From positions 1-59,030 of the forward strand of contig JAUWGS010000012.1 in NCBI GenBank assembly GCA_030606285.1: DNA of 59,030 nt, read 5' to 3'. The number at the start of each line of letters is the position of its first letter. Within the stretch, counting starts at the first letter, position 1. The notes under the pieces are model-generated. The model worked only from the letters and a program-made list of their open reading frames with translations. It searched no databases and had not been told where the DNA came from. Origin of the DNA: Planctomycetales bacterium (GTDB lineage: Bacteria > 4484-113). Positions 1 to 59,030 of this stretch are shown piece after piece. Made by a program: the position numbers and the translations under genes.

Positions 1-173
1 GCATTGAGAAGTTTGAGTGGGACCTTGACGGCAACGGCATCTATGAAGGTTCTGGTGAGAACCCGAACAACGAGCACACCTACGAAACCCCGGGAACCTA
101 CAACGCGAAGCTGAGAGTTACTGACAACAAAGGCGCTCAGGATACAGATACGGTGACTATCACCGTCAATTGA
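1..173 (+). CDS. C-terminal end of a PKD-domain secreted protein (5' partial at window edge)
   Basis: Frame 3 translates to ...DLDGNGIYEGSGENPNNEHTYETPGTYNAKLRVTDNKGAQDTDTVTITVN*, a typical PKD beta-sandwich C-terminus; stop TGA at 171-173. Confidence 0.6.
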   Translation, partial: IEKFEWDLDGNGIYEGSGENPNNEHTYETPGTYNAKLRVTDNKGAQDTDTVTITVN

Positions 174-294
174 TTGCCATCACGACCGCAGACAGTGGGG
201 GGGCCAGTAGACATCCCTTGCGATTGCGAACGACCATCCCGCTATCTCGTACTACGACCGTACCAACGGCGACCTCAAGTTCGCCATCTATTAT

Positions 295-520
295 TAGGCG
301 GGCAAAGCCCGCAAGGGCGTAGGGAATAGGGATTAGCTAAATCCTAACCCCTAAGCTCTGACCCCTCCACAGACGGGCAAGCCCGGCGTACTCATGGGGC
401 GGCGGGCAAGCATTTATGGCCGCCGCCCTGAGGTATACAGGGAAGAGCGGCGGGGCACAGGTCCCCGCCCTACAGGAAAGCGCGCAAGGGCAATTCGTGA
501 ATTGCCCCTACAAGAGCGGC
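295..520. repeat. Cluster of short hairpin units each followed by CCTAAG/CCCTACAR (REP/MITE-like family)
   Basis: Seen directly: ggattagctaaatcc+cctaag; ggcggcggg..ccgccgccc; gcggcggggcacaggtccccgcc+ctacag (447-477); gggcaattcgtgaattgccc+ctacaag (487-513, identical copy at 44178-44205). Confidence 0.5.
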
Positions 521-750
521 GCTGATGAGCGTTTCCTGCCCTGCTGGAGGCTGAGCCAGATTGCTCCGGAAACAGGTTGACTTGTAGAGTTCTCTTCGTT
601 ATATATACGGTAACTCAGCAGAGCCTGTCGCACGCAGTCCATCCCGACGGAAAGATTCCGCGATTCGGCGAAGCCTCGCCCGCACCGCGAACACCGGGCG
701 ATATGTGTCGCCCCTGCTGATGATAACCATTTGGTAAAGGAGAAACGACG

Positions 751-1881
751 ATGTCTGACAAGAAGGCTGACCTCGCAGGCCCCGGCATCGGTGATTACAC
801 CGAGCTGGAGAAAATCCTGCCTGAGGACTACACATCCCTGCTCTCGCCGAAGGACACGCAGAAGGCGCTCTTCGCGGTGAAGAAGTACATCGAGGACGGG
901 TTGTGCAGCGAGCTCAATTTGATGATGGTGCAGGTTCCGCTGATTGTGGACGTCAAAAGCGGCGTAAACGATATGCTGGACCGTGACGGCTCCCGCACGC
1001 CGGTTGGATTCCACATCTCAAACGACTACGACAAGCATCCCGTGGACGCACAGGTCGTGCAAGCGGCGACGAAATGGAAGCGTCCCGCACTGAAGCTGTA
1101 CGGCTGCGAGGTCGGCGAGGGCATCTGCACCGATATGAAGGCGGTGCGCAAGGACTACTTCCTCGACCACGACCACAGCAGCTACGTTGACCAGTGGGAC
1201 TGGGAAAGGGTTATGACCGCCGACCAGCGCAACCTCGACTTCCTCAAGGACGTTGTGCGCAAAATCTGGAAGGTCATCAAGGGCGCGGAGACGCACGTGC
1301 AGAAGCTGTTCCCGCAGCTCAAAACCGACAAGTACCCCGACCTGCCCGACGAGCTGAAGTTCCTCCACGCCGAGGAGATACTAGAGATGTTCCCCGACCT
1401 GCCGCGCAAACAGCGGGAAACGAAGATTGTCCAGAAGTACCCCGCCGTGTTCATCATCGGCATCGGATGGGTGCTGGCCGACGGCTATCCCCACGAGATG
1501 CGCGCCGCCGACTATGACGACTGGGTAACGGAGACCGTGTCCGAGGACGGCAGGCCCATGCACGGCTTAAACGGCGACATTTTAGTGTGGAACCCGGTGA
1601 CGAAGCGCCGCCACGAGCTGACCTCGATGGGCATCCGCGTTACCAAAGAAACGCTGAAGCAGCAGCTTGAGCTAACGGGACAGCTCGACTTCCTGGAGCT
1701 GCCGTACCATAAGGCGATACTCAACGACGAGATTCCGCTTTCTATCGGCGGTGGCATCGGACAGTCGCGCACCTACATGTCGATTCTCAAAAAGGCGCAT
1801 CTGGGGGAAGTCAGCGTGACCGTCTGGCCGAAGATACTCAAGGACATGTGTGCGAAGAAGAACATCCACGTTTTAGAGTAG
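751..1881 (+). CDS. asnA: Aspartate--ammonia ligase (asparagine synthetase A)
   Basis: 376 aa; AsnA-specific motifs DQWDWERV, SIGGGIGQSR, N-terminal KKYIEDGL...; RBS-like aaggagaaacgacgATG. Confidence 0.9.
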   Translation: MSDKKADLAGPGIGDYTELEKILPEDYTSLLSPKDTQKALFAVKKYIEDGLCSELNLMMVQVPLIVDVKSGVNDMLDRDGSRTPVGFHISNDYDKHPVDAQVVQAATKWKRPALKLYGCEVGEGICTDMKAVRKDYFLDHDHSSYVDQWDWERVMTADQRNLDFLKDVVRKIWKVIKGAETHVQKLFPQLKTDKYPDLPDELKFLHAEEILEMFPDLPRKQRETKIVQKYPAVFIIGIGWVLADGYPHEMRAADYDDWVTETVSEDGRPMHGLNGDILVWNPVTKRRHELTSMGIRVTKETLKQQLELTGQLDFLELPYHKAILNDEIPLSIGGGIGQSRTYMSILKKAHLGEVSVTVWPKILKDMCAKKNIHVLE

Positions 1882-1902
1882 GCGCTCCGGAAAATCTCGA
1901 AG

Positions 1903-1940
1903 CACTCAGGGCGGGTGTTCAATGCCCGCCCTGCTTTTTC
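1903..1940 (+). terminator. Rho-independent terminator after asnA
   Basis: agggcggg-tgttcaatg-cccgccct hairpin followed by gcttttTc T-run, 22 nt after asnA stop. Confidence 0.5.
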
Positions 1941-2049
1941 ACGCCCGGTTGTGTTGTAAGACGTGCGTGGCGATATAAACTCCTGAGCTCGTTGCTGCAA
2001 TGCGACGGATCAGAATTGAGATGCTGTTTGCGGCGCAAACAAGGGGCTA

Positions 2050-2375
2050 TTCTCTGTAGGGCGCGCACCTGTGGCGCGCCGCTGGGGGATTGCGCAAAGA
2101 TGGTAGACGGCGGGGCACACCCTCCGGCACCTGCGGAGTGGCGGGTAAAGGTCCCTGCCCTACAGAAAGAGCCGGGCTGGTTAGCCCGGCCTACCCGTGG
2201 AGGGTGGAATCACGGGCGGGACGCCCGTGCCACTAAGGAGACGCCCTACGGCGATTCACCCGTGGACGGCGAAGGGCACGGCGTGCCGTGCCCCACAATG
2301 GGTAGCGCCGGCTATCCAGTCGGCGGTAGCGGCAGTCAGCCGCCCTCCATAGGCGGGTAAACCTGGATAGGCGGC
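2050..2375. repeat. Second cluster of hairpin-CTACAR repeat units in the asnA 3' intergenic region
   Basis: ggcgcgcacctgtggcgcgcc palindrome; ggtccctgccctacag; gccgggctggttagcccggc+ctaccc; cacgggcgggacgcccgtg; ccctacggcgattcacccgtggacggcgaagggcacggcgtgccgtgcccc+acaa (about 85 percent identical to 2814-2870 inside the next CDS); ccgccctccataggcgggtaaacc. Confidence 0.5.
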
Positions 2376-2448
2376 TGAACCCAAAAGCGGAAGCGTATGG
2401 AGCTAAGCGGGGGTATAATTTACGTGAGACGAGGTCGCGCGGGGTGAG

Positions 2449-4800
2449 ATGATCGGGATAAGAGCAGGCAAATTCGCGCTGGGGACCGTCGCAGTTGCGG
2501 CGTGCATTGCGCTTGCGCTCGTGCTTAGCACTTGCGGTGGGGGGAGTGGCAAGAGTGCGGTAGTCCAGGGCTTAAGCCCTGGCTCTTCGCCAGACAATAA
2601 GACCAGCCCTGAAGGGCTAGACTACCAGGCGGATACGACGATTTCCCTCGACCAGACGCTTACAGAGCTTGAGGGGATGGAGAAACCGGAGGGAGTGGAC
2701 GAAGCGCTGTTTGAGGAATTGAAGGATGCGCTGAACGAGGCTCTTACCTGTAGGGCGGCCATTTATGGCCACCGCGATTCTAGCCGGAAAGATGACGGCG
2801 GGGATGAATCCCCGCCCTACAGCGATTCATCCGTGGACGGCGACGGGCACAGCATGCTGTGCCCCTACAAGTCCGTGGCGACACCCCCTACCGGCGAAGT
2901 AAATCGGGTCAACGACCTTACCATCCTCGACAAGGGCGATGGGACATACACGCTCACGTGGCATTACAGGAACCTCGGCGATTACGACCAAGATGGGATT
3001 GTGGGACTACCCGACATCTATCCGCTGGCGGAGCATTTTGGGGAGACCTATGAGCCGACCGATGCGAACTGCATCCAGGCAGTGATTGACGGCAGCAGCA
3101 ATGGGCGCATCGGCATTGAAGAAATCACGCCGATTGCGATGAATTACGCAGTGGACGTGCATCATTACGCGGTAGAAGGCGCGCCCGACCAAGAAGGCCC
3201 ATTTGAGCCGGTCGGCGAAATCGCACAGGATGCGGGAACCGGCGAGGGGCGCCTTGAATACAGCGCAATCATCGAATCCCCAGCCGCGCTGTGGCATAGA
3301 GTGGTGCCCTACGATAGCGAAGGCGAGCCGGGCGAGCCGAGTAATGCCGTGCTGCGGCCCAGCAATGAGCCGATAATCTACGAGGTCAGCCCCACCGAGG
3401 GCTACCAGCACGAGGAATACACGTTTACGGCGGTCGTGACCGGCGCGGAGATGCTTGAATACGCCTGGGACTTCGGCGGCGGCGCGGTGCCCAACACATC
3501 CTCCGATCCCTCACCGACCGTCACCCTCGCCGACGCAGGCGTTTACTCAGCCTCCCTCACCGTCACCAACGCCTACGGCGAAGCCTCCTTCCCTTTCACC
3601 CTCACCATCTCCGAACGCGACATCTGGGCCCATACCTGGGGAACTAGCGGTACGGATATTACGACTGACATAGTTATTGATGGAAATGGTTATGTATACC
3701 TCGCCGAAGTAGGTGGAGTACTGGTGAAGTTCAGCAGTTCCGGCGAGTTTCGCTGGGCGCGCTGCTGGGACACGGGTGGCCACCAGACTTTGACCGACTT
3801 GTGGCTAATGGACGATGGACGGCTCCTGGGCTGTGGCTCGTGCGCAGCTTCGGGTGGGGACGGATACGACGATGTGCTGTTGATTGAGTACAGCGACGAT
3901 GGAGATGTGTTGCGTGCGATGACATGGGGTACGGAGGATCACGAGCGCGCCAGTCAATTTGTGATAGACGACGCAGGCAACATCTATTTGTGTGGAAGCT
4001 GGACCGAAGCGTGGGGAGATGAGTCGGTGCTGCTAATGAAGCTCGATGCGGAGTGGAATGTGCTGTGGTCGAAGGTGTGGGGAAGCTTCAGCGATGATGA
4101 GAGCGCTCGCGGCATTGCGCTCAGCGACGGCGCTATATATGTATCGGGCAGCAAGGGCCCCTGGGGCACCGGTGACGCGCTGCTTATGAAGCTGACTCTG
4201 GAAGGCGAGGTGCTCTGGGCGAAAACCTGGGGTACGGAAAAGCATGACTCACTGACCGACCTAGTAATCTGCCCCGACGGGTGCATATATGCTGTGGGGA
4301 CAATTTGGAAACGCGATCCGGACCCTAAAGCCGGAATCATATTGAAATACGATAGGGACGGGAGTCTGTTGGCAGCCAAGGGCTGGAATCCGAACCAGAG
4401 GAGTGGGATTACGAGCATACGTGCTGACCCTTATGGAACGCTGACTGCGGTGGGAAGCGATGGATATGACCTACTGCTTGTCAGACTGGATAGTGACCTG
4501 AATGTGGTCGCGGGTAAGGCCAGGCATCCGGAGGGACACTCGAACCAAGGCGTTAGCTGCGCTTATGACGCTGATTTCAACCTGTATGTCGCTGGGAACG
4601 TACATGATTACCCGCTCGGACAGTGGGAGGACCTTGAGGACAGGAGTTACATCATTGAAGGTGTAGAGGCAGAGGTAGAGGGCACCGTTTGGAGCCCCAA
4701 CGGAGACTCCGCTATTCCTGATGGCACACAAACAGAAGTTACAGGAGTCATCGACGGTAGCTTCGGTGGCTTTGACTTGCTGATATTGAAGAACTATTAG
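2449..4800 (+). CDS. Secreted lipoprotein with dockerin-like Ca-binding repeat pair, PKD domain and SBBP beta-propeller repeats; N-terminal linker contains in-frame repeat-element insertions
   Basis: 783 aa; signal/lipobox LALVLSTCGGGSGKS; DYDQDGIVGLPDIYPLAEHFG and SNGRIGIEEITPIAMNY (dockerin-like); YAWDFGGG...YSASLTVTNAYGE (PKD); repeated WGTSGTD/WGTEDHE/WGSFSDDE/WGTEKHD blocks (SBBP); RBS ggggtgagATG. Confidence 0.75.
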   Translation: MIGIRAGKFALGTVAVAACIALALVLSTCGGGSGKSAVVQGLSPGSSPDNKTSPEGLDYQADTTISLDQTLTELEGMEKPEGVDEALFEELKDALNEALTCRAAIYGHRDSSRKDDGGDESPPYSDSSVDGDGHSMLCPYKSVATPPTGEVNRVNDLTILDKGDGTYTLTWHYRNLGDYDQDGIVGLPDIYPLAEHFGETYEPTDANCIQAVIDGSSNGRIGIEEITPIAMNYAVDVHHYAVEGAPDQEGPFEPVGEIAQDAGTGEGRLEYSAIIESPAALWHRVVPYDSEGEPGEPSNAVLRPSNEPIIYEVSPTEGYQHEEYTFTAVVTGAEMLEYAWDFGGGAVPNTSSDPSPTVTLADAGVYSASLTVTNAYGEASFPFTLTISERDIWAHTWGTSGTDITTDIVIDGNGYVYLAEVGGVLVKFSSSGEFRWARCWDTGGHQTLTDLWLMDDGRLLGCGSCAASGGDGYDDVLLIEYSDDGDVLRAMTWGTEDHERASQFVIDDAGNIYLCGSWTEAWGDESVLLMKLDAEWNVLWSKVWGSFSDDESARGIALSDGAIYVSGSKGPWGTGDALLMKLTLEGEVLWAKTWGTEKHDSLTDLVICPDGCIYAVGTIWKRDPDPKAGIILKYDRDGSLLAAKGWNPNQRSGITSIRADPYGTLTAVGSDGYDLLLVRLDSDLNVVAGKARHPEGHSNQGVSCAYDADFNLYVAGNVHDYPLGQWEDLEDRSYIIEGVEAEVEGTVWSPNGDSAIPDGTQTEVTGVIDGSFGGFDLLILKNY

Positions 4801-4819
4801 AATTAAGGAGGAAAATGAA

Positions 4820-7800
4820 ATGAGAATACTTGTGTATTCAGCTTTGATGGCCCTGGTATGCACGGTCGCTTTTCTCGTGGTTGACTGCGGAAAGGGCAGG
4901 GATCGTGTAGTTCCAGCGTTTCATCAAGCCAAGGATCTTTCTTTGGCTGGTGCAGTTTCCGGCCAAGTTGATCCGAGGTTTACGGAGGAGGACTACCGTG
5001 TAATGGCGATGCCGCTTTCAGAGCGCATCGCCTACTTGGAGAAAAAACTGAAGGACTTGCTATTCAAGCACTACGGTATCGTTATTGAAGAGGACGTTAC
5101 CGCAGCCAAGAAGGCTTCCTTAGACGACCCGTTCCACAAAGTATGCGTTTACGTAGACGTGGACAACCCCAAAGAGAACCTCCAGCTCGTTCAGACCGAA
5201 AACAAGTGGGAATGGACGCTCTCATTCCTTGAACGATTATGCGGCGACTACGACTGGAACGGCACCGTGAGTATCGCCGACATTACACCAATTGCGATGT
5301 ACTTCAACAAGAAAGAGGAAGACCTGGACTGGATGGACGGGCCATATCACGTTGACCGGCTAGCCAACGACGATGGCAAAATCAGCATCGCGGATATTAC
5401 GCCTTTGGCCATCAACTTCGGCTATCAACTCACAGGATACAACGTCTACTGGCAGGACAGCACCGGAGGTGACTGGAGGCTCATTGCGGAATGGGACGAG
5501 TTTGAGCGCTCGAGTGGAACCTACCGGGACGAATGGTCCGACGTCTTCACCAAAAAGAGCATCTATCGTGAAACGTCACCCCCGATCACCATTGAGACGT
5601 CAAGCGGTAATGACCTGATTCGGGTGAAGCCGGTATTCAGCAGCGGGGAGCAGGACATCCCCAGCGAAACCGACATCTTTGGCCACGAGCTTGATTCTGA
5701 AGATTATCCGGACGGCAATCACGCCCCGGTGGCTGAAATCACGGCTGATCCGACGGAAGCGGAATGCGACGAGACCGTGACCTTCGACGCAAGCGGGAGC
5801 ACCGATGAGGACGAGGACACGCTCTACTACGAGTGGGACTGGGATGTATCGAACGGTGCTCAATGGTTCGATTCCGGTACCACAGATACAGCCGAATGGC
5901 AGTATACTTTGCCGCGAATCTATACGGCCACCGTGTGTGTAACTGACCAAGTGGGTGATTGGCACACTGACACGGTTGAAGTCGAGGTAGAGTATGTCCC
6001 TGCGACTGAACCGCCGACTGTCATCGAGTTCACGGTGGTTCCTGAACGCGCAACACTGCCAGCGACCATCAAGTTTATGACCCGAGCACAAGACAGGGAC
6101 GGGGACATCATTGAGACCATCGCGTTCGATCCTGATGGCGACATTGACTGGGACGACACGTTCGATGATGAGGACGAGGAGTTTACTGTGGAGAATCCCG
6201 GCGCACCCGATTACGAGAAGGTCTATAAAGCGGAGTATGATGTCACGTTCAACAGATCGGATGACTGCATTGCCGATGACATCCACACGACGCTAATCAT
6301 GTGCAGAACCAAAGTCGCCGATGATGATGAGAACGATGATGACACAATTAACATAACCCCGCTGTCGCTCACGCACGCGAGTCCGGTCATTCACAGTGTA
6401 TCGATCAGTCCCAAGGTGGGAACGTCCGACCCAGGCAACCCGAATGATCCCGTGACGGTAACCATTGACGCTTCAGATGCTTCAGACGCAGATGGGCCCG
6501 ACCAGTTCCCAACGAGGTTCGTCTTCTCGTTCGGTGATGGGTCAGTCGATCACACGGAGTCGTACGGCCAGCAGGGTTTTGACGGAATAGCGACCCATCC
6601 TTACAACGATCCCGGCGTATACCAAATCACAGTCACATGCTACGACGACGACCACACGGATATGGAAGGGAGCTGTAACGAACCTTCCAAGCACGTATTC
6701 GAATACAGTTGGGAGGACGACGAAGACGAAGATGGTAAAGTTTGGATTTACTTCGCTCCCGTATGGAAGCGTAACGAGGTCGTTGACAACGGAAGCCATA
6801 TCATTGATGGTGCGGACTGGCATAGCCTGGGCATACCCAGCATCGCCATCGATATTAATCCCAACACGGGATTCCCGGGAGTTGCATATGTTGGTCAGCC
6901 GGACGAAGAGGACCGCGAAGAGGACTGGCCGCTTATGTGTGCTCTCTTCTCTGAGAAGGGGAGCGAGGAAAACGGATGGAGCGACCCTGACATGGTCTGG
7001 ATGGAGAGCCTCGAAGAGGAAATTGCCAATATCGGTCAGCAATGCGACCTGACTTACCAGCCCTCAACCGCGCTACCGCTAGTAGCGGCTACGATAGAGA
7101 GGTATGAATTCGGGACAGGGCTGCCGCTGCCGGGGGGAATAGTACTGTACTATGGAGATGGAGGCTCTTGGCAATACTCATGGTTGGTGGATGACAACAC
7201 TGCATTACATTCATCGCCAATTCGCCTGGTTTCAATTGTGACGGGAAATGGCGGCAACTTCGTTCACTACAAGTTCGTGGAAGGTTTCGAAGAGGACCCT
7301 GCACTAATGGAGATATGTGACACTTCTGACCTTAACCAGTATGTCATCGTCGAGTCAGTCGGCTGGGAAACTGGCGGGGATGTGGGCAGGTCGCACGATC
7401 AGAAGCCATATCAAGGCAATCCGTACCAGAGAAAGAACTCGACGGTTTACAGCTACTCCCTGGAGTCAACGGACTACTTGAAATACGAACTCCTGTACTA
7501 CAATTATTTCTATCAGCAATATGATTGGACCGGCGTCCCCGAGACAATATCCCCGCCAGCACCTTCAACATACAGTACGAGGATGATTGCACATGATTAC
7601 CTTGGCGCTAAGTATGGTGTCCTTTGGGTCGACGGCAGCTCGGGCCTGAACTTCAAGCAGAGCGACTGGCAAAATGAGGACGAAGTGGAACCGGATGTCG
7701 GATCGTATTGCGACTTCGACTACGACCAAACCACGGGGATCATATGCGTCGCTTACGAGAAGCTGAGCGGCCAGAACATGGAGATCTACGTGGAAGTATA

Positions 7801-7960
7801 CATGGACGACGATTGGGTGGAGCTGGAAGATCCTATTGATAACCTGGGTGTAGGTGGTATATCACACTTGGACCTTGACGTTTCTAACGGTTACATTTAC
7901 GTAGCATACAGCAAGAACGACAACATCTACTGTGCGGTGATCGATTTCTACGATAGGTAG
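4820..7960 (+). CDS. Large highly acidic secreted protein with two dockerin-like repeat pairs and a PKD domain
   Basis: 1046 aa; signal peptide MRILVYSALMALVCTVAFLVV; DYDWNGTVSIADITPIAMYF and NDDGKISIADITPLAINFG; PKD block VTFDASGSTDEDEDTLYYEWDWD...YTATVCVTD; D/E-rich; RBS aaggagg 10 nt upstream; 19 nt after previous gene (operon). Confidence 0.75.
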   Translation: MRILVYSALMALVCTVAFLVVDCGKGRDRVVPAFHQAKDLSLAGAVSGQVDPRFTEEDYRVMAMPLSERIAYLEKKLKDLLFKHYGIVIEEDVTAAKKASLDDPFHKVCVYVDVDNPKENLQLVQTENKWEWTLSFLERLCGDYDWNGTVSIADITPIAMYFNKKEEDLDWMDGPYHVDRLANDDGKISIADITPLAINFGYQLTGYNVYWQDSTGGDWRLIAEWDEFERSSGTYRDEWSDVFTKKSIYRETSPPITIETSSGNDLIRVKPVFSSGEQDIPSETDIFGHELDSEDYPDGNHAPVAEITADPTEAECDETVTFDASGSTDEDEDTLYYEWDWDVSNGAQWFDSGTTDTAEWQYTLPRIYTATVCVTDQVGDWHTDTVEVEVEYVPATEPPTVIEFTVVPERATLPATIKFMTRAQDRDGDIIETIAFDPDGDIDWDDTFDDEDEEFTVENPGAPDYEKVYKAEYDVTFNRSDDCIADDIHTTLIMCRTKVADDDENDDDTINITPLSLTHASPVIHSVSISPKVGTSDPGNPNDPVTVTIDASDASDADGPDQFPTRFVFSFGDGSVDHTESYGQQGFDGIATHPYNDPGVYQITVTCYDDDHTDMEGSCNEPSKHVFEYSWEDDEDEDGKVWIYFAPVWKRNEVVDNGSHIIDGADWHSLGIPSIAIDINPNTGFPGVAYVGQPDEEDREEDWPLMCALFSEKGSEENGWSDPDMVWMESLEEEIANIGQQCDLTYQPSTALPLVAATIERYEFGTGLPLPGGIVLYYGDGGSWQYSWLVDDNTALHSSPIRLVSIVTGNGGNFVHYKFVEGFEEDPALMEICDTSDLNQYVIVESVGWETGGDVGRSHDQKPYQGNPYQRKNSTVYSYSLESTDYLKYELLYYNYFYQQYDWTGVPETISPPAPSTYSTRMIAHDYLGAKYGVLWVDGSSGLNFKQSDWQNEDEVEPDVGSYCDFDYDQTTGIICVAYEKLSGQNMEIYVEVYMDDDWVELEDPIDNLGVGGISHLDLDVSNGYIYVAYSKNDNIYCAVIDFYDR

Positions 7961-8084
7961 AATCGTAGTTCGGGCAGGATGTTGGACTCAGACGCGCAGC
8001 CCGCTCCTTTAAGGCGGGCTCCGCTGACATCCTGGTCGCAGTTTAACCGCGCCATTGACTTCGGCTATTCCGCGTGACACAATA

Positions 8085-8265
8085 GATATGTCCGCTGGTT
8101 CAAGGAAGGCGGTGAGAATCCGCCGCGGGCCAGCCACTGTGAGGTGGACCGGACCGCCGATATCCCATTGGCCCCGCCCGGCGCGGGGCTGAGAAGGGGG
8201 CGGAACCGGGATGAAACCGAGCCAGGAAACTTGTCGGCGGGCGACAACACGAGCTTCTGGGATTA
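8085..8265 (+). promoter_or_regulatory. Cobalamin (adenosylcobalamin) riboswitch
   Basis: Conserved core seen directly: aaggaaggcGGTGAGAATCCgccgcgggccaGCCACTGtga (B12 box) then gagaagggggcggaaccgggatgaaaccgagccaggaaac; sits 5' of an ABC importer and TonB receptor operon. Confidence 0.7.
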
Positions 8266-8387
8266 AAGTGAAGTGTTGCGAACGCTGCATACAAACTGCG
8301 AACCGACCCCACCCCGCAGAGCCGCGCTCGCCTGACGCATTTTGCGCCAGCACTCCTGTTCCCGAAGCCCGCGTGAAGTGAAACGCT

Positions 8388-9194
8388 ATGGCGGAAGCGC
8401 TGGCTGCAATCGGGGTGTCCGCGGGATACAACTCCCGGCGCGTTTTGCACGACCTGAATCTCACCGTGGAGACGGGCGAGTTCGCCGCGCTCATCGGCCC
8501 CAACGGCGCGGGCAAGACCAGCCTTTTACGCCTCTTCACCAACCGCATCCGGCGCAGTGCAGGGACAGTGCGCGTGATGGGCACGGAGGCGCGCACGATG
8601 CCGGCGGCGGTGCGCGGGGCGACCATCGGCGTGCTCACGCAGGAGCGGGCGGCGCCGGTGCCGCTGAGCGTGTGGGAAATGGTAATGCTGGGACGGCTGC
8701 CGCACCTGGGGCCACTGGCACAGCCCCGGACGCATGACCGCGAAACCGTGGAGCGGACGCTGGCGGAGCTTTCACTGAGCGATTTCACAACTCGGCGCTT
8801 TACCGAGCTATCGGGCGGGGAGAGGCAGCGAGTGCTGCTCGCGCGCGCGATGGCGCAGGAGCCGAAGATACTGCTGCTCGACGAACCGACGGCACATCTG
8901 GACCTCACGTACCAGAAGGAGCTGATGGACGCGCTGCTCAAGCTTCGCGAGACGCGGGGGCTTACGGTGCTGGCGAGCCTGCACAATCTGTCGCTTGCGG
9001 GTAGCTACGCCGAGCGGCTCGTGCTGCTAAACGAGGGGCGCATCGTCGCCGACGGCACGCCCGCGGATGTGCTCAAGCTGGAGCGCTTAGAAGAGGTCTA
9101 CCACACGCGCCTCGTGCTGCTTACCGGGCACAACGGCGCGCCTATCGTAACTATAGAACCGGAGAACCGAAATGAGAACACTCGCAACGGTTAG
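8388..9194 (+). CDS. btuD: ABC transporter ATP-binding protein, FecE/BtuD family (B12/iron-complex import)
   Basis: Walker A GPNGAGKTSLLR, signature LSGGERQRVLLARA, Walker B ILLLDEPTAHLD; downstream of cobalamin riboswitch. Confidence 0.85.
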   Translation: MAEALAAIGVSAGYNSRRVLHDLNLTVETGEFAALIGPNGAGKTSLLRLFTNRIRRSAGTVRVMGTEARTMPAAVRGATIGVLTQERAAPVPLSVWEMVMLGRLPHLGPLAQPRTHDRETVERTLAELSLSDFTTRRFTELSGGERQRVLLARAMAQEPKILLLDEPTAHLDLTYQKELMDALLKLRETRGLTVLASLHNLSLAGSYAERLVLLNEGRIVADGTPADVLKLERLEEVYHTRLVLLTGHNGAPIVTIEPENRNENTRNG

Positions 9195-10116
9195 CCTTGT
9201 AGTTGTACTGGCAATCACCGCGCTGGCCGCGCCTACAGCGGCCGTAATCGTCGTTGGCGGCGAAGTCGATCCGTTCGCGCCGGTGGATTACTTCGGAGTT
9301 GAGTTCGAGCCAGCGGAGTATTCGCGGATTGTGACGCTGGCGCCGAACCTTACCGAAATGGTCCACTTCCTGGGCGCGTTCGAGCGCGTAGTAGGCGCCA
9401 CGAACTACGACACGTACCCGCCAGAGGTTAAGGACTGCGAGCGCATCGGTGGCTTTATTGATCCTGATATTGAGCGCATAGTCGCGCTGCAGCCGGATCT
9501 CGTGCTGGCGTACCGGGGGAATCCGCTGCCGGTGATATACAAGCTCAAGGAGCTCGACGTGCCCGTGTTTGTGCTGGACAATCCGAGCACGCTGAGCGAG
9601 GTCTACACGCAGATGATGCAGCTTGGAAGGCTGCTGATGGTGAGTGAGGAGCAAGAGACCAGGATCAGGCGGTTCAAAAGCGAGCTTGACGGCGCGTTTG
9701 AACTGGGCGCAAGGCTCCCCCGCCATCCGCGAGTGATGATGCTCGCGTGCAGCCTGCAGCCGCCGTATTACGCCGCAGGGCACGGCACGTTCATTGACGA
9801 CCTGATACGCCTGGCGGGAGGCGACAACGCGTTTGGCAGCGAAGGCTTCAGCGTGGTGACGCCGGAGGAGTTCATCGTGGCGGACCCGGAATTTCTGCTC
9901 ATCCCGGAGATACCAGAAGAGGGATTCCGCGAAAAGATGCTGGAAGCGCTCCGAGCGCAGCCGTTCCTCGCTCAAACTACCGCGCTGGAAACCGGCCAGG
10001 TGCTGTTTATCGACCAGGACATTCTCTCGCGCCCCGGCCCGCGCATCACCGAAGCGCTAGCAATCCTGCAGGACGCGCTCGTCGCGGCGACCACCGAGAG
10101 CGGAAACGATGAATAG
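9172..10116 (+). CDS. btuF: Periplasmic substrate-binding protein, BtuF/FecB (class III/cluster A) family
   Basis: Signal peptide; RIVTLAPNLTEMVHFLGA...IVALQPDLVLAY pattern typical of TroA-like B12/siderophore binding proteins; overlaps btuD end. Confidence 0.75.
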   Translation: MRTLATVSLVVVLAITALAAPTAAVIVVGGEVDPFAPVDYFGVEFEPAEYSRIVTLAPNLTEMVHFLGAFERVVGATNYDTYPPEVKDCERIGGFIDPDIERIVALQPDLVLAYRGNPLPVIYKLKELDVPVFVLDNPSTLSEVYTQMMQLGRLLMVSEEQETRIRRFKSELDGAFELGARLPRHPRVMMLACSLQPPYYAAGHGTFIDDLIRLAGGDNAFGSEGFSVVTPEEFIVADPEFLLIPEIPEEGFREKMLEALRAQPFLAQTTALETGQVLFIDQDILSRPGPRITEALAILQDALVAATTESGNDE

Positions 10117-11092
10117 CGAGAGCAGACGCGCGGTGAAGATCGCACTGGCACTCATCGCCGCGCTTGCGCTCATCGTCGTGCTGTCGCTCCTCGTCGGCTC
10201 AGCGGGTTTCAAACCCGCAAGCGAGAAGTTCGGGCTCATCGTGTGGCAGCTCCGGCTGCCACGAGTGCTGCTGGCATTCGCAGTCGGCGGGATGCTTGCG
10301 GTCTCCGGCGCGTACATGCAGTGTTTATTCCGCAACGCGCTCGCCGAGCCGTACATCACGGGCGTGTCGGCCGGTTCCGGGCTGGGCGCAGTGATTGCGC
10401 TGAGCGCGCTACCGTTTTCGTGGTTCTTGGCGAACCTGACACTGCCGCTTGCTGCGTTTGCCGGCGGACTGGCGATCACGCTATTGCTGCTAATACTGCT
10501 GCGCGAGCCCGGCACCGCGCCGCTGAAGCTACTGCTTCTGGGCATCGCGCTGGGAACGCTGGCGTCGGCGATGATGGCGTTTGTGCTGCTGCGGTTTCCC
10601 GATCGGACGCTGAAAAGCGCGTTGTTCTGGCTGTTTGGCAGCCTCACCGGCGCAAGCTGGCCCCAGGTGACGATTGCGCTTGTGGTGCTGGCCACGGGGC
10701 TTGCGTGGGGAGTTTTGCGCCACCGGATGCTGGACGCTCTGCTGCTGGGCACGGAGGACGCGCACAACCTCGGCGTGAACGTCACCGCCGCATCGCGCGC
10801 GCTGCTAATCGCGGCGACGCTGCTGGCGTCGGTATCGGTTGCGTTCGCGGGCATCGTTACGTTCGTGGGACTGGTGGTGCCGCACGTCATCAGATTGCTG
10901 CTGGGCGCAAGCCACTTGCGGCTGATTGTGCTATCGGCGCTTGCAGGAATGGCGCTGATGGGAATCGTTGACCTGCTCGCGCGAACGGTCGTGGCGCCCG
11001 GTGAGATTCCGCTTTCCATCATCACTTCGCTCATAGGCGCGCCGTTCTTCATCCTGCTGCTGCTGCGCACGAGGGGGCAGACCATTGGCTAG
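10109..11092 (+). CDS. btuC: FecCD-family ABC permease (BtuC-like)
   Basis: 327 aa, about 9 TM helices, motifs LLLGxxxAxxLGVN and GxIxFVGLVVPH typical of FecCD/BtuC. Confidence 0.85.
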   Translation: MNSESRRAVKIALALIAALALIVVLSLLVGSAGFKPASEKFGLIVWQLRLPRVLLAFAVGGMLAVSGAYMQCLFRNALAEPYITGVSAGSGLGAVIALSALPFSWFLANLTLPLAAFAGGLAITLLLLILLREPGTAPLKLLLLGIALGTLASAMMAFVLLRFPDRTLKSALFWLFGSLTGASWPQVTIALVVLATGLAWGVLRHRMLDALLLGTEDAHNLGVNVTAASRALLIAATLLASVSVAFAGIVTFVGLVVPHVIRLLLGASHLRLIVLSALAGMALMGIVDLLARTVVAPGEIPLSIITSLIGAPFFILLLLRTRGQTIG

Positions 11093-12989
11093 GCTCTGGT
11101 GGTTTGCGCTGTTCCTGCTTGCGCTGAACATGGCGGCTTTTGCGCAGGAAGCTGACACCGCTTCGGAGCAGGTTACAGCTGAAGCCGCCGAGCAAAACGA
11201 ACCGGCCGACCTCGGCGTTATCGAAGTTCGGGCGGAGGCCATCACGCTTTCGGCGCGCGCGCTGCCGGGGCAGAGCGTTATTGTGCTGAACCGCGACGAA
11301 TGGAGCGCAACGGCGCGAAGCATCGCCGACGTGCTGGAACAGGCTGCGCCGCTTACGCTTGCGCGCACCGGCGGCGAGGGCAGCCTGGCCACGCTATCGC
11401 TGCGCGCTGCAGGCTCGGCGGACACGCTTATTATGCTAAACGGAGTCCCGGTGGCGCTGCCGGGCGGAACGCCGGTGGACCTGAGCCTAATTGATCTGTC
11501 ATCAGTGGAGCGCATCGAGATTGTTCCGGGCGCGGCCTCGCTATATGGCACGCGGGCACTTGGCGGCATCGTCAATATCGTGCTGCGCGGCGACACGTCT
11601 GCGGAGGCTGGCACGACGGTAAAACTCTCAGGCGGCAGTTTCGGTACGTACCGCGGCGGGCTTTCACGCGTTCGCAGCGATGCCGACCGACAGGAGGCGC
11701 TGATAGCGTCGGTTTTCTCTACGCGTGGCAATTTCGGCTTCGAGACCGTAAACGGCCTAATCCGCACGCGGCGTAACAACGACGCACAGCGGGTCAATCT
11801 GCTCTGGCAACGCCAGGACTTCTCGGCGGATTCGCTGCGCACGAGCTTTGCATCGCTGCACGCGCTCCGGCGCGGCGTGCCAGGCTTCGCCGAGTTTCCC
11901 ACCGAACACGCACGGCTCACCGAGGAGATATTCACCGCGGGAATAAGCGAATTCGAGCCTAGGCCAACGGGAAAGTGGGGGCGCGAATGGTCGGTTGCGC
12001 TTGCGCAGGGCTACACGCGATTCCGCGACGATGCGCCGTTGATGGGCGCACCAGTGCGTTCGCGCACGGCAGACGCAACGCTGCGCGGAACGCTGTTACT
12101 CGGCAAGGACGAGCGCGACGGTCGCAGCGAAGCGGCGTTTGCGCTTACAGGCAATGCGATGTCCGCAGCGGATTACGGTGATCCAAAACGCATTAGCGGG
12201 CGTGTCAACGCGCTACGCTGCTGGCGCACCGGGGATTTCGCGTTCACGCCTTCGTTTGCGCTGGACTTATGCGAGGGCGAAGGCGCTGAAGCCAGCTGGG
12301 ATTTGGGCGTTGCATGGCAGCCTTCAAAGCATCTGACTGTCAGCGCGAACGCGGGGCGCAGTTTCCGCTACCCGGAGTTCGCCGAGCTTTACTATCCGTC
12401 GCAGGGATTCGTGCGCGGAAATCCGAGCCTCGAATCCGAGCACGCTTACTATGCGAACCTGGGGCTTTCGCTGGAGGGAAACGGCGGCGAGCTTGTAGTG
12501 GCCGCGTTCCTGCGCGAGCAGCACGACACCATCAAATTCCTGCCCGTTTCGGCGCAGTGCATCCGTCCGGTAAACACCGGCGAAACGCGCGCGCGCGGGC
12601 TGGAGACGACCGGGCACCTGCGGCTGTCTGAAAACGTTACAGCGAGCGCAAGCTATGCGCTGACAGACGCGGAGTTTGCACGCTCCGGTATTGATTTTGC
12701 GCAGACGCCGCGCCACCGCTTCTACGGGGCGGTCGCGTACGACGACGGCGGATGGAGCGCGGAGGTTGCGCACTTTCGCGAGTCGGCGCAGAGCGCGGAC
12801 CTCTTCGGCAGCATTCGCGTGCCGGGCAAGGCGCTGTGGAACCTATCGCTTGCGCGGCGGTCGCGCGGTGAGCGCTGCGGTAAACTATCAGTAACGGTGC
12901 GCAACGTCTTTGACCGAAGCGCGCGGGACTTCTGGGACCTGCCGCTGCCCGGGCGCAGCGTTGAAGTCTCGTGGGAACAAACGTTTTAG
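11085..12989 (+). CDS. btuB: TonB-dependent outer-membrane receptor (BtuB-like)
   Basis: Signal peptide; plug domain motifs (IVPGAASLYGTRALGGIVNIV), C-terminal aromatic residue (...SWEQTF); translationally coupled to btuC. Confidence 0.8.
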   Translation: MARLWWFALFLLALNMAAFAQEADTASEQVTAEAAEQNEPADLGVIEVRAEAITLSARALPGQSVIVLNRDEWSATARSIADVLEQAAPLTLARTGGEGSLATLSLRAAGSADTLIMLNGVPVALPGGTPVDLSLIDLSSVERIEIVPGAASLYGTRALGGIVNIVLRGDTSAEAGTTVKLSGGSFGTYRGGLSRVRSDADRQEALIASVFSTRGNFGFETVNGLIRTRRNNDAQRVNLLWQRQDFSADSLRTSFASLHALRRGVPGFAEFPTEHARLTEEIFTAGISEFEPRPTGKWGREWSVALAQGYTRFRDDAPLMGAPVRSRTADATLRGTLLLGKDERDGRSEAAFALTGNAMSAADYGDPKRISGRVNALRCWRTGDFAFTPSFALDLCEGEGAEASWDLGVAWQPSKHLTVSANAGRSFRYPEFAELYYPSQGFVRGNPSLESEHAYYANLGLSLEGNGGELVVAAFLREQHDTIKFLPVSAQCIRPVNTGETRARGLETTGHLRLSENVTASASYALTDAEFARSGIDFAQTPRHRFYGAVAYDDGGWSAEVAHFRESAQSADLFGSIRVPGKALWNLSLARRSRGERCGKLSVTVRNVFDRSARDFWDLPLPGRSVEVSWEQTF

Positions 12990-13003
12990 AAAGGGGAAAC
13001 GAC

Positions 13004-14392
13004 ATGAGAACGAGCTTATTAATGTGGATCGCAGTTGCAGCGTTGCTGCTCGCATCGTGCGGCGGCGGGGGGGGCGGCGGCCCTACGCCTGAACCTCCCA
13101 ACGGGAACGGCAATGGCGCGACCGGCGTCGTATGGTTCTACACCTACCCCACCGGCGAGCAGTGGGTTGTCGCGCCGCCGGTGACGGCTCAACCCGCAAG
13201 CGGCGTAACGATGGCCGCCGATGGTCAGATATACACGTTTAACGCGCGCGACGATGGGAGCTTTTATTACACGTTCGCCGAGGGAGGCGTCCTCACGGTG
13301 AGCGTGAACTACACGGACGCGAGCGGCAACACGAAAAACGTCACTGCCACGCCGTTCAGCATCGAGCAGCATCTGACGCACGACTTCGTCCTGACGGGCG
13401 CAGCGCCAAACGACATGGTCTTCGCTAACGACTGTTGCTACATCGTCAACTCGATGGACAACAACATGTCCATCTACGACACCGCCGACTTCACCCGAAT
13501 CGGGGGAATGACGTTCCCCGAATGGTCGTCGCCGTCGTACATCGTCGTGGGCGCGGAGTTCGGCTTCGTCGCCTGCAACGGCAACAACACCATCTACGCG
13601 TTCGACCCGGCGGACGGCACCGAGCAGTGGTCGGTGCAGCTTGAGTCGGGCGGGCTGGCGTTTCTGGGGCCCGGCAGGCTGTGGGCGAACGAGGACTACG
13701 TGTTTGTGCCGCTGGCGAACATCTACGAGTTCGGGCAGGCGGGCGATGAAACGCTCTACAATCCGGCGCAGGTCGCGGTAATAGGCATTGAGAGCCACCT
13801 GATGGAGTTTGCGATTACGCTGTCGGGCGAAAACGCGGTGGAGATTGCGCCGGTGGGCGAAGACCTGCTGGCAATCTCCCAGGCGGGGAACGTGTCGTTT
13901 GACGAGGACTACAATCCGTTTGTAACCACAACGAGCTTCATTGACGTCTACAGTCTGGATACGATGAGGATTGTGGAGAGCGTCAGCCTCGGCGTGGTCG
14001 GCGCAGGCACGCTGCTCTACGACGAGGAGCGCAGCCGCCTGCTGGTGGGTAGCCTGGTGAACGGGCGCGCGTACGAGATAAGCACCGAAAGCTGGGCGAT
14101 TGAGCGCGGGCGCACAAATCCCATTCGCATCGGCACGGGCAAGACGTTCATCTCCGATATGGTGCTGACGGAAGACGCGCTGCTGGCTGCGAGCTTCAAC
14201 GAGGACGCAATCTTCGCGCTCGACTTGGAGGACTACGCCGTGGGCGTCTGGCCGCTACCCGCGCCGCTGTCGCTGGAGCAGGAAACGCTGTTCCTAGCGG
14301 GCCCGCAGGAGCTTTACTACGACGGCACGGCGGGCGCGCTGCTAATCCTCGAAGGCGTCGCCAACCGCATCGCGCGGTTTGATCTGCCATAG
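13004..14392 (+). CDS. Surface lipoprotein with YVTN/YncE-like beta-propeller repeats, distal gene of the riboswitch-controlled btu operon (candidate BtuG-like B12-binding protein)
   Basis: ATG at 13004 with RBS aaagggga; lipobox LLLASCGGGGGGG; repeated propeller-like blocks (IYAFDPADG..., IYEFGQAGDE..., AYEISTESW...); 14 nt after btuB stop. Confidence 0.65.
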   Translation: MRTSLLMWIAVAALLLASCGGGGGGGPTPEPPNGNGNGATGVVWFYTYPTGEQWVVAPPVTAQPASGVTMAADGQIYTFNARDDGSFYYTFAEGGVLTVSVNYTDASGNTKNVTATPFSIEQHLTHDFVLTGAAPNDMVFANDCCYIVNSMDNNMSIYDTADFTRIGGMTFPEWSSPSYIVVGAEFGFVACNGNNTIYAFDPADGTEQWSVQLESGGLAFLGPGRLWANEDYVFVPLANIYEFGQAGDETLYNPAQVAVIGIESHLMEFAITLSGENAVEIAPVGEDLLAISQAGNVSFDEDYNPFVTTTSFIDVYSLDTMRIVESVSLGVVGAGTLLYDEERSRLLVGSLVNGRAYEISTESWAIERGRTNPIRIGTGKTFISDMVLTEDALLAASFNEDAIFALDLEDYAVGVWPLPAPLSLEQETLFLAGPQELYYDGTAGALLILEGVANRIARFDLP

Positions 14393-14407
14393 GCTTGGAA
14401 GTCGAAG

Positions 14408-15442
14408 CTACCGCTCGAAGGCGCTTAGAACGGCTTCGCTCTCGACCGGCGGCTGGCCCAGCATCTCGTGTGCGCGACCCGCGACGTCTTTGGGCGTGAC
14501 GCGCAGCAGGCACTCCATTCGCGGAAGGCGGCAGCGGCCGCGGAAGCAGGGATGGCAGCGAAGCTCGTGCGCTGCGAAGGCGAACGAGCTTTCCCCCTGC
14601 GGACCGGTGCGCACGGGATCGGTGGCGCCGAAGATGCCGATGACGGGGCGTCCCTGCGCCCACGCCAGGTGCATTATGCCGGTGTCGTGGCTTATGGTGA
14701 GATCGCAGGCATGCACCAGCGCGGCGGCCTGATTAATCGTGGTGTGCCCGCAGAGGTTCGTGCAGTATTCGGGGCGCGCGGTGTGGATGCGCCGGCCGCG
14801 CTCAAGCTCGCGCCTGTCGTTCCCGCCGAGGATTATGAAGTGGAACGCGCCGCGCACGTTCATCAGGTCCATCAGCCGCGCGAAGTTCTCCTCCGGCCAC
14901 AGCTTCGTCTCCCAGAACCCGCCGATACCCAGCGCGATGTAGGCATCGGCCGGCGTCAGGCTGGACACCGTCTGCTGCGCCCATTCCTCCTCTTCCGGGC
15001 TGCTCAGCGGCAGGGGCTCGATGTTGCCCAGGGGCTCCAGGCCGGCGGCGAGCAGCGTGTTGACGCACTTGTCGAGCTGGTGCCGCCGCATGCGCCGGTC
15101 GAACGAGTAGATCTGGCGCGCCAGCAGCGTGTTGACGAGCAGCCGCGAGCGCGGGTTGGCCTGCCAGTCGAACACGACGTCGAACCGCTCGGCTGCAAGA
15201 TCCATCGCGCACCGCGCGTAGTCGCTGAAACCGCGCAGGTTGCGCTGCGGCGCGTAGTGGTGGAGCTTGGCGATGCCGGGAAGGTGGCGGACGATGTCGT
15301 CGAAGCGTGGGGAAATAAGCAGGTGGATTTCGTCCTGCGGGCGCTGCGAGATGTAGTGCGCCAGCGCCGGCAGGCACATAATGATGTCGCCGTACGCCGA
15401 GAAGCGCACGAACAGTACTTTCAGCTTTTCGTCCGGAAGCAT
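14408..15442 (-). CDS. Glycosyltransferase family 9 (LPS heptosyltransferase-like)
   Basis: 344 aa; N-terminal KVLFVRFSAYGDIIMCLPAL, C-terminal TISHDTGIMHLAWAQGRPVIGIFGATDP typical of RfaF/WaaC-type GT9. Confidence 0.8.
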   Translation of the reverse strand: MLPDEKLKVLFVRFSAYGDIIMCLPALAHYISQRPQDEIHLLISPRFDDIVRHLPGIAKLHHYAPQRNLRGFSDYARCAMDLAAERFDVVFDWQANPRSRLLVNTLLARQIYSFDRRMRRHQLDKCVNTLLAAGLEPLGNIEPLPLSSPEEEEWAQQTVSSLTPADAYIALGIGGFWETKLWPEENFARLMDLMNVRGAFHFIILGGNDRRELERGRRIHTARPEYCTNLCGHTTINQAAALVHACDLTISHDTGIMHLAWAQGRPVIGIFGATDPVRTGPQGESSFAFAAHELRCHPCFRGRCRLPRMECLLRVTPKDVAGRAHEMLGQPPVESEAVLSAFER

Positions 15443-15486
15443 ACTAATCGCCGCCCTATTCTACGACATCGGGCAGGTCACGGCAC

Positions 15487-16821
15487 TCATTTCGCCGGAA
15501 GACGCTCACGGATGAAGGCTTCCAGCTTATTCTTCGCCCGCTCCGAAAAGGCCTGATGGCGGGCGCGCTTGCCGCGTGCGCCGGCTACCGGTGGCAGCAT
15601 CGAAAGCATAAACGCGGTGGGATGGTAATTATCCGGATCGGCTTCAACCATATAGCGCAGCATTGCGCCTGTTGCCGTTTCGCGCGGAAATTCGAGCGGC
15701 GAGTCGCCCTGCGCAAGCTGCGCCGCGTTCAGGCCCGCGACAAGGCCGGTGGCGGTCGCCGCGACGTAGCCTTCCAGGCCGGTTAGCTGCCCGGCGAAAA
15801 AGACGTGTGGGTATGCGCGCAGTTGCAGCGTCGGCAGCAGGTGTCTGGGCGCGCAGATGTAGTTGTTGCGATGCATCCTGCCAAAGCGCAGGAAGCGCGC
15901 GTTCTCCAAGCCGGGAATGCGTGCGAAGACGTCTTTCTGCGACTGCTGCGTGAGCCGCGTCTGGAAGCCAACGAGCGACCACGCTTTTTGCAGCGCGTCT
16001 TCGCGGCGAAGCTGCACCGCGGCGTATAGCCCTTCGACCTTCTCGCCGTCGCGCTTCAAGCCAACCGGCCGCAGAGGGCCGAAGCGCATTGCGCCTTCGC
16101 TGCGCCGCGCAAGCTCCTCGATGGGCAGGCAGCCCTCGAACGGCACGAATTCATCGCCCTCGTGCAGCGGAGCAAGGTCGGCGCTGAGCAGCGCGCGCCT
16201 AAAAGCTATGTAGTCATCTTCGGCAAGCGGCGCGTTAAGGTAGTCGTTGCCCGCGCCTTTGCCGTAGCGGCTGGCGAAGAAAAGGCGGGACATATCGAGC
16301 GAATCGCCCGCGACGATGGGCGACGTGGCATCGTAGAAGAAAAGCGAGTCGCCGCCCAAAAGCTGCTGCAGCTCCGCAAACAGCGGCGGATGCGTGGCGG
16401 GGCCCGTGGCAAGTATCACCGGCGCGTCCGGCTCATCTAAGAAACCGTGCAGTGACTCCACCGGCTCACGGGCTATCCGCAGGCCGTCCAGTTCGTCCAG
16501 GCGGCGCTCGATTTCAGCGGAAAAGCGGTCACGATCCACTGCCAGCGCCGCGCCCGCGGGCACGCGCGTTTCATCCGCAACCTGCATCAGCAGCGAGCCG
16601 AGCCGCTTCAGCTCCGCTTTGAGCATTCCGGGGGAGCGCAGCGGGTCATCGGACTTGAACGAGTTGGAGCAGACGAGCTCGGCAAGATGCGCCGTGTGGT
16701 GAAACGGCGTGACGGCGCGCGGGCGCATCTCGTAGAGCGTCACCTCCACGCCCCGCCGCGCAAGTTGGTACGCGGCTTCACAGCCCGCAAGCCCCCCGCC
16801 GATTACCACCGCTTCCGCCAC
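15487..16821 (-). CDS. trmFO: Methylenetetrahydrofolate--tRNA-(uracil54-C5)-methyltransferase TrmFO
   Basis: 444 aa; FAD-binding VIGGGLAGCEAAYQLA, LVCSNSFKS, GQLTGLEGYVAA motifs of TrmFO/Gid. Confidence 0.85.
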   Translation of the reverse strand: MAEAVVIGGGLAGCEAAYQLARRGVEVTLYEMRPRAVTPFHHTAHLAELVCSNSFKSDDPLRSPGMLKAELKRLGSLLMQVADETRVPAGAALAVDRDRFSAEIERRLDELDGLRIAREPVESLHGFLDEPDAPVILATGPATHPPLFAELQQLLGGDSLFFYDATSPIVAGDSLDMSRLFFASRYGKGAGNDYLNAPLAEDDYIAFRRALLSADLAPLHEGDEFVPFEGCLPIEELARRSEGAMRFGPLRPVGLKRDGEKVEGLYAAVQLRREDALQKAWSLVGFQTRLTQQSQKDVFARIPGLENARFLRFGRMHRNNYICAPRHLLPTLQLRAYPHVFFAGQLTGLEGYVAATATGLVAGLNAAQLAQGDSPLEFPRETATGAMLRYMVEADPDNYHPTAFMLSMLPPVAGARGKRARHQAFSERAKNKLEAFIRERLPAK

Positions 16822-16988
16822 GGGATGATGATAGCAGAGCGGGCGTCAGGGATGGTCGTCCTTCGCTTCTCTACAACTTCTCCGCATCGCTGGGAAGCAG
16901 CGCATCAGTGCGGCCAAGTCTGGAGCTTATCGAACAGCTCCTTCATCCTGACAGCGTTTTATGCTAGCCCGATAGTAGGCTGCGGTGA

Positions 16989-17279
16989 CTACTCCGCGCT
17001 CTCCGCAGGAATGACCTTGAAGGTGCCGAACATCATTAGCACGTGGTCCTTGAGCTCAGGATCGCCCTGCACGCCCCACTCGGAAGCAGACCCCCCGATG
17101 CCGCCGTACTCTCTTTCATCCGTGCTGAAATATACAAACTCATACGAACCGGCTGAGAGGCTAGGTACGCGGAAGCGAAGCGCAGTCTCCGGAGGCCCTT
17201 CGCCGACAGGATTGCGCACGACGCAGTCGGTTGTCAGGCATTTTGGGTGAACGTGTCCCTCTCGGTCGGTCACATTCAT
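16989..17279 (-). CDS. Hypothetical protein (downstream part of the same interrupted reading frame)
   Basis: 96 aa; in frame with 17358..17654. Confidence 0.3.
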   Translation of the reverse strand: MNVTDREGHVHPKCLTTDCVVRNPVGEGPPETALRFRVPSLSAGSYEFVYFSTDEREYGGIGGSASEWGVQGDPELKDHVLMMFGTFKVIPAESAE

Positions 17280-17357
17280 ATCGAGTACGAAATCACCCAG
17301 TCCATCTACGGAGTCGTCGTTAGCCCACTTGCCCTGCCTATCGGCATACTGGTATCC

Positions 17358-17654
17358 CTAGAGGACCTTTGGCCTGAACTCAGCAGAGACCCGCACTTCT
17401 ATCACGAAGGGGTCGTCCTCAACAACTGGGTCAGGCATTCGGATTTCTTCCACATACACCCAGTACTGCGTCGGGTATCCGCCTATGGGCTCGTAGAGCT
17501 CCCGCGAATTGTCAGAGGGAAGTGTTGACGGTGGCAACGAGTACAGGGGAGGGCCACCGTAGGCTCCGCCACTGAAACTGGCACCGACAAGACCGATGAG
17601 CACAAGGAAGAGCAACGTAACGATTTGATTCCTCATGTCTACCACCAACCACAT
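17358..17654 (-). CDS. Hypothetical secreted protein (upstream part of an ORF interrupted by in-frame TAG)
   Basis: 98 aa with N-terminal hydrophobic segment; same frame as ORF 16989..17279, separated by TAG at 17358-17360. Confidence 0.35.
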   Translation of the reverse strand: MWLVVDMRNQIVTLLFLVLIGLVGASFSGGAYGGPPLYSLPPSTLPSDNSRELYEPIGGYPTQYWVYVEEIRMPDPVVEDDPFVIEVRVSAEFRPKVL

Positions 17655-17677
17655 TATAGCTGCATGATGCGCGGTGC

Positions 17678-18484
17678 TTAATCAGATTTGTAGTTCTCTT
17701 CTATTTCCACTTTCAACTGTAGCAACTCCGTATTTTCCGGATCCACTTCCAGCCCACAGGCGACGGATTCATAGGCGACTTGAGGCTTCCCCATTTCGAT
17801 GGCGATTCGGGCTAAGCGGATCCATTTTGCAGCTCCCTGCTGGCGCACTTCCTCAGAGGACGGATGTTCATCCTCGAGTGTCGGTTGATACGTCAGCATA
17901 CTATCCCACACGGTCTCGTAATGCTTATCGAACGTGTTTGGTTTAGTCATGTACTGTATGTTATGTGATCTGCCTTTTATCAAGAAGTCGATCATCAGAA
18001 ACTTCACTGTCTGGCCCTGCATGCTAAGCGAAGCGCACCTCTTGATCGCTGGCATTTTATTGAACACAATAGGCTCTATATTCATTTCCACGCCTAATTG
18101 CTGCTCGATATCTTCGATGTTTTTCATCAGTTCATCATAGTCCGCCAAGTCAATTGCTTTGACCAGGACCCGCAGATCACCTTGGCCGTCTGGTATAAGG
18201 AAGGCAACCTTGCCTCGCGGGTCATCAGGATATTCCAGTATTTCCCAATCGGCGGGTGGAATGATGGTGAAATTGCCCTTGGGGTCCGTATAAACAACAG
18301 CTTCTGGCTCCTTAGCTTGGTCCGCTGCTCCCGGAGCAGCGTTGCGTACCGCGGTGGGCGTTGTTGATGCCTGACTACTATCATCTGAATTATTATCTTC
18401 GCTGCATGACGCGCAGAGCAAAATCAGTTGGCTGCTAACGACTAAAACCATAAATCCACATTTACCTAAACCGTACATAGTCAC
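17678..18484 (-). CDS. Lipoprotein, hypothetical (low-GC islet)
   Basis: 268 aa; lipobox LILLCASCSEDNNSD; TPR-like C-terminal helices; local GC clearly lower than flanks. Confidence 0.5.
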   Translation of the reverse strand: MTMYGLGKCGFMVLVVSSQLILLCASCSEDNNSDDSSQASTTPTAVRNAAPGAADQAKEPEAVVYTDPKGNFTIIPPADWEILEYPDDPRGKVAFLIPDGQGDLRVLVKAIDLADYDELMKNIEDIEQQLGVEMNIEPIVFNKMPAIKRCASLSMQGQTVKFLMIDFLIKGRSHNIQYMTKPNTFDKHYETVWDSMLTYQPTLEDEHPSSEEVRQQGAAKWIRLARIAIEMGKPQVAYESVACGLEVDPENTELLQLKVEIEENYKSD

Positions 18485-18532
18485 TCCTTACGACCTAAGT
18501 TTAAATACATTATTCAGCAGATGTATAAATTA

Positions 18533-18760
18533 TTAAAACTTATCCCAATTAATCCCAAGCAGGTGATCGATTAATCTCGCTAGCGGGAAAAAGGCTAAAC
18601 AGCAAATAATAACCGTAGCCCATTGTATTAGGCTTTCATTTCGAATTGTGATCTGGTCGAGTATATACCATACGATACAAATAGCCCCAATTACTAGACC
18701 AAATGCGGTAATAAAAGCTATGACCCCGAAATTGTCGCTATCACCGAGATTCACCCTCAC
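18533..18760 (-). CDS. Small membrane protein, hypothetical
   Basis: 75 aa, two predicted TM helices; low-GC islet. Confidence 0.35.
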   Translation of the reverse strand: MRVNLGDSDNFGVIAFITAFGLVIGAICIVWYILDQITIRNESLIQWATVIICCLAFFPLARLIDHLLGINWDKF

Positions 18761-18896
18761 ATCGCCGACATATGTGCGTAATAGTAACGTCCTTTCAAGT
18801 AAAATTATAGCACAACAAACGCTTCGTGTAAGCGCCGGTTGAAAAGCGCGGCGGTGTAGTGGCAGTCAAAAGTGCGGTACCCAGTAACAGAACAGG

Positions 18897-19154
18897 GTGT
18901 ATACGAATATGGAATGGTGGGCCGCCATAAGGCACATTGTGTTGGTTGAGGGAGTCAGCAAGCGGCAGGTGCTAGCTGAGACGGGAATTCACTGGCAGGC
19001 ACTTGAGAAGATCCTGGCATACAACGAGCCACCTGGGTGCCGGCTTGGGAAGAAACGGCGCAGGCACACCGAGCGCAGATCCCGTCAAGTGCCCATAGCG
19101 GTCCTCGCAGTCCAACCCCGAATACTACATGATAAACGACAAGCGAAGCATTAA
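18897..19154 (+). mobile_element. IS21-family transposase (IstA) N-terminal HTH fragment, truncated remnant
   Basis: MEWWAAIRHIVLVEGVSKRQVLAETGIHWQALEKIL matches the IstA N-terminal pattern (I..L...EG.S.R.IA...G.....V.K.L); ORF ends after 85 aa, no catalytic domain. Confidence 0.5.
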
Positions 19155-19194
19155 TCTCGATATGCTCCTGACAACACTACAGATCTCAATAGAC

Positions 19195-19420
19195 CTGCCC
19201 CATCTGGGGCGGATCGAGGTCGCGGCGAGCTTCGCAGATTTCGCGGCGGGGGGTAAACGCGCCTAGGCGCACAAGACCCCGCCCTACAAGAGGTGCGGCA
19301 CGCTTCGGCTTCGCTCTCTTCGAGCCTGAGCCTCAGAGCCGAAGGCAGCGTCTACGACAGAGACCGCACCCCGCCATAGGCGGGCAAGCCTACAGCGCAG
19401 TTTTCAGCCCGCACGGGGCT
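19195..19420. repeat. Hairpin-CTACAR repeat cluster
   Basis: gcgcctaggcgc+acaagaccccgccctacaag; ccgccataggcgg+gcaagcctacagcg. Confidence 0.45.
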
Positions 19421-19431
19421 TAGAGGATGCT

Positions 19432-19626
19432 TCAGGTGCTGGGAGTGCAGGAACTGACGGTGCAGCTTTCGCAGGCTTTGGAGCCGCCCGCGGTCATAGA
19501 GAATATGGGCATGAGCTTGCCGCCGCATTTTTCGCAGGACTCGTCCGGGTCATCCCTGCCGGAAAAGCTCACCAGCAGCTCGACGACCTCGCCGCAGTCA
19601 TTGCATTTGTATTCGTATAGCGGCAT
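19432..19626 (-). CDS. FmdB-family zinc-ribbon protein
   Basis: MPLYEYKCNDCGEVVE...CEKCGG, canonical FmdB CxxC...CxxC. Confidence 0.7.
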   Translation of the reverse strand: MPLYEYKCNDCGEVVELLVSFSGRDDPDESCEKCGGKLMPIFSMTAGGSKACESCTVSSCTPST

Positions 19627-19687
19627 ACGTTAGCTGTTGCCCGCTCAAACGGAATACCCCGCCGGTGCGCCGGCTATCGCAGTGGGG

Positions 19688-20428
19688 CTATTCGCTGTCT
19701 TCCGCTTCTTCGGTTTCAGCAGCAGGCTCGGCGGGTTCGGCCTCCCCGGCGGATTCGCCATCCTCCGGCTCCAGGACCTCAGCCACTGCTTCGTCCAGCG
19801 GAACCGTGAGCGGCTCGGTGCTCGGCGGCAGCTCGTCCGGCTCGGCTTCGGAGTACCAGTTGGGGAACGCCTCTTTGGCGCTTTCCTGTATCAGCGACTC
19901 GTAGTAGTAGATTTCTTCTTCCGTGCGCGGGAGCCAGTCGCTGCGCTCGCCGGTCACCATGTTTACGTAATAGGAGTACTTCACGCGGCGCTTCTTCTTG
20001 CCCGCCGGGCCGGTGCGCTTGTACTTCTTCACGAGCTTGTAGGTCATCCCGTCAATGCCGAAGTAGTAGTTGCCGTCGATGAAGGGGATCACCTTCCCCC
20101 ACACGCGGACGAAACCCTCTAGCTCCTCTCCTCGGAAGATTATCTTGATGCGCTCGTACTGCACCGGCGCGGGATACCATATCTGCCCCAGCGAGTCGAA
20201 GAGCACCGCGCGGCCCTCGGATTCTCCCACCCAGTACTCGAAGAACTGGTCGCCCACAATGCTGATCGGATAGACCTTCGTGTACAGGTAAAAGCCGTTG
20301 TCCATCCGCACGGTGCCCCAGACGAAGGAGTCGTCGTCGCGCGCGAACGCCACGCCTGCAAGCGCCAGGACAATGGACGCGGCCAGCACAACCGCTAAAA
20401 ACACTCCGGTGATTTTCCTTGTAATCAT
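19688..20428 (-). CDS. Hypothetical membrane-anchored/secreted protein with acidic E/A/P-rich C-terminal tail
   Basis: 246 aa; N-terminal signal anchor; tail ...EPEDGESAGEAEPAEPAAETEEAEDSE. Confidence 0.5.
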   Translation of the reverse strand: MITRKITGVFLAVVLAASIVLALAGVAFARDDDSFVWGTVRMDNGFYLYTKVYPISIVGDQFFEYWVGESEGRAVLFDSLGQIWYPAPVQYERIKIIFRGEELEGFVRVWGKVIPFIDGNYYFGIDGMTYKLVKKYKRTGPAGKKKRRVKYSYYVNMVTGERSDWLPRTEEEIYYYESLIQESAKEAFPNWYSEAEPDELPPSTEPLTVPLDEAVAEVLEPEDGESAGEAEPAEPAAETEEAEDSE

Positions 20429-20500
20429 CGCTTTATCACTTCCGGCACGGGTTGAATCACCTTATTATACCACCGGTGACAGTGTCTCATTTCAGTTCCT

Positions 20501-21406
20501 GTGCGGCCCGCGCGTGATATAATCGCGGAAGTGGCGGAGCACCTGCAGCGGGTAGTCATCATCACCGGAATGAGCGGAGCCGGCAAGTCGACCGCGCTAC
20601 GCTGCTTCGAGGATATGGGCTACCTGTGCGTCGACAACATCCCGCCGCAGATCATCGAGACGTTTTTGAAGCTGCTGGGCCAGTCGGAGACCAGCCCGTC
20701 GCAGGTGGCGTTCGTCTGCGACATCCGCAGCGGCGCGCTGTTCGACGATTTCCACCGGGTCTGGGGCGAACTTTCGGATATGGGCGTGTCGCCACGCGTG
20801 ATTTTCCTGGATTCGGACAACGCAACGCTGGTGCGCCGCTACAAAGAGCTTCGGCGCCAGCATCCGCTCACCCAGGGCGGGATATCCAACGAGGCAGCCA
20901 TCACCAGCGAGCGCGAGCGGCTGGATCTGCTGAAAGAGCAGGCCACCGAGGTCATCGACACAACAAACCTGACGTCGCGCCAGCTAACCGACGCGTTGCG
21001 GGAGCTTTTCGTCGCCGGCGACCAGATGAGCTATGCGTCCCTCACGCTCGTGTCGTTCGGCTACAAGTACGGCGTGCCCACGGACGCCGACTTCATCTTC
21101 GACCTGCGCTTCCTGCCCAACCCGTTTTACGTGGAGGAGCTGAAGGAGCTTACAGGGCGTGACCAGGCGGTGTACGACTTCGTGATGAAGGACGAGCGCG
21201 CGGTGTGGGCGGGCGAGCGCATTTTAGAGCTGATTGAGGGCACGCTGCCGGGATTTGAGGCGGTGCAGAAGTTCAATTTGCTGGTGGCGCTGGGCTGCAC
21301 CGGCGGGAAGCACCGGAGCGTCACGCTGGTGAACTGGCTCAAAGAGCGCTTTGAAGAGCGCGACCGCCGCGTGCTGGTCATCCACCGGGATGTGGAGAAG
21401 CTGTAG
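20501..21406 (+). CDS. rapZ: RNase adapter protein RapZ (YvcJ/UPF0042 P-loop protein)
   Basis: VVIITGMSGAGKSTALRCFEDMGYLCVDNIP matches the RapZ N-terminus; true start may be GTG at 20531. Confidence 0.85.
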   Translation: MRPARDIIAEVAEHLQRVVIITGMSGAGKSTALRCFEDMGYLCVDNIPPQIIETFLKLLGQSETSPSQVAFVCDIRSGALFDDFHRVWGELSDMGVSPRVIFLDSDNATLVRRYKELRRQHPLTQGGISNEAAITSERERLDLLKEQATEVIDTTNLTSRQLTDALRELFVAGDQMSYASLTLVSFGYKYGVPTDADFIFDLRFLPNPFYVEELKELTGRDQAVYDFVMKDERAVWAGERILELIEGTLPGFEAVQKFNLLVALGCTGGKHRSVTLVNWLKERFEERDRRVLVIHRDVEKL

Positions 21407-21455
21407 GGAAGCCGAGGACGATCATCCCTGACGCCCGCTCTGGTATCATCATCGC

Positions 21456-22313
21456 GTGCGCTTTGTGGTGGGGACAAGCGGGTATGACTATCCGGAATGG
21501 GTTGGCGAGGACAGATTTTATCCCGCGAGTCTGGCGCACGACCGCAAGAGCTTCCTCACCTACTACTCTTCGCAGTTCCCGCTGGTGGAGCTCAACTTCA
21601 CGTATTACGGACATACCAATCCGGCTCAGATCGAGGGGATGCTCAAGAGGGTGCGGCCGGAAGCGGAGCTACACGTGCTGGAGGGCGCGTTTGCGCCACG
21701 CGAGGATTTTTCGTTCGCGGTCAAGGCCTACCGGGAGCTGACGCACGAAGTGTCGCGCGAATACGCGGAAGTTTCACGGAAGTTTCTGGCGGACATCGCG
21801 CCGCTAAACGATGCGGGTAAGCTAACAGCGGTGGTCTTCCAGTTTCCGCCGTCATTTCGCCCGGGCGCGGAGACCGCGAAGTATCTGGGATCGCTGGCGG
21901 ACGCTTTTACGGACTACCCCAAGGCGTTTGAGTTTCGCAACTCCGCGTGGTTCAGCGAGCAGGTCGCGGAGCAACTGGGCAAGTATCGGGTGCCGCTTTG
22001 CTGGGTGGATGCGCCTGAAACGTCGCACCTGCCGCGCCATTTCTTCCCGCTCACGGGCGATTTTGCCTATGCGCGGTTCCACGGGCGCAACGAAGACCAC
22101 TGGTGGGCCAAGGCGGATACACCGGACGAGGAAGCGAAACAGGCGCGTTACCACTACCGGTATGCGAGCAACGAGCTTGAGGAGCTGGCGAAGGCCATTG
22201 GCGAGACGGGCGCGCCGAAGGCGTTCTTGCTGTTCAACAACCACGTGGAGACCCACGCCGTCCGCAACGCCCGCAACCTGCAGGAGATACTGGATCGGCT
22301 GTTTGGGGAGTAG
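21456..22313 (+). CDS. DUF72 (YecE-like) family protein
   Basis: VGTSGYDYPEWVG..FYP and LVELNFTYYG signature of DUF72. Confidence 0.8.
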   Translation: MRFVVGTSGYDYPEWVGEDRFYPASLAHDRKSFLTYYSSQFPLVELNFTYYGHTNPAQIEGMLKRVRPEAELHVLEGAFAPREDFSFAVKAYRELTHEVSREYAEVSRKFLADIAPLNDAGKLTAVVFQFPPSFRPGAETAKYLGSLADAFTDYPKAFEFRNSAWFSEQVAEQLGKYRVPLCWVDAPETSHLPRHFFPLTGDFAYARFHGRNEDHWWAKADTPDEEAKQARYHYRYASNELEELAKAIGETGAPKAFLLFNNHVETHAVRNARNLQEILDRLFGE

Positions 22314-22329
22314 GTTTATCTAACCGCTG

Positions 22330-23553
22330 TTGCATATAATGCACCGTTGCTTATTGACACAACACACGCATATATGCAACAATACCCTTGTGACGTGCGA
22401 TCGTGAACTTGTGGATAGCTTCCTCCGAGCGCTGCAGGAATTTGACAGAGGCTGGCTGGCAGTGCGCCGCGCAAAAGCAGGCGCGATGACGCTCGATGCT
22501 GGAAAGGGGAAGTTCTGGGATCAGGCAGAGGTTGATACGAAGCTTGACGTTGACCTTGCTGAACGTGTGCATGCTGATATCGTCGTCTCTATCAGAGTTG
22601 ATGGTCGCAGGACGGAGTTCGTCGGTGAGGTCTTGCCATACTTGTCTCCCGGATATGTGCCACAGGTCAAAGAACGGGTCCGCAGACTGGCCGCAACCGC
22701 CCATGCTACTGGTGCAGTGCTAGAGCCTCCTCAGCTGCTTGTCATAGTGGGATACACGAGCCAGGCGACACGTGAGGAACTGCGGAACCACGACATATCT
22801 TACTTCGACAGCGCAGGAAGCCTGTATTTGCGAGGTGACAACTTCGTTGTCGAAAGCTTAGGAAAGGACTTCCCTCCTCGATTCCGACGGCAAGACGGCG
22901 GCTCTCTCCGATTGGACTCCCCAAAGGTCAGCCGTATTGTACGGGCTGTGCTTGCGGGCTTTAGCGGCGGAGTGCGGAACATGGCGTCAGCCATAGGAGT
23001 GGATCCGAGCTACGTGAGTAGGATACTTCGCAGCCTTACAACTGCGGGCTTCGTCAAGCGCAAGTACGGCGGCTCAATCATGGATGTAACCTACACCCTA
23101 GACGGTGAAACTCGCGGAGAGCTTCTTGACGTCTGGACCTCCTCGCCGAGGCCGTTCTGGCGTAAGCGCGAGCTGTACCGCCTTCCCGAACCGGAACCGG
23201 ATACACTCGAACGCAAGCTTGAAGCGCTCTGCAGAGAGACAGGGCTCCGCTATGCGCTCTCGCTCTGGGGCGCTGCCAATCGATATGCAGAAGTTACGAC
23301 AGTGCCGGCCGTAGCTATGTACTGTGACGAGCCCTGGCGGCTTCCACTTAACACTCTAGGCGCAAAATCCGTCGGCGAGAAGGAGAATTTCTGGCTGCTG
23401 ACTCCACGGGACGTGGGTGTCTTTCAGTTCGCACAGGAGAGAAACGGGATGGCTACTGTCCATCCAGTCCAACTCTATTATGACCTGATGCATGCACCAC
23501 ATAGGGGAAAGGCAACGGCTGAGATGTTTCGGGAGATAGTTCTTGGATATTGA
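22330..23553 (+). CDS. Hypothetical protein with internal winged-HTH segment; candidate antitoxin/regulator partner (AbiEi-like) of the downstream nucleotidyltransferase
   Basis: RIVRAVLAGFSGGVRNMASAIGVDPSYVSRILRSLTTAGFVKRK looks like a wHTH; 11-nt overlap with next gene; low-GC islet; true start probably internal. Confidence 0.35.
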   Translation: MHIMHRCLLTQHTHICNNTLVTCDRELVDSFLRALQEFDRGWLAVRRAKAGAMTLDAGKGKFWDQAEVDTKLDVDLAERVHADIVVSIRVDGRRTEFVGEVLPYLSPGYVPQVKERVRRLAATAHATGAVLEPPQLLVIVGYTSQATREELRNHDISYFDSAGSLYLRGDNFVVESLGKDFPPRFRRQDGGSLRLDSPKVSRIVRAVLAGFSGGVRNMASAIGVDPSYVSRILRSLTTAGFVKRKYGGSIMDVTYTLDGETRGELLDVWTSSPRPFWRKRELYRLPEPEPDTLERKLEALCRETGLRYALSLWGAANRYAEVTTVPAVAMYCDEPWRLPLNTLGAKSVGEKENFWLLTPRDVGVFQFAQERNGMATVHPVQLYYDLMHAPHRGKATAEMFREIVLGY

Positions 23554-24241
23554 CACCCAAATTAAGGAGCATTTCCGCAGGATCACCGCACTGGCTCATG
23601 CCCTGCAGCCTATTACTGAAAAGGTAGTCGTTGTAGGCGCGTCTGCCGTATTGCTACACTGGCTGCACACTCGGAAAGGCCAACCACTGATGTACGTCGA
23701 GGCAAGGCCGACTACTGACATTGATATAGCAGTCCAGTCTCCCGATCTTGCTCGTGAGCTCGTTTCAGAGCACAAGGAGCTTGTTCTACAAGCCCTATGC
23801 CCGCTGTCAGCAGATGACGGCAGACGTGGCGTGGGCTTCCTCCCACACATCAAGTTCGCATTTGAAGACTTCATTACCGTGAGACTGAAAGATGAGCTGA
23901 CGATTAGAGCCGCTGGCGCGGTTGCACTATATGTTCTGAAACTCGAGGCTATTACCAAGCCGTATCGCGCGAAGAAGGATTCAGATATGCGCGACCTGTA
24001 CTTCTTACTTAACCTATACGGAGAAGAGCCGTTAGCTACTATGTGCCTGTCCTTCGCCGGACGCAACGAGGTAATATCATCGCTGCGCAGACTCAAAAAA
24101 CTGCTTGCCCATGAGCTCGCTCCCGGCTACAAGCTGCTATTTGAGGAAATGAACCTCCCGTTCCCAAGCGAAACGTGGGTTATTGCTAGGTTTGACAGGT
24201 TCTTCTACGAGCTGACGCAGGCCGGCTTCAGCCTGGAATAG
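23543..24241 (+). CDS. Putative Pol-beta-type nucleotidyltransferase (AbiEii/AbiGii-like toxin candidate)
   Basis: VVVGASAVLLHW...TTDIDIAV resembles the GS...DxD nucleotidyltransferase motif; overlapping two-gene arrangement; low GC. Confidence 0.4.
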   Translation: MDIDTQIKEHFRRITALAHALQPITEKVVVVGASAVLLHWLHTRKGQPLMYVEARPTTDIDIAVQSPDLARELVSEHKELVLQALCPLSADDGRRGVGFLPHIKFAFEDFITVRLKDELTIRAAGAVALYVLKLEAITKPYRAKKDSDMRDLYFLLNLYGEEPLATMCLSFAGRNEVISSLRRLKKLLAHELAPGYKLLFEEMNLPFPSETWVIARFDRFFYELTQAGFSLE

Positions 24242-24266
24242 CACCATACAGAACTCTTGCCCGCCC

Positions 24267-25853
24267 CTACCGCTTAAATCCCGCGGCGATGACTTCGGGT
24301 GAGACGTTGGCCTCGTACTTTTTAAAGTTGTCCTCGAACAGGCCCCTGAGTTCCCGCGCTTTTACGTCGTAAGCGTCCTTGTCCTCCCAGGTGTTGCGCG
24401 GGAAAAGCAGGTTCGCGTCGGCGCCAGGGCATTCCGTCGGCACGCTCAGCCCGAAGGCGGGGTCATCTTCGTACTTCACGTTGTCGAGGTCGCCTTCAAC
24501 AGCCGCATTGAGCAGGCTGCGTGTCAGGTGAATCGGCATACGCTCACCCACGCCGTAAGAGCCGCCGCTCCAGCCGGTGTTGACCAGCCAGAAGTTGTTT
24601 CCGTGCTTGGCGGCGCGCTCCATCAGCATATCCGCGTATACGCCGGGATGCCGGGGCAGGAACGGCAGGCCGAAGCAAGCGCTAAATGTCGCCTGCGGCT
24701 CGTTAATCCCACGCTCGGTTCCCGCGAGCTTCGCCGTGTAGCCGCTGATGAACTGGTACGCAGCCTGCTGCGGGTTCAGCCGGGCCAAAGGCGGCAGCAG
24801 ACCGAAAGCGTCGGCGGTGAGGAACACCACGTTCTTCGGATGGTCGCCGTAGGCGGATATTTCGACGTTGTCTATATACTCCAGGGGATAGGTGCCGCGC
24901 GTGTTCTCGGTGATGGTGCTGTCAAAGTAGTCGGGATTGCGTCGGTCGTCCACCATCACGTTTTCCAGCACCGAGCCGAATCGCAGCGCGTTGTAGATCT
25001 GCGGCTCAGTCTCCAGTGAGATACGGATGCACTTAGCGTAGCAGCCGCCCTCAAAGTTGAAAATGCCGTCCGGGCCCCAGCCGTGCTCGTCGTCACCGAT
25101 AAGCCGACGGTTGGGGTCGGCGGAAAGACTCGTCTTGCCGGTGCCGGACAAGCCAAAGAACAGCGCCGTATCGCCTTTGCTCCCCACGTTCGCGGAGCAG
25201 TGCATTGGCAGCACGCCCCGGTCTGGCATCAGGAAATTAAGGACGGTGAACATCCCTTTCTTGATTTCGCCGGCGTAAGCGCTGCCCGCAATCAGAATCA
25301 TCTTGCGCGAGAAGCTCAACATAACGCCAACTTCGCCGCCGGTGCCGTCCTTCTCAGGATCGAGCACGAGTTCCGGCGCTGCGAGAACTATGAACTTCGG
25401 ATCATGATGCTCCAGGTCTTCCGGCGTGGGGCGGCGGAACTGAGTCTGCGAGAACTGAGCGTGCCACGCCTTCTCCGCGATTACACGGATGGGCATCTTG
25501 AGTTTCGGATCCGCCAGCACAAAGCCGTCAAAGATGTAAAGATCGCGGTCTCGGTAGTGGTTGAGGATCTTCTGATAAAGGCTCTCGAATGCCTCAGGTG
25601 TCGTCTCCTGGTTGGGTCCCCCCCACCAGACGCCTTCCTCGCTGGCCGGCTCACGAACGGTGAACTTGGCCTTGGGCGAACGGCCGGTGCCACGCGAACC
25701 CGTCCGCACGATTAGACCGCCGTTGCTGGCAAGAAAACCCTCCTCGCGCGCCAGCGCGTGCTCCACGAGCTCGGGCACTGTGAGGTTCCGGTGAACATTC
25801 CCGCTCGTTTCGATGCCGATGGACTTCAGGATATCTTTAGGATTGTCAGACAC
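24267..25853 (-). CDS. pckA: Phosphoenolpyruvate carboxykinase (ATP)
   Basis: 528 aa; FGLSGTGKTSLSADPNRRLIGDDEHGW kinase-1a/ATP loop; full-length collinear with PckA. Confidence 0.9.
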   Translation of the reverse strand: MSDNPKDILKSIGIETSGNVHRNLTVPELVEHALAREEGFLASNGGLIVRTGSRGTGRSPKAKFTVREPASEEGVWWGGPNQETTPEAFESLYQKILNHYRDRDLYIFDGFVLADPKLKMPIRVIAEKAWHAQFSQTQFRRPTPEDLEHHDPKFIVLAAPELVLDPEKDGTGGEVGVMLSFSRKMILIAGSAYAGEIKKGMFTVLNFLMPDRGVLPMHCSANVGSKGDTALFFGLSGTGKTSLSADPNRRLIGDDEHGWGPDGIFNFEGGCYAKCIRISLETEPQIYNALRFGSVLENVMVDDRRNPDYFDSTITENTRGTYPLEYIDNVEISAYGDHPKNVVFLTADAFGLLPPLARLNPQQAAYQFISGYTAKLAGTERGINEPQATFSACFGLPFLPRHPGVYADMLMERAAKHGNNFWLVNTGWSGGSYGVGERMPIHLTRSLLNAAVEGDLDNVKYEDDPAFGLSVPTECPGADANLLFPRNTWEDKDAYDVKARELRGLFEDNFKKYEANVSPEVIAAGFKR

Positions 25854-25995
25854 GCTAAATACCTCCTAACAGGCTATGAAAAACTCCGGATTTGATATTG
25901 CGCAATACACGTATCGTGGTTTTTCCCACAGATGAGCGAGTAAGGGTAGTCCAGGAAGCGCTCTGAGTCAATATCGGGGATTCACGGGAGCGAGG

Positions 25996-27159
25996 CTACT
26001 TCTTGCGGGCAAACGTCTCTGGCGGCAGCGTCTTGCGCGCAATGACCATCCGGAGTATCTCGTTTGTGCCCTCGTATATCTGGGTCACCTTTGCCTCGCG
26101 GAAGAAACGCTCGGCGTCGAAATCGGTGATATAGCCGTAGCCGCCGTGAATCTGGACGGCTTTGTCGGTGACCCAGCGGCACGAGTCGGAGGCGAAGGTC
26201 TTTGCTATCGCCGCTTCGGCAGTGTGCTCCTGCCCCTGTTCCCGCATCCACGCCGCGTGCCAGGTAAGCAGGCGCGACGCTTCAACGCGCGTCCGCATTT
26301 CAGCAATGAAATTGTAGACCAGGTCGAAGCCGCCGATCTTGCGTCCGAACTGCTCGCGCTCGCTCGCATACTGCACGGTGGCTTCCAGCGCCCCCTGGGA
26401 GATGCCGGTGGCCTGCGCCGCAATGCCGATGCGCGAGTCATCAAGCGCGTTTAGCGCAATGTGCATCCCCTGCCCTTCCCCGCCCAGGAGGTTTTCGCCG
26501 GGCACCTCACAGTTGCTGAATATCATCTCGCAGGTGTCGGACGAGTTGAGGCCCATCTTACTCTCGCGCTTGCCGATCTTCAGGCCGGGATAGTCGCGCT
26601 CAACCAGGAACGCGGAAATGCCGCGCGCGCCGGCAGCCGGATCGGTTTTCGCCATCACGACGAAGACGGAGGCAATCTCGGCGTTGGTGATGAACACCTT
26701 TTGACCGTTGAGCAGATACTTTCCGTCTTTTTTCACAGCCGTGCTCTGAATCGCCGCAACGTCGCTCCCCGCATTGGGCTCGCTGAGGGCGTATGCCGTG
26801 TAGATGCTGCCATCGGCGATGCGCGGAAGATACTTGTCCTTCTGCGCGTCGGTTCCGAATTTGAGGATGGGCAGGCAGCCCACATTGACGTTTACCGAGA
26901 AAAAAACACCGAACGCGGCGTCCACGCGCGATAGCTCCTCCACAATCAGCGCTTCCGCCACTGCGCCCAGCGGGTTGCCGCCGTACTCTTCGGGTATGGT
27001 GCAGCCGTAGAAGCCCAGCTCGCCCAGCGCTTTCATCTGCTCCGTCGGGCTCGTGTGAGTACGGTCGCGCTCGCCCGCGGTCGGACGAAGCTGCTCTTCG
27101 GCGAAGTCACGCGCGGTTTCGCGCACCATCTGTTGCTCTTCGGTGAGTGTGAAGTCCAC
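25996..27159 (-). CDS. Acyl-CoA dehydrogenase
   Basis: Start revised to GTG 27159 (RBS caggagggg); DFTLTEEQQMVRETARDFAEE, YALSEPNAGSD, C-terminal QIHGGYGY...QIYEGTNEI motifs. Confidence 0.85.
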   Translation of the reverse strand: MDFTLTEEQQMVRETARDFAEEQLRPTAGERDRTHTSPTEQMKALGELGFYGCTIPEEYGGNPLGAVAEALIVEELSRVDAAFGVFFSVNVNVGCLPILKFGTDAQKDKYLPRIADGSIYTAYALSEPNAGSDVAAIQSTAVKKDGKYLLNGQKVFITNAEIASVFVVMAKTDPAAGARGISAFLVERDYPGLKIGKRESKMGLNSSDTCEMIFSNCEVPGENLLGGEGQGMHIALNALDDSRIGIAAQATGISQGALEATVQYASEREQFGRKIGGFDLVYNFIAEMRTRVEASRLLTWHAAWMREQGQEHTAEAAIAKTFASDSCRWVTDKAVQIHGGYGYITDFDAERFFREAKVTQIYEGTNEILRMVIARKTLPPETFARKK

Positions 27160-27273
27160 GATACGCCCCTCCTGACCTAGATGCGAGTGCGTATGATTAT
27201 AGGTGAAAGCCCGTCGCACGCCAAGCCGTCCCATACCCGCGTGTATAATGTTCGCTCACCCCAAGGTGCGCTG

Positions 27274-28230
27274 ATGATCGAAATGACCAAAGCCGAACGG
27301 GTCCGGGCCGCCCTGGCCGGAGAGCCCGTTGACCGCGTGCCATTCAGCCTGTGGTACCACTTCGGGCAGCACTTCCGCGAGGGCGTCTTTCACGCCGAGG
27401 TGGAGCACGCCTTTTTTGAGCGATACGACCTGGACTTCATCAAGGTGATGAACGACTACGACTACCCGCGCCCGGACGAGCTCTACGACATCCGCGAACC
27501 GGAGGACTGGCACCGGCTAAATACGGTGAGCCCGTGGAGTTACGACGGATACAAGCAGGAGCTTGTCGCGCTGCGCGAGCTTTCGCGGAAGCTCGCAGAC
27601 TCGGCGCTTTACATCGACACCATCTTCTCGCCGTGGACGACCGCGCGCAACATCTGCTTCAAGCACTGGCGCAGCCACATGGAGGAGCATCCCGACGACT
27701 TTCTTGCGGGCCTGGACACCATTACGACGAACCTGGAGCGGCTGGTCGCAGCGATGCTGGAGGCCGGAACGAGCGGCATCTTCCTGACCATTGCCGGCGC
27801 AAGCGACAAATACCTGACGGCGGAGGAGTATGAGCGCTTCGGCAAGCCCTTCGACCTGCGCGTGCTGCGGGCGGCGGAAGGCGCGCCGTTCAACGTGCTG
27901 CACGTGCATGGCAGCAACGTTCGGCTGCAGCAGGTGCTGGACTATCCAGTAAGCTGCATCAACTGGGCGGATCGCGATGAGACGAATCCGTCGCTTGCAC
28001 AGGCGCGCGGGATGACGGATCTCACGCTGATGGGAGGCGTGGAGCACTTATCCTTCAAGGAGACTTACCTCGGCGATGTTGAAAGCCAAGTGAAGGACGC
28101 AATCGAGCAGACGGGCGGTCGCAAGCTCATCCTCACGCCGGGGTGTTCGGTGAAGCCCAACACCTACGTGCGCCAGATAGACAATCTGCGCGAAGCGGCG
28201 CACAAGTGGGGACGGATGGGTTCGGAATAG
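27274..28230 (+). CDS. Uroporphyrinogen decarboxylase (URO-D) family protein (MtaA/CmuA-like)
   Basis: MTKAERVRAALAGEPVDRVPFSLW N-terminus typical of URO-D family; start taken at ATG 27274 rather than the longer track ORF that overlaps the ACAD gene. Confidence 0.7.
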   Translation: MIEMTKAERVRAALAGEPVDRVPFSLWYHFGQHFREGVFHAEVEHAFFERYDLDFIKVMNDYDYPRPDELYDIREPEDWHRLNTVSPWSYDGYKQELVALRELSRKLADSALYIDTIFSPWTTARNICFKHWRSHMEEHPDDFLAGLDTITTNLERLVAAMLEAGTSGIFLTIAGASDKYLTAEEYERFGKPFDLRVLRAAEGAPFNVLHVHGSNVRLQQVLDYPVSCINWADRDETNPSLAQARGMTDLTLMGGVEHLSFKETYLGDVESQVKDAIEQTGGRKLILTPGCSVKPNTYVRQIDNLREAAHKWGRMGSE

Positions 28231-28233
28231 CGC

Positions 28234-29358
28234 CTAGCTGACCTGCCCCAGCCTGCTCTGTAGAAATTCGACGATAAGCTCTGCCGCATGGCCGTCACCA
28301 AACGGGTTCGGCGTATCCCTCGGCGGTATGCCACCGCTCCTCGTGCCCGCCAGGGCGTCCTCCATCTGATGCATTATGCGGTCGGCATCGGTGCCGATGA
28401 CGCGGGCGAATCCCGCTTCCACCGCTTCCGGACGCTCCGTACGCTCACGCAGCACCAGCACGAACTTCTCCAGGCCGCAGGCTTCCTCCTGGATGCCACC
28501 GGAGTCGGTGAGGATAAAGCGCGCGCCGTGCATCAAGTGCACAAACGCGGTGTAGGCGCAGGCGGGTGTCAGCAAGACGTTCGGCAGTTCGCCGACTAGC
28601 GGTTCCAAGCCTTCGCGCAGCACCGGGTTCGGGTGCAGGCAGATGATGATGCCGACGGCAGGGTTGGCGCGGGTGAAGCCCGCAATGCCGCCACCGATGC
28701 GCTGCAGGGGCTCGCCCCAGTTCTCGCGCCGGTGCGTGGTGACGACGACGTATTCGGGGAAGTTGGCGATGAAGTCTCTGGTGGCCTGAGGAAACTCCGG
28801 CTTCATCTCCAGGACCAGATTCACCGCGTCCACGACTGTGTTACCGGTGATGATTATCTCGCCGTCGGCCAGACCCTCGCGCCGCAGGTTCGCAGCCGCG
28901 CCGGGCGTGGGGCAGAAGTAGTAGTCGGTAAGCTCGTCTGCCAGGCGGCGGTTCATCTCCTCGGGAAAGGGCTGGAAGCGGTCGGATGTGCGCAGCCCCG
29001 CTTCCACGTGGCCGACGGGAATGCGGTTGTAGAATGCCGCCAGCGCGCCGGATAGGGTTGAAGTCGTGTCGCCGTGCACCAAAACGCAGTCGGGGCGCTC
29101 AGCGCGCAGTATCTCGCCAAGGCGTGCAAGCGTGCGCGTGAGGATCTCGTCAAGCTGCTGGCCCTCCTGCATTACGTCGAGGTCGTGCGCGGGCTTAAGC
29201 GCGAAAAGCTCCAGCACCTGGTCGAGCAGCTCCCGGTGCTGGCCGGTGACGATGAGAGTGTGGGTGAAGTCGGGCGAGGCGCCGAGCGCGCGGATGACGG
29301 GCGCCATCTTGATTGCTTCGGGGCGCGTCCCGAGTATTGTCGCAATCCTCACCCCCAC
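28234..29358 (-). CDS. wecB: UDP-N-acetylglucosamine 2-epimerase (non-hydrolysing)
   Basis: IATILGTRPEAIKMAPV, VLVHGDTTSTL, HVEAGLRT motifs. Confidence 0.85.
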   Translation of the reverse strand: MGVRIATILGTRPEAIKMAPVIRALGASPDFTHTLIVTGQHRELLDQVLELFALKPAHDLDVMQEGQQLDEILTRTLARLGEILRAERPDCVLVHGDTTSTLSGALAAFYNRIPVGHVEAGLRTSDRFQPFPEEMNRRLADELTDYYFCPTPGAAANLRREGLADGEIIITGNTVVDAVNLVLEMKPEFPQATRDFIANFPEYVVVTTHRRENWGEPLQRIGGGIAGFTRANPAVGIIICLHPNPVLREGLEPLVGELPNVLLTPACAYTAFVHLMHGARFILTDSGGIQEEACGLEKFVLVLRERTERPEAVEAGFARVIGTDADRIMHQMEDALAGTRSGGIPPRDTPNPFGDGHAAELIVEFLQSRLGQVS

Positions 29359-29411
29359 GGGGCTTATTGTAGCAGAGGGGGGAGGTTTGAGAAGCCCAGT
29401 AAAGGCAGTTT

Positions 29412-30407
29412 CTATGGAGCTAGTCCCTTAGCCTTAAGGTCTGGCAGTAGTCTCGTGTCGAATGTAGATAAACTGAAGAAGTTGTCCCCAATAACGGTTA
29501 GCAACCCTCTCAGCAGGCTATCCCAAGAAGGATGCCAGAATCCACGGCCATCCAGAAACACGTACAGATCGATCGTAGCTCTGGGATGACCGGAGTTATA
29601 CCTCGTAACGTCGCTAAAAGATGCTGTGATTTCTTCAAAATATCTCTTTTCGAATCCACCGCTCTTCCCCAGATAGAATGCACATTGAATCAGCACCTGC
29701 GGTGACGCAGCTTCAGGAAGGGCGAAATTCACTTTGCGAGCCGTGGGCAGCATAGTAATTCTTACGTCAGATGGATAGCCTCGTATGCTAGGGTTACTAA
29801 TCTTCCCTTCTGGCTCGAAGTTTGCCCCAGCCTCGTGTAGCTTTAAGGCGAGCGCATATTCGGCGAACTTGCCACGCTTGTTGGTTGCTTTTCCTCTCAC
29901 TAGAGGTTCAGCCAACGCTGTTAGGAAGGAGGGATTACGAGCTAAAGCGCGACAATGGTTACTGCTTGGCGGAATATATGTGAAGATACCGGCGCAAAAC
30001 CTCTCCAATAGCGCAACATTGCCATTGCTCCCATCAGCTATGAGTCTACTGGCCAAGCGGGAAATCCCACTCAATGACGGAGTGCGGGGTAGCCTTAGGT
30101 CGCCAGGGAGTTGAAACGAATGCTGCCCCAGAAACACTCCGAGTTGCACATCTATATCAGTCTTAGATAGACCATTAAGCACTACTAAGGCTTGGAGTGC
30201 AGAGCGAGTTGAAGGGGATAGCAAAACTCGGAAACGCCCGTTTCTCAGGTTGGCAACAAGTGGAGCCAACTCCCGAAGTCCTGTAGAGAGTTCACTGCGG
30301 AAGCTCTCCCTGAGTTGGGCGACAAACTCCTCCTCCACCGGGAGTCTAGGCGTTAAGCCATCTCTTAATTCAGCGATTCGAGCATCGATACGACTAGTAC
30401 GAGCCAT
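29412..30407 (-). CDS. Hypothetical protein, candidate restriction endonuclease partner of the adjacent methyltransferase
   Basis: 331 aa, no recognisable motifs; 9 nt downstream of the MTase gene in the same orientation; low-GC islet. Confidence 0.3.
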   Translation of the reverse strand: MARTSRIDARIAELRDGLTPRLPVEEEFVAQLRESFRSELSTGLRELAPLVANLRNGRFRVLLSPSTRSALQALVVLNGLSKTDIDVQLGVFLGQHSFQLPGDLRLPRTPSLSGISRLASRLIADGSNGNVALLERFCAGIFTYIPPSSNHCRALARNPSFLTALAEPLVRGKATNKRGKFAEYALALKLHEAGANFEPEGKISNPSIRGYPSDVRITMLPTARKVNFALPEAASPQVLIQCAFYLGKSGGFEKRYFEEITASFSDVTRYNSGHPRATIDLYVFLDGRGFWHPSWDSLLRGLLTVIGDNFFSLSTFDTRLLPDLKAKGLAP

Positions 30408-30415
30408 AAGGTTGT

Positions 30416-31819
30416 TTACCCCTTCTTAATCTTGTCTTCCAGCTTACGGATCAACTGCTGCACACCCAATTCAAGCACAGATGCTTTCCCCCCGTCAAGG
30501 AAAGACCGCCTAAGATTCCTGAATTCATCTCCAAGCCTCTTCTGCCTACGCAAACTGTAACAAGGCACCTTCAACTTCCGCAGTTGCGTCTTATTGATGC
30601 TGACAGTTCCAACACCATGTTTCATTGCTTCAATCTGGATTCTCCCAGCGCTAGTATGCATGAATAGATGAAGGAACGCAGCATCATATTGCTTTAGTCT
30701 AATGATGTGCAGGTAGTCGGTGGCAACTCCGATGTCTCTATCACTCAGAATAGGAGCTGTCTTACCAGCGCTGCCCACGCCCACCCGGCAAAAGACAAGG
30801 TCGCCAACGCGTGTCGTCGCACGCTCACTGTCCATCAGCGAACCCGGCTTGATGTACCGAGGATCTTTTAAGTAATCAACCCCTAGGACAGTGAGATTGG
30901 TTGCGTGAAGAAAGCGCTTTCCGCTCTTGCTGAAGCGTCTATCCGCACCGTACAGAGTACGCCCGCTAGTAATGTCACTGGTAATCTCTTCGAGATTCAT
31001 CCACTCGCATTTAAATTCACGGTCAAGAGACGTAGCAGGTTTGGCGGTGACCGGTAATCCTTCCACGAAATCTCCAGATGACAGAATAGTCGTTCTAGCG
31101 CGATTAGGGCTGTCGTATTCAACCAACCTGATCCTATCCCGAACATGTCCTGAAAAAGGGCGCTTACGAAGCACAACCGCCGCTGTTTTCGCTGTTGTGT
31201 AATCAAACGTGTCTCTAGGTAGTCTCAGCACAGTAAGGACTTGACATACATCTGTCATATGACTGCGCACGTACTTGTCACGAAGATTCGTGACCGCGCC
31301 CTCAGGCAGTACGATGCCAATGTACCCACCGGAAGAGCATAGCCTGATAAACCTCTCAAGGAATAGAACTTCGATTGGCTGAGAAGAACGGCCTACTCCT
31401 AAATGGTACTGGTTTAGCACTCTGGGGTCGTTGATACGGTCATACCAAGCGCTGAACGGCGGGTTCCCAACTACAAGGTCGTACTTGAAATCTGCAAGGA
31501 TTCGCCTTGCTTTAGAATCGTGCGACTCGATGTCAAGCGTATCAGCGCAAACGAAGTTGCTCCGCCCGAAACTAGAAGCACAGTGAGCAACCCATCTTTT
31601 GTCAATATCAGCCCCGAATAAGCTTACATGCGGCCACCTTTCACTTACAGCCTTTAGAAAAGTCCCGCTGCCAACAGCCGGGTCAACGGCTCTCTGGAAA
31701 ATGACACTCGGCACTTCATCGAGGATTGCGGAAACGACCCATGTAGGCGTAAAGTACTGATTATGTGGCTGCCTATGCGGCCGTTCTCTGGTGGTTAGCT
31801 TAGCATCCATCTGGACCAA
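30416..31819 (-). CDS. Gamma-class N6-adenine DNA methyltransferase with fused C-terminal target-recognition domain (TaqI-like)
   Basis: Motif order FxGxG (DPAVGSGTF) then NPPF (VVGNPPFSAW) is gamma class; C-terminal roughly 200 aa resembles an HsdS-type TRD; low GC. Confidence 0.7.
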   Translation of the reverse strand: MVQMDAKLTTRERPHRQPHNQYFTPTWVVSAILDEVPSVIFQRAVDPAVGSGTFLKAVSERWPHVSLFGADIDKRWVAHCASSFGRSNFVCADTLDIESHDSKARRILADFKYDLVVGNPPFSAWYDRINDPRVLNQYHLGVGRSSQPIEVLFLERFIRLCSSGGYIGIVLPEGAVTNLRDKYVRSHMTDVCQVLTVLRLPRDTFDYTTAKTAAVVLRKRPFSGHVRDRIRLVEYDSPNRARTTILSSGDFVEGLPVTAKPATSLDREFKCEWMNLEEITSDITSGRTLYGADRRFSKSGKRFLHATNLTVLGVDYLKDPRYIKPGSLMDSERATTRVGDLVFCRVGVGSAGKTAPILSDRDIGVATDYLHIIRLKQYDAAFLHLFMHTSAGRIQIEAMKHGVGTVSINKTQLRKLKVPCYSLRRQKRLGDEFRNLRRSFLDGGKASVLELGVQQLIRKLEDKIKKG

Positions 31820-31873
31820 TTATAGCGGATATTTAGCTAGGTACACAAGCGAGATGTACCTTACAATACATAT

Positions 31874-32269
31874 ATGGAGATTAACCGAGAAGACGTTATT
31901 GAGCTGCTATCTTCTTTTGCTGACGCGCTTGGGAATCTTGCGGAATTCGGGGAGGCTTATATCACGCACGCTTCCCATATTCTCGACAGCAAAGTAGGCT
32001 ATATCTGGCTTGAGACTTGGACGCCAGCCTGCGTTGAGTGTAATGAAGAGCTAACCCGTGAGATGATTGAGTTGGACGAGCTGGGAGAATACAGCGAAGC
32101 AACCACGCTACTGCTTGCTGAATACGAACATCTGGCATGGGAGGACGCGAAGAAGTTAGCACAAGCTATGGATGGTGAACTACTGACCGTTCACTGGGTG
32201 GAGAAGGAAGGCATCTCAGAGCAGCAGTCGGCCGCCCTAATACTGCTGGATAAGATCAAGGAGCGTTAG
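31874..32269 (+). CDS. Hypothetical acidic protein
   Basis: 131 aa, D/E-rich, no motif recognised. Confidence 0.35.
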   Translation: MEINREDVIELLSSFADALGNLAEFGEAYITHASHILDSKVGYIWLETWTPACVECNEELTREMIELDELGEYSEATTLLLAEYEHLAWEDAKKLAQAMDGELLTVHWVEKEGISEQQSAALILLDKIKER

Positions 32270-32319
32270 CCGGAATAGCCGGGCTGGTGAGCCCGGCGTA
32301 CTCCTGTTGGTCCGTCCCC

Positions 32320-33101
32320 CTACCCGCTCCAGCGGGCAATCATATCCGGGAGCCAATCGGTGAAGGCTTGGGCGACCGCCTTGTTGCCTGCCTCATTGGG
32401 ATGAGAGTCGCTTTCGCTTTTGCGGTATTCGGCGCGCAAAAAACCGTCGCCGTCCGCAAGCACGCCGAAGCAGTCAAACACCGCGATGTTGCGCTCGTTC
32501 GGCGCCCAGTCTTTTTGCAGCCAGTCGCAGAAGGCGCGCTTGCGCCTGGCGTTTTGCGCGGTGGTTTTGGCTGACACGAGCGGCGGCGCGGTCCACGCTA
32601 CGAACAGCACTTCGGGATGCTTCGCGAACATCGGCTTTAGCTTGTTGTAGTATCCCTTGTAGTCGGCGAGCATCTTGTCAGACGAGATGTTGCTTGCGGG
32701 ATAGCAGCTCTTGAACGCGACAATTTCGTGGCGGTCGGCGCCGGTAAGGTCCCACGCAAGCACTTCGTCCATATGCTCGCCGAACGTGACCGGGAAGTGG
32801 TCGGCATTGGTATTGTCGCCGATCCAGCCGTCGCCGTAGGTGATGTCGAACACCGAAAGCCCCAGCTCTTCGAGCTTGCGCCACATCCCGCCCTGCTTCA
32901 GGAAGCCGTTGCCGCAGGAATGGTGCAGATACACGATGCTCATCCCCTCGATGCTCTCCTCCGTCCATGCGGGAGCCGCCGTGCTGCGCAACTCCAGGCC
33001 TTGGGAGCCATCCTGCTGCTTTGCCTGACCGCGGCAGGTGGACGCGCAGCAGAACAGCACCGCCACGCATAGCATTGCGAACCAGAAGACGATACGCATA
33101 A
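32320..33101 (-). CDS. Secreted hypothetical hydrolase (weak SGNH-like features)
   Basis: Start revised to ATG 33101 (RBS ggaggaggg); signal peptide MRIVFWFAMLCVAVLFCCA; C-terminal DSHPN resembles SGNH block V. Confidence 0.45.
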
Positions 33102-33225
33102 TCCCTCCTCCCGTGTGTCGATGATTATAGCCAGTCTCGCGCCTGCTGCAAATTGCAGCCCTCCAGCAGTACCTGCTATACTCTAGTAAGTGCCAGGACG
33201 GACGCACTGCAGTAAGGAGACCTTT

Positions 33226-33432
33226 ATGCTCAAGAAACTGGGGAGACTAGTAGTGGGTGCCAGTTTGGCTTTCGCTACTTATGCTCTCACACCATTAGCT
33301 TCCGCTATCGTCTTTATTGCCGCAGTAGGCGCATTTAGCGCGCTGTCAGACTCCAAGCACACTGCCAAGGGCAAGCGTGCCCGCGCCAGTAAGAGCGACA
33401 ACACGAACTCCACTCCTAAGGATACAAGCTGA
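33226..33432 (+). CDS. Small membrane protein, hypothetical
   Basis: RBS taaggaga; 68 aa with one TM helix and a basic C-terminal tail. Confidence 0.4.
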   Translation: MLKKLGRLVVGASLAFATYALTPLASAIVFIAAVGAFSALSDSKHTAKGKRARASKSDNTNSTPKDTS

Positions 33433-33494
33433 GCATCGTCTTAGGCTACTGGACTTTACCCGACCGCAGCTGGTTTCTCTGCTAGAATCAGCGT

Positions 33495-34343
33495 ATGGAG
33501 AAGATCTGGGACGACCTTATCCGGATGGCGCTGAAGGAGGATGTCGGCGACGGCGATCTTACCAGCGAACTCCTCATCCCGCACGACCACCGCAGCCGGG
33601 CGGCGATGTGCGCGAAGGCGCCCGGCATCGTTTCAGGCCTGTCGCTGGCGATGCGGGTATTCGAGCTGCTGGACGAAAGCGTGGAGATTGTGTTGCACTG
33701 CGACGACGGGGACTACGTAAAGCCGGGAGACTGCGTGGCGGAGTTCACCGCGCATACGCGCAAGCTGCTGGCGGGCGAGCGGCTGGCGCTGAACTTCGTG
33801 ATGTGGCTTTCGGGCATCGCCACCGCAACGTACGAGCTGCAGGAGAAGCTGCGCCAGGCGGGTGTGAAGACCCGCGTGACCGACACGCGCAAGACGATTC
33901 CGCTATGGCGGTTCGCCCAGAAGAAGGCGGTGCGGCACGGCGGCGGCGTGAACCACCGGATGTCGCTGTCCGACGCGATACTGATAAAGGACAACCACCT
34001 GAGCTTCTATCCCGAAACCCCGGAAGCGGTACGGCGCGTAAAAGCGCAGAAGCGGATTGTGGACCTGATTGAGGTGGAGATTACCGAGCCCGCGCAGGTT
34101 GAGCCGATGATTGACGCGGGCGCCGACATCCTGCTGCTGGACAATATGACGCCGGAACAGGTGCGTGAATGCGTGAAGCTGGCAGGCGGGCGGGCGCGCA
34201 TCGAAGTCTCAGGCGGCGTCAGACCGGAAAACATAATGGACTACGCCATCGAGGGCGTGGACGTGATTTCGCTGGGCTACGTGACGCATTCCGCGCCGGC
34301 GCTGGATTTCTCGATGAAGATTACCGGCGAGGTGGCCGACTGA
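33495..34343 (+). CDS. nadC: Nicotinate-nucleotide pyrophosphorylase (carboxylating) / quinolinate phosphoribosyltransferase
   Basis: ALKEDVGDGDLTS, RKTIPLWR, ILLDNM motifs of NadC. Confidence 0.85.
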   Translation: MEKIWDDLIRMALKEDVGDGDLTSELLIPHDHRSRAAMCAKAPGIVSGLSLAMRVFELLDESVEIVLHCDDGDYVKPGDCVAEFTAHTRKLLAGERLALNFVMWLSGIATATYELQEKLRQAGVKTRVTDTRKTIPLWRFAQKKAVRHGGGVNHRMSLSDAILIKDNHLSFYPETPEAVRRVKAQKRIVDLIEVEITEPAQVEPMIDAGADILLLDNMTPEQVRECVKLAGGRARIEVSGGVRPENIMDYAIEGVDVISLGYVTHSAPALDFSMKITGEVAD

Positions 34344-35107
34344 TGCTGCTGGTCGTTGACATCGGCAACAGCAACATCGTCATCGGCGTGTGGCGTAACG
34401 GCGAGCTGGAGCATCGCTTCCGCATCACCACGCGGCATGACGCCACGAGCGACGAGTACGTGGGATTGCTGCGCAGCCTGTTCACCCCGGACTGGCTCAG
34501 CGGCCAGCACTTCATCGGCGCGGTTATGAGCAGCGTGGTGCCACCGCTGTTGCCACGAATGACTAAGGTCATCGAGCGCCTTACGGGCCACGAGCCGCTG
34601 GTGGTGGGCCCGGGCGTCAAGACCGGCCTGAACATACTTTACGAAAACCCGCGCGAAGTGGGCGCGGACCGCATCGTCAACAGCGTGGGCGCGCTGGCGC
34701 AGCACGAGCCGCCGCTGATCGTGGTGGATTTCGGCACGGCGACAACGTTTGACGTGCTGCAGCCGCCGGCGGACTACCTGGGCGGTGCTATCGCGCCGGG
34801 GATTGACATTTCGCGGGAGGCGCTTTCGGAGCGCGCGGCGAAGCTGCCGCTGGTGGAGCTTGCGCTGCCGGACGACCCGGTGGGGCGCACGACGGTGGAG
34901 AGCATCCGCAGCGGCGTGCTGTGGGGGCACGGCGCGATGGTGGACGGGCTTATTGCACATATCGAAGAGCGGCAGGGCTTCACCGCGAAAATCGTCGCTA
35001 CCGGCGGCTTCGGCGAGCTTATGCGCCGCGCATGCAAGCGCATCGAACTCGTCGACCCGAACCTCACGCTCCTCGGCCTGCGCATCATCTGGGAGAAGAA
35101 TCAGTAG
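34343..35107 (+). CDS. coaX: Type III pantothenate kinase
   Basis: MLLVVDIGNSNIVIGVW..., VVDFGTATTFD, GGFGELM; ATG overlaps nadC TGA (TGATG). Confidence 0.85.
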   Translation: MLLVVDIGNSNIVIGVWRNGELEHRFRITTRHDATSDEYVGLLRSLFTPDWLSGQHFIGAVMSSVVPPLLPRMTKVIERLTGHEPLVVGPGVKTGLNILYENPREVGADRIVNSVGALAQHEPPLIVVDFGTATTFDVLQPPADYLGGAIAPGIDISREALSERAAKLPLVELALPDDPVGRTTVESIRSGVLWGHGAMVDGLIAHIEERQGFTAKIVATGGFGELMRRACKRIELVDPNLTLLGLRIIWEKNQ

Positions 35108-35118
35108 GGGTTATCTGC

Positions 35119-36879
35119 CTAGTTCTCCTTACTACCTTCCTTAAGCCCTAGCTTCTTCCGCACATTCTCAACCAGCGGTGCGAATTCAGGATCGTCCTTG
35201 TAGGGTTCGAAGGCTGCGAAAACTGTATCTGGTTTGTCAACTTTAAAGCTCTCTCCCGATAGCACTTCTTGAACCTGAAGCTCGCTAATAGCTTTTTTCC
35301 GCTTCTTTTGCGCGGCCAGTGTAGCTGCTAGAATGATGTGGGGCCCCGCCTGCGAACGCAGTTTCTCATCGCCATCTAAAGCTCTCCGCAGCGATGCTTC
35401 AGCCTCTTCGAATCGCTTCGCACAGAAGAGCAGTTCCCCTTGACTTGCATAGGCTTCGTAGTAGTCGGGCTTGAGCTTCACCGCTTCCGCACACTTCTCT
35501 AGTGCTTCGTCATACTTGCCCAGCACTCCCAGCGCGATGCCCCAATTGTTGTAGGCTATAGCATACTCGGGCTTGTGCTTCACCGCTTCTGCGTACTTTT
35601 CGCACTCCTCTTTGTACTTGCCCAAGTTCCCCAGCGCTACACCCCAGTTGGAGTAGGCTTGGTGGTCGTCTGGCTTGTGCTTCACCGCTTCGGCATACTT
35701 CTCACATGCTTCCTCGTGCTTGCCAAGCATGGAAAGCGCAGTGCCCCAGTTGTAGTAGGCTTCAGCGTAATCGTGCTTGTGCTTCACTGCTTGTGCAAGC
35801 TTCTCACACGCTTCCTCATACCGGCCCAGCTTCCCTAGCGGCACGGCCCAGTTATTGTAAGCCACCGCATAATCGGGCTTGTGCTTCACCGCTTCTGCGT
35901 ATTTTTCGCACCCCTCTTTGTACTTGCCCAAGTTCCCCAGCGCTACACCCCAGTTGGAGTAGGCTTGGTGGTCGTCTGGCTTGTGCTTCACCGCTTCGGC
36001 ATACTTCTCACATGCTTCCTCGTCGCGGCCTAGCATGGAAAGCGCAGTGCCCCAGCAGAACCATAACCGCTCATCCTCGCTGTTATCAGCTTGGATGCTC
36101 TCCGCAATACTCACTGTGATGGCATGAGCATCCCTATAATGAGCAGTCAGCAAGTCGCGTATTGAGTACTTCCGCGGCTTCGAAAGCTCAGCAGCATATG
36201 CAGGTGCGGTGCTCTCAATCCGCTTTCGCAGGTTTTCTTTCAAGTCCTTAATTTGGGGAAGAACGTCACTCGCCAGAACTCTCCTTAGTAACTCCTCACT
36301 GGCCTTATCGAGAGCTCGCTTCTGCTTTTTCCGCACTCCTGGCGCCAAAGCGGTATACTCGCGGAGGTCGTCAAGCTCCTTCTTAGTCTCTGCGAGCTCC
36401 TTTTCCGTTCGAGTAAGCTGCAAAACAGGGCTCGGTGAATATGGTTTTATAAGAACATCCAGCACAGCATCAGTGCCTTCATCACTGGCCCTGAGAGCTT
36501 CAAGCAAGAGGCGCCATTCTTCGGCTTGCGACAAGTCGTAGTAGTGGTATGCTTTGAATCTCTCAGAAGGCATGTCCGGCCCAAGCTTAACAACTAACGG
36601 TGCTCTATTCTCGTGGCAGGACTGGAAGTCTTCCAACTCCTGAAGGCATCTTGGCCTGTCATCCCAGCTTTTGCTGTATAGGAGTAGGAACTCACGGCAG
36701 CAGTCAACTGCCCCTGAAGTCTCCCTCTCGATATGACCGCTGACCAGGTGAATCGGATCGAACCAGGGAGAGATCCCGGCGAATCTAAGGACGACGTAAA
36801 GCGCCTTCGCTGCCGCACCATGCGTATCTTTGTGATAGCTGATAAAGCAATCGTATTCGCGTTCTTTCTTCTCGTCCAT
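35119..36879 (-). CDS. TIR-domain protein with coiled-coil and multi-TPR array (candidate NADase-type defence effector)
   Basis: Start ATG 36879 (RBS gggagg); N-terminus EYDCFISYHKD...ALYVVLRFAGISPWFD is a TIR fold; at least 9 TPR units (AEAVKHKPDxxxAYxNWGxALGxLGKYxE); DNA-level near-identical 190-bp tandem repeats with 306-bp period. Confidence 0.75.
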   Translation of the reverse strand: MDEKKEREYDCFISYHKDTHGAAAKALYVVLRFAGISPWFDPIHLVSGHIERETSGAVDCCREFLLLYSKSWDDRPRCLQELEDFQSCHENRAPLVVKLGPDMPSERFKAYHYYDLSQAEEWRLLLEALRASDEGTDAVLDVLIKPYSPSPVLQLTRTEKELAETKKELDDLREYTALAPGVRKKQKRALDKASEELLRRVLASDVLPQIKDLKENLRKRIESTAPAYAAELSKPRKYSIRDLLTAHYRDAHAITVSIAESIQADNSEDERLWFCWGTALSMLGRDEEACEKYAEAVKHKPDDHQAYSNWGVALGNLGKYKEGCEKYAEAVKHKPDYAVAYNNWAVPLGKLGRYEEACEKLAQAVKHKHDYAEAYYNWGTALSMLGKHEEACEKYAEAVKHKPDDHQAYSNWGVALGNLGKYKEECEKYAEAVKHKPEYAIAYNNWGIALGVLGKYDEALEKCAEAVKLKPDYYEAYASQGELLFCAKRFEEAEASLRRALDGDEKLRSQAGPHIILAATLAAQKKRKKAISELQVQEVLSGESFKVDKPDTVFAAFEPYKDDPEFAPLVENVRKKLGLKEGSKEN

Positions 36880-36970
36880 GGAGCTGACCTCCCACTGCAA
36901 TTATAGCCCAATAGGTGACAGTTAGGCTTTTGCAGTCTACAAGCCCTTCAATATCCGGTCGAAGTCTAAA

Positions 36971-37000
36971 CGGCGGGGCGCAGAGACCCCGCCCTACAGG
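36971..37000. repeat. Hairpin-CTACAR unit overlapping the 3' end of the HicB-like gene
   Basis: cggcggggcgcagagaccccgcc+ctacagg; the CTA of ctacag is the TAG stop (minus strand) of the CDS. Confidence 0.45.
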
Positions 37001-37218
37001 GGAACCGGTACGCAGGGCATGTCTTTTTTCTGTTCCCGATACGCTTCAATCATCTCGTCCAGGGCGTCTTCGAGCATCTCCCGACACTCTTCGAGGGTTT
37101 TTCCTTCGGTCACAACTTCCGGCCATTCCAGCAGCTGCCCCATGTAGCCCTCGGAGAGCTCAACGTACTTCGCGGTGAAAAGGTGGACGTTACGCCTAGC
37201 TGTTGTTCGCTTCACCAT
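36994..37218 (-). CDS. HicB-family antitoxin-like protein (UPF0150), no adjacent HicA
   Basis: YVELSEGYMGQLLEWPEVVTEGKTLEECREMLEDALDEMIEAY matches the HicB/UPF0150 consensus; start taken at MVKR. Confidence 0.5.
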   Translation of the reverse strand: MVKRTTARRNVHLFTAKYVELSEGYMGQLLEWPEVVTEGKTLEECREMLEDALDEMIEAYREQKKDMPCVPVPL

Positions 37219-37309
37219 AACCAGGAGTAAGTATACCCTCGCGCCAACCCGTATGTCTATTCGGAGTGCAGGAAGCTTGCGGCTACGCACGCCCGGATAC
37301 GATTACAGC

Positions 37310-37942
37310 TCACAGCTTTTTGTATATCCTATCGAAGTCGGCGGTGCCGACGAGGACCATCTGGACGACGCGGTCGCGGATGAGGACGAATATCAGGTTC
37401 GAGTTGCCGCGCCGGTAGGCTACGCGGCGCTTCATCCCCACCTGCTGCCGCGAAAGAGGCTCCTGCTCGTAGGCGTCGCGGAGCTCATCGTAGGTGGAGC
37501 CGAGCGTTATGCCCTCTGCGGTCTTCACACCGGGATACCTGGCGCGGAAGCCGACGACGAGTTCGGCGTATTCGGGCTCCTCATACACGCGCTTGAACTT
37601 CTCGACTCCGGGAGCGCCTCCGGGCGAGAATGCTGAACGCTCGTAGGTTAAGCTGCAAATACGGATGACGTCAACGCGCCCGTCGAAGTCGAAGTCCTGC
37701 AACGCAACTGTGATGTCCGCCTCGTCGTCTCTGCAGCAAAAGGCGCCGCGCACGACGGACGTGTGCACGCTTGCGTCAGCGAACTTAATCACCTCGCGCA
37801 TCGCATCACGCGCGGTTTCGAGCCGGTCGCTGATGTGCGCGCCCAGGCCAAAGCTCTCGTCGGCGAATCCCGACGGTGCGCATGACGCAAGCAGGAGCGC
37901 AAGCGCGTGTGCAAGCAGTTTGTGAGCCTGAAACGGCTTCAC
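37310..37942 (-). CDS. Lipoprotein, hypothetical
   Basis: 210 aa; lipobox LLLASCAPSG. Confidence 0.5.
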   Translation of the reverse strand: MKPFQAHKLLAHALALLLASCAPSGFADESFGLGAHISDRLETARDAMREVIKFADASVHTSVVRGAFCCRDDEADITVALQDFDFDGRVDVIRICSLTYERSAFSPGGAPGVEKFKRVYEEPEYAELVVGFRARYPGVKTAEGITLGSTYDELRDAYEQEPLSRQQVGMKRRVAYRRGNSNLIFVLIRDRVVQMVLVGTADFDRIYKKL

Positions 37943-37971
37943 TTTATCTATCCGTTCTCAGATAGCGGCTG

Positions 37972-39444
37972 TTAGGTCTCCTCGCCTTCAGGACCGGGTG
38001 CGCCCTCGTCAGGCGATGGCGGTGGCTCAGGAGCGATGCGTAGTTGCGGCGGCTCAGGATTGCCACCTTCGCTGGCCTCCTTTGCCTTCACCAGGAAGTC
38101 GGGCAGCGACAGTCCGGCGATATCGAACAGGTTTTGCAGCGGCGGCAACGACTTCATCAGATTGGCGAAGAAGTTCGCCGTGGTGGACGGGCCGCCTTCC
38201 TTGCTGTTGCCGCTCATCGAGTCCCAGACCACGACCTTGTCGATAGCCAGGCCCTTGACCGCCTCGACCTGCGTGCTGACCAGCTCCGGCAGTTTCTCGG
38301 TAATCATCAGGAGTGCGGCGAGCCGCGCGTCTTTTCCGGCGGCGCTGACCAGCTCACGCAGACCTTCCGCACGCTTCACCAGGATCTCCCGGTTGCCGCG
38401 CGCCTGGGCGTCCAGCTTGGCGAAGATGGCGTCGGCCTGTCCGCGCGCCACCCGGCGCAGCTTCTCGGCTTCCGCCTCGGCGGCGATTTCGATACGCTGC
38501 TTCTCGATCTCCTGGGGAACGACGATGTCCGCCTTCTGAGTTGCTCGCGTACGCTCGGCACGCTGCAACTCGGCAATACGCTCGGCGACGTAGGCTTCCT
38601 CCAGCGCTTTGGCGGCCTGCACTTTCTCGGCAGCCGTGCCGCGCTTGTTCGCCTCGGCCTCCTTCTCCCGCCGGTCGGCGTTGGAGTTGGCAATCTGGAT
38701 GCGCGCCTGGTTCTCACCGTCAACGGCGTCGGCGTCCGCAGCTGCCACCCTGATGCGCTGTTCGCGCTCAGCCTCCGCCTTGCCCACCTCACCGTCGCGG
38801 AGGCGCTCGGCGACCTTCTTCTTGGCCTCGTTTATGGCCTGCGCCGCGGCTTCCTTGCCCAGCGCCTCGATGTAGAGGGACTTGTCAGTGATGTCCTTGA
38901 CGTTGACGTTGATGAGCTTCAGGCCGATCTTCTTCAGCTCGATCTCGACGCCGCCGGTGACGTTGTCCAGGAACTTGTCGCGGTCGGCGTTAATCTGCTC
39001 GATGTACATCGTCGCAATGACGACACGCAGCTGACCGAAGATGATGTCCTCGGTAATGCGCTTGATGGCTTCGTTGGACAGGCCAAGCAGACGCTCTGCT
39101 GCATTCTCCATTACGCCTATCTCGGTGGAAATACCGACCGTAAACGTGGACGGTACATCAACGCGGATGTTCTGCCGGGATAGCGCCTCGCGCAGCGGGA
39201 TGTCAATCGTTATCGGCGTCAGGTCCAGGAATTGGTAGTCCTGGATCACCGGCCAGACGAATGCCGCGCCACCGTGCAGGCACCGCGCAGAACGGCGGCC
39301 TTCCGGGCCCTGCCCTATGCGGCCGTAGATGACCATCACCTTGTCGGACGGGCACCGCTTGTAGCGCGACAGCAGCCAGGTCAGGATGAAGAATAGAAGC
39401 AGTACAAATGCTGCTATTAGACCTATGAGACCTTGTAGTGGCAT
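37972..39444 (-). CDS. Flotillin / SPFH (band 7) family protein
   Basis: 490 aa; N-terminal TM, SPFH domain, long E/A/K-rich coiled-coil, Pro/Glu-rich tail; YqiK-type. Confidence 0.85.
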   Translation of the reverse strand: MPLQGLIGLIAAFVLLLFFILTWLLSRYKRCPSDKVMVIYGRIGQGPEGRRSARCLHGGAAFVWPVIQDYQFLDLTPITIDIPLREALSRQNIRVDVPSTFTVGISTEIGVMENAAERLLGLSNEAIKRITEDIIFGQLRVVIATMYIEQINADRDKFLDNVTGGVEIELKKIGLKLINVNVKDITDKSLYIEALGKEAAAQAINEAKKKVAERLRDGEVGKAEAEREQRIRVAAADADAVDGENQARIQIANSNADRREKEAEANKRGTAAEKVQAAKALEEAYVAERIAELQRAERTRATQKADIVVPQEIEKQRIEIAAEAEAEKLRRVARGQADAIFAKLDAQARGNREILVKRAEGLRELVSAAGKDARLAALLMITEKLPELVSTQVEAVKGLAIDKVVVWDSMSGNSKEGGPSTTANFFANLMKSLPPLQNLFDIAGLSLPDFLVKAKEASEGGNPEPPQLRIAPEPPPSPDEGAPGPEGEET

Positions 39445-39445
39445 G

Positions 39446-40096
39446 TTATCCCTCGCTCCTTGTTCTCTTTACTATAAAAGTCGTGGCGTCCAGCATCTTG
39501 GTGATAACGACTTTGGTTCGGGGCGGCAGGCGCTCCGGCTCGTCGCTGACCGCCGAGACCTCGCGCATACGCCCCTGCACAACCACCTGCACCTGACCCG
39601 CAGCTTCACGCTTTGGCGGTATGGTGATATATACCGTCGCCACTTTCCCGATGGCGTTAGCGTAGCTGATGTTGCCGTAATCGCGCAGCTTGAAAATCTG
39701 CGCCATCAGCCAGAACACCATTAGCATGAAGGCGAACCCGATGGCGGTTCCTCCGATGAGGGCGATATAGGGATTCTCCAGCCACTCGTAGAAGGTGACA
39801 CCGCCCCAGCCGAAACCGACGAAGAACGCTATCAGGGTGCGCCAGGAGAGGAAGTGCAGTCCGGCATCGTGCGCCATGAAGTGGTCACTCTCAATCGAGC
39901 CCATGTCGAAGTCATGGTCGGCCACAGCGAAGTCGTGGTCGCCCACGCCGCTGACGTCGGCGTCCATATCCGTGTCCGCGTGCCCCAGCCCGATCATAGT
40001 GAGGATGAGCTGAAACACGAGCACGAAGGAGGCGCTGAAGGCAACGATGTAGAAGAACCTCAGAATCCCGGGCAGTGACGCCCACCACTCGTTCAA
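39446..40096 (-). CDS. NfeD/YqiJ-family membrane protein (flotillin partner)
   Basis: 216 aa; 4 TM helices plus C-terminal OB-fold-like segment; immediately upstream of flotillin in the same orientation. Confidence 0.7.
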   Translation of the reverse strand: MNEWWASLPGILRFFYIVAFSASFVLVFQLILTMIGLGHADTDMDADVSGVGDHDFAVADHDFDMGSIESDHFMAHDAGLHFLSWRTLIAFFVGFGWGGVTFYEWLENPYIALIGGTAIGFAFMLMVFWLMAQIFKLRDYGNISYANAIGKVATVYITIPPKREAAGQVQVVVQGRMREVSAVSDEPERLPPRTKVVITKMLDATTFIVKRTRSEG

Positions 40097-40422
40097 ATCA
40101 CGTACCCCCTTCCTCCCGGGCCTAACGAGCAGGACCCGTCTGCACTACCAGTTTACAGCATAGACGATGCCCCTGTCAAGCGCGAAGCCGCATTATTACT
40201 GGGCTCAGCGCGACCGGCGCGGGGCGGCACGGACGCACATGCCGGCTCTCAGCTGCCGGTTCACCGCAATTTCACGCCCGACGGGCCGCCATACTAGGCA
40301 AGACGGCCTGCATCGCGTAGAATAGTGGCACGCAGCGGGAGGAAGGAAGTGCGACACGAGGCGAATGTGGGCCGTGCGGCTGGCCCCAGCGGGTGCCATT
40401 ACGCCTTTAAGGGGAAGCCGAG

Positions 40423-41142
40423 ATGAGGGCGCAAGTCGTCACCTGGAACGTGCACAGCTGGCTGGACAGCAGCTTCCGGCTGCGGTTCTCCGAAATGCTC
40501 CATATTCTCAGCGGACTTCGCCCGGACGTGCTGTGCTTGCAGGAGGCACGGTGGGATCCTTCCCGGGGCGTTTATTCACCGGAAATCGCCCGGCTTCGCA
40601 GCGACCTGGAGCTTGACGGATATGCGATGTGCACGACGCATCTCAGCCCGCTCCGGCGACAGGCGGTGGGACACCTAATCCTCACGCGCCCCAGTCTCTG
40701 TAACATCCAGCATTTCGACATCGGGAGGGCGTTCCACATCCGGCGCCGACTGCTCCTGGCGGACGTCAAACTCGGCAGCGTGGAGATGACCATTGCCACG
40801 GCGCATCTCAGTCCGCTCCCCTGGCCGGCCACGCCGGGGTGGCACTGGGAATGGCTGCCGCGCCCGAGGGAAACGCGCCGGATGCTGAAGGCTCTGGCAG
40901 AGGTGGAGAAGCCGCTCGCGCTGGCGGTTGACCTCAACGCCACGCCGCAGACGGAGGATTTCGCGCGCGTGAGCGAAATGCTCGCGCCCTGCAGCACCAC
41001 CCAGATGAGCCACGTATCGGGCATGTGCCTGGATTACGTGTTCACGAGCCGCGACCTGCCAGCCTCCCACCGCCCGCTGAACCTCACCTCCAGCCCCTCG
41101 GACCACTACCCCATCGCCGCCACGCTCAAACTGCCGGGCTAG
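40423..41142 (+). CDS. Endonuclease/exonuclease/phosphatase (EEP) family protein
   Basis: VVTWNVH...DVLCLQEA N-terminal EEP signature; C-terminal SDHYP. Confidence 0.75.
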   Translation: MRAQVVTWNVHSWLDSSFRLRFSEMLHILSGLRPDVLCLQEARWDPSRGVYSPEIARLRSDLELDGYAMCTTHLSPLRRQAVGHLILTRPSLCNIQHFDIGRAFHIRRRLLLADVKLGSVEMTIATAHLSPLPWPATPGWHWEWLPRPRETRRMLKALAEVEKPLALAVDLNATPQTEDFARVSEMLAPCSTTQMSHVSGMCLDYVFTSRDLPASHRPLNLTSSPSDHYPIAATLKLPG

Positions 41143-41326
41143 CGGGCGGCGCACCTAAGGTCTCAGCCGATCTCGCCACCGAGGCGCTGAACCTCGCCGC
41201 CTTCTGGTGGCTCTTCCGCCGGGGGAACTGGAAGCGGGTCCGGGTGTGAGATGGGGGGCTTGACAGCCTATACGCCGGTATAGTATAGTTCTAACCGCCT
41301 CGGAGTCTTGCTCCCAGGAGAAACCT

Positions 41327-41740
41327 ATGCCGAATCGCAATACTCATATAGCAGGCGGGCTAATAACTGGAGCGGTGGTATCTTTCTATCTCGCCCGTAA
41401 TGAGGCACCTGACGATATGATGCTCGAAGTGCTTGGTGGTACTGCCATCGCTATATTGGCCTCGTCTCTTCCAGACCGCATTGACCCCCCAACAGGGCCG
41501 TATCATCGAAGTATTGGGCACAGTGCCTTGCTCTCCTCTGTAACGGCTCTAGCCATGGCAACTACTCTTTCTGATTGGCAACGCGCGTGCAGGGAAAGGT
41601 CGGTCGCCGCAAAGGAAGCTGGAGACAAGGTCAGCTGGTTCATCTGGCGTGTACTTGCAGGGATGCCTTGGGGATTTGTAGCAGGCTACTCCTCCCATCT
41701 CATCTTTGATGCTTTTACGGCAAGAGGCTTGCCATCCTAG
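41327..41740 (+). CDS. Membrane-bound metal-dependent hydrolase (DUF457/YdjM-like)
   Basis: 137 aa; MPNRNTHIAGGL..., HRSIGHS..., SHLIFDAFT histidine motifs; low GC. Confidence 0.55.
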   Translation: MPNRNTHIAGGLITGAVVSFYLARNEAPDDMMLEVLGGTAIAILASSLPDRIDPPTGPYHRSIGHSALLSSVTALAMATTLSDWQRACRERSVAAKEAGDKVSWFIWRVLAGMPWGFVAGYSSHLIFDAFTARGLPS

Positions 41741-41790
41741 ATGAAAATCATCTTGGCTGAGTTTCACGTGCGTAGGCTATAATTGAGACG

Positions 41791-42987
41791 ATGGCTGTTC
41801 GCACTGTTGAGCATGTGACCGTTGTCAGCTCCTACAAGAAGCCTCCTGTCAAGGACTTCGCAACAATAACCCCTAAAACACCTCTTGAAGAGCTTAACCT
41901 CAACTGGCGCGAACGAGATTTGCCAGAGAAGGTGAGAACGAAGCATGTGCATCGCCTTCATCCCTATCTGGGGAAGTACATTCCCCAACTCGTTGAAGTG
42001 TTCCTCCGAAAGTACAGGCCCACTCTTGTCTACGACCCCTTCTGCGGGTCGGGAACGACGTTAGTTGAGGCCAACACGCTAGGAATCGACTCTATAGGAT
42101 GCGATGTGTCGCAGTTCAATGTGCTCCTTTCACGGGTCAAGACAGCCAAGTATGATTTGGGCAAATTAAAGAGCGAGATACAGGACATCCTTTTCGAGAC
42201 TTCCAAGCTGCGAAAAGGGACGCTTTTCGGGATTGACACGTTCGACAGACTGGGTCCGGAGAGTGAGTATTTGAAGGAGTGGTATGCGGATCGGTCACGA
42301 AAGGAGCTCTTGTATTACAGGGAACTCATTGCCAACTATCACTATAAGGACTTGATGCGAGTTATACTCTCAAGAGCTGCACGGTCAGCAAGGCTTACCA
42401 CGCACTACGACCTTGACTTTCCTAAGAAACCGCAGACAGAACCTTACTACTGCTACAAACATGGCAGAACATGTAAGCCCGTTGAGGAAGCCTATAAGTT
42501 CCTAGCACGGTATACAGAGGATACATACCGGCGGGTGGCGGAATTTGCAGCAATCCGCACGAAAGCAGATGTAGATGTGCGTTGGACAGACTCCCGTGGA
42601 GTTGACCTACCTAAGGGTATCGACTGCGTGATTACCTCACCGCCATACTTTGGACTCATCGACTATCATGAGCAGCACAAATATGCATACGAGTTGCTTA
42701 ACCTGTCACGCTCGGATGAGGAAGAGATCGGAGCAGCTTCTAACGGACAATCTCAGAAAGCTCGTCAGCAGTATATCGAGGGAATAAACGAAGTGCTAGC
42801 GCACACTCGAAAGCATTTGAAAAGAAATGCCGTTCTGGTGATCGTCATCAATGACAAGTTCGAACTCTACGACCCGAAGCCTCTAGGATATAAATGGGAG
42901 GCCAGAATGCAGCGGCACGTGAATCGACGCACCGGCAGGCGTTCGGGTGCATTCTACGAAGACATCTTCATCTGGAGGAAGCCGTGA
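41791..42987 (+). CDS. DNA methyltransferase (N4-cytosine/N6-adenine family, SPPY motif)
   Basis: Motif I DPFCGSGTTLVEA, motif IV VITSPPYFGLIDY; low-GC islet. Confidence 0.75.
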   Translation: MAVRTVEHVTVVSSYKKPPVKDFATITPKTPLEELNLNWRERDLPEKVRTKHVHRLHPYLGKYIPQLVEVFLRKYRPTLVYDPFCGSGTTLVEANTLGIDSIGCDVSQFNVLLSRVKTAKYDLGKLKSEIQDILFETSKLRKGTLFGIDTFDRLGPESEYLKEWYADRSRKELLYYRELIANYHYKDLMRVILSRAARSARLTTHYDLDFPKKPQTEPYYCYKHGRTCKPVEEAYKFLARYTEDTYRRVAEFAAIRTKADVDVRWTDSRGVDLPKGIDCVITSPPYFGLIDYHEQHKYAYELLNLSRSDEEEIGAASNGQSQKARQQYIEGINEVLAHTRKHLKRNAVLVIVINDKFELYDPKPLGYKWEARMQRHVNRRTGRRSGAFYEDIFIWRKP

Positions 42988-43799
42988 TTGATACTAAGAC
43001 ACGCGCGAAAATCAAGGGTTATGTGGAGGGCTTTCTTCAGCACACAGTGGAACAGATACTCTCAAGGCAACGTGATAGGCAAGCTAAATTGCAGACCGGA
43101 AGGAAAGATACATCACCGGCTCACAAGCCTTTTCATCGTGCACTACTTCCGGAAGGAATCAGACGCATAAGCGAGTTCGAGAGGTCTTTTTCAACAGCGC
43201 TCGGAAGCACTTTTGAAGAGGCAGGGAAGCTTATTGCGGCTGCCACACACCAAACGGCCATAAGGGGACACAAAATATCCGGACGAGTGTCTGCTAAAGC
43301 CATCGGCCTGATTGAGGCAATCGTTGAATCCAATAAGCAGAACGGTTCGACGAAACCGTATCTTGAGTTCGTCCGACAAGTAGTGGATGCCGCCGCCGAG
43401 GATGGAGGTGAAATACGACCCGTGACCTCCGACCTATACGTGAAAACCCATTCTGGGGAGGAGTGGTATTTCGAGATAAAGTCACCAATGCCTAACAAGG
43501 GGCAGTGCCTTGAGGCTACATCGCGGCTCCTTCACATATGCGCCATCAGACATGAGCAATATCCGAAGCTACGAACGCATTTCGCGATGGGCTATAACCC
43601 TTACGGTGAGGATAAATCTGATTACAAATGGAGCTTTGCGGTGAGACATATGGATATGAAAAATCAAGTAGTTATTGGCCGGGAGTTTTGGGATTTATTA
43701 GGCGGTGAAGACACATACGACGATCTCCTATCAATCTATAACGAGGTAGGACGTGAGAAAGCTAAGTACTTACTTGATAAGTTGATGCTGAACTACTGA
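42983..43799 (+). CDS. Hypothetical protein, candidate Type II restriction endonuclease
   Basis: GTG start overlapping the MTase TGA (ccGTGAtt) with RBS ggagga; 272 aa; no motif recognised with certainty. Confidence 0.4.
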
Positions 43800-43802
43800 G
43801 CG

Positions 43803-44132
43803 CTACTCCAGCAAAGCCACCAGTGCGTCGAAAGCCTCGGTGAATTCATCATATAACTCTCGGTAAGTCCCGTCCTTGGAGCGCAGCGAGAAGAACGCGC
43901 CACCGCCGCCATTGCAATCATACTCAGAGTTAGTGTGCTTGAGTTGCCTACTGCGCCTGTCCAGTTTCAACCACTGCGTCTCCACTACACCCCCAACAAT
44001 CAAGCGAAGTTGGTGTTTACCGTCTGAAATCCGCTCCCAGATGCCATCCCGCTTGAGAATTCGTATGGCCTCTTCAGGCGTCAACTCGACCTCATCCAAG
44101 TCGATTTCATTCAGATTATTTGTCGTTGCCAT
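43803..44132 (-). CDS. Hypothetical protein
   Basis: 109 aa; convergent with the REase candidate. Confidence 0.35.
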   Translation of the reverse strand: MATTNNLNEIDLDEVELTPEEAIRILKRDGIWERISDGKHQLRLIVGGVVETQWLKLDRRSRQLKHTNSEYDCNGGGGAFFSLRSKDGTYRELYDEFTEAFDALVALLE

Positions 44133-44169
44133 GTTGCGGACCCTACCAGATTCAGGTCCGAATTCAAGG

Positions 44170-44215
44170 GTATTAGCAGGGCAATTCGTGAATTGCCCCT
44201 ACAAAGAAGGGCGAG
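44170..44215. repeat. Hairpin-CTACAR unit (exact copy of the 487-513 unit)
   Basis: gggcaattcgtgaattgcccctacaa is identical to the unit at 487-513. Confidence 0.5.
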
Positions 44216-44283
44216 GCCCCCAGGTGATACAATGATGGTGGCTCAGTCGCGCCATACAAGGCGCGAGGAGCAGGGGGAGTACG

Positions 44284-44487
44284 GTGGGAACGTTTTTTGG
44301 CTTCGTCGTCATCGCCATCGTGGTGATCTTCGCGCTCGCGGCGTTTGCGAACGCGATACGGGTATTCATCGGCGGCGAGAGTAAAGACGACCCGCACGCC
44401 AGAAAAGAAGCCCTCATGTTTGCGCTCATCGCGCTCGCGCTGGTAATCGTCGTGTTCTGCTGCTTCTTCGGCTGGCGACTCCTGTAG
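44284..44487 (+). CDS. Small membrane protein, hypothetical
   Basis: GTG start with RBS aggggga; 67 aa, two TM helices. Confidence 0.4.
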   Translation: MGTFFGFVVIAIVVIFALAAFANAIRVFIGGESKDDPHARKEALMFALIALALVIVVFCCFFGWRLL

Positions 44488-44502
44488 CGCATCTTCTGAG
44501 GA

Positions 44503-45165
44503 TTACAGCGAACGCAGCGCATTACGCGCAGCCAGGTGCGCCAGGCGGAGGGGCTCGGGCGCGATGTGGGTGGTGATGGCGCGGCGTACCAGCGCTACCG
44601 AGTCGTCCACCGAAAGGTCCGGCGGCCAGCCGGGCGAGATGAACAGCAACCTGCGCGCGCTTTTGCCCGGACGCAGCACTGCGCCCATCACTTCCGCGGA
44701 ATCCTCGCGTGTGAGCGCGCTCTCCCTTGCCGCTTCCGCGCGTAAACGCGCCCTGCCCTCCGGCAACTGCGGCTCCGGAGGCAGCGTGTAGCTCCCGCAA
44801 AGCCAGTTTTTCGCCACACCAACGGTCGTGCAGCCTGTAGCTTCGCCGAATACACAGGCTAGCCCCGCGCCGCGCGGATGGGCGACTCCCGCACCGTCAA
44901 CGAGAAACGAGACGTCGCGTGCACGCTTCGTTTTGCGCAGCAGCCTTTCCCACGCCTGCAGCATCAGCGGAAGCTCGCGCTTGGCTAGGTAGCTGGGCCG
45001 GTAGGGCTCATTGACTTCGCCGCGCACGATGATTTCGCGCTTCACGTCACATCCCTCTACGCTGATTGAGCAGACAACGATGGCGCAGACCGCTGGAGAA
45101 GGCACTTCGCAGGGATCTTTGCAAGCGATGTCGATACCCGCGATGAGGCTTTGCACGTCAAGCAT
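44503..45165 (-). CDS. nfi: Endonuclease V (deoxyinosine 3' endonuclease)
   Basis: Start revised to ATG 45165; AGIDIA, FLVDGAGVAHPRGAGLACVFGEATGCTTVGVAK motifs of EndoV. Confidence 0.8.
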   Translation of the reverse strand: MLDVQSLIAGIDIACKDPCEVPSPAVCAIVVCSISVEGCDVKREIIVRGEVNEPYRPSYLAKRELPLMLQAWERLLRKTKRARDVSFLVDGAGVAHPRGAGLACVFGEATGCTTVGVAKNWLCGSYTLPPEPQLPEGRARLRAEAARESALTREDSAEVMGAVLRPGKSARRLLFISPGWPPDLSVDDSVALVRRAITTHIAPEPLRLAHLAARNALRSL

Positions 45166-45170
45166 TCCAC

Positions 45171-46415
45171 TCACACAATCACGGTCAGCAGGTGTTTTTC
45201 GGCTATGACGTCCTCGACGATAGCCTTGTAGTCGTCGGGATAAAGGTACTTTATCGCGCAGGCGAGGTTGGAGAGCACCGCATTGCCCTCCTGCGGCACC
45301 AGCACCGACATCAGCACCGTGGAGTACCGGCACTCGCCTGGCTCCAGCAGCACGCCCTGGCCGATCCAGGGCACGACCTGCGTCTGGCTGTCGATTATCA
45401 CCGCGTAGTCGTAGCCCCGGCTGACGAAGCTGGTGGAGCAGAACTCGTCGTAGACCTGCCCCATCGCCCGGTAGTCGGTGAATGCCAGCAGCGGGAATTT
45501 CTCCATCCGCTGGTGCACCATTTCGCGCGTCCATTCGCCCTCGACGGTGATGCCGAAGTGTATCGCGTGCATCAGCGGCTGGGGCAGCTTCGTGGCGTGC
45601 GAGACCATGCGGAAGTTCTGCGGGACGCGGCCGCCGAGCGCCGCGATAATGACGTCGTAGGCGTCGCGCGCCTGGTGCGTGCCGAAATCATCGTCTATTA
45701 GCGGCTCGAAGGTCATTGTCTGCACCGCGCCGCCTTCCTTGCCGATGTCCTGGTTGCGCCGGTCGATGAACGCGACAACCTGCCGGATGCGGTCGATGTC
45801 CTTGCCGCTGTCGGCGAGCGCCCAGACGACTGCGCTCATGGCGTGCGTGTTGCACGACGGTATCTCTACGCGGCGCTCAAGCGTAAGATCCAGCACCGAA
45901 TCGGTCAGCCCGTACATAAACTGCGGGCCGAACTCGCCGATGCCGCCCTCCGCCGCGATCCCGCGCAGCGACTTGCGCGGACGTGCAGCCAGCAGGTCCT
46001 CGTACCACGCCTTGATGTCCTGGCCGGTGCAGTCAACGATGCAGCTCACGTGGGACGCGGCTTCCTCCACGGTGGTCGCCACTGGATAGCGGAAACCGTA
46101 GAATTCGGCCTCGCCGAAGCGGTTGTAGACCTCGCGGTGGACCGCCAGTTTGACGCCGTACTGCTCGCACAGGCGCGTCATCCGCCCGATGTTCTCGTCG
46201 CGCCAGCTGCGCTTGGCCATAAAGAGCTCGATGTCCGGCAGCGCCTCGCGCAGAAGCATCGTCGTGGGATACGCCACCGCGCCGGTGCCGAGCATCAGCA
46301 CCGAGAGCCCCTTGCCGGTGGGCAGCTTGCCGGTGCGCTTTGCGGGCTTCTTCGCTTTCGCCGATTTCGTTGTTTTTCCCTTGATCGCCTTCGACGTCTT
46401 CTTCGTAGCCATCAC
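45171..46415 (-). CDS. Dehydrogenase with archaeal type-II GAPDH-like features and a lysine-rich N-terminal extension
   Basis: LMLGTGAVAY dinucleotide loop; EIPSCNTHAM resembles the catalytic-cysteine SCNT motif; first 35 aa KKTSKAIKGKTTKSAKAKKPAKRTGK. Confidence 0.4.
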   Translation of the reverse strand: MMATKKTSKAIKGKTTKSAKAKKPAKRTGKLPTGKGLSVLMLGTGAVAYPTTMLLREALPDIELFMAKRSWRDENIGRMTRLCEQYGVKLAVHREVYNRFGEAEFYGFRYPVATTVEEAASHVSCIVDCTGQDIKAWYEDLLAARPRKSLRGIAAEGGIGEFGPQFMYGLTDSVLDLTLERRVEIPSCNTHAMSAVVWALADSGKDIDRIRQVVAFIDRRNQDIGKEGGAVQTMTFEPLIDDDFGTHQARDAYDVIIAALGGRVPQNFRMVSHATKLPQPLMHAIHFGITVEGEWTREMVHQRMEKFPLLAFTDYRAMGQVYDEFCSTSFVSRGYDYAVIIDSQTQVVPWIGQGVLLEPGECRYSTVLMSVLVPQEGNAVLSNLACAIKYLYPDDYKAIVEDVIAEKHLLTVIV

Positions 46416-46496
46416 ACGTCCCCCGGCGGACGCACCGCCGCCGCTGATTCTAACACCGGATATGGATTAGAGCTAACCTGCTACGCCCCGGGTCTC

Positions 46497-47558
46497 CTAT
46501 AAATTGAAGCGCACGAGGATTACTTCGCCGTCCTGCACCGGATAGTCCTTGCCCTCGGTGCGCAGCTTGCCCGCGGACTTCGCGGCGTCGGTAGACCCAA
46601 GCTCCACCAGATCCTGTGCGGCGATGACTTCCGCGCGGATAAACCCGCGCGCCAGGTCGGTGTGTATCGCCCCCGCAGCCTCAACCGCCGTTGATCCGGT
46701 CGGCACGCTCCAGGCGCGCAGTTCCTTCACATTGAAAGTGAAGAACACAATCCGGTCCATCGCCGCAAGCAGCGCCTTCTTCAGCGGCGGCACCAGCGCG
46801 CCTTCAATGCCGTAAAGCTCGCGGAACGCCGCACGTTCTTCTTCCGGTAGCTCCGCAAGCTCCGCCACCAGCGCGATGGGCAGAGGATAACAGCGAGACG
46901 CGCTAACGCTATCGCCGAGTTGGGCGCACACGCTGTCGCGAAAGCCCTTGTCGGCGTACTGCTCCTCGGTGAGGTTGACAACCACCAGCTCTGGCTTTAG
47001 CGTGAGCAGCGCGAGGTCTTTAAGCTCGTTTTTCTCCTCAGGTGACAGCTCGGCGTGCAGCGACGCCCCACCCTCCAGCAATTCAACCACGCGCGCCAGC
47101 AGCTTGTAGCGCGGATCGTCGGATGGGCGCTTGGCGACCCGCAGCTTCGTCTTAAGGTTGGAAAAGGCGCTGTCGGCGTTGGCGTAATCCAGCAGCACCA
47201 GCTCTTCGCGGAAGCTCTTGTAGTCCGCTGCGAGCTGCTGCGCTTCGGCGTTAGCCTGCAGTACAACGACCAGCAGGTCCGACTGACGGATTTCGCGGAG
47301 GATGCGGTTCACGAGCTTGGTGGGCGTGCTGCTGCCGAACCCGGGGAAGTCGTACAGCTCGACCGTGAGCGGAACGACCTTGCGTCCGCTGAGGATGCCT
47401 GCAAGCGCGGCAAGGCGCGCGTCCTCCAGCTCCACTGGCGCGACCGGCGGACTGAAGGATTCGGTCAGCATCGTTTCGCGGGGCTGCTCGCCCGAAAGCA
47501 GCGTGAACAGCCGGCTCTTGCCGGTTCCTTCCGGCCCAATTAGGCTAATCCGCAGCAT
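46497..47558 (-). CDS. YchF/Obg-family ribosome-binding ATPase-like protein with C-terminal TGS domain (divergent G1 motif)
   Basis: C-terminus GAIHTDLARGFIRAEVI...EGKDYPVQDGEVILVRFN matches the YchF TGS domain; N-terminal LIGPEGTGKS P-loop. Confidence 0.55.
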   Translation of the reverse strand: MLRISLIGPEGTGKSRLFTLLSGEQPRETMLTESFSPPVAPVELEDARLAALAGILSGRKVVPLTVELYDFPGFGSSTPTKLVNRILREIRQSDLLVVVLQANAEAQQLAADYKSFREELVLLDYANADSAFSNLKTKLRVAKRPSDDPRYKLLARVVELLEGGASLHAELSPEEKNELKDLALLTLKPELVVVNLTEEQYADKGFRDSVCAQLGDSVSASRCYPLPIALVAELAELPEEERAAFRELYGIEGALVPPLKKALLAAMDRIVFFTFNVKELRAWSVPTGSTAVEAAGAIHTDLARGFIRAEVIAAQDLVELGSTDAAKSAGKLRTEGKDYPVQDGEVILVRFNL

Positions 47559-47617
47559 AGCCGCTACCTCCCCTTTGCGTGGTGGGTCTGATTATAGCAG
47601 TGCGGGCGTCCGGCGCC

Positions 47618-47636
47618 GGGAGTTGTGATAGAATCC
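47618..47636 (+). promoter_or_regulatory. Putative extended -10 promoter for the tRNA
   Basis: ttgTGaTAGAAT about 35 nt upstream of the tRNA 5' end. Confidence 0.3.
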
Positions 47637-47671
47637 GATGCGCGATCCGCGCAAACGCGCGCGGAACATCG

Positions 47672-47747
47672 TCGGGGCGTGGCTCAGTCCGGTTAGAGCG
47701 CAGCGTTCGGGTCGCTGAGGTCGCGAGTTCGAATCTCGCCGCCCCGA
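47672..47747 (+). tRNA. tRNA-Pro (anticodon CGG)
   Basis: Cloverleaf read by hand: acceptor cggggcg/cgccccg, D-arm gctc..gagc, anticodon stem cagcg/cgctg with loop ttCGGgt, T-arm gcgag-ttcgaat-ctcgc, discriminator A, CCA not encoded. Confidence 0.85.
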
Positions 47748-47751
47748 TTGT
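47717..47751 (+). repeat. Direct repeat copy 1 (3' 35 nt of the tRNA-Pro, attL-like)
   Basis: gaggtcgcgagttcgaatctcgccgccccgattgt. Confidence 0.7.
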
Positions 47752-47854
47752 ATTTCGTTGCCCGTGGCAGCAGCGAGCCACCGGGATTGCGGGCGACTTT
47801 GCGAAGTGGATGATCTGATTTTAGAACGTAAGGGCTGATGGAGGGTCGGAACTG

Positions 47855-48055
47855 ATGGCGCGATTTACTCTTGAATACTGGAAGGATGAAGGCTGGTATG
47901 TCGGGCGGCTTAAACAAGTGCCTGGCATCTTCAGCCAGGGCGAGTCGCTCGAAGAGCTCGAAGAAAACATCCGCGAAGCCTACGCGCTGATGAGAGAAAC
48001 CGAAGCCGCGCCCGACCTCGACGTGCAGCCCGAAGAGGTTGAGATTGAAGTGTGA
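47855..48055 (+). CDS. hicB: HicB-family antitoxin
   Basis: 66 aa; YVGRLKQVPGIFSQGESLEELEENIREAYALM matches HicB; RBS ggaggg. Confidence 0.75.
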   Translation: MARFTLEYWKDEGWYVGRLKQVPGIFSQGESLEELEENIREAYALMRETEAAPDLDVQPEEVEIEV

Positions 48056-48231
48056 AGCGGCGCGAGCTAATACGGGAGCTTACGCGCGCGGGATGCTACC
48101 TGCTGCGCCGGGGTAGGAAGCACGACATCTACATCAATCCGCGCACCGGAAGGAAAGCGCCGGTGCCCCGGCACAACGAAATACCCGACAGCATGCGCCG
48201 GATGGTTCGCACGCAGCTTGGGCTGAAGTAG
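48052..48231 (+). CDS. hicA: HicA-family mRNA-interferase toxin (not in the ORF track; GTG start)
   Basis: Hand translation VKRRELIRELTRAGCYLLRRGRKHDIYINPRTGRKAPVPRHNEIPDSMRRMVRTQLGLK* fits the HicA consensus (ELI..L...G..L.R..GSH.I..NP..G....VPRH.E); GTG overlaps the hicB stop (gtGTGa). Confidence 0.75.
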   Translation: MKRRELIRELTRAGCYLLRRGRKHDIYINPRTGRKAPVPRHNEIPDSMRRMVRTQLGLK

Positions 48232-48265
48232 AGGTCGCGAGTTCGAATCTCGCCGCCCCGATTGT
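48231..48265 (+). repeat. Direct repeat copy 2 (duplicated tRNA-Pro 3' end, attR-like)
   Basis: Identical 35 nt gaggtcgcgagttcgaatctcgccgccccgattgt. Confidence 0.7.
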
Positions 48266-48271
48266 TTTTTG

Positions 48272-48730
48272 CATCACATCAAGATGTGGAGCCATCCTGG
48301 TAGTCCAGGGCTTCAGCCCTGGTCTTTTCATCCGACGAGCCAGCCCTAAAGGCTTGCCCGCCTGGGCGGGGCTGGACTACCGGATTCTCTTTCGTAGGGG
48401 CACGGCACGCCGTGCCCGCCAACGTGGATAAGGATGCAAAAGGGCATAGCATGCTATGCCCCTACAATCAACAACGACACTTTAGAGACGGACGCGCAGT
48501 CTCCAGGCTGCGCGATTGAAGGCATATAAGGAGTGGCGGCCCGCCGGCGCCTGTGGCGTGGCGGGTAAACCTGGAGATTTACACGCCTGGGCGTGCCGCC
48601 ACTCCAGGTTTAATCAGAGAAGACGGCGGTCATACCCTCCGACGCTTGCGCTATAGCGGGCAAGAATGACCGCCCTACAGCGTCCCTTCTTGCTGACGCT
48701 TGCCCGCCATAGCTTTAGCGGCGGCGGGAC
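48272..48730. repeat. Large cluster of the 85-bp TIR element and hairpin-CTACAR repeat units
   Basis: ggtagtccagggcttcagccctgg...ggctggactaccgg (85-bp TIR element homologous to 2560-2640); gggcacggcacgccgtgccc; gggcatagcatgctatgcccctacaa; gtggcgggtaaacctggag; gaccgccctacagcg. Confidence 0.5.
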
Positions 48731-48755
48731 TGATAGCTGACAGCTGATAGCTGAA

Positions 48756-49010
48756 TTACCCCGGATAGTACTTCATGACGAGGACATCATCCTCGCCGCC
48801 ACCTTCGTCCTCCGTACCGGTGGGCTCCGATTCCTCACCGCTCGGTTCTCCTTCGGTGCCACTAATATCCTGCGCCTGTTGTGCCGGCGGCGTGAGCGTC
48901 AACTGCGCAACCTGCCCGCTCCGATGCCCGCAAGCGGCAAGCAGAAGTGGAATCGCGACGCCTGCTAGCATCGCAACTGCGACTATACGGATAACACCTT
49001 TCGCCTTCAT
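48756..49010 (-). CDS. Small acidic lipoprotein, hypothetical
   Basis: 84 aa; lipobox LLLAACGHRSG; E/G-rich. Confidence 0.45.
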   Translation of the reverse strand: MKAKGVIRIVAVAMLAGVAIPLLLAACGHRSGQVAQLTLTPPAQQAQDISGTEGEPSGEESEPTGTEDEGGGEDDVLVMKYYPG

Positions 49011-49240
49011 CTTTCACGCCTCCCCGCGTGCCATTATTCGCCATTACTGTATCACACGCTAATCGTGCTGCCCGGGACTGCTAGCTCTATTCCCGCAATT
49101 TCGCGATGTACGCGCATCCGGACACGGGCGAGCACTCCGGCCACGCGCGGCGCGTGGTGACGAATAAACCGGGCACCGGGCCGCCGGGAGCGCGGCGTCC
49201 CGCGAAACGCGGGAAGCGCCGACCCGATGGAGTGCTTCTG

Positions 49241-50062
49241 CTAGGCAGGCTCCAGGACGTTATCAACGCGAGATTCGAACTCACCAGCCGAGAGGCCCGT
49301 TGATCCCCGCTTCAAGTGCAGAAAGAACTCCTTGTTGCCTTTGGCGCCGGCAGGCTGAGCGAGAATGACCTGCTTCACCGCAAAGCCATCCGCCTCGAGC
49401 TGCGAGTATGCCCTCATCAGCACTCGCTTGTGCAGCGTAGGATGGTGCACGACGCCGCCGGTGAACCACCTGCGGCGCTCGTCTTCCGCGTCCGGCTCGC
49501 GCTCAAACTGCGGCTTGAGCAGCAAAAGCCCGTCGGCGCGCTCCCCTAGTAGCGGCGCGATAGCGCTGCAAAGCCCCACGCCGGAGATGAACGAGACATC
49601 AACGGTGAATAGGCCGCACGGATCGGGCACGTGCCCGGCGCTCAAGTTGCGCGCGTTCACTCCTTCTAGCAGCACAATGCGCTCATCGCCTCGCAGCCTA
49701 CCGTCCAGCAGGCCCGTTCCCACATCCACCGCGTAGACCTTCGCAGCGCCCTGCTCCAGCAGCACTTCGGTGAAGCCGCCGGTGGAGCTACCGACATCCA
49801 GGCAGATTGCGCCCTTCACCATCGGGCTGGCCTCGCCCAGAGCGTCCAGGCAGTTCTTCAGCTTCAAGCCACCGCGCGATACATAGGGGCATTCGGGCTC
49901 GACCAGCTCTACTTCTGCGGTATCCGGCACCGCCGTTCCCGGGCCGGTCACAGGCCTGCCGTCCACCAGCACGCGCCCCTGCATAATCAGCGAGCGCGCA
50001 ATGCGCTCATCTTCGACCAGTTTACGGGAAAGTACCAAGTCCAGCAGGCGCCGGCGCGTCAC
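49241..50062 (-). CDS. tlyA: TlyA-family rRNA (cytidine-2'-O)-methyltransferase
   Basis: N-terminal S4-like RLDLVL...GRVLVDG, FtsJ-like VSRGGLKL...CLDVGSSTGGFTEVLLEQGAAKVYAVDVG. Confidence 0.8.
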   Translation of the reverse strand: MTRRRLLDLVLSRKLVEDERIARSLIMQGRVLVDGRPVTGPGTAVPDTAEVELVEPECPYVSRGGLKLKNCLDALGEASPMVKGAICLDVGSSTGGFTEVLLEQGAAKVYAVDVGTGLLDGRLRGDERIVLLEGVNARNLSAGHVPDPCGLFTVDVSFISGVGLCSAIAPLLGERADGLLLLKPQFEREPDAEDERRRWFTGGVVHHPTLHKRVLMRAYSQLEADGFAVKQVILAQPAGAKGNKEFFLHLKRGSTGLSAGEFESRVDNVLEPA

Positions 50063-50517
50063 GTAAGGTTCACCACCATCGCGTACGCCACGAAAAAGCC
50101 GATGGCGCCGCCGATAAACACTTCGAGCTGGTTGTGGCCCAGCATCTCCTTGAGCACTTTGTAGTCGAACTCGCGCACCATCTTTCCGCGCAGCAGCTCG
50201 GGGATGATACGGTTCAGCACCTGTGCATGATTGCCCGCGGAGCGGCGCAGGTTCGTCGCATCGTACACGACGACCGCGGCAAACAGGACAGCCACGGCGA
50301 AGAGCGGCGAATCCACACCAAACTGGTAGCCCATCACTGTCGCGAGGGCTATCACGCCTGCAGAATGGGCGCTTGGCATCCCGCCGGCGTCAAACAGCTT
50401 GGCGACGTTTAGCTGCCGCTCGGTGTACAGGTAATACAGCGTCTTGGCTATCTGGCAGATCATCCAGGCGATAGCCGGCGCACTGATAAAGACGTAGGTG
50501 CCCAGGAATTCGGACAT
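50059..50517 (-). CDS. Divergent PAP2 family membrane protein (DUF212/YuiD-like)
   Basis: GGMPSAHSAGVIALATVMG and VVVYDATNLRRSAGNHAQVLN conserved blocks; overlaps tlyA start by 4 nt. Confidence 0.7.
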   Translation of the reverse strand: MSEFLGTYVFISAPAIAWMICQIAKTLYYLYTERQLNVAKLFDAGGMPSAHSAGVIALATVMGYQFGVDSPLFAVAVLFAAVVVYDATNLRRSAGNHAQVLNRIIPELLRGKMVREFDYKVLKEMLGHNQLEVFIGGAIGFFVAYAMVVNLT

Positions 50518-50836
50518 TGCCGTAAGCGATTATAGCAAAGGAGTTCGCGCGCGCGGCTCCCCAACCGCGAATAATGGTAATTACTCCATATTCGGCCCGG
50601 GGAGGGAGGATGGGGGGAGGGGACCCCCGGGCCGAGAGTGAGTTAGGCTCGTACTGTGAAGCAGCACTTTGCCTATGGGGCACCTCTCGATGACCCCAGA
50701 GAGTTGTTGGGGAGGTCAACCCTCACTATAAGTATACCCTCTAGCGGAGCAAATTGCTTGATATTTCAGCATATTTCGCGAAATCCCTTTATCTGTCGCG
50801 CCGCAGCGTTTGGCGTGATAGAATCGCCTGCAAGAG

Positions 50837-51196
50837 GTGTTTATGGTTCTTGTCGGCCCTGAAACCATCGTGCCAAAAGAGCAGGTTGTGTCCATCGTCT
50901 CGGTCAGGGAGACCGGCGGCGGGATGGAGTGCAGCTACCAGGTTCAGCACCCGCTGACCGGCAAGGTCTACCTGTACTCCCTCACCCTTCCCCGCGACGC
51001 CACTCCCCTCAGCCCCGAATGGAAGGAGCTCAATGCGGTATTTACCGAGATGTTCCCCCGCCGCGAGTATATGCTCACCTACCGCGACACCGCCAAGGCG
51101 CTCATTCTCGAAGCGGTATACAAGCTTGTGAAAAAGCCCCCGGAGAAGAAACCCGCAGCTGCCGATGAGAAGAGCGAACCGGCGCAAGAGCCTTGA
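50837..51196 (+). CDS. Hypothetical protein with lysine/proline-rich C-terminus
   Basis: 119 aa; no motif recognised. Confidence 0.35.
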   Translation: MFMVLVGPETIVPKEQVVSIVSVRETGGGMECSYQVQHPLTGKVYLYSLTLPRDATPLSPEWKELNAVFTEMFPRREYMLTYRDTAKALILEAVYKLVKKPPEKKPAAADEKSEPAQEP

Positions 51197-51280
51197 TCCC
51201 CGCGGCTCAGCGCTGCGCTCCTTCAACCGAAAGGCTTGCGCGGGTATAATACTCATAACCTTATGCCAAGCGGGGAAACT

Positions 51281-52906
51281 ATGCTCGTTCGCTTTACCCT
51301 GACGACAGTCCTGCTCGTCGTGTTGCTGAGCGCCCCAGCGCTGACCGGCACCGTGCGGGTTCACGACAACCAGCTCATCGTGAAGATGGCAGCCGGACGC
51401 CAGGCTTCGGCGCTGGAAGCGCGCGGCGCGAAATCGGTGAGCCACGTGCGCAGCCTGCGCCTCTCCTACGACACCTACGAGATCGTCCGGGTGCCCGAAG
51501 GCGAGGACCCGTTCGAGTATGCCCGGCAGCTTGAGGACTCGGGGCTGGTGGAGTTCGCCTACCCCAACGTCATCAAGACGGTGACTTCGCTGGAGGAGCT
51601 GGAGGCGTGCCCGTCGTTTATCCCCGACGACACGTACCTGCTCAACCCCTACACCTCCTTCGCCCAGGCGTGGGAGAACCCGCGGGCGTGCCAGTGGGGG
51701 CTTCTGTGGACCAACGCACCGCTGGCGTGGGATTACACGACCGGAACGAGCAACGTCATCGTGGCGATGATCGACACGGGTATCAAGTTTGAGCACCCGG
51801 AAATTCAAGGCCGGCTGTGGAAGAACGCCGACGAAACCCCGGGAAATGCCATTGACGACGACGGTAACGGCTGGGTGGACGATATTTTCGGCTACGACTT
51901 CTCCTCCTACAACGTGGAGCAGCAGACCGGCGGCGACCCCGACCCGGCAGATACCCAATCTGACGCCAACGCCCACGGCACCGCTACCGCAGGCATCATC
52001 GGCGCGGCTTCCAACAATGGCATAGGCATCTCCGGCATTGCGGGCGGCGGGAAAGGGAGCGATACCGGCGTCAGGCTGATGATTCTCCGCGTGGGCACCA
52101 ATGCCAACATCACGGTGGACGCCGAAATCGCAGCCCTCGATTACGCGGCGCAAAACGGCGCCAGGATAATCAATATGAGCTTCGGCGGACCGACGGGCGG
52201 GCCGCCGGAAGCCAACGCAATCACGCGCACCTGGAACGCCGGCGCGCTCATCATCGCCGCCGCGGGCAACGAGCCGGCGGGCAATCCCGACGGCATCGAC
52301 CTGCCGGCCGGCTTCGAAGAGGTTATCGCAGTCGGCGCGACCACCATATTCAGCAGCCGCACGGTGTATCCCACAACCGGGCTCGTCCCGGAAACAGTTG
52401 CGGACTACAGCAAGGTCGGGCCGGAGCTTGAACTCGTCGCGCCCGGCACGCACATCATCACGCTTCTGGGCTCGTCGGGCTACACCACCGACTCCGACAT
52501 CCAGTTCAAGGGCACCAGCGCCGCGACGCCCATCGTCACCGGTTTCGCCGCGCTGCTGGCAAGCCGCTTCTCGGACAAGTCCAACCAGGAAATTCGCAAT
52601 ATGATGCGCCAATCGGTGGTGGATATGGGGACGCCCGGCTTCGACGAGGACTACGGGTACGGGCGCATTGACATGGTGAAAGCTTTCCGCGACAACGAGA
52701 CACCCACAATCGAGCTTGTAGGTAACACCAATAACGACAACGTAGTGGATGGAAAGGACGTGGATGTGTTGATAGCGCTCTATGGCCTTCGAAAAGGAAT
52801 GCCCCACTACGAGCCCCTTGCCGACACCAATAAGGACGACGTCATTGACGAGCTGGATATCTTCCTCATAGGCCTGAACTTCGGAAAGACCCGCGAAGAC
52901 CTCTAG
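51281..52906 (+). CDS. Secreted subtilisin-like S8 serine peptidase with C-terminal dockerin-like module
   Basis: Start at MLVRF signal peptide (RBS agcgggga); catalytic D (AMIDTGI), H (HGTATAG), S (GTSAATP); C-terminal NTNNDNVVDGKDVDVL...DTNKDDVIDELD dockerin-like repeats. Confidence 0.85.
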   Translation: MLVRFTLTTVLLVVLLSAPALTGTVRVHDNQLIVKMAAGRQASALEARGAKSVSHVRSLRLSYDTYEIVRVPEGEDPFEYARQLEDSGLVEFAYPNVIKTVTSLEELEACPSFIPDDTYLLNPYTSFAQAWENPRACQWGLLWTNAPLAWDYTTGTSNVIVAMIDTGIKFEHPEIQGRLWKNADETPGNAIDDDGNGWVDDIFGYDFSSYNVEQQTGGDPDPADTQSDANAHGTATAGIIGAASNNGIGISGIAGGGKGSDTGVRLMILRVGTNANITVDAEIAALDYAAQNGARIINMSFGGPTGGPPEANAITRTWNAGALIIAAAGNEPAGNPDGIDLPAGFEEVIAVGATTIFSSRTVYPTTGLVPETVADYSKVGPELELVAPGTHIITLLGSSGYTTDSDIQFKGTSAATPIVTGFAALLASRFSDKSNQEIRNMMRQSVVDMGTPGFDEDYGYGRIDMVKAFRDNETPTIELVGNTNNDNVVDGKDVDVLIALYGLRKGMPHYEPLADTNKDDVIDELDIFLIGLNFGKTREDL

Positions 52907-53220
52907 CCGCCGGACGCTTAGCGGCACTCGATCCCGTCGAAAGCCTGCGCTATGAGTGAGCGCGGCAGTGCATCTCTGCGGGGGGCTCCAGCTCAGTAAT
53001 AAATGGCGAATCTGAGTTCGGTGTCTGTGACATAGCTAATTGCGGGACAACCGTTGACGGTCTTAAGCGAGGGATAGCTTAGATCCACATCGTCGTTATC
53101 TACGGTGACTGGAGTTCGTCATCGACGAAGTGTTCCCGTTCAAGGACGCGGCGAAGGCGCACGAAAAGCTCGAAAACCGCCGTTCCACCGGCAAGCTGTT
53201 GTTGAAGCTGTAGTTGTGAC

Positions 53221-54609
53221 CTAAGAGCCCTTAACCGGACGGATGCCCAGGATCATCTCCTCAATCTCAGCTCGCGTCTTATGTTGAAGACGATTGACTG
53301 TTTCGCGTTCTTTAGCGATCTCCGCACGCCCTACCTCGACTCGCTCCACGATGGCCTGCTGAACATCAAGCGGCGGAAGGGGAAGGCGCAGGCTGCGAAT
53401 TTCCTGGCTGTTGATGTTGTTCTGCATGATTAGCCGACTTAAAGAATCCACCTGCTGCCGCCCCACAGGCGAATTGACGTACGATGCGACGAAGTCCGAA
53501 TCCGCTCTTTCTAGAGAGGGACGCAAGCGGATGAGATAGGAGGCGAAAACGAAGTTTCCTTGTTCATGAAAGACCGCGCATGTGCCCACCAAGTCACGGC
53601 TTCCGCTTGTGCGGATGATGAGAATATCCCCGTCGTGCAAGCGCAACCTGTTTAGCGACATCTTTCCTAGCGGGATATGCTTCAAATCTGTAGTATCAAT
53701 CCTCCCGTCCTTGATGTTGTTTATCCGAAGAGCCGGCGTCCCTTTCCCGTCGGCGTTGGCCTTTTCGCTGGTGCCGTATTGGACCGTTTCGAGAATAGAG
53801 CTAAGACCCGTTACAGGATAATTGCCGCGTGAAAGGTCAATCATGGAGGCCGCGGATTGGCCATAGCTGACACTCCAACGTTCGAAATCCTCCCAATGGA
53901 CGGCGAGGGCTTTCGGCGGGGCGGCCCGTTTGGGAAGAGTAAGACCGAGGTCAGCGAGGAATTGGGCGGCGGTTTCGCGCTCGATGCGGGTGATGCGTTC
54001 GTTGGCCTTCGCTGTGGCATCTTGCGCCTTGCGCCATCGCGACACAATCGCGCTTTGAACCTGCAACGGAGGAAGAGGGATTTCGATTTGCTCGATCTGG
54101 GCTGGCTTAACCCGCTTTCGACCGCTCGCACCGCTAATCATGCTATTGATTGCGTCACGGAAGAAGCTAGTTCGAAACACTAGCTTGACATACTCAGGCA
54201 TTGCTTTTTCAGGTTTGACGCGATAAATAGGATATTCGCTGCTTACGACTATAGTGCCCATTTCCTCCGGCACAACACTTATCGCGCCGTTGCGAACGTC
54301 TATCTTAGAATAAATTACATCGCCAGGATGAGCGAAGAATAGACGCCCCTTGAAGTTGTTCTGACCCCGCATGTTGCGCAGTTCCATCTCTCCATCAAAA
54401 TGAAGCGTGATAAGGTTAAGGGACGCGAAATTGTGTTTCATTCGGTCAACGATTTCAACCCGCTTGTCCAGCGCATCTCCAAGAGGTTGGATGAAGGCCT
54501 TAGGCCACTGCCAGTCAATATCAAAGAAGCTGCGGACACTCCATCGCGCCAACTCCCTAAACCAAGTGGCGAAAGCCCTGATGCGTTTGCTGTTGTCTTG
54601 GGATTTCAT
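53221..54609 (-). CDS. hsdS: Restriction-modification specificity subunit (HsdS-like, two target-recognition domains)
   Basis: 462 aa; duplicated TRD plus conserved coiled-coil spacers (LPPLQVQSAIVSRW, LPLPPLDVQQAIVERV). Confidence 0.85.
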   Translation of the reverse strand: MKSQDNSKRIRAFATWFRELARWSVRSFFDIDWQWPKAFIQPLGDALDKRVEIVDRMKHNFASLNLITLHFDGEMELRNMRGQNNFKGRLFFAHPGDVIYSKIDVRNGAISVVPEEMGTIVVSSEYPIYRVKPEKAMPEYVKLVFRTSFFRDAINSMISGASGRKRVKPAQIEQIEIPLPPLQVQSAIVSRWRKAQDATAKANERITRIERETAAQFLADLGLTLPKRAAPPKALAVHWEDFERWSVSYGQSAASMIDLSRGNYPVTGLSSILETVQYGTSEKANADGKGTPALRINNIKDGRIDTTDLKHIPLGKMSLNRLRLHDGDILIIRTSGSRDLVGTCAVFHEQGNFVFASYLIRLRPSLERADSDFVASYVNSPVGRQQVDSLSRLIMQNNINSQEIRSLRLPLPPLDVQQAIVERVEVGRAEIAKERETVNRLQHKTRAEIEEMILGIRPVKGS

Positions 54610-56852
54610 ATGAAATAACCTTCAGGATTCCGCCGGTATTCGCGGTAGTGCTCTAGCGCGGTCATGCCGATGTCCCCGGGAGTACGGTCGTTGGGGTATA
54701 GCTCGTTTAGGTCATCCTCACCGGTAGCGGTGATGCCGACCTTTTCGGCCTCGTAGAGAAAGACAGGATAGTCGAAACGCTCCTTAAGCAGCGCGCGAGC
54801 CTCAGCATTGATATTCATTTCCGCTGCCTTCTTGTAACCGCGCAGTTCCTTTTGGGCAGTCTTGCGGCGTTCGGCGTCGCGGGCCTTCTTCGCCTCCGCG
54901 ATTTCAGTTTCAAGGCGTTCGGTTTCAGCGGAGACTTCGGGAACGTACTTAGCTTCTATCTCGCGCTGGGCGCGTTCCTTCTCGTCATTGTATCGGGCTT
55001 GTTCCTCTTCAGTGAACTTCTGCATGAATAGAAGTGACGCCTTGACTGACGTACCGGAGGAATAGAATGTCTCTTGCGGAAGACTGATTACGGCGCGGAT
55101 GTAGGCGCGGTCTTCACAGAAGGAACGGACGCGAATCAGTGAGGGATTGTTGAGAACGCCCTCAGGCAGGACAATGCCAAGCCTCCCGCCAGGCTTTAGA
55201 AGAGCTAGGCAACGCTCGATAAAGAGAATTTCGGTTTTAACCTTGCTCTTTCCCGACCTAGGCAGCTCGAAAAGCGAAGCTATGGGTTTACCCGTGGCGG
55301 CTTGAACGCGAGCCTGCGCGTCCTTGTACGTTTCGCCGAATTCGCGGATATATCGGCGGGAGTCTTCGTTGGAGACAGCAACATCGCTGTCTAGGATTAT
55401 GTCCGACGGCTCGACATTCGCGCCAAAGGGAGGATTCGTTAGAACGATGTCGAAGCGCTCCTCAAAGATACCATTGACGTTGATAAATCCATCATGGTGA
55501 TGTACTCCGCCGTGACCGTCGCCGTGCATGATCATGTTCATCTTGCTGGTGCGGGCCATGCGCTCATTGGCGTCAGTGCCAAAGATGCAGCGGTTAGCCA
55601 ATGTCCAGACGCGGGAACCTTCACGGGTGGAGTCGAGCGTAACCTGCAGTTCATCGAATCTCGCGCGGAGCATTTCAGCTTTCTTCTTCTTGCTGTATTT
55701 CTTTTTGTCGAGTTTGGCTTTAAACTCCTGGTATTGCCTGTCAGCGTCGGCGAGTATTTGTTCTCGGACTAGCTCGAAAAACCGGATAAGAAAGCCGCCA
55801 GAGCCGCTGGCCGGGTCGCAGATAATGTCTCCTTCCTTTGGCTCCATCATGCGGATCATGAATTCGACGATGGTGCGTGGAGTGAAGAACTGGCCTATTT
55901 CGCCCCGGAAGGTACGGCCCAGGAAGCGCTCGAAGGCGATACCCTTTATATCCTCGCTGGTGTCGGAGAGGTTGTATCGCTCAAGTAGGCGCACAATCTC
56001 GCGACCGGTAGCGGTCTTAAGGTTGATGCGTTCGCGGTCCTCAAATATGCGGTCTGCTTTATAGAATTTCTTGGTTTCCTGAAAAAGCTGGTCGAGGGGA
56101 TTATCGCCGAGTAGTGAATCAAGATATTCGGCGGTGAAAAGGTTTTGGCGCTGATGCTTACTGCTCAGTTCGCGCTCAACCCAAACCTTGACAAATAGCA
56201 CTTTGGCAATTTCGTCAAATGCCGCTGCCGGGTCCTTTTTCTCGCGGTTGCGGATAACATTGTGGCATTGATGCAAAAGCTGGGCGAATTCCTCTTCCTT
56301 GAAAACCTTCAAACGGGCTATGAGTTCCTTAATCTCCTTATCGCTAGCTTCAGCATAGGGGATGTTCTCGATTTCCTCAATGTAGCCTGGCATCCGGTCT
56401 TTCTTAACACGCCAGAACTTCGTTTCGCGCGTGTTGTGTGTGACAAAGAAGGGAGCGTTTGTGAGGCGAGCATAATTGTCACCTTGCGCGTAATCCTGCG
56501 GTTGGATGGTCACGTTGTCGGACTTGCACTCGACGATAATCAGGGGCGATTTGCCATCGCTCTTGTCCTGTGCAGTGCGCCAGACGACGAAATCGGCGCG
56601 TGCTTGACCGCTGCCGCGCCCGGTGAGTTCCTCTTCCTCCGCGATCTGCTCGGGCTGGAAGCCGTACTCTGAAACAAGGTGAATAAGGTATTCTTGCCGC
56701 ACGCGCTCTTCGGGCGTCTCGACCAGCCACTTCTGGCGAATGTGGCTCCAGACCTTACCGTCTTTACGACGGACGGCGATTTCCGAGCTTGCCCCTGAGG
56801 CCGTCTTATTCATCTTTCCCTCCTCGGGTTTCCCTCTGCGCAATTGTAGCAC
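54606..56852 (-). CDS. N6-adenine DNA methylase (HsdM-like, gamma class) fused to an N-terminal HsdR_N-type PD-(D/E)xK nuclease module; start possibly ATG 56813
   Basis: Motif I CDPASGSGGFL, motif IV VLTNPPFG; N-terminal ARADFVVW...PLIIVECKSDN (D...ExK); 4-nt overlap with hsdS. Confidence 0.8.
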   Translation of the reverse strand: MLQLRRGKPEEGKMNKTASGASSEIAVRRKDGKVWSHIRQKWLVETPEERVRQEYLIHLVSEYGFQPEQIAEEEELTGRGSGQARADFVVWRTAQDKSDGKSPLIIVECKSDNVTIQPQDYAQGDNYARLTNAPFFVTHNTRETKFWRVKKDRMPGYIEEIENIPYAEASDKEIKELIARLKVFKEEEFAQLLHQCHNVIRNREKKDPAAAFDEIAKVLFVKVWVERELSSKHQRQNLFTAEYLDSLLGDNPLDQLFQETKKFYKADRIFEDRERINLKTATGREIVRLLERYNLSDTSEDIKGIAFERFLGRTFRGEIGQFFTPRTIVEFMIRMMEPKEGDIICDPASGSGGFLIRFFELVREQILADADRQYQEFKAKLDKKKYSKKKKAEMLRARFDELQVTLDSTREGSRVWTLANRCIFGTDANERMARTSKMNMIMHGDGHGGVHHHDGFINVNGIFEERFDIVLTNPPFGANVEPSDIILDSDVAVSNEDSRRYIREFGETYKDAQARVQAATGKPIASLFELPRSGKSKVKTEILFIERCLALLKPGGRLGIVLPEGVLNNPSLIRVRSFCEDRAYIRAVISLPQETFYSSGTSVKASLLFMQKFTEEEQARYNDEKERAQREIEAKYVPEVSAETERLETEIAEAKKARDAERRKTAQKELRGYKKAAEMNINAEARALLKERFDYPVFLYEAEKVGITATGEDDLNELYPNDRTPGDIGMTALEHYREYRRNPEGYFI

Positions 56853-56931
56853 GCGCGATGTTTACACCCGCGCCGATGAATCCATCCGCCCCCATTTGCG
56901 CATACGGCGCGTCCGCGCCTATAATCTGCGC

Positions 56932-57528
56932 GTGGAAGGCTTAAGCGGGGAGACGGGGAAGCGCAAGCGCCGCACAACCTCAACCGAGAAGCGCATCATC
57001 GTCCACCGCCGGCGCAAAGTCTTCCTCATAATCCTGCTCCTCCTCGCAGGGCTTGGCTACTACGCCTACTGCACCTACTATTCCGGGCGCTTGATCCTGC
57101 TGCAGCAGGCATCGGCGCTGGAGATTACTCGCGGCTGCACCTTCGGGCCGTTTTACCTTGCTGAAGGCGCCGCGTGCCTCTACAGCTACCGTGTCGACGT
57201 GCCTGCAACCGACGGGATGTGGGAGACGAAAATCGAGCTGCTGGACGACCACGGGCGCGTAATCCATCCGCAGACCGACTTCATCCTGGCGGGCGGGCAG
57301 GCACTTGGCAAAAGCTCAAGCTACGCCCGCTCGGGCCTGCTAAGGCTGCGCCGGTCGGGGTATTATTCGCTGCGCTTCACCCAGCTCAACGGAAGCTACG
57401 CCGCAAGCTCCGCGTCTCCGCCGGTAATGACGCTCACCGTGCGCGCCGGAGCGATTCGCGGATGGCTGCTGTGGCTGCCGCTCGCATTGATAATCATCCT
57501 GCTCGTGCTGTTGCTCTATTTCTGGTAG
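56932..57528 (+). CDS. Hypothetical membrane protein (start uncertain)
   Basis: TATAAT at 56921-56926; TM helix FLIILLLLAGLGYYAY and C-terminal TM LLWLPLALIIILLVLLLYFW. Confidence 0.3.
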   Translation: MEGLSGETGKRKRRTTSTEKRIIVHRRRKVFLIILLLLAGLGYYAYCTYYSGRLILLQQASALEITRGCTFGPFYLAEGAACLYSYRVDVPATDGMWETKIELLDDHGRVIHPQTDFILAGGQALGKSSSYARSGLLRLRRSGYYSLRFTQLNGSYAASSASPPVMTLTVRAGAIRGWLLWLPLALIIILLVLLLYFW

Positions 57529-57630
57529 CGCCGACAGACGTCCCGCATTTTGCACCCGTACATCCGGGGCCTTATCTGCTACAACACACCAATTCCGCTC
57601 TTCACAAGCCCCAGATGGTAAAATTACTGA

Positions 57631-58050
57631 GTGGCGATGCCCAAGCGGAAGAACCAGCCGGGGAGTGTGGACTTCCCGGCGGATGCGCGCAAGCGCGAGG
57701 AAGACGCACGCCGGTGCCCCAAGTGCGACGGCGAGATGGTGCGCGGCGAGTTTTCCTCGGTCGCCAACTTCGGCGTGACCAAAGAGCCCCACTTCGTCGC
57801 CACCTACGGCTGGATGCAGGTCAAGTACGACCGCGCCACCCCCATTGACACGTATATGTGCCTGAAGTGCGGCTACGTGGAATTCTACGGGCGCACGCCG
57901 CTTGCGGTGCTCGACCCCGTAAAGCGCCAGGAGTACGTCAAGGAGCAGTTCCCGGAACTGAAGAAGAAGCTCGAGGAGCAGGAGAAAAAGCAGCGCGAGA
58001 AAGAATCCATGGAAACCCTCCCCGACAGCGACGACCACACGGGGATTTAG
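57631..58050 (+). CDS. Hypothetical zinc-ribbon protein with K/E-rich C-terminus
   Basis: CPKCDG...CLKCGY four-cysteine ribbon. Confidence 0.4.
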   Translation: MAMPKRKNQPGSVDFPADARKREEDARRCPKCDGEMVRGEFSSVANFGVTKEPHFVATYGWMQVKYDRATPIDTYMCLKCGYVEFYGRTPLAVLDPVKRQEYVKEQFPELKKKLEEQEKKQREKESMETLPDSDDHTGI

Positions 58051-58133
58051 CTTCTGTAGGGTGGGGACTTGTGCGCCCAGCCTACTCTGCGGTGTTCCTC
58101 TTTCGAGTAAGCGGTGCGTGCAACCCAGCCGAC

Positions 58134-59030
<897 letters not shown>

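What the first reader, a model, noticed from the sequence alone, without database searches (positions are those of the whole stretch)
47672..48265. hicB-hicA module sits between tRNA-Pro(CGG) and a 35-bp duplicate of its 3' end
The 35 nt gaggtcgcgagttcgaatctcgccgccccgattgt occur at 47717-47751 (inside and just past the tRNA) and again at 48231-48265. Duplication of a tRNA 3' end is the classic scar of site-specific integration (attL/attR). Between the copies lie only about 480 bp, holding a complete hicB-hicA pair and no integrase. This looks like either the smallest remnant of a decayed integrative element whose toxin-antitoxin cargo was kept, or a toxin-antitoxin cassette that itself targets the tRNA 3' end.
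Basis: partly seen in the sequence, partly recalled or inferred. Interest (0 to 1): 0.65.

Follow-up and report, generated by a model that had tools for sequence, protein, structure and literature searches.

The report
Mini toxin-antitoxin cassette at tRNA-Pro
A 0.5-kb hicB-hicA toxin-antitoxin module sits between a proline tRNA gene and an exact copy of that gene's 3' end. Related genomes carry none, one or two such cassettes at the same tRNA, so it is a minimal insertion with no recombinase gene of its own, not a chance repeat.

Summary
tRNA-Pro(CGG) lies at 47673-47747. The exact 35-mer occurs at 47717-47751 and 48231-48265, with none expected by chance. Between the copies lie only a promoter-like stretch, hicB (47855-48055) and hicA (48052-48231). 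The hicA stop codon overlaps the first base of copy 2.

Comparison with relatives supports an insertion at the tRNA 3' end. Five related metagenomic lineages keep the ychF/tRNA-Pro(CGG) pair.
- Two are empty: L083 and L175-L179.
- One has the same left junction as the window: L169.
- One has two unrelated hicBA cassettes in tandem, each ending in a partial tRNA copy directly after the toxin stop codon: L170.
- One has a decayed version of that array: L164.

A further copy (L163) sits away from any tRNA and still carries the tRNA-like tail. The right half of each tail follows the resident tRNA variant. Between clades the cassette genes are less diverged than ychF.

No recombinase was found in 48 window ORFs, and none appears in the precomputed gene tables of the related loci.

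Best reading: an att-flanked cassette without its own integrase, like a cis-mobilizable element (CIME), in a tRNA-anchored tandem array and kept by toxin-antitoxin addiction. It is a new variant of a known kind. Interest is moderate.

The parts
46497..47558 (-). ychF-like GTPase gene, the conserved left neighbour of the tRNA. It was used as the anchor to find the orthologous locus in relatives.
   Evidence: Matches PF06071 YchF-GTPase_C at 109 bits. Orthologues with 94, 88, 84, 69 and 69% identity lie next to tRNA-Pro(CGG) in L169, L170, L083, L164 and L175.
47673..47747 (+). tRNA-Pro(CGG), intact. This is the insertion target.
   Evidence: ARAGORN. Rfam RF00005, 65.1 bits, full-length match to the model.
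47717..47751 (+). Repeat copy 1 (attL-like). It holds the last 31 nt of the tRNA plus TTGT.
   Evidence: Exact 35-mer. Collinearity with the empty relative L083 ends at 47752.
47752..47854 (+). Left end of the cassette. It holds a promoter-like pair, TTGCGA (47799-47804) and TAGAAC (47822-47827) separated by 17 nt, and a GGAGGG ribosome-binding site (47840-47845).
   Evidence: The stretch is shared with L169, and its start resembles the stretch after L170 copy 2. TTTGC...TTAGAA and GGAGGG are conserved in the window, L164 and L163. The strict consensus scan did not call a promoter here, so the promoter is inferred.
47855..48055 (+). hicB-like antitoxin, 66 aa. It has only the N-terminal UPF0150/HicB fold and no DNA-binding domain.
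   Evidence: Its stop overlaps the hicA start by 4 nt.
48052..48231 (+). hicA toxin, 59 aa, GTG start. It keeps a His in the G-x-K-H motif.
   Evidence: PF07927 at 40.3 bits, above the cut-off of 27. Homologues with 90% identity occur in L163 and L164.
48231..48272 (+). Repeat copy 2 (attR-like tail). Its 35 nt are identical to copy 1. All 42 nt (GAGGTC...GATTGTTTTTTGC) are identical to the tRNA end plus flank of L169.
   Evidence: The homologous tail follows the hicA stop in L164, L163 and L170.
48305..48332 (+). Terminator-like hairpin (CCAGGGCTTCAGCCCTGG) followed by a T-rich run. It is the probable end of the hicBA transcript and lies outside the cassette.
   Evidence: Part of it is a dispersed repeat that also occurs at 2559-2582.

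Best explanation
The 514-bp unit is a minimal integrated cassette without its own integrase. It consists of a promoter-like stretch, hicB, hicA and a tail copied from the tRNA 3' part. It sits at the 3' end of tRNA-Pro(CGG) and is bounded by attL/attR-like copies of the tRNA end. That is what the literature calls a cis-mobilizable element (CIME).

It belongs to a tRNA-anchored tandem array that varies between related genomes from zero to two cassettes.

Proposed history and mechanism:
1. Elements carrying a copy of the tRNA-Pro 3' part recombined site-specifically with the tRNA gene. This regenerated the tRNA and pushed a partial copy to the far side. The duplications and the empty sites are shown. 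The recombinase is inferred and must be encoded elsewhere or lost.
2. Successive events stacked cassettes. The stacking itself is seen in L170 and L164. That the newest cassette lies next to the tRNA is inferred.
3. Recombination between the tRNA and the tails removes cassettes precisely. The window and L169 lack cassette 1, and L083 and L175 lack everything. Such recombination also keeps the tail like the resident tRNA. This step is inferred from the comparisons.
4. The array, or single cassettes, moved between diverged hosts. The likely route is a ride with a helper integrative element (accretion and cis-mobilization) or a helper integrase acting in trans. This step is supported by divergence data but is not shown directly.
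5. HicA is an mRNA-cleaving toxin and HicB its antitoxin. They make loss of the cassette costly, which would explain why the toxin-antitoxin pair is the only cargo that persists. This follows from established toxin-antitoxin biology and was not tested here.
For: Repeat and tRNA: an exact 35-nt duplication of the tRNA 3' end.

Two independent occupied/empty pairs, each with a shared right flank:
- L170 carries about 1010 bp of cassettes where L083 has 63 nt.
- L164 carries about 820 bp where L175 has 94 nt.

Cassette structure in relatives:
- L170 reads tRNA, hicB', hicA', pseudo-tRNA (D arm to 3' end), hicB, truncated hicA, third tRNA 3' copy.
- The two cassette types are unrelated by BLASTP, yet both toxins match PF07927.
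- In both types the tRNA copy follows the toxin stop codon directly.
- The conserved unit runs from about 20-60 nt upstream of hicB to the end of the tail in the window, L164 and L163. L170 cassette 2 matches as well apart from its deleted hicA.
- L163 has the cassette and tail with no tRNA within 20 kb.
- More distant hicBA homologues (66-69% identity) have no tail, so the tail is not an intrinsic feature of the gene family.

Tail pattern:
- The right 20 nt match the host tRNA variant while the left 11 nt do not. L170 copy 3 has 0/20 against 6/11 mismatches (p=0.0006). L164 has 2/20 against 5/11.
- The T-loop base is G in the window and A in L170 and L164, in both tRNA and tail.

Divergence between clades (L170 against L164):
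- Cassette genes: dS 0.46 (CI 0.30-0.73), dN 0.062.
- ychF: dS 1.16 (CI 0.91-1.59), dN 0.218.

Literature:
- CIME definition and tandem accretion (PMC5704250).
- Partial tRNAs between neighbouring elements as a sign of successive integrations (10.1101/2020.12.28.424599).
Against: - No integrase, excisionase or transfer gene was found in 48 window ORFs, and none appears in the precomputed Pfam gene tables of L163, L164 and L170. Those tables leave several genes without a hit or not looked up. The recombinase is therefore purely inferred.
- No circular form or reconstituted attP was observed.
- In the window itself the right flank (48273 onward, towards tlyA) has no counterpart next to the tRNA in any relative. 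A clean empty site for this exact genome is missing, and an extra rearrangement must be assumed.
- The 60-nt spacers next to the tRNA in L083 and L170 do not align.
- The divergence contrast rests on one host gene and 125-138 cassette codons. For the window-L164 pair the confidence intervals overlap.
- The same cassette order in both clades also fits one old insertion followed by losses.
Confidence: 0.55

Rival explanations
1. Immobile fossil. One ancient integrative element inserted at tRNA-Pro(CGG) in the common ancestor and lost everything except its toxin-antitoxin modules. The present pattern reflects only vertical descent, plus deletions by homologous recombination or slippage between the direct repeats. 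Gene conversion from the tRNA keeps the tails similar.
For: - No recombinase was found anywhere near the cassettes.
- Cassette 1 and cassette 2 lie in the same order in L170 and L164.
- Within the window's clade, cassette divergence fits vertical descent: window-L170 dS 0.36 for the cassette against 0.49 for ychF.
- Decay is visible. L170 has a 109-nt frameshifting deletion in hicA. L164 has lost hicA' and its tail. The tails of L164 and L163 are degenerate.
Against: - Between clades the cassette genes are much less diverged than ychF: dS 0.46 against 1.16 with non-overlapping intervals, dN 0.06 against 0.22.
- L163 carries the cassette and tail at a locus without a tRNA.
- The model needs at least three independent precise losses.
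- Two unrelated hicBA modules both ending exactly at a tRNA copy is an unlikely result of random deletion.
Confidence: 0.2
2. Spread without an integrase, by homologous recombination. The tRNA is nearly identical across these lineages. A donor fragment of the form tRNA-cassette-tail could insert into an empty recipient by one crossover in the 5' part of the tRNA and a second between the tail and the recipient's tRNA 3' end. Loss would occur by the reverse recombination between the repeats.
For: - The first 50 nt of the tRNA are identical between L170 and L164.
- The tails are chimeric. The left part resembles the other cassette tails (GCGAG even where the host has GGGAG) and the right part matches the resident tRNA. 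This model predicts that pattern.
- No recombinase was found.
Against: - The homology available on the right is only 20-35 nt, which is poor for RecA-dependent exchange.
- The model does not explain how the first tail arose.
- It does not explain the copy in L163, where no tRNA is present.
Confidence: 0.12
3. The tail is a functional RNA element of the hicBA transcript, such as a T-arm hairpin acting as terminator, stabiliser or processing signal, and not a recombination scar.
For: - The tail follows the toxin stop codon directly in every copy.
- It travels with the cassette to a locus without a tRNA.
- In the window it is followed by a T run.
Against: - The T-stem pairing is broken in L164 (GCGAG/CTCCC) and L163 (GCGAG/CTCTC). 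No common fold is predicted and z-scores are about 0.
- The terminator scan places the hairpin downstream, at 48305-48322, not in the tail.
- More distant hicBA homologues have no such tail.
- The idea does not explain the empty sites or why the tail follows the host tRNA variant.
Confidence: 0.04
4. Chance repeat or assembly artefact.
For: The short-read assembly of the same genome (Logan SRR14876847) breaks inside the repeat.
Against: - No 35-mer repeat appeared in 100 shuffles.
- The same architecture occurs in independent assemblies from different sources, namely L164, L169 and the three identical loci L170, L171 and L172.
- A contig break at a 35-nt repeat is expected if the assembler's k-mer is about 31 nt (assumed, not checked).
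Confidence: 0.01

Closest known systems
Cis-mobilizable elements (CIMEs) and tandem accretion at att sites. Examples are the ICESt1-related elements of Streptococcus thermophilus and other streptococcal islands, as defined in Guedon et al. 2017 (PMC5704250).
   Same: - It is bounded by attL- and attR-like repeats derived from the 3' end of the target gene.
- It has no integration or transfer genes.
- Cassettes lie in tandem, separated by internal att copies.
- Presence and absence vary among relatives.
   Different: - It is extremely small, about 0.45-0.55 kb per unit, with one toxin-antitoxin operon as the only content.
- The toxin stop codon abuts the att copy.
- No helper element was seen.
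- Descent from an ICE or IME, and cis-mobilization, are not shown.
- The host is an uncultured lineage with no close GTDB representative (best YchF match 37%).
tRNA-targeting integrative elements that leave partial tRNA copies. Examples are genomic islands, P4-like prophages and the tycheposons of Prochlorococcus (10.1101/2020.12.28.424599).
   Same: - The element is flanked by a full tRNA and a partial tRNA copy.
- Neighbouring elements are separated only by a partial tRNA, explained there as successive integrations that push older elements outward.
- Scattered partial tRNAs mark old events.
   Different: Those elements carry a tyrosine or serine recombinase and kilobases of cargo. This one has neither.
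Toxin-antitoxin cassettes of chromosomal integrons (Vibrio superintegrons). This comparison rests on my own knowledge and was not checked in a paper here.
   Same: - The units are compact, with one operon and a recombination site directly after the ORF.
- They are stacked in tandem.
- The toxin-antitoxin modules are thought to stabilise the array.
   Different: - There is no IntI integrase, attI site or Pc promoter nearby.
- The boundary sequence is a tRNA 3' fragment, not an attC imperfect palindrome.
- Each cassette has its own promoter-like region.
The HicAB type II toxin-antitoxin family (HicA is PF07927, HicB is UPF0150/HicB-like).
   Same: - HicA scores above the Pfam cut-off and keeps the His of the G-x-x-H motif.
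- HicB has the N-terminal UPF0150-like fold by profile match.
- The two genes overlap by 4 nt.
   Different: - The order is antitoxin first, whereas E. coli hicAB has the toxin first (from my own knowledge).
- HicB has only 66 aa and lacks the C-terminal DNA-binding domain present in the solved HicB structures (6g1n has 142 aa).

Membership tests
HicA toxin (PF07927) | The sequence matches the family model above the curated cut-off. | tested here: met
   40.3 bits against a cut-off of 27, covering profile positions 2-58 of 58.
HicA toxin (PF07927) | RNase activity and growth arrest that HicB neutralises. | not testable with these tools
   Needs expression assays. From the sequence alone, a His is kept in the RGRKHD motif.
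HicB antitoxin (UPF0150 / HicB-like) | The N-terminal HicB/UPF0150 fold, encoded next to hicA. | tested here: inconclusive
   The window protein is below the Pfam cut-offs (24.9 against 27.3, and 20.2 against 27). Its L170 orthologue scores 27.4. A profile of six orthologues hits TTHA0281 at 3e-5 and HicB 6g1n/6g1c at about 0.015. The 4-nt overlap with hicA supports the pairing.
Insertion at a tRNA 3' end by site-specific recombination (attL/attR) | The inserted DNA is flanked by direct repeats made of the tRNA 3' part. | tested here: met
   35/35 nt identical, 0 expected by chance. Homologous tails occur in L164, L163 and L170.
Insertion at a tRNA 3' end by site-specific recombination (attL/attR) | Related genomes have an unoccupied site with the same flanks. 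| tested here: met
   L083 against L170 and L175 against L164 share both flanks. For the window itself only the left flank is shared with the empty relative.
Insertion at a tRNA 3' end by site-specific recombination (attL/attR) | An integrase gene lies in the element or beside it. | tested here: not met
   No recombinase domain in 48 window ORFs. None appears in the precomputed gene tables of L163, L164 and L170.
Insertion at a tRNA 3' end by site-specific recombination (attL/attR) | Excision produces a circular form and a restored attB. | not testable with these tools
   Needs raw reads or PCR across the junctions.
Cis-mobilizable element (CIME) | It keeps attL and attR but lacks integration and transfer genes. 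| tested here: met
   The definition is taken from PMC5704250.
Cis-mobilizable element (CIME) | It derives from an ICE or IME by deletion. | not testable with these tools
   No related element that carries an integrase was found. Plasmid, phage and viral collections gave no match.
Cis-mobilizable element (CIME) | It is mobilised together with a helper element integrated in tandem. | tested here: inconclusive
   The evidence is indirect only. Cassette genes are less diverged than ychF between clades, and the same two-cassette array sits at the same tRNA in diverged hosts.
Integron gene cassette | An attC imperfect palindrome lies at the 3' end of the cassette. | tested here: not met
   The tail is a tRNA fragment. 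No conserved hairpin is predicted across the three tails.
Integron gene cassette | An IntI integrase with attI lies next to the array. | tested here: not met
   No recombinase was found in the window or in the related loci.

The most novel reading that the evidence does not exclude
Minimal toxin-antitoxin cassettes, each with its own promoter, a hicBA operon and a tRNA-3'-end recombination site, may be a distinct class of mobile element without a recombinase of its own. An integrase encoded elsewhere, or a passing integrative element, would capture them in tandem at tRNA-Pro(CGG) and release them again. This would work like an integron that uses a tRNA gene as its attI site and tRNA fragments as attC sites, with the toxin-antitoxin modules as selfish hitchhikers on tRNA-targeting integrases.
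Probability: 0.15. Interest if true: 0.75.

Novelty: new variant of a known kind. Interest (0 to 1): 0.45.

Why it matters
Integrative elements usually carry their own integrase, and the remnants described so far that lack one (CIMEs) are larger decayed islands. Here each unit holds one toxin-antitoxin operon and about 20-70 nt of tRNA-derived sequence. Even so, the units stack in tandem, differ between close relatives and appear to have crossed between diverged hosts.

If that is right, it shows three things:
- how small a mobilisable or persistent element can be;
- a concrete case of toxin-antitoxin modules outliving the element that brought them, and perhaps exploiting tRNA att sites;
- a simple system of one tRNA, two or three repeats and 0.5 kb in which integrase-dependent and homology-dependent cassette gain and loss could be compared.

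If it proves to be only a fossil, it is an ordinary island scar with a tidy comparative record.

Tried and rejected
- **Exact-protein look-ups.** HicA and HicB of the window are not on record. YchF and TlyA of the window occur only in fragmented Logan contigs of the same genome, one of which breaks inside the repeat.
- **Viral collection.** Scans for the att core and for HicA found nothing relevant. A 25-nt core pattern hit two contigs, but both carry tRNA-Pro(GGG) sequence. The end of L182 has no Pfam-recognisable integrase.
- **Plasmid and phage collections.** No match to the cassette.
- **Tail as terminator or structured RNA.** Rejected. No fold is conserved, the stem is broken in relatives, and the terminator-like hairpin lies downstream.
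- **Transposon with a target-site duplication.** Rejected. The repeats are 20-70 nt long and tRNA-derived, there are no terminal inverted repeats and there is no transposase.
- **Integron.** Rejected on attC and IntI (see the membership test).
- **tmRNA.** The weak Rfam tmRNA hit at 48236-48253 (14.4 bits against a cut-off of 47) is just the T-arm-like part of the tail.
- **Possible left att copy in L163.** The sequence CGCCCCGTGATT lies upstream of the promoter-like region. It is too short to rely on.
- **NCBIfam.** It gave no name for any of the four toxin-antitoxin proteins.
Full report
**1. The observation**

The window holds one tRNA gene, tRNA-Pro(CGG). ARAGORN places it at 47672-47748 and Rfam at 47673-47747 with 65.1 bits.

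The 35-mer GAGGTCGCGAGTTCGAATCTCGCCGCCCCGATTGT occurs at 47717-47751 and 48231-48265 and nowhere else, even with three mismatches allowed. None of 100 shuffles produced a match. Read against the tRNA, the repeat covers the last base of the anticodon stem, the variable loop, the whole T arm, the 3' acceptor strand, the discriminator A and four bases beyond.

Two overlapping ORFs lie between the copies.
- The 59-aa product (48052-48231, GTG start) is a HicA toxin, PF07927 at 40.3 bits against a cut-off of 27.
- The 66-aa product (47855-48055) is just below the UPF0150 and HicB-like cut-offs. Its orthologue in L170 passes for UPF0150. A profile of six orthologues hits TTHA0281 at 3e-5 and HicB structures at about 0.015. 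It has only the N-terminal antitoxin fold.
- The hicA stop codon TAG (48229-48231) shares its last base with the repeat.

**2. Surroundings**

The left neighbour is a ychF-like GTPase gene (46497-47558, minus strand). To the right lie a hairpin-rich non-coding stretch, a small putative lipoprotein gene, tlyA, a DUF212 gene and a subtilase gene. I ran 48 ORFs covering the window against Pfam and none has a recombinase domain. GC content does not mark the cassette.

**3. Relatives**

The species-representative genome collection has no close relative; the best YchF match is 37% identical. Metagenome and protein-database searches with YchF recovered five related lineages that keep ychF next to tRNA-Pro(CGG). 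By YchF identity and dS they group as ((window, L169), L170), L083, with L164 and L175 much deeper.

| Lineage | YchF identity to window | State at the tRNA 3' end |
|---|---|---|
| L169 | 94% | Same left junction as the window; the contig ends at the hicB start |
| L170 (identical to L171 and L172) | 88% | Two cassettes in tandem, described below |
| L083 | 84% | tRNA only |
| L164 | 69% | tRNA, hicB' alone, hicB-hicA, degenerate tail |
| L175-L179 | 69% | tRNA directly followed by the gene that flanks the L164 array |

L170 reads as follows:
- the tRNA;
- cassette 1, with a 73-aa HicB-like protein and an 80-aa HicA (PF07927, 43.7 bits), ending in stop codon TAG;
- a pseudo-tRNA that runs from the D arm to the 3' end;
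- cassette 2, which is the window's type, but with a 109-nt frameshifting deletion in hicA;
- a third copy of the tRNA 3' end.

The empty sites are well anchored.
- L083 is collinear with the window up to 47752. It is collinear with L170 on both sides of a roughly 1010-bp insertion.
- In L175-L179, about 820 bp are inserted in L164 relative to L175.

Finally, L163 carries cassette 2 and its tail (86% nt identity to the window over 47839-48270) downstream of ribF, with no tRNA within 20 kb.

**4. What the comparison shows**

(a) The conserved unit runs from about 20-60 nt upstream of hicB to the end of the tRNA-like tail. It includes a conserved TTTGC...TTAGAA promoter-like pair and a GGAGGG ribosome-binding site.

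(b) Two hicBA modules with no BLASTP similarity have the same layout, and in both the toxin stop codon is followed at once by a tRNA copy.

(c) More distant hicBA homologues (66-69% identity) have no such tail. The tail therefore records insertion at this tRNA and is not a family feature.

(d) The tails are chimeric.
- The 20 nt from the T loop to the discriminator match the resident tRNA, including host-specific variants: CTCCC in L164, CTCGC in L170 and the window, and T-loop base G in the window against A elsewhere.
- The 11 nt to the left are diverged. L170 copy 3 has 6/11 mismatches on the left against 0/20 on the right (p=0.0006). L164 has 5/11 against 2/20.
- All cassette-2 tails have GCGAG or GCGGG in the 5' T-stem strand, even where the host tRNA has GGGAG.
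- This pattern is what recombination with a crossover near the T loop would produce. Repeated exchange with the tRNA would produce it too.
- In the window the identity reaches further left, up to the stop codon. That codon is TAG here and TAA in the other copies, which suggests a recent exchange with the tRNA gene.

(e) Between clades the cassette genes are less diverged than ychF. For L170 against L164, cassette dS is 0.46 (0.30-0.73) against 1.16 (0.91-1.59) for ychF, and dN is 0.062 against 0.218. Within the window's clade the values fit vertical descent.

(f) The window and L169 have the state expected if cassette 1 was removed by recombination between the tRNA and the internal copy. Their tRNA is followed by TTGTTTTTTGCT..., which is the sequence that follows copy 2 in L170.

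**5. Mechanism**

The simplest account is a tRNA-anchored array of att-flanked cassettes that carry no integrase.
1. The cassettes were inserted by site-specific recombination at the tRNA 3' end.
2. They were stacked by successive events.
3. They are trimmed by recombination between the tRNA-derived repeats.
4. They were carried at least once between diverged hosts.
5. They persist because HicA/HicB addiction penalises loss.

The duplications, the arrays, the empty sites, the chimeric tails and the divergence contrast are shown. The recombinase, the transfer route and the addiction effect are inferred.

The literature describes the general class.
- CIMEs keep attL and attR but have lost their integration and transfer genes, and they accrete in tandem with incoming elements (PMC5704250).
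- Neighbouring elements separated by partial tRNAs are read as successive integrations at one tRNA (10.1101/2020.12.28.424599).

**6. Rivals**

- **Purely vertical fossil with repeated deletions.** It fits the absence of any recombinase and the visible decay. It fits poorly with the divergence contrast, the copy away from a tRNA, and two unrelated modules ending exactly at a tRNA copy.
- **Gain by homologous recombination through the conserved tRNA sequence.** It would also give chimeric tails. It has only 20-35 nt of homology on one side, and it does not explain the first tail or L163.
- **A functional RNA role for the tail.** It is not supported. The stem is broken in relatives, no common fold is predicted, and a terminator-like hairpin lies downstream at 48305-48322.
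- **Artefact.** Excluded by the independent assemblies.

**7. Caveats**

- The window's own right flank is not found next to the tRNA in any relative. A further rearrangement at this hot spot must be assumed, and no exact empty-site allele of this genome was seen.
- All relatives are metagenomic contigs.
- The divergence test uses one host gene.

**8. Verdict**

It is a minimal, CIME-like toxin-antitoxin cassette and one unit of a variable tandem array at tRNA-Pro(CGG). That makes it a new variant of a known kind, of moderate interest. The more novel reading, an integron-like capture system for toxin-antitoxin mini-cassettes that uses a tRNA gene, is not excluded; I give it about 0.15.

Noticed in passing
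window 41261-44203: A low-GC stretch (about 50% against about 63% elsewhere) carries a type II restriction-modification pair: an N6/N4 methylase at 41791-42987 and a TdeIII-type endonuclease at 42894-43799. The relative L083 has only about 900 bp of unrelated sequence between the same flanks. This is a separate small island.
   Followed up: partly
window 53221-56852: A type I restriction-modification specificity gene (53221-54609) and a fused HsdR-N/N6-methylase gene (54606-56852) lie in a region of lower GC, about 52%.
   Followed up: no
window 22330-24241, 30416-31819, 35119-36900: Other defence-like genes are scattered among housekeeping genes: an AbiEii/DUF6036-like nucleotidyltransferase pair, an Eco57I-type N6 methylase and a TIR-TPR protein. 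All have low GC3.
   Followed up: no
window 48290-48610, with copies at 2274-2294, 2559-2582 and 2845-2870; also L163 10418-10473, 10579-10602 and 11333-11358; L164 22-143: The non-coding stretch right of the tail is full of short palindromic units. These recur elsewhere in the window and in related contigs and look like REP-type dispersed repeats of this lineage.
   Followed up: partly
window 49268-49282 (minus strand, inside the 3' end of tlyA): An exact 15-nt inverted match to the T-arm part of the repeat (GAGTTCGAATCTCGC) encodes EFESR in TlyA. It is probably chance, but it lies only 1 kb from the tail.
   Followed up: no
L163 9280-9700: About 400 nt of GC-rich non-coding sequence lie between ribF and the cassette. 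The stretch has a TTGACA-17-TATCCT promoter-like site and a long closing helix in the centroid fold (CTGGCCCCGT with ACGGGGCCAG). It has no Rfam match even at E<=10, and its folding energy is no better than that of shuffles. It may be an undescribed RNA gene, or nothing.
   Followed up: partly
L163 10557-10743 and 11311-11497: Two blocks of 19-nt tandem repeats (GATTTAYCCGCCTRTGG) flank a separate HicB-like gene (11060-11272, minus strand). Single inverted copies of the same motif occur in the window at about 48556-48595.
   Followed up: no
L170 8965-8891; L164 1561-1779: The toxin genes decay first. In L170 the cassette-2 hicA has a 109-nt frameshifting deletion next to a GGATG that occurs twice in intact hicA. 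In L164 cassette 1 keeps only the antitoxin gene. Both leave orphan antitoxins.
   Followed up: yes
window 47712, 47724, 47731 and 47738, compared with the tRNA-Pro of L083, L164 and L175: The tRNA varies among relatives. The T stem is GCGAG/CTCGC in the window, L169 and L170 but GGGAG/CTCCC in L083, L164 and L175. The first three all carry cassette 2. L083 and L175 are empty. L164 also carries cassette 2 yet has GGGAG/CTCCC. An integrating element could have imported the compensatory pair, but this is speculative.
   Followed up: partly
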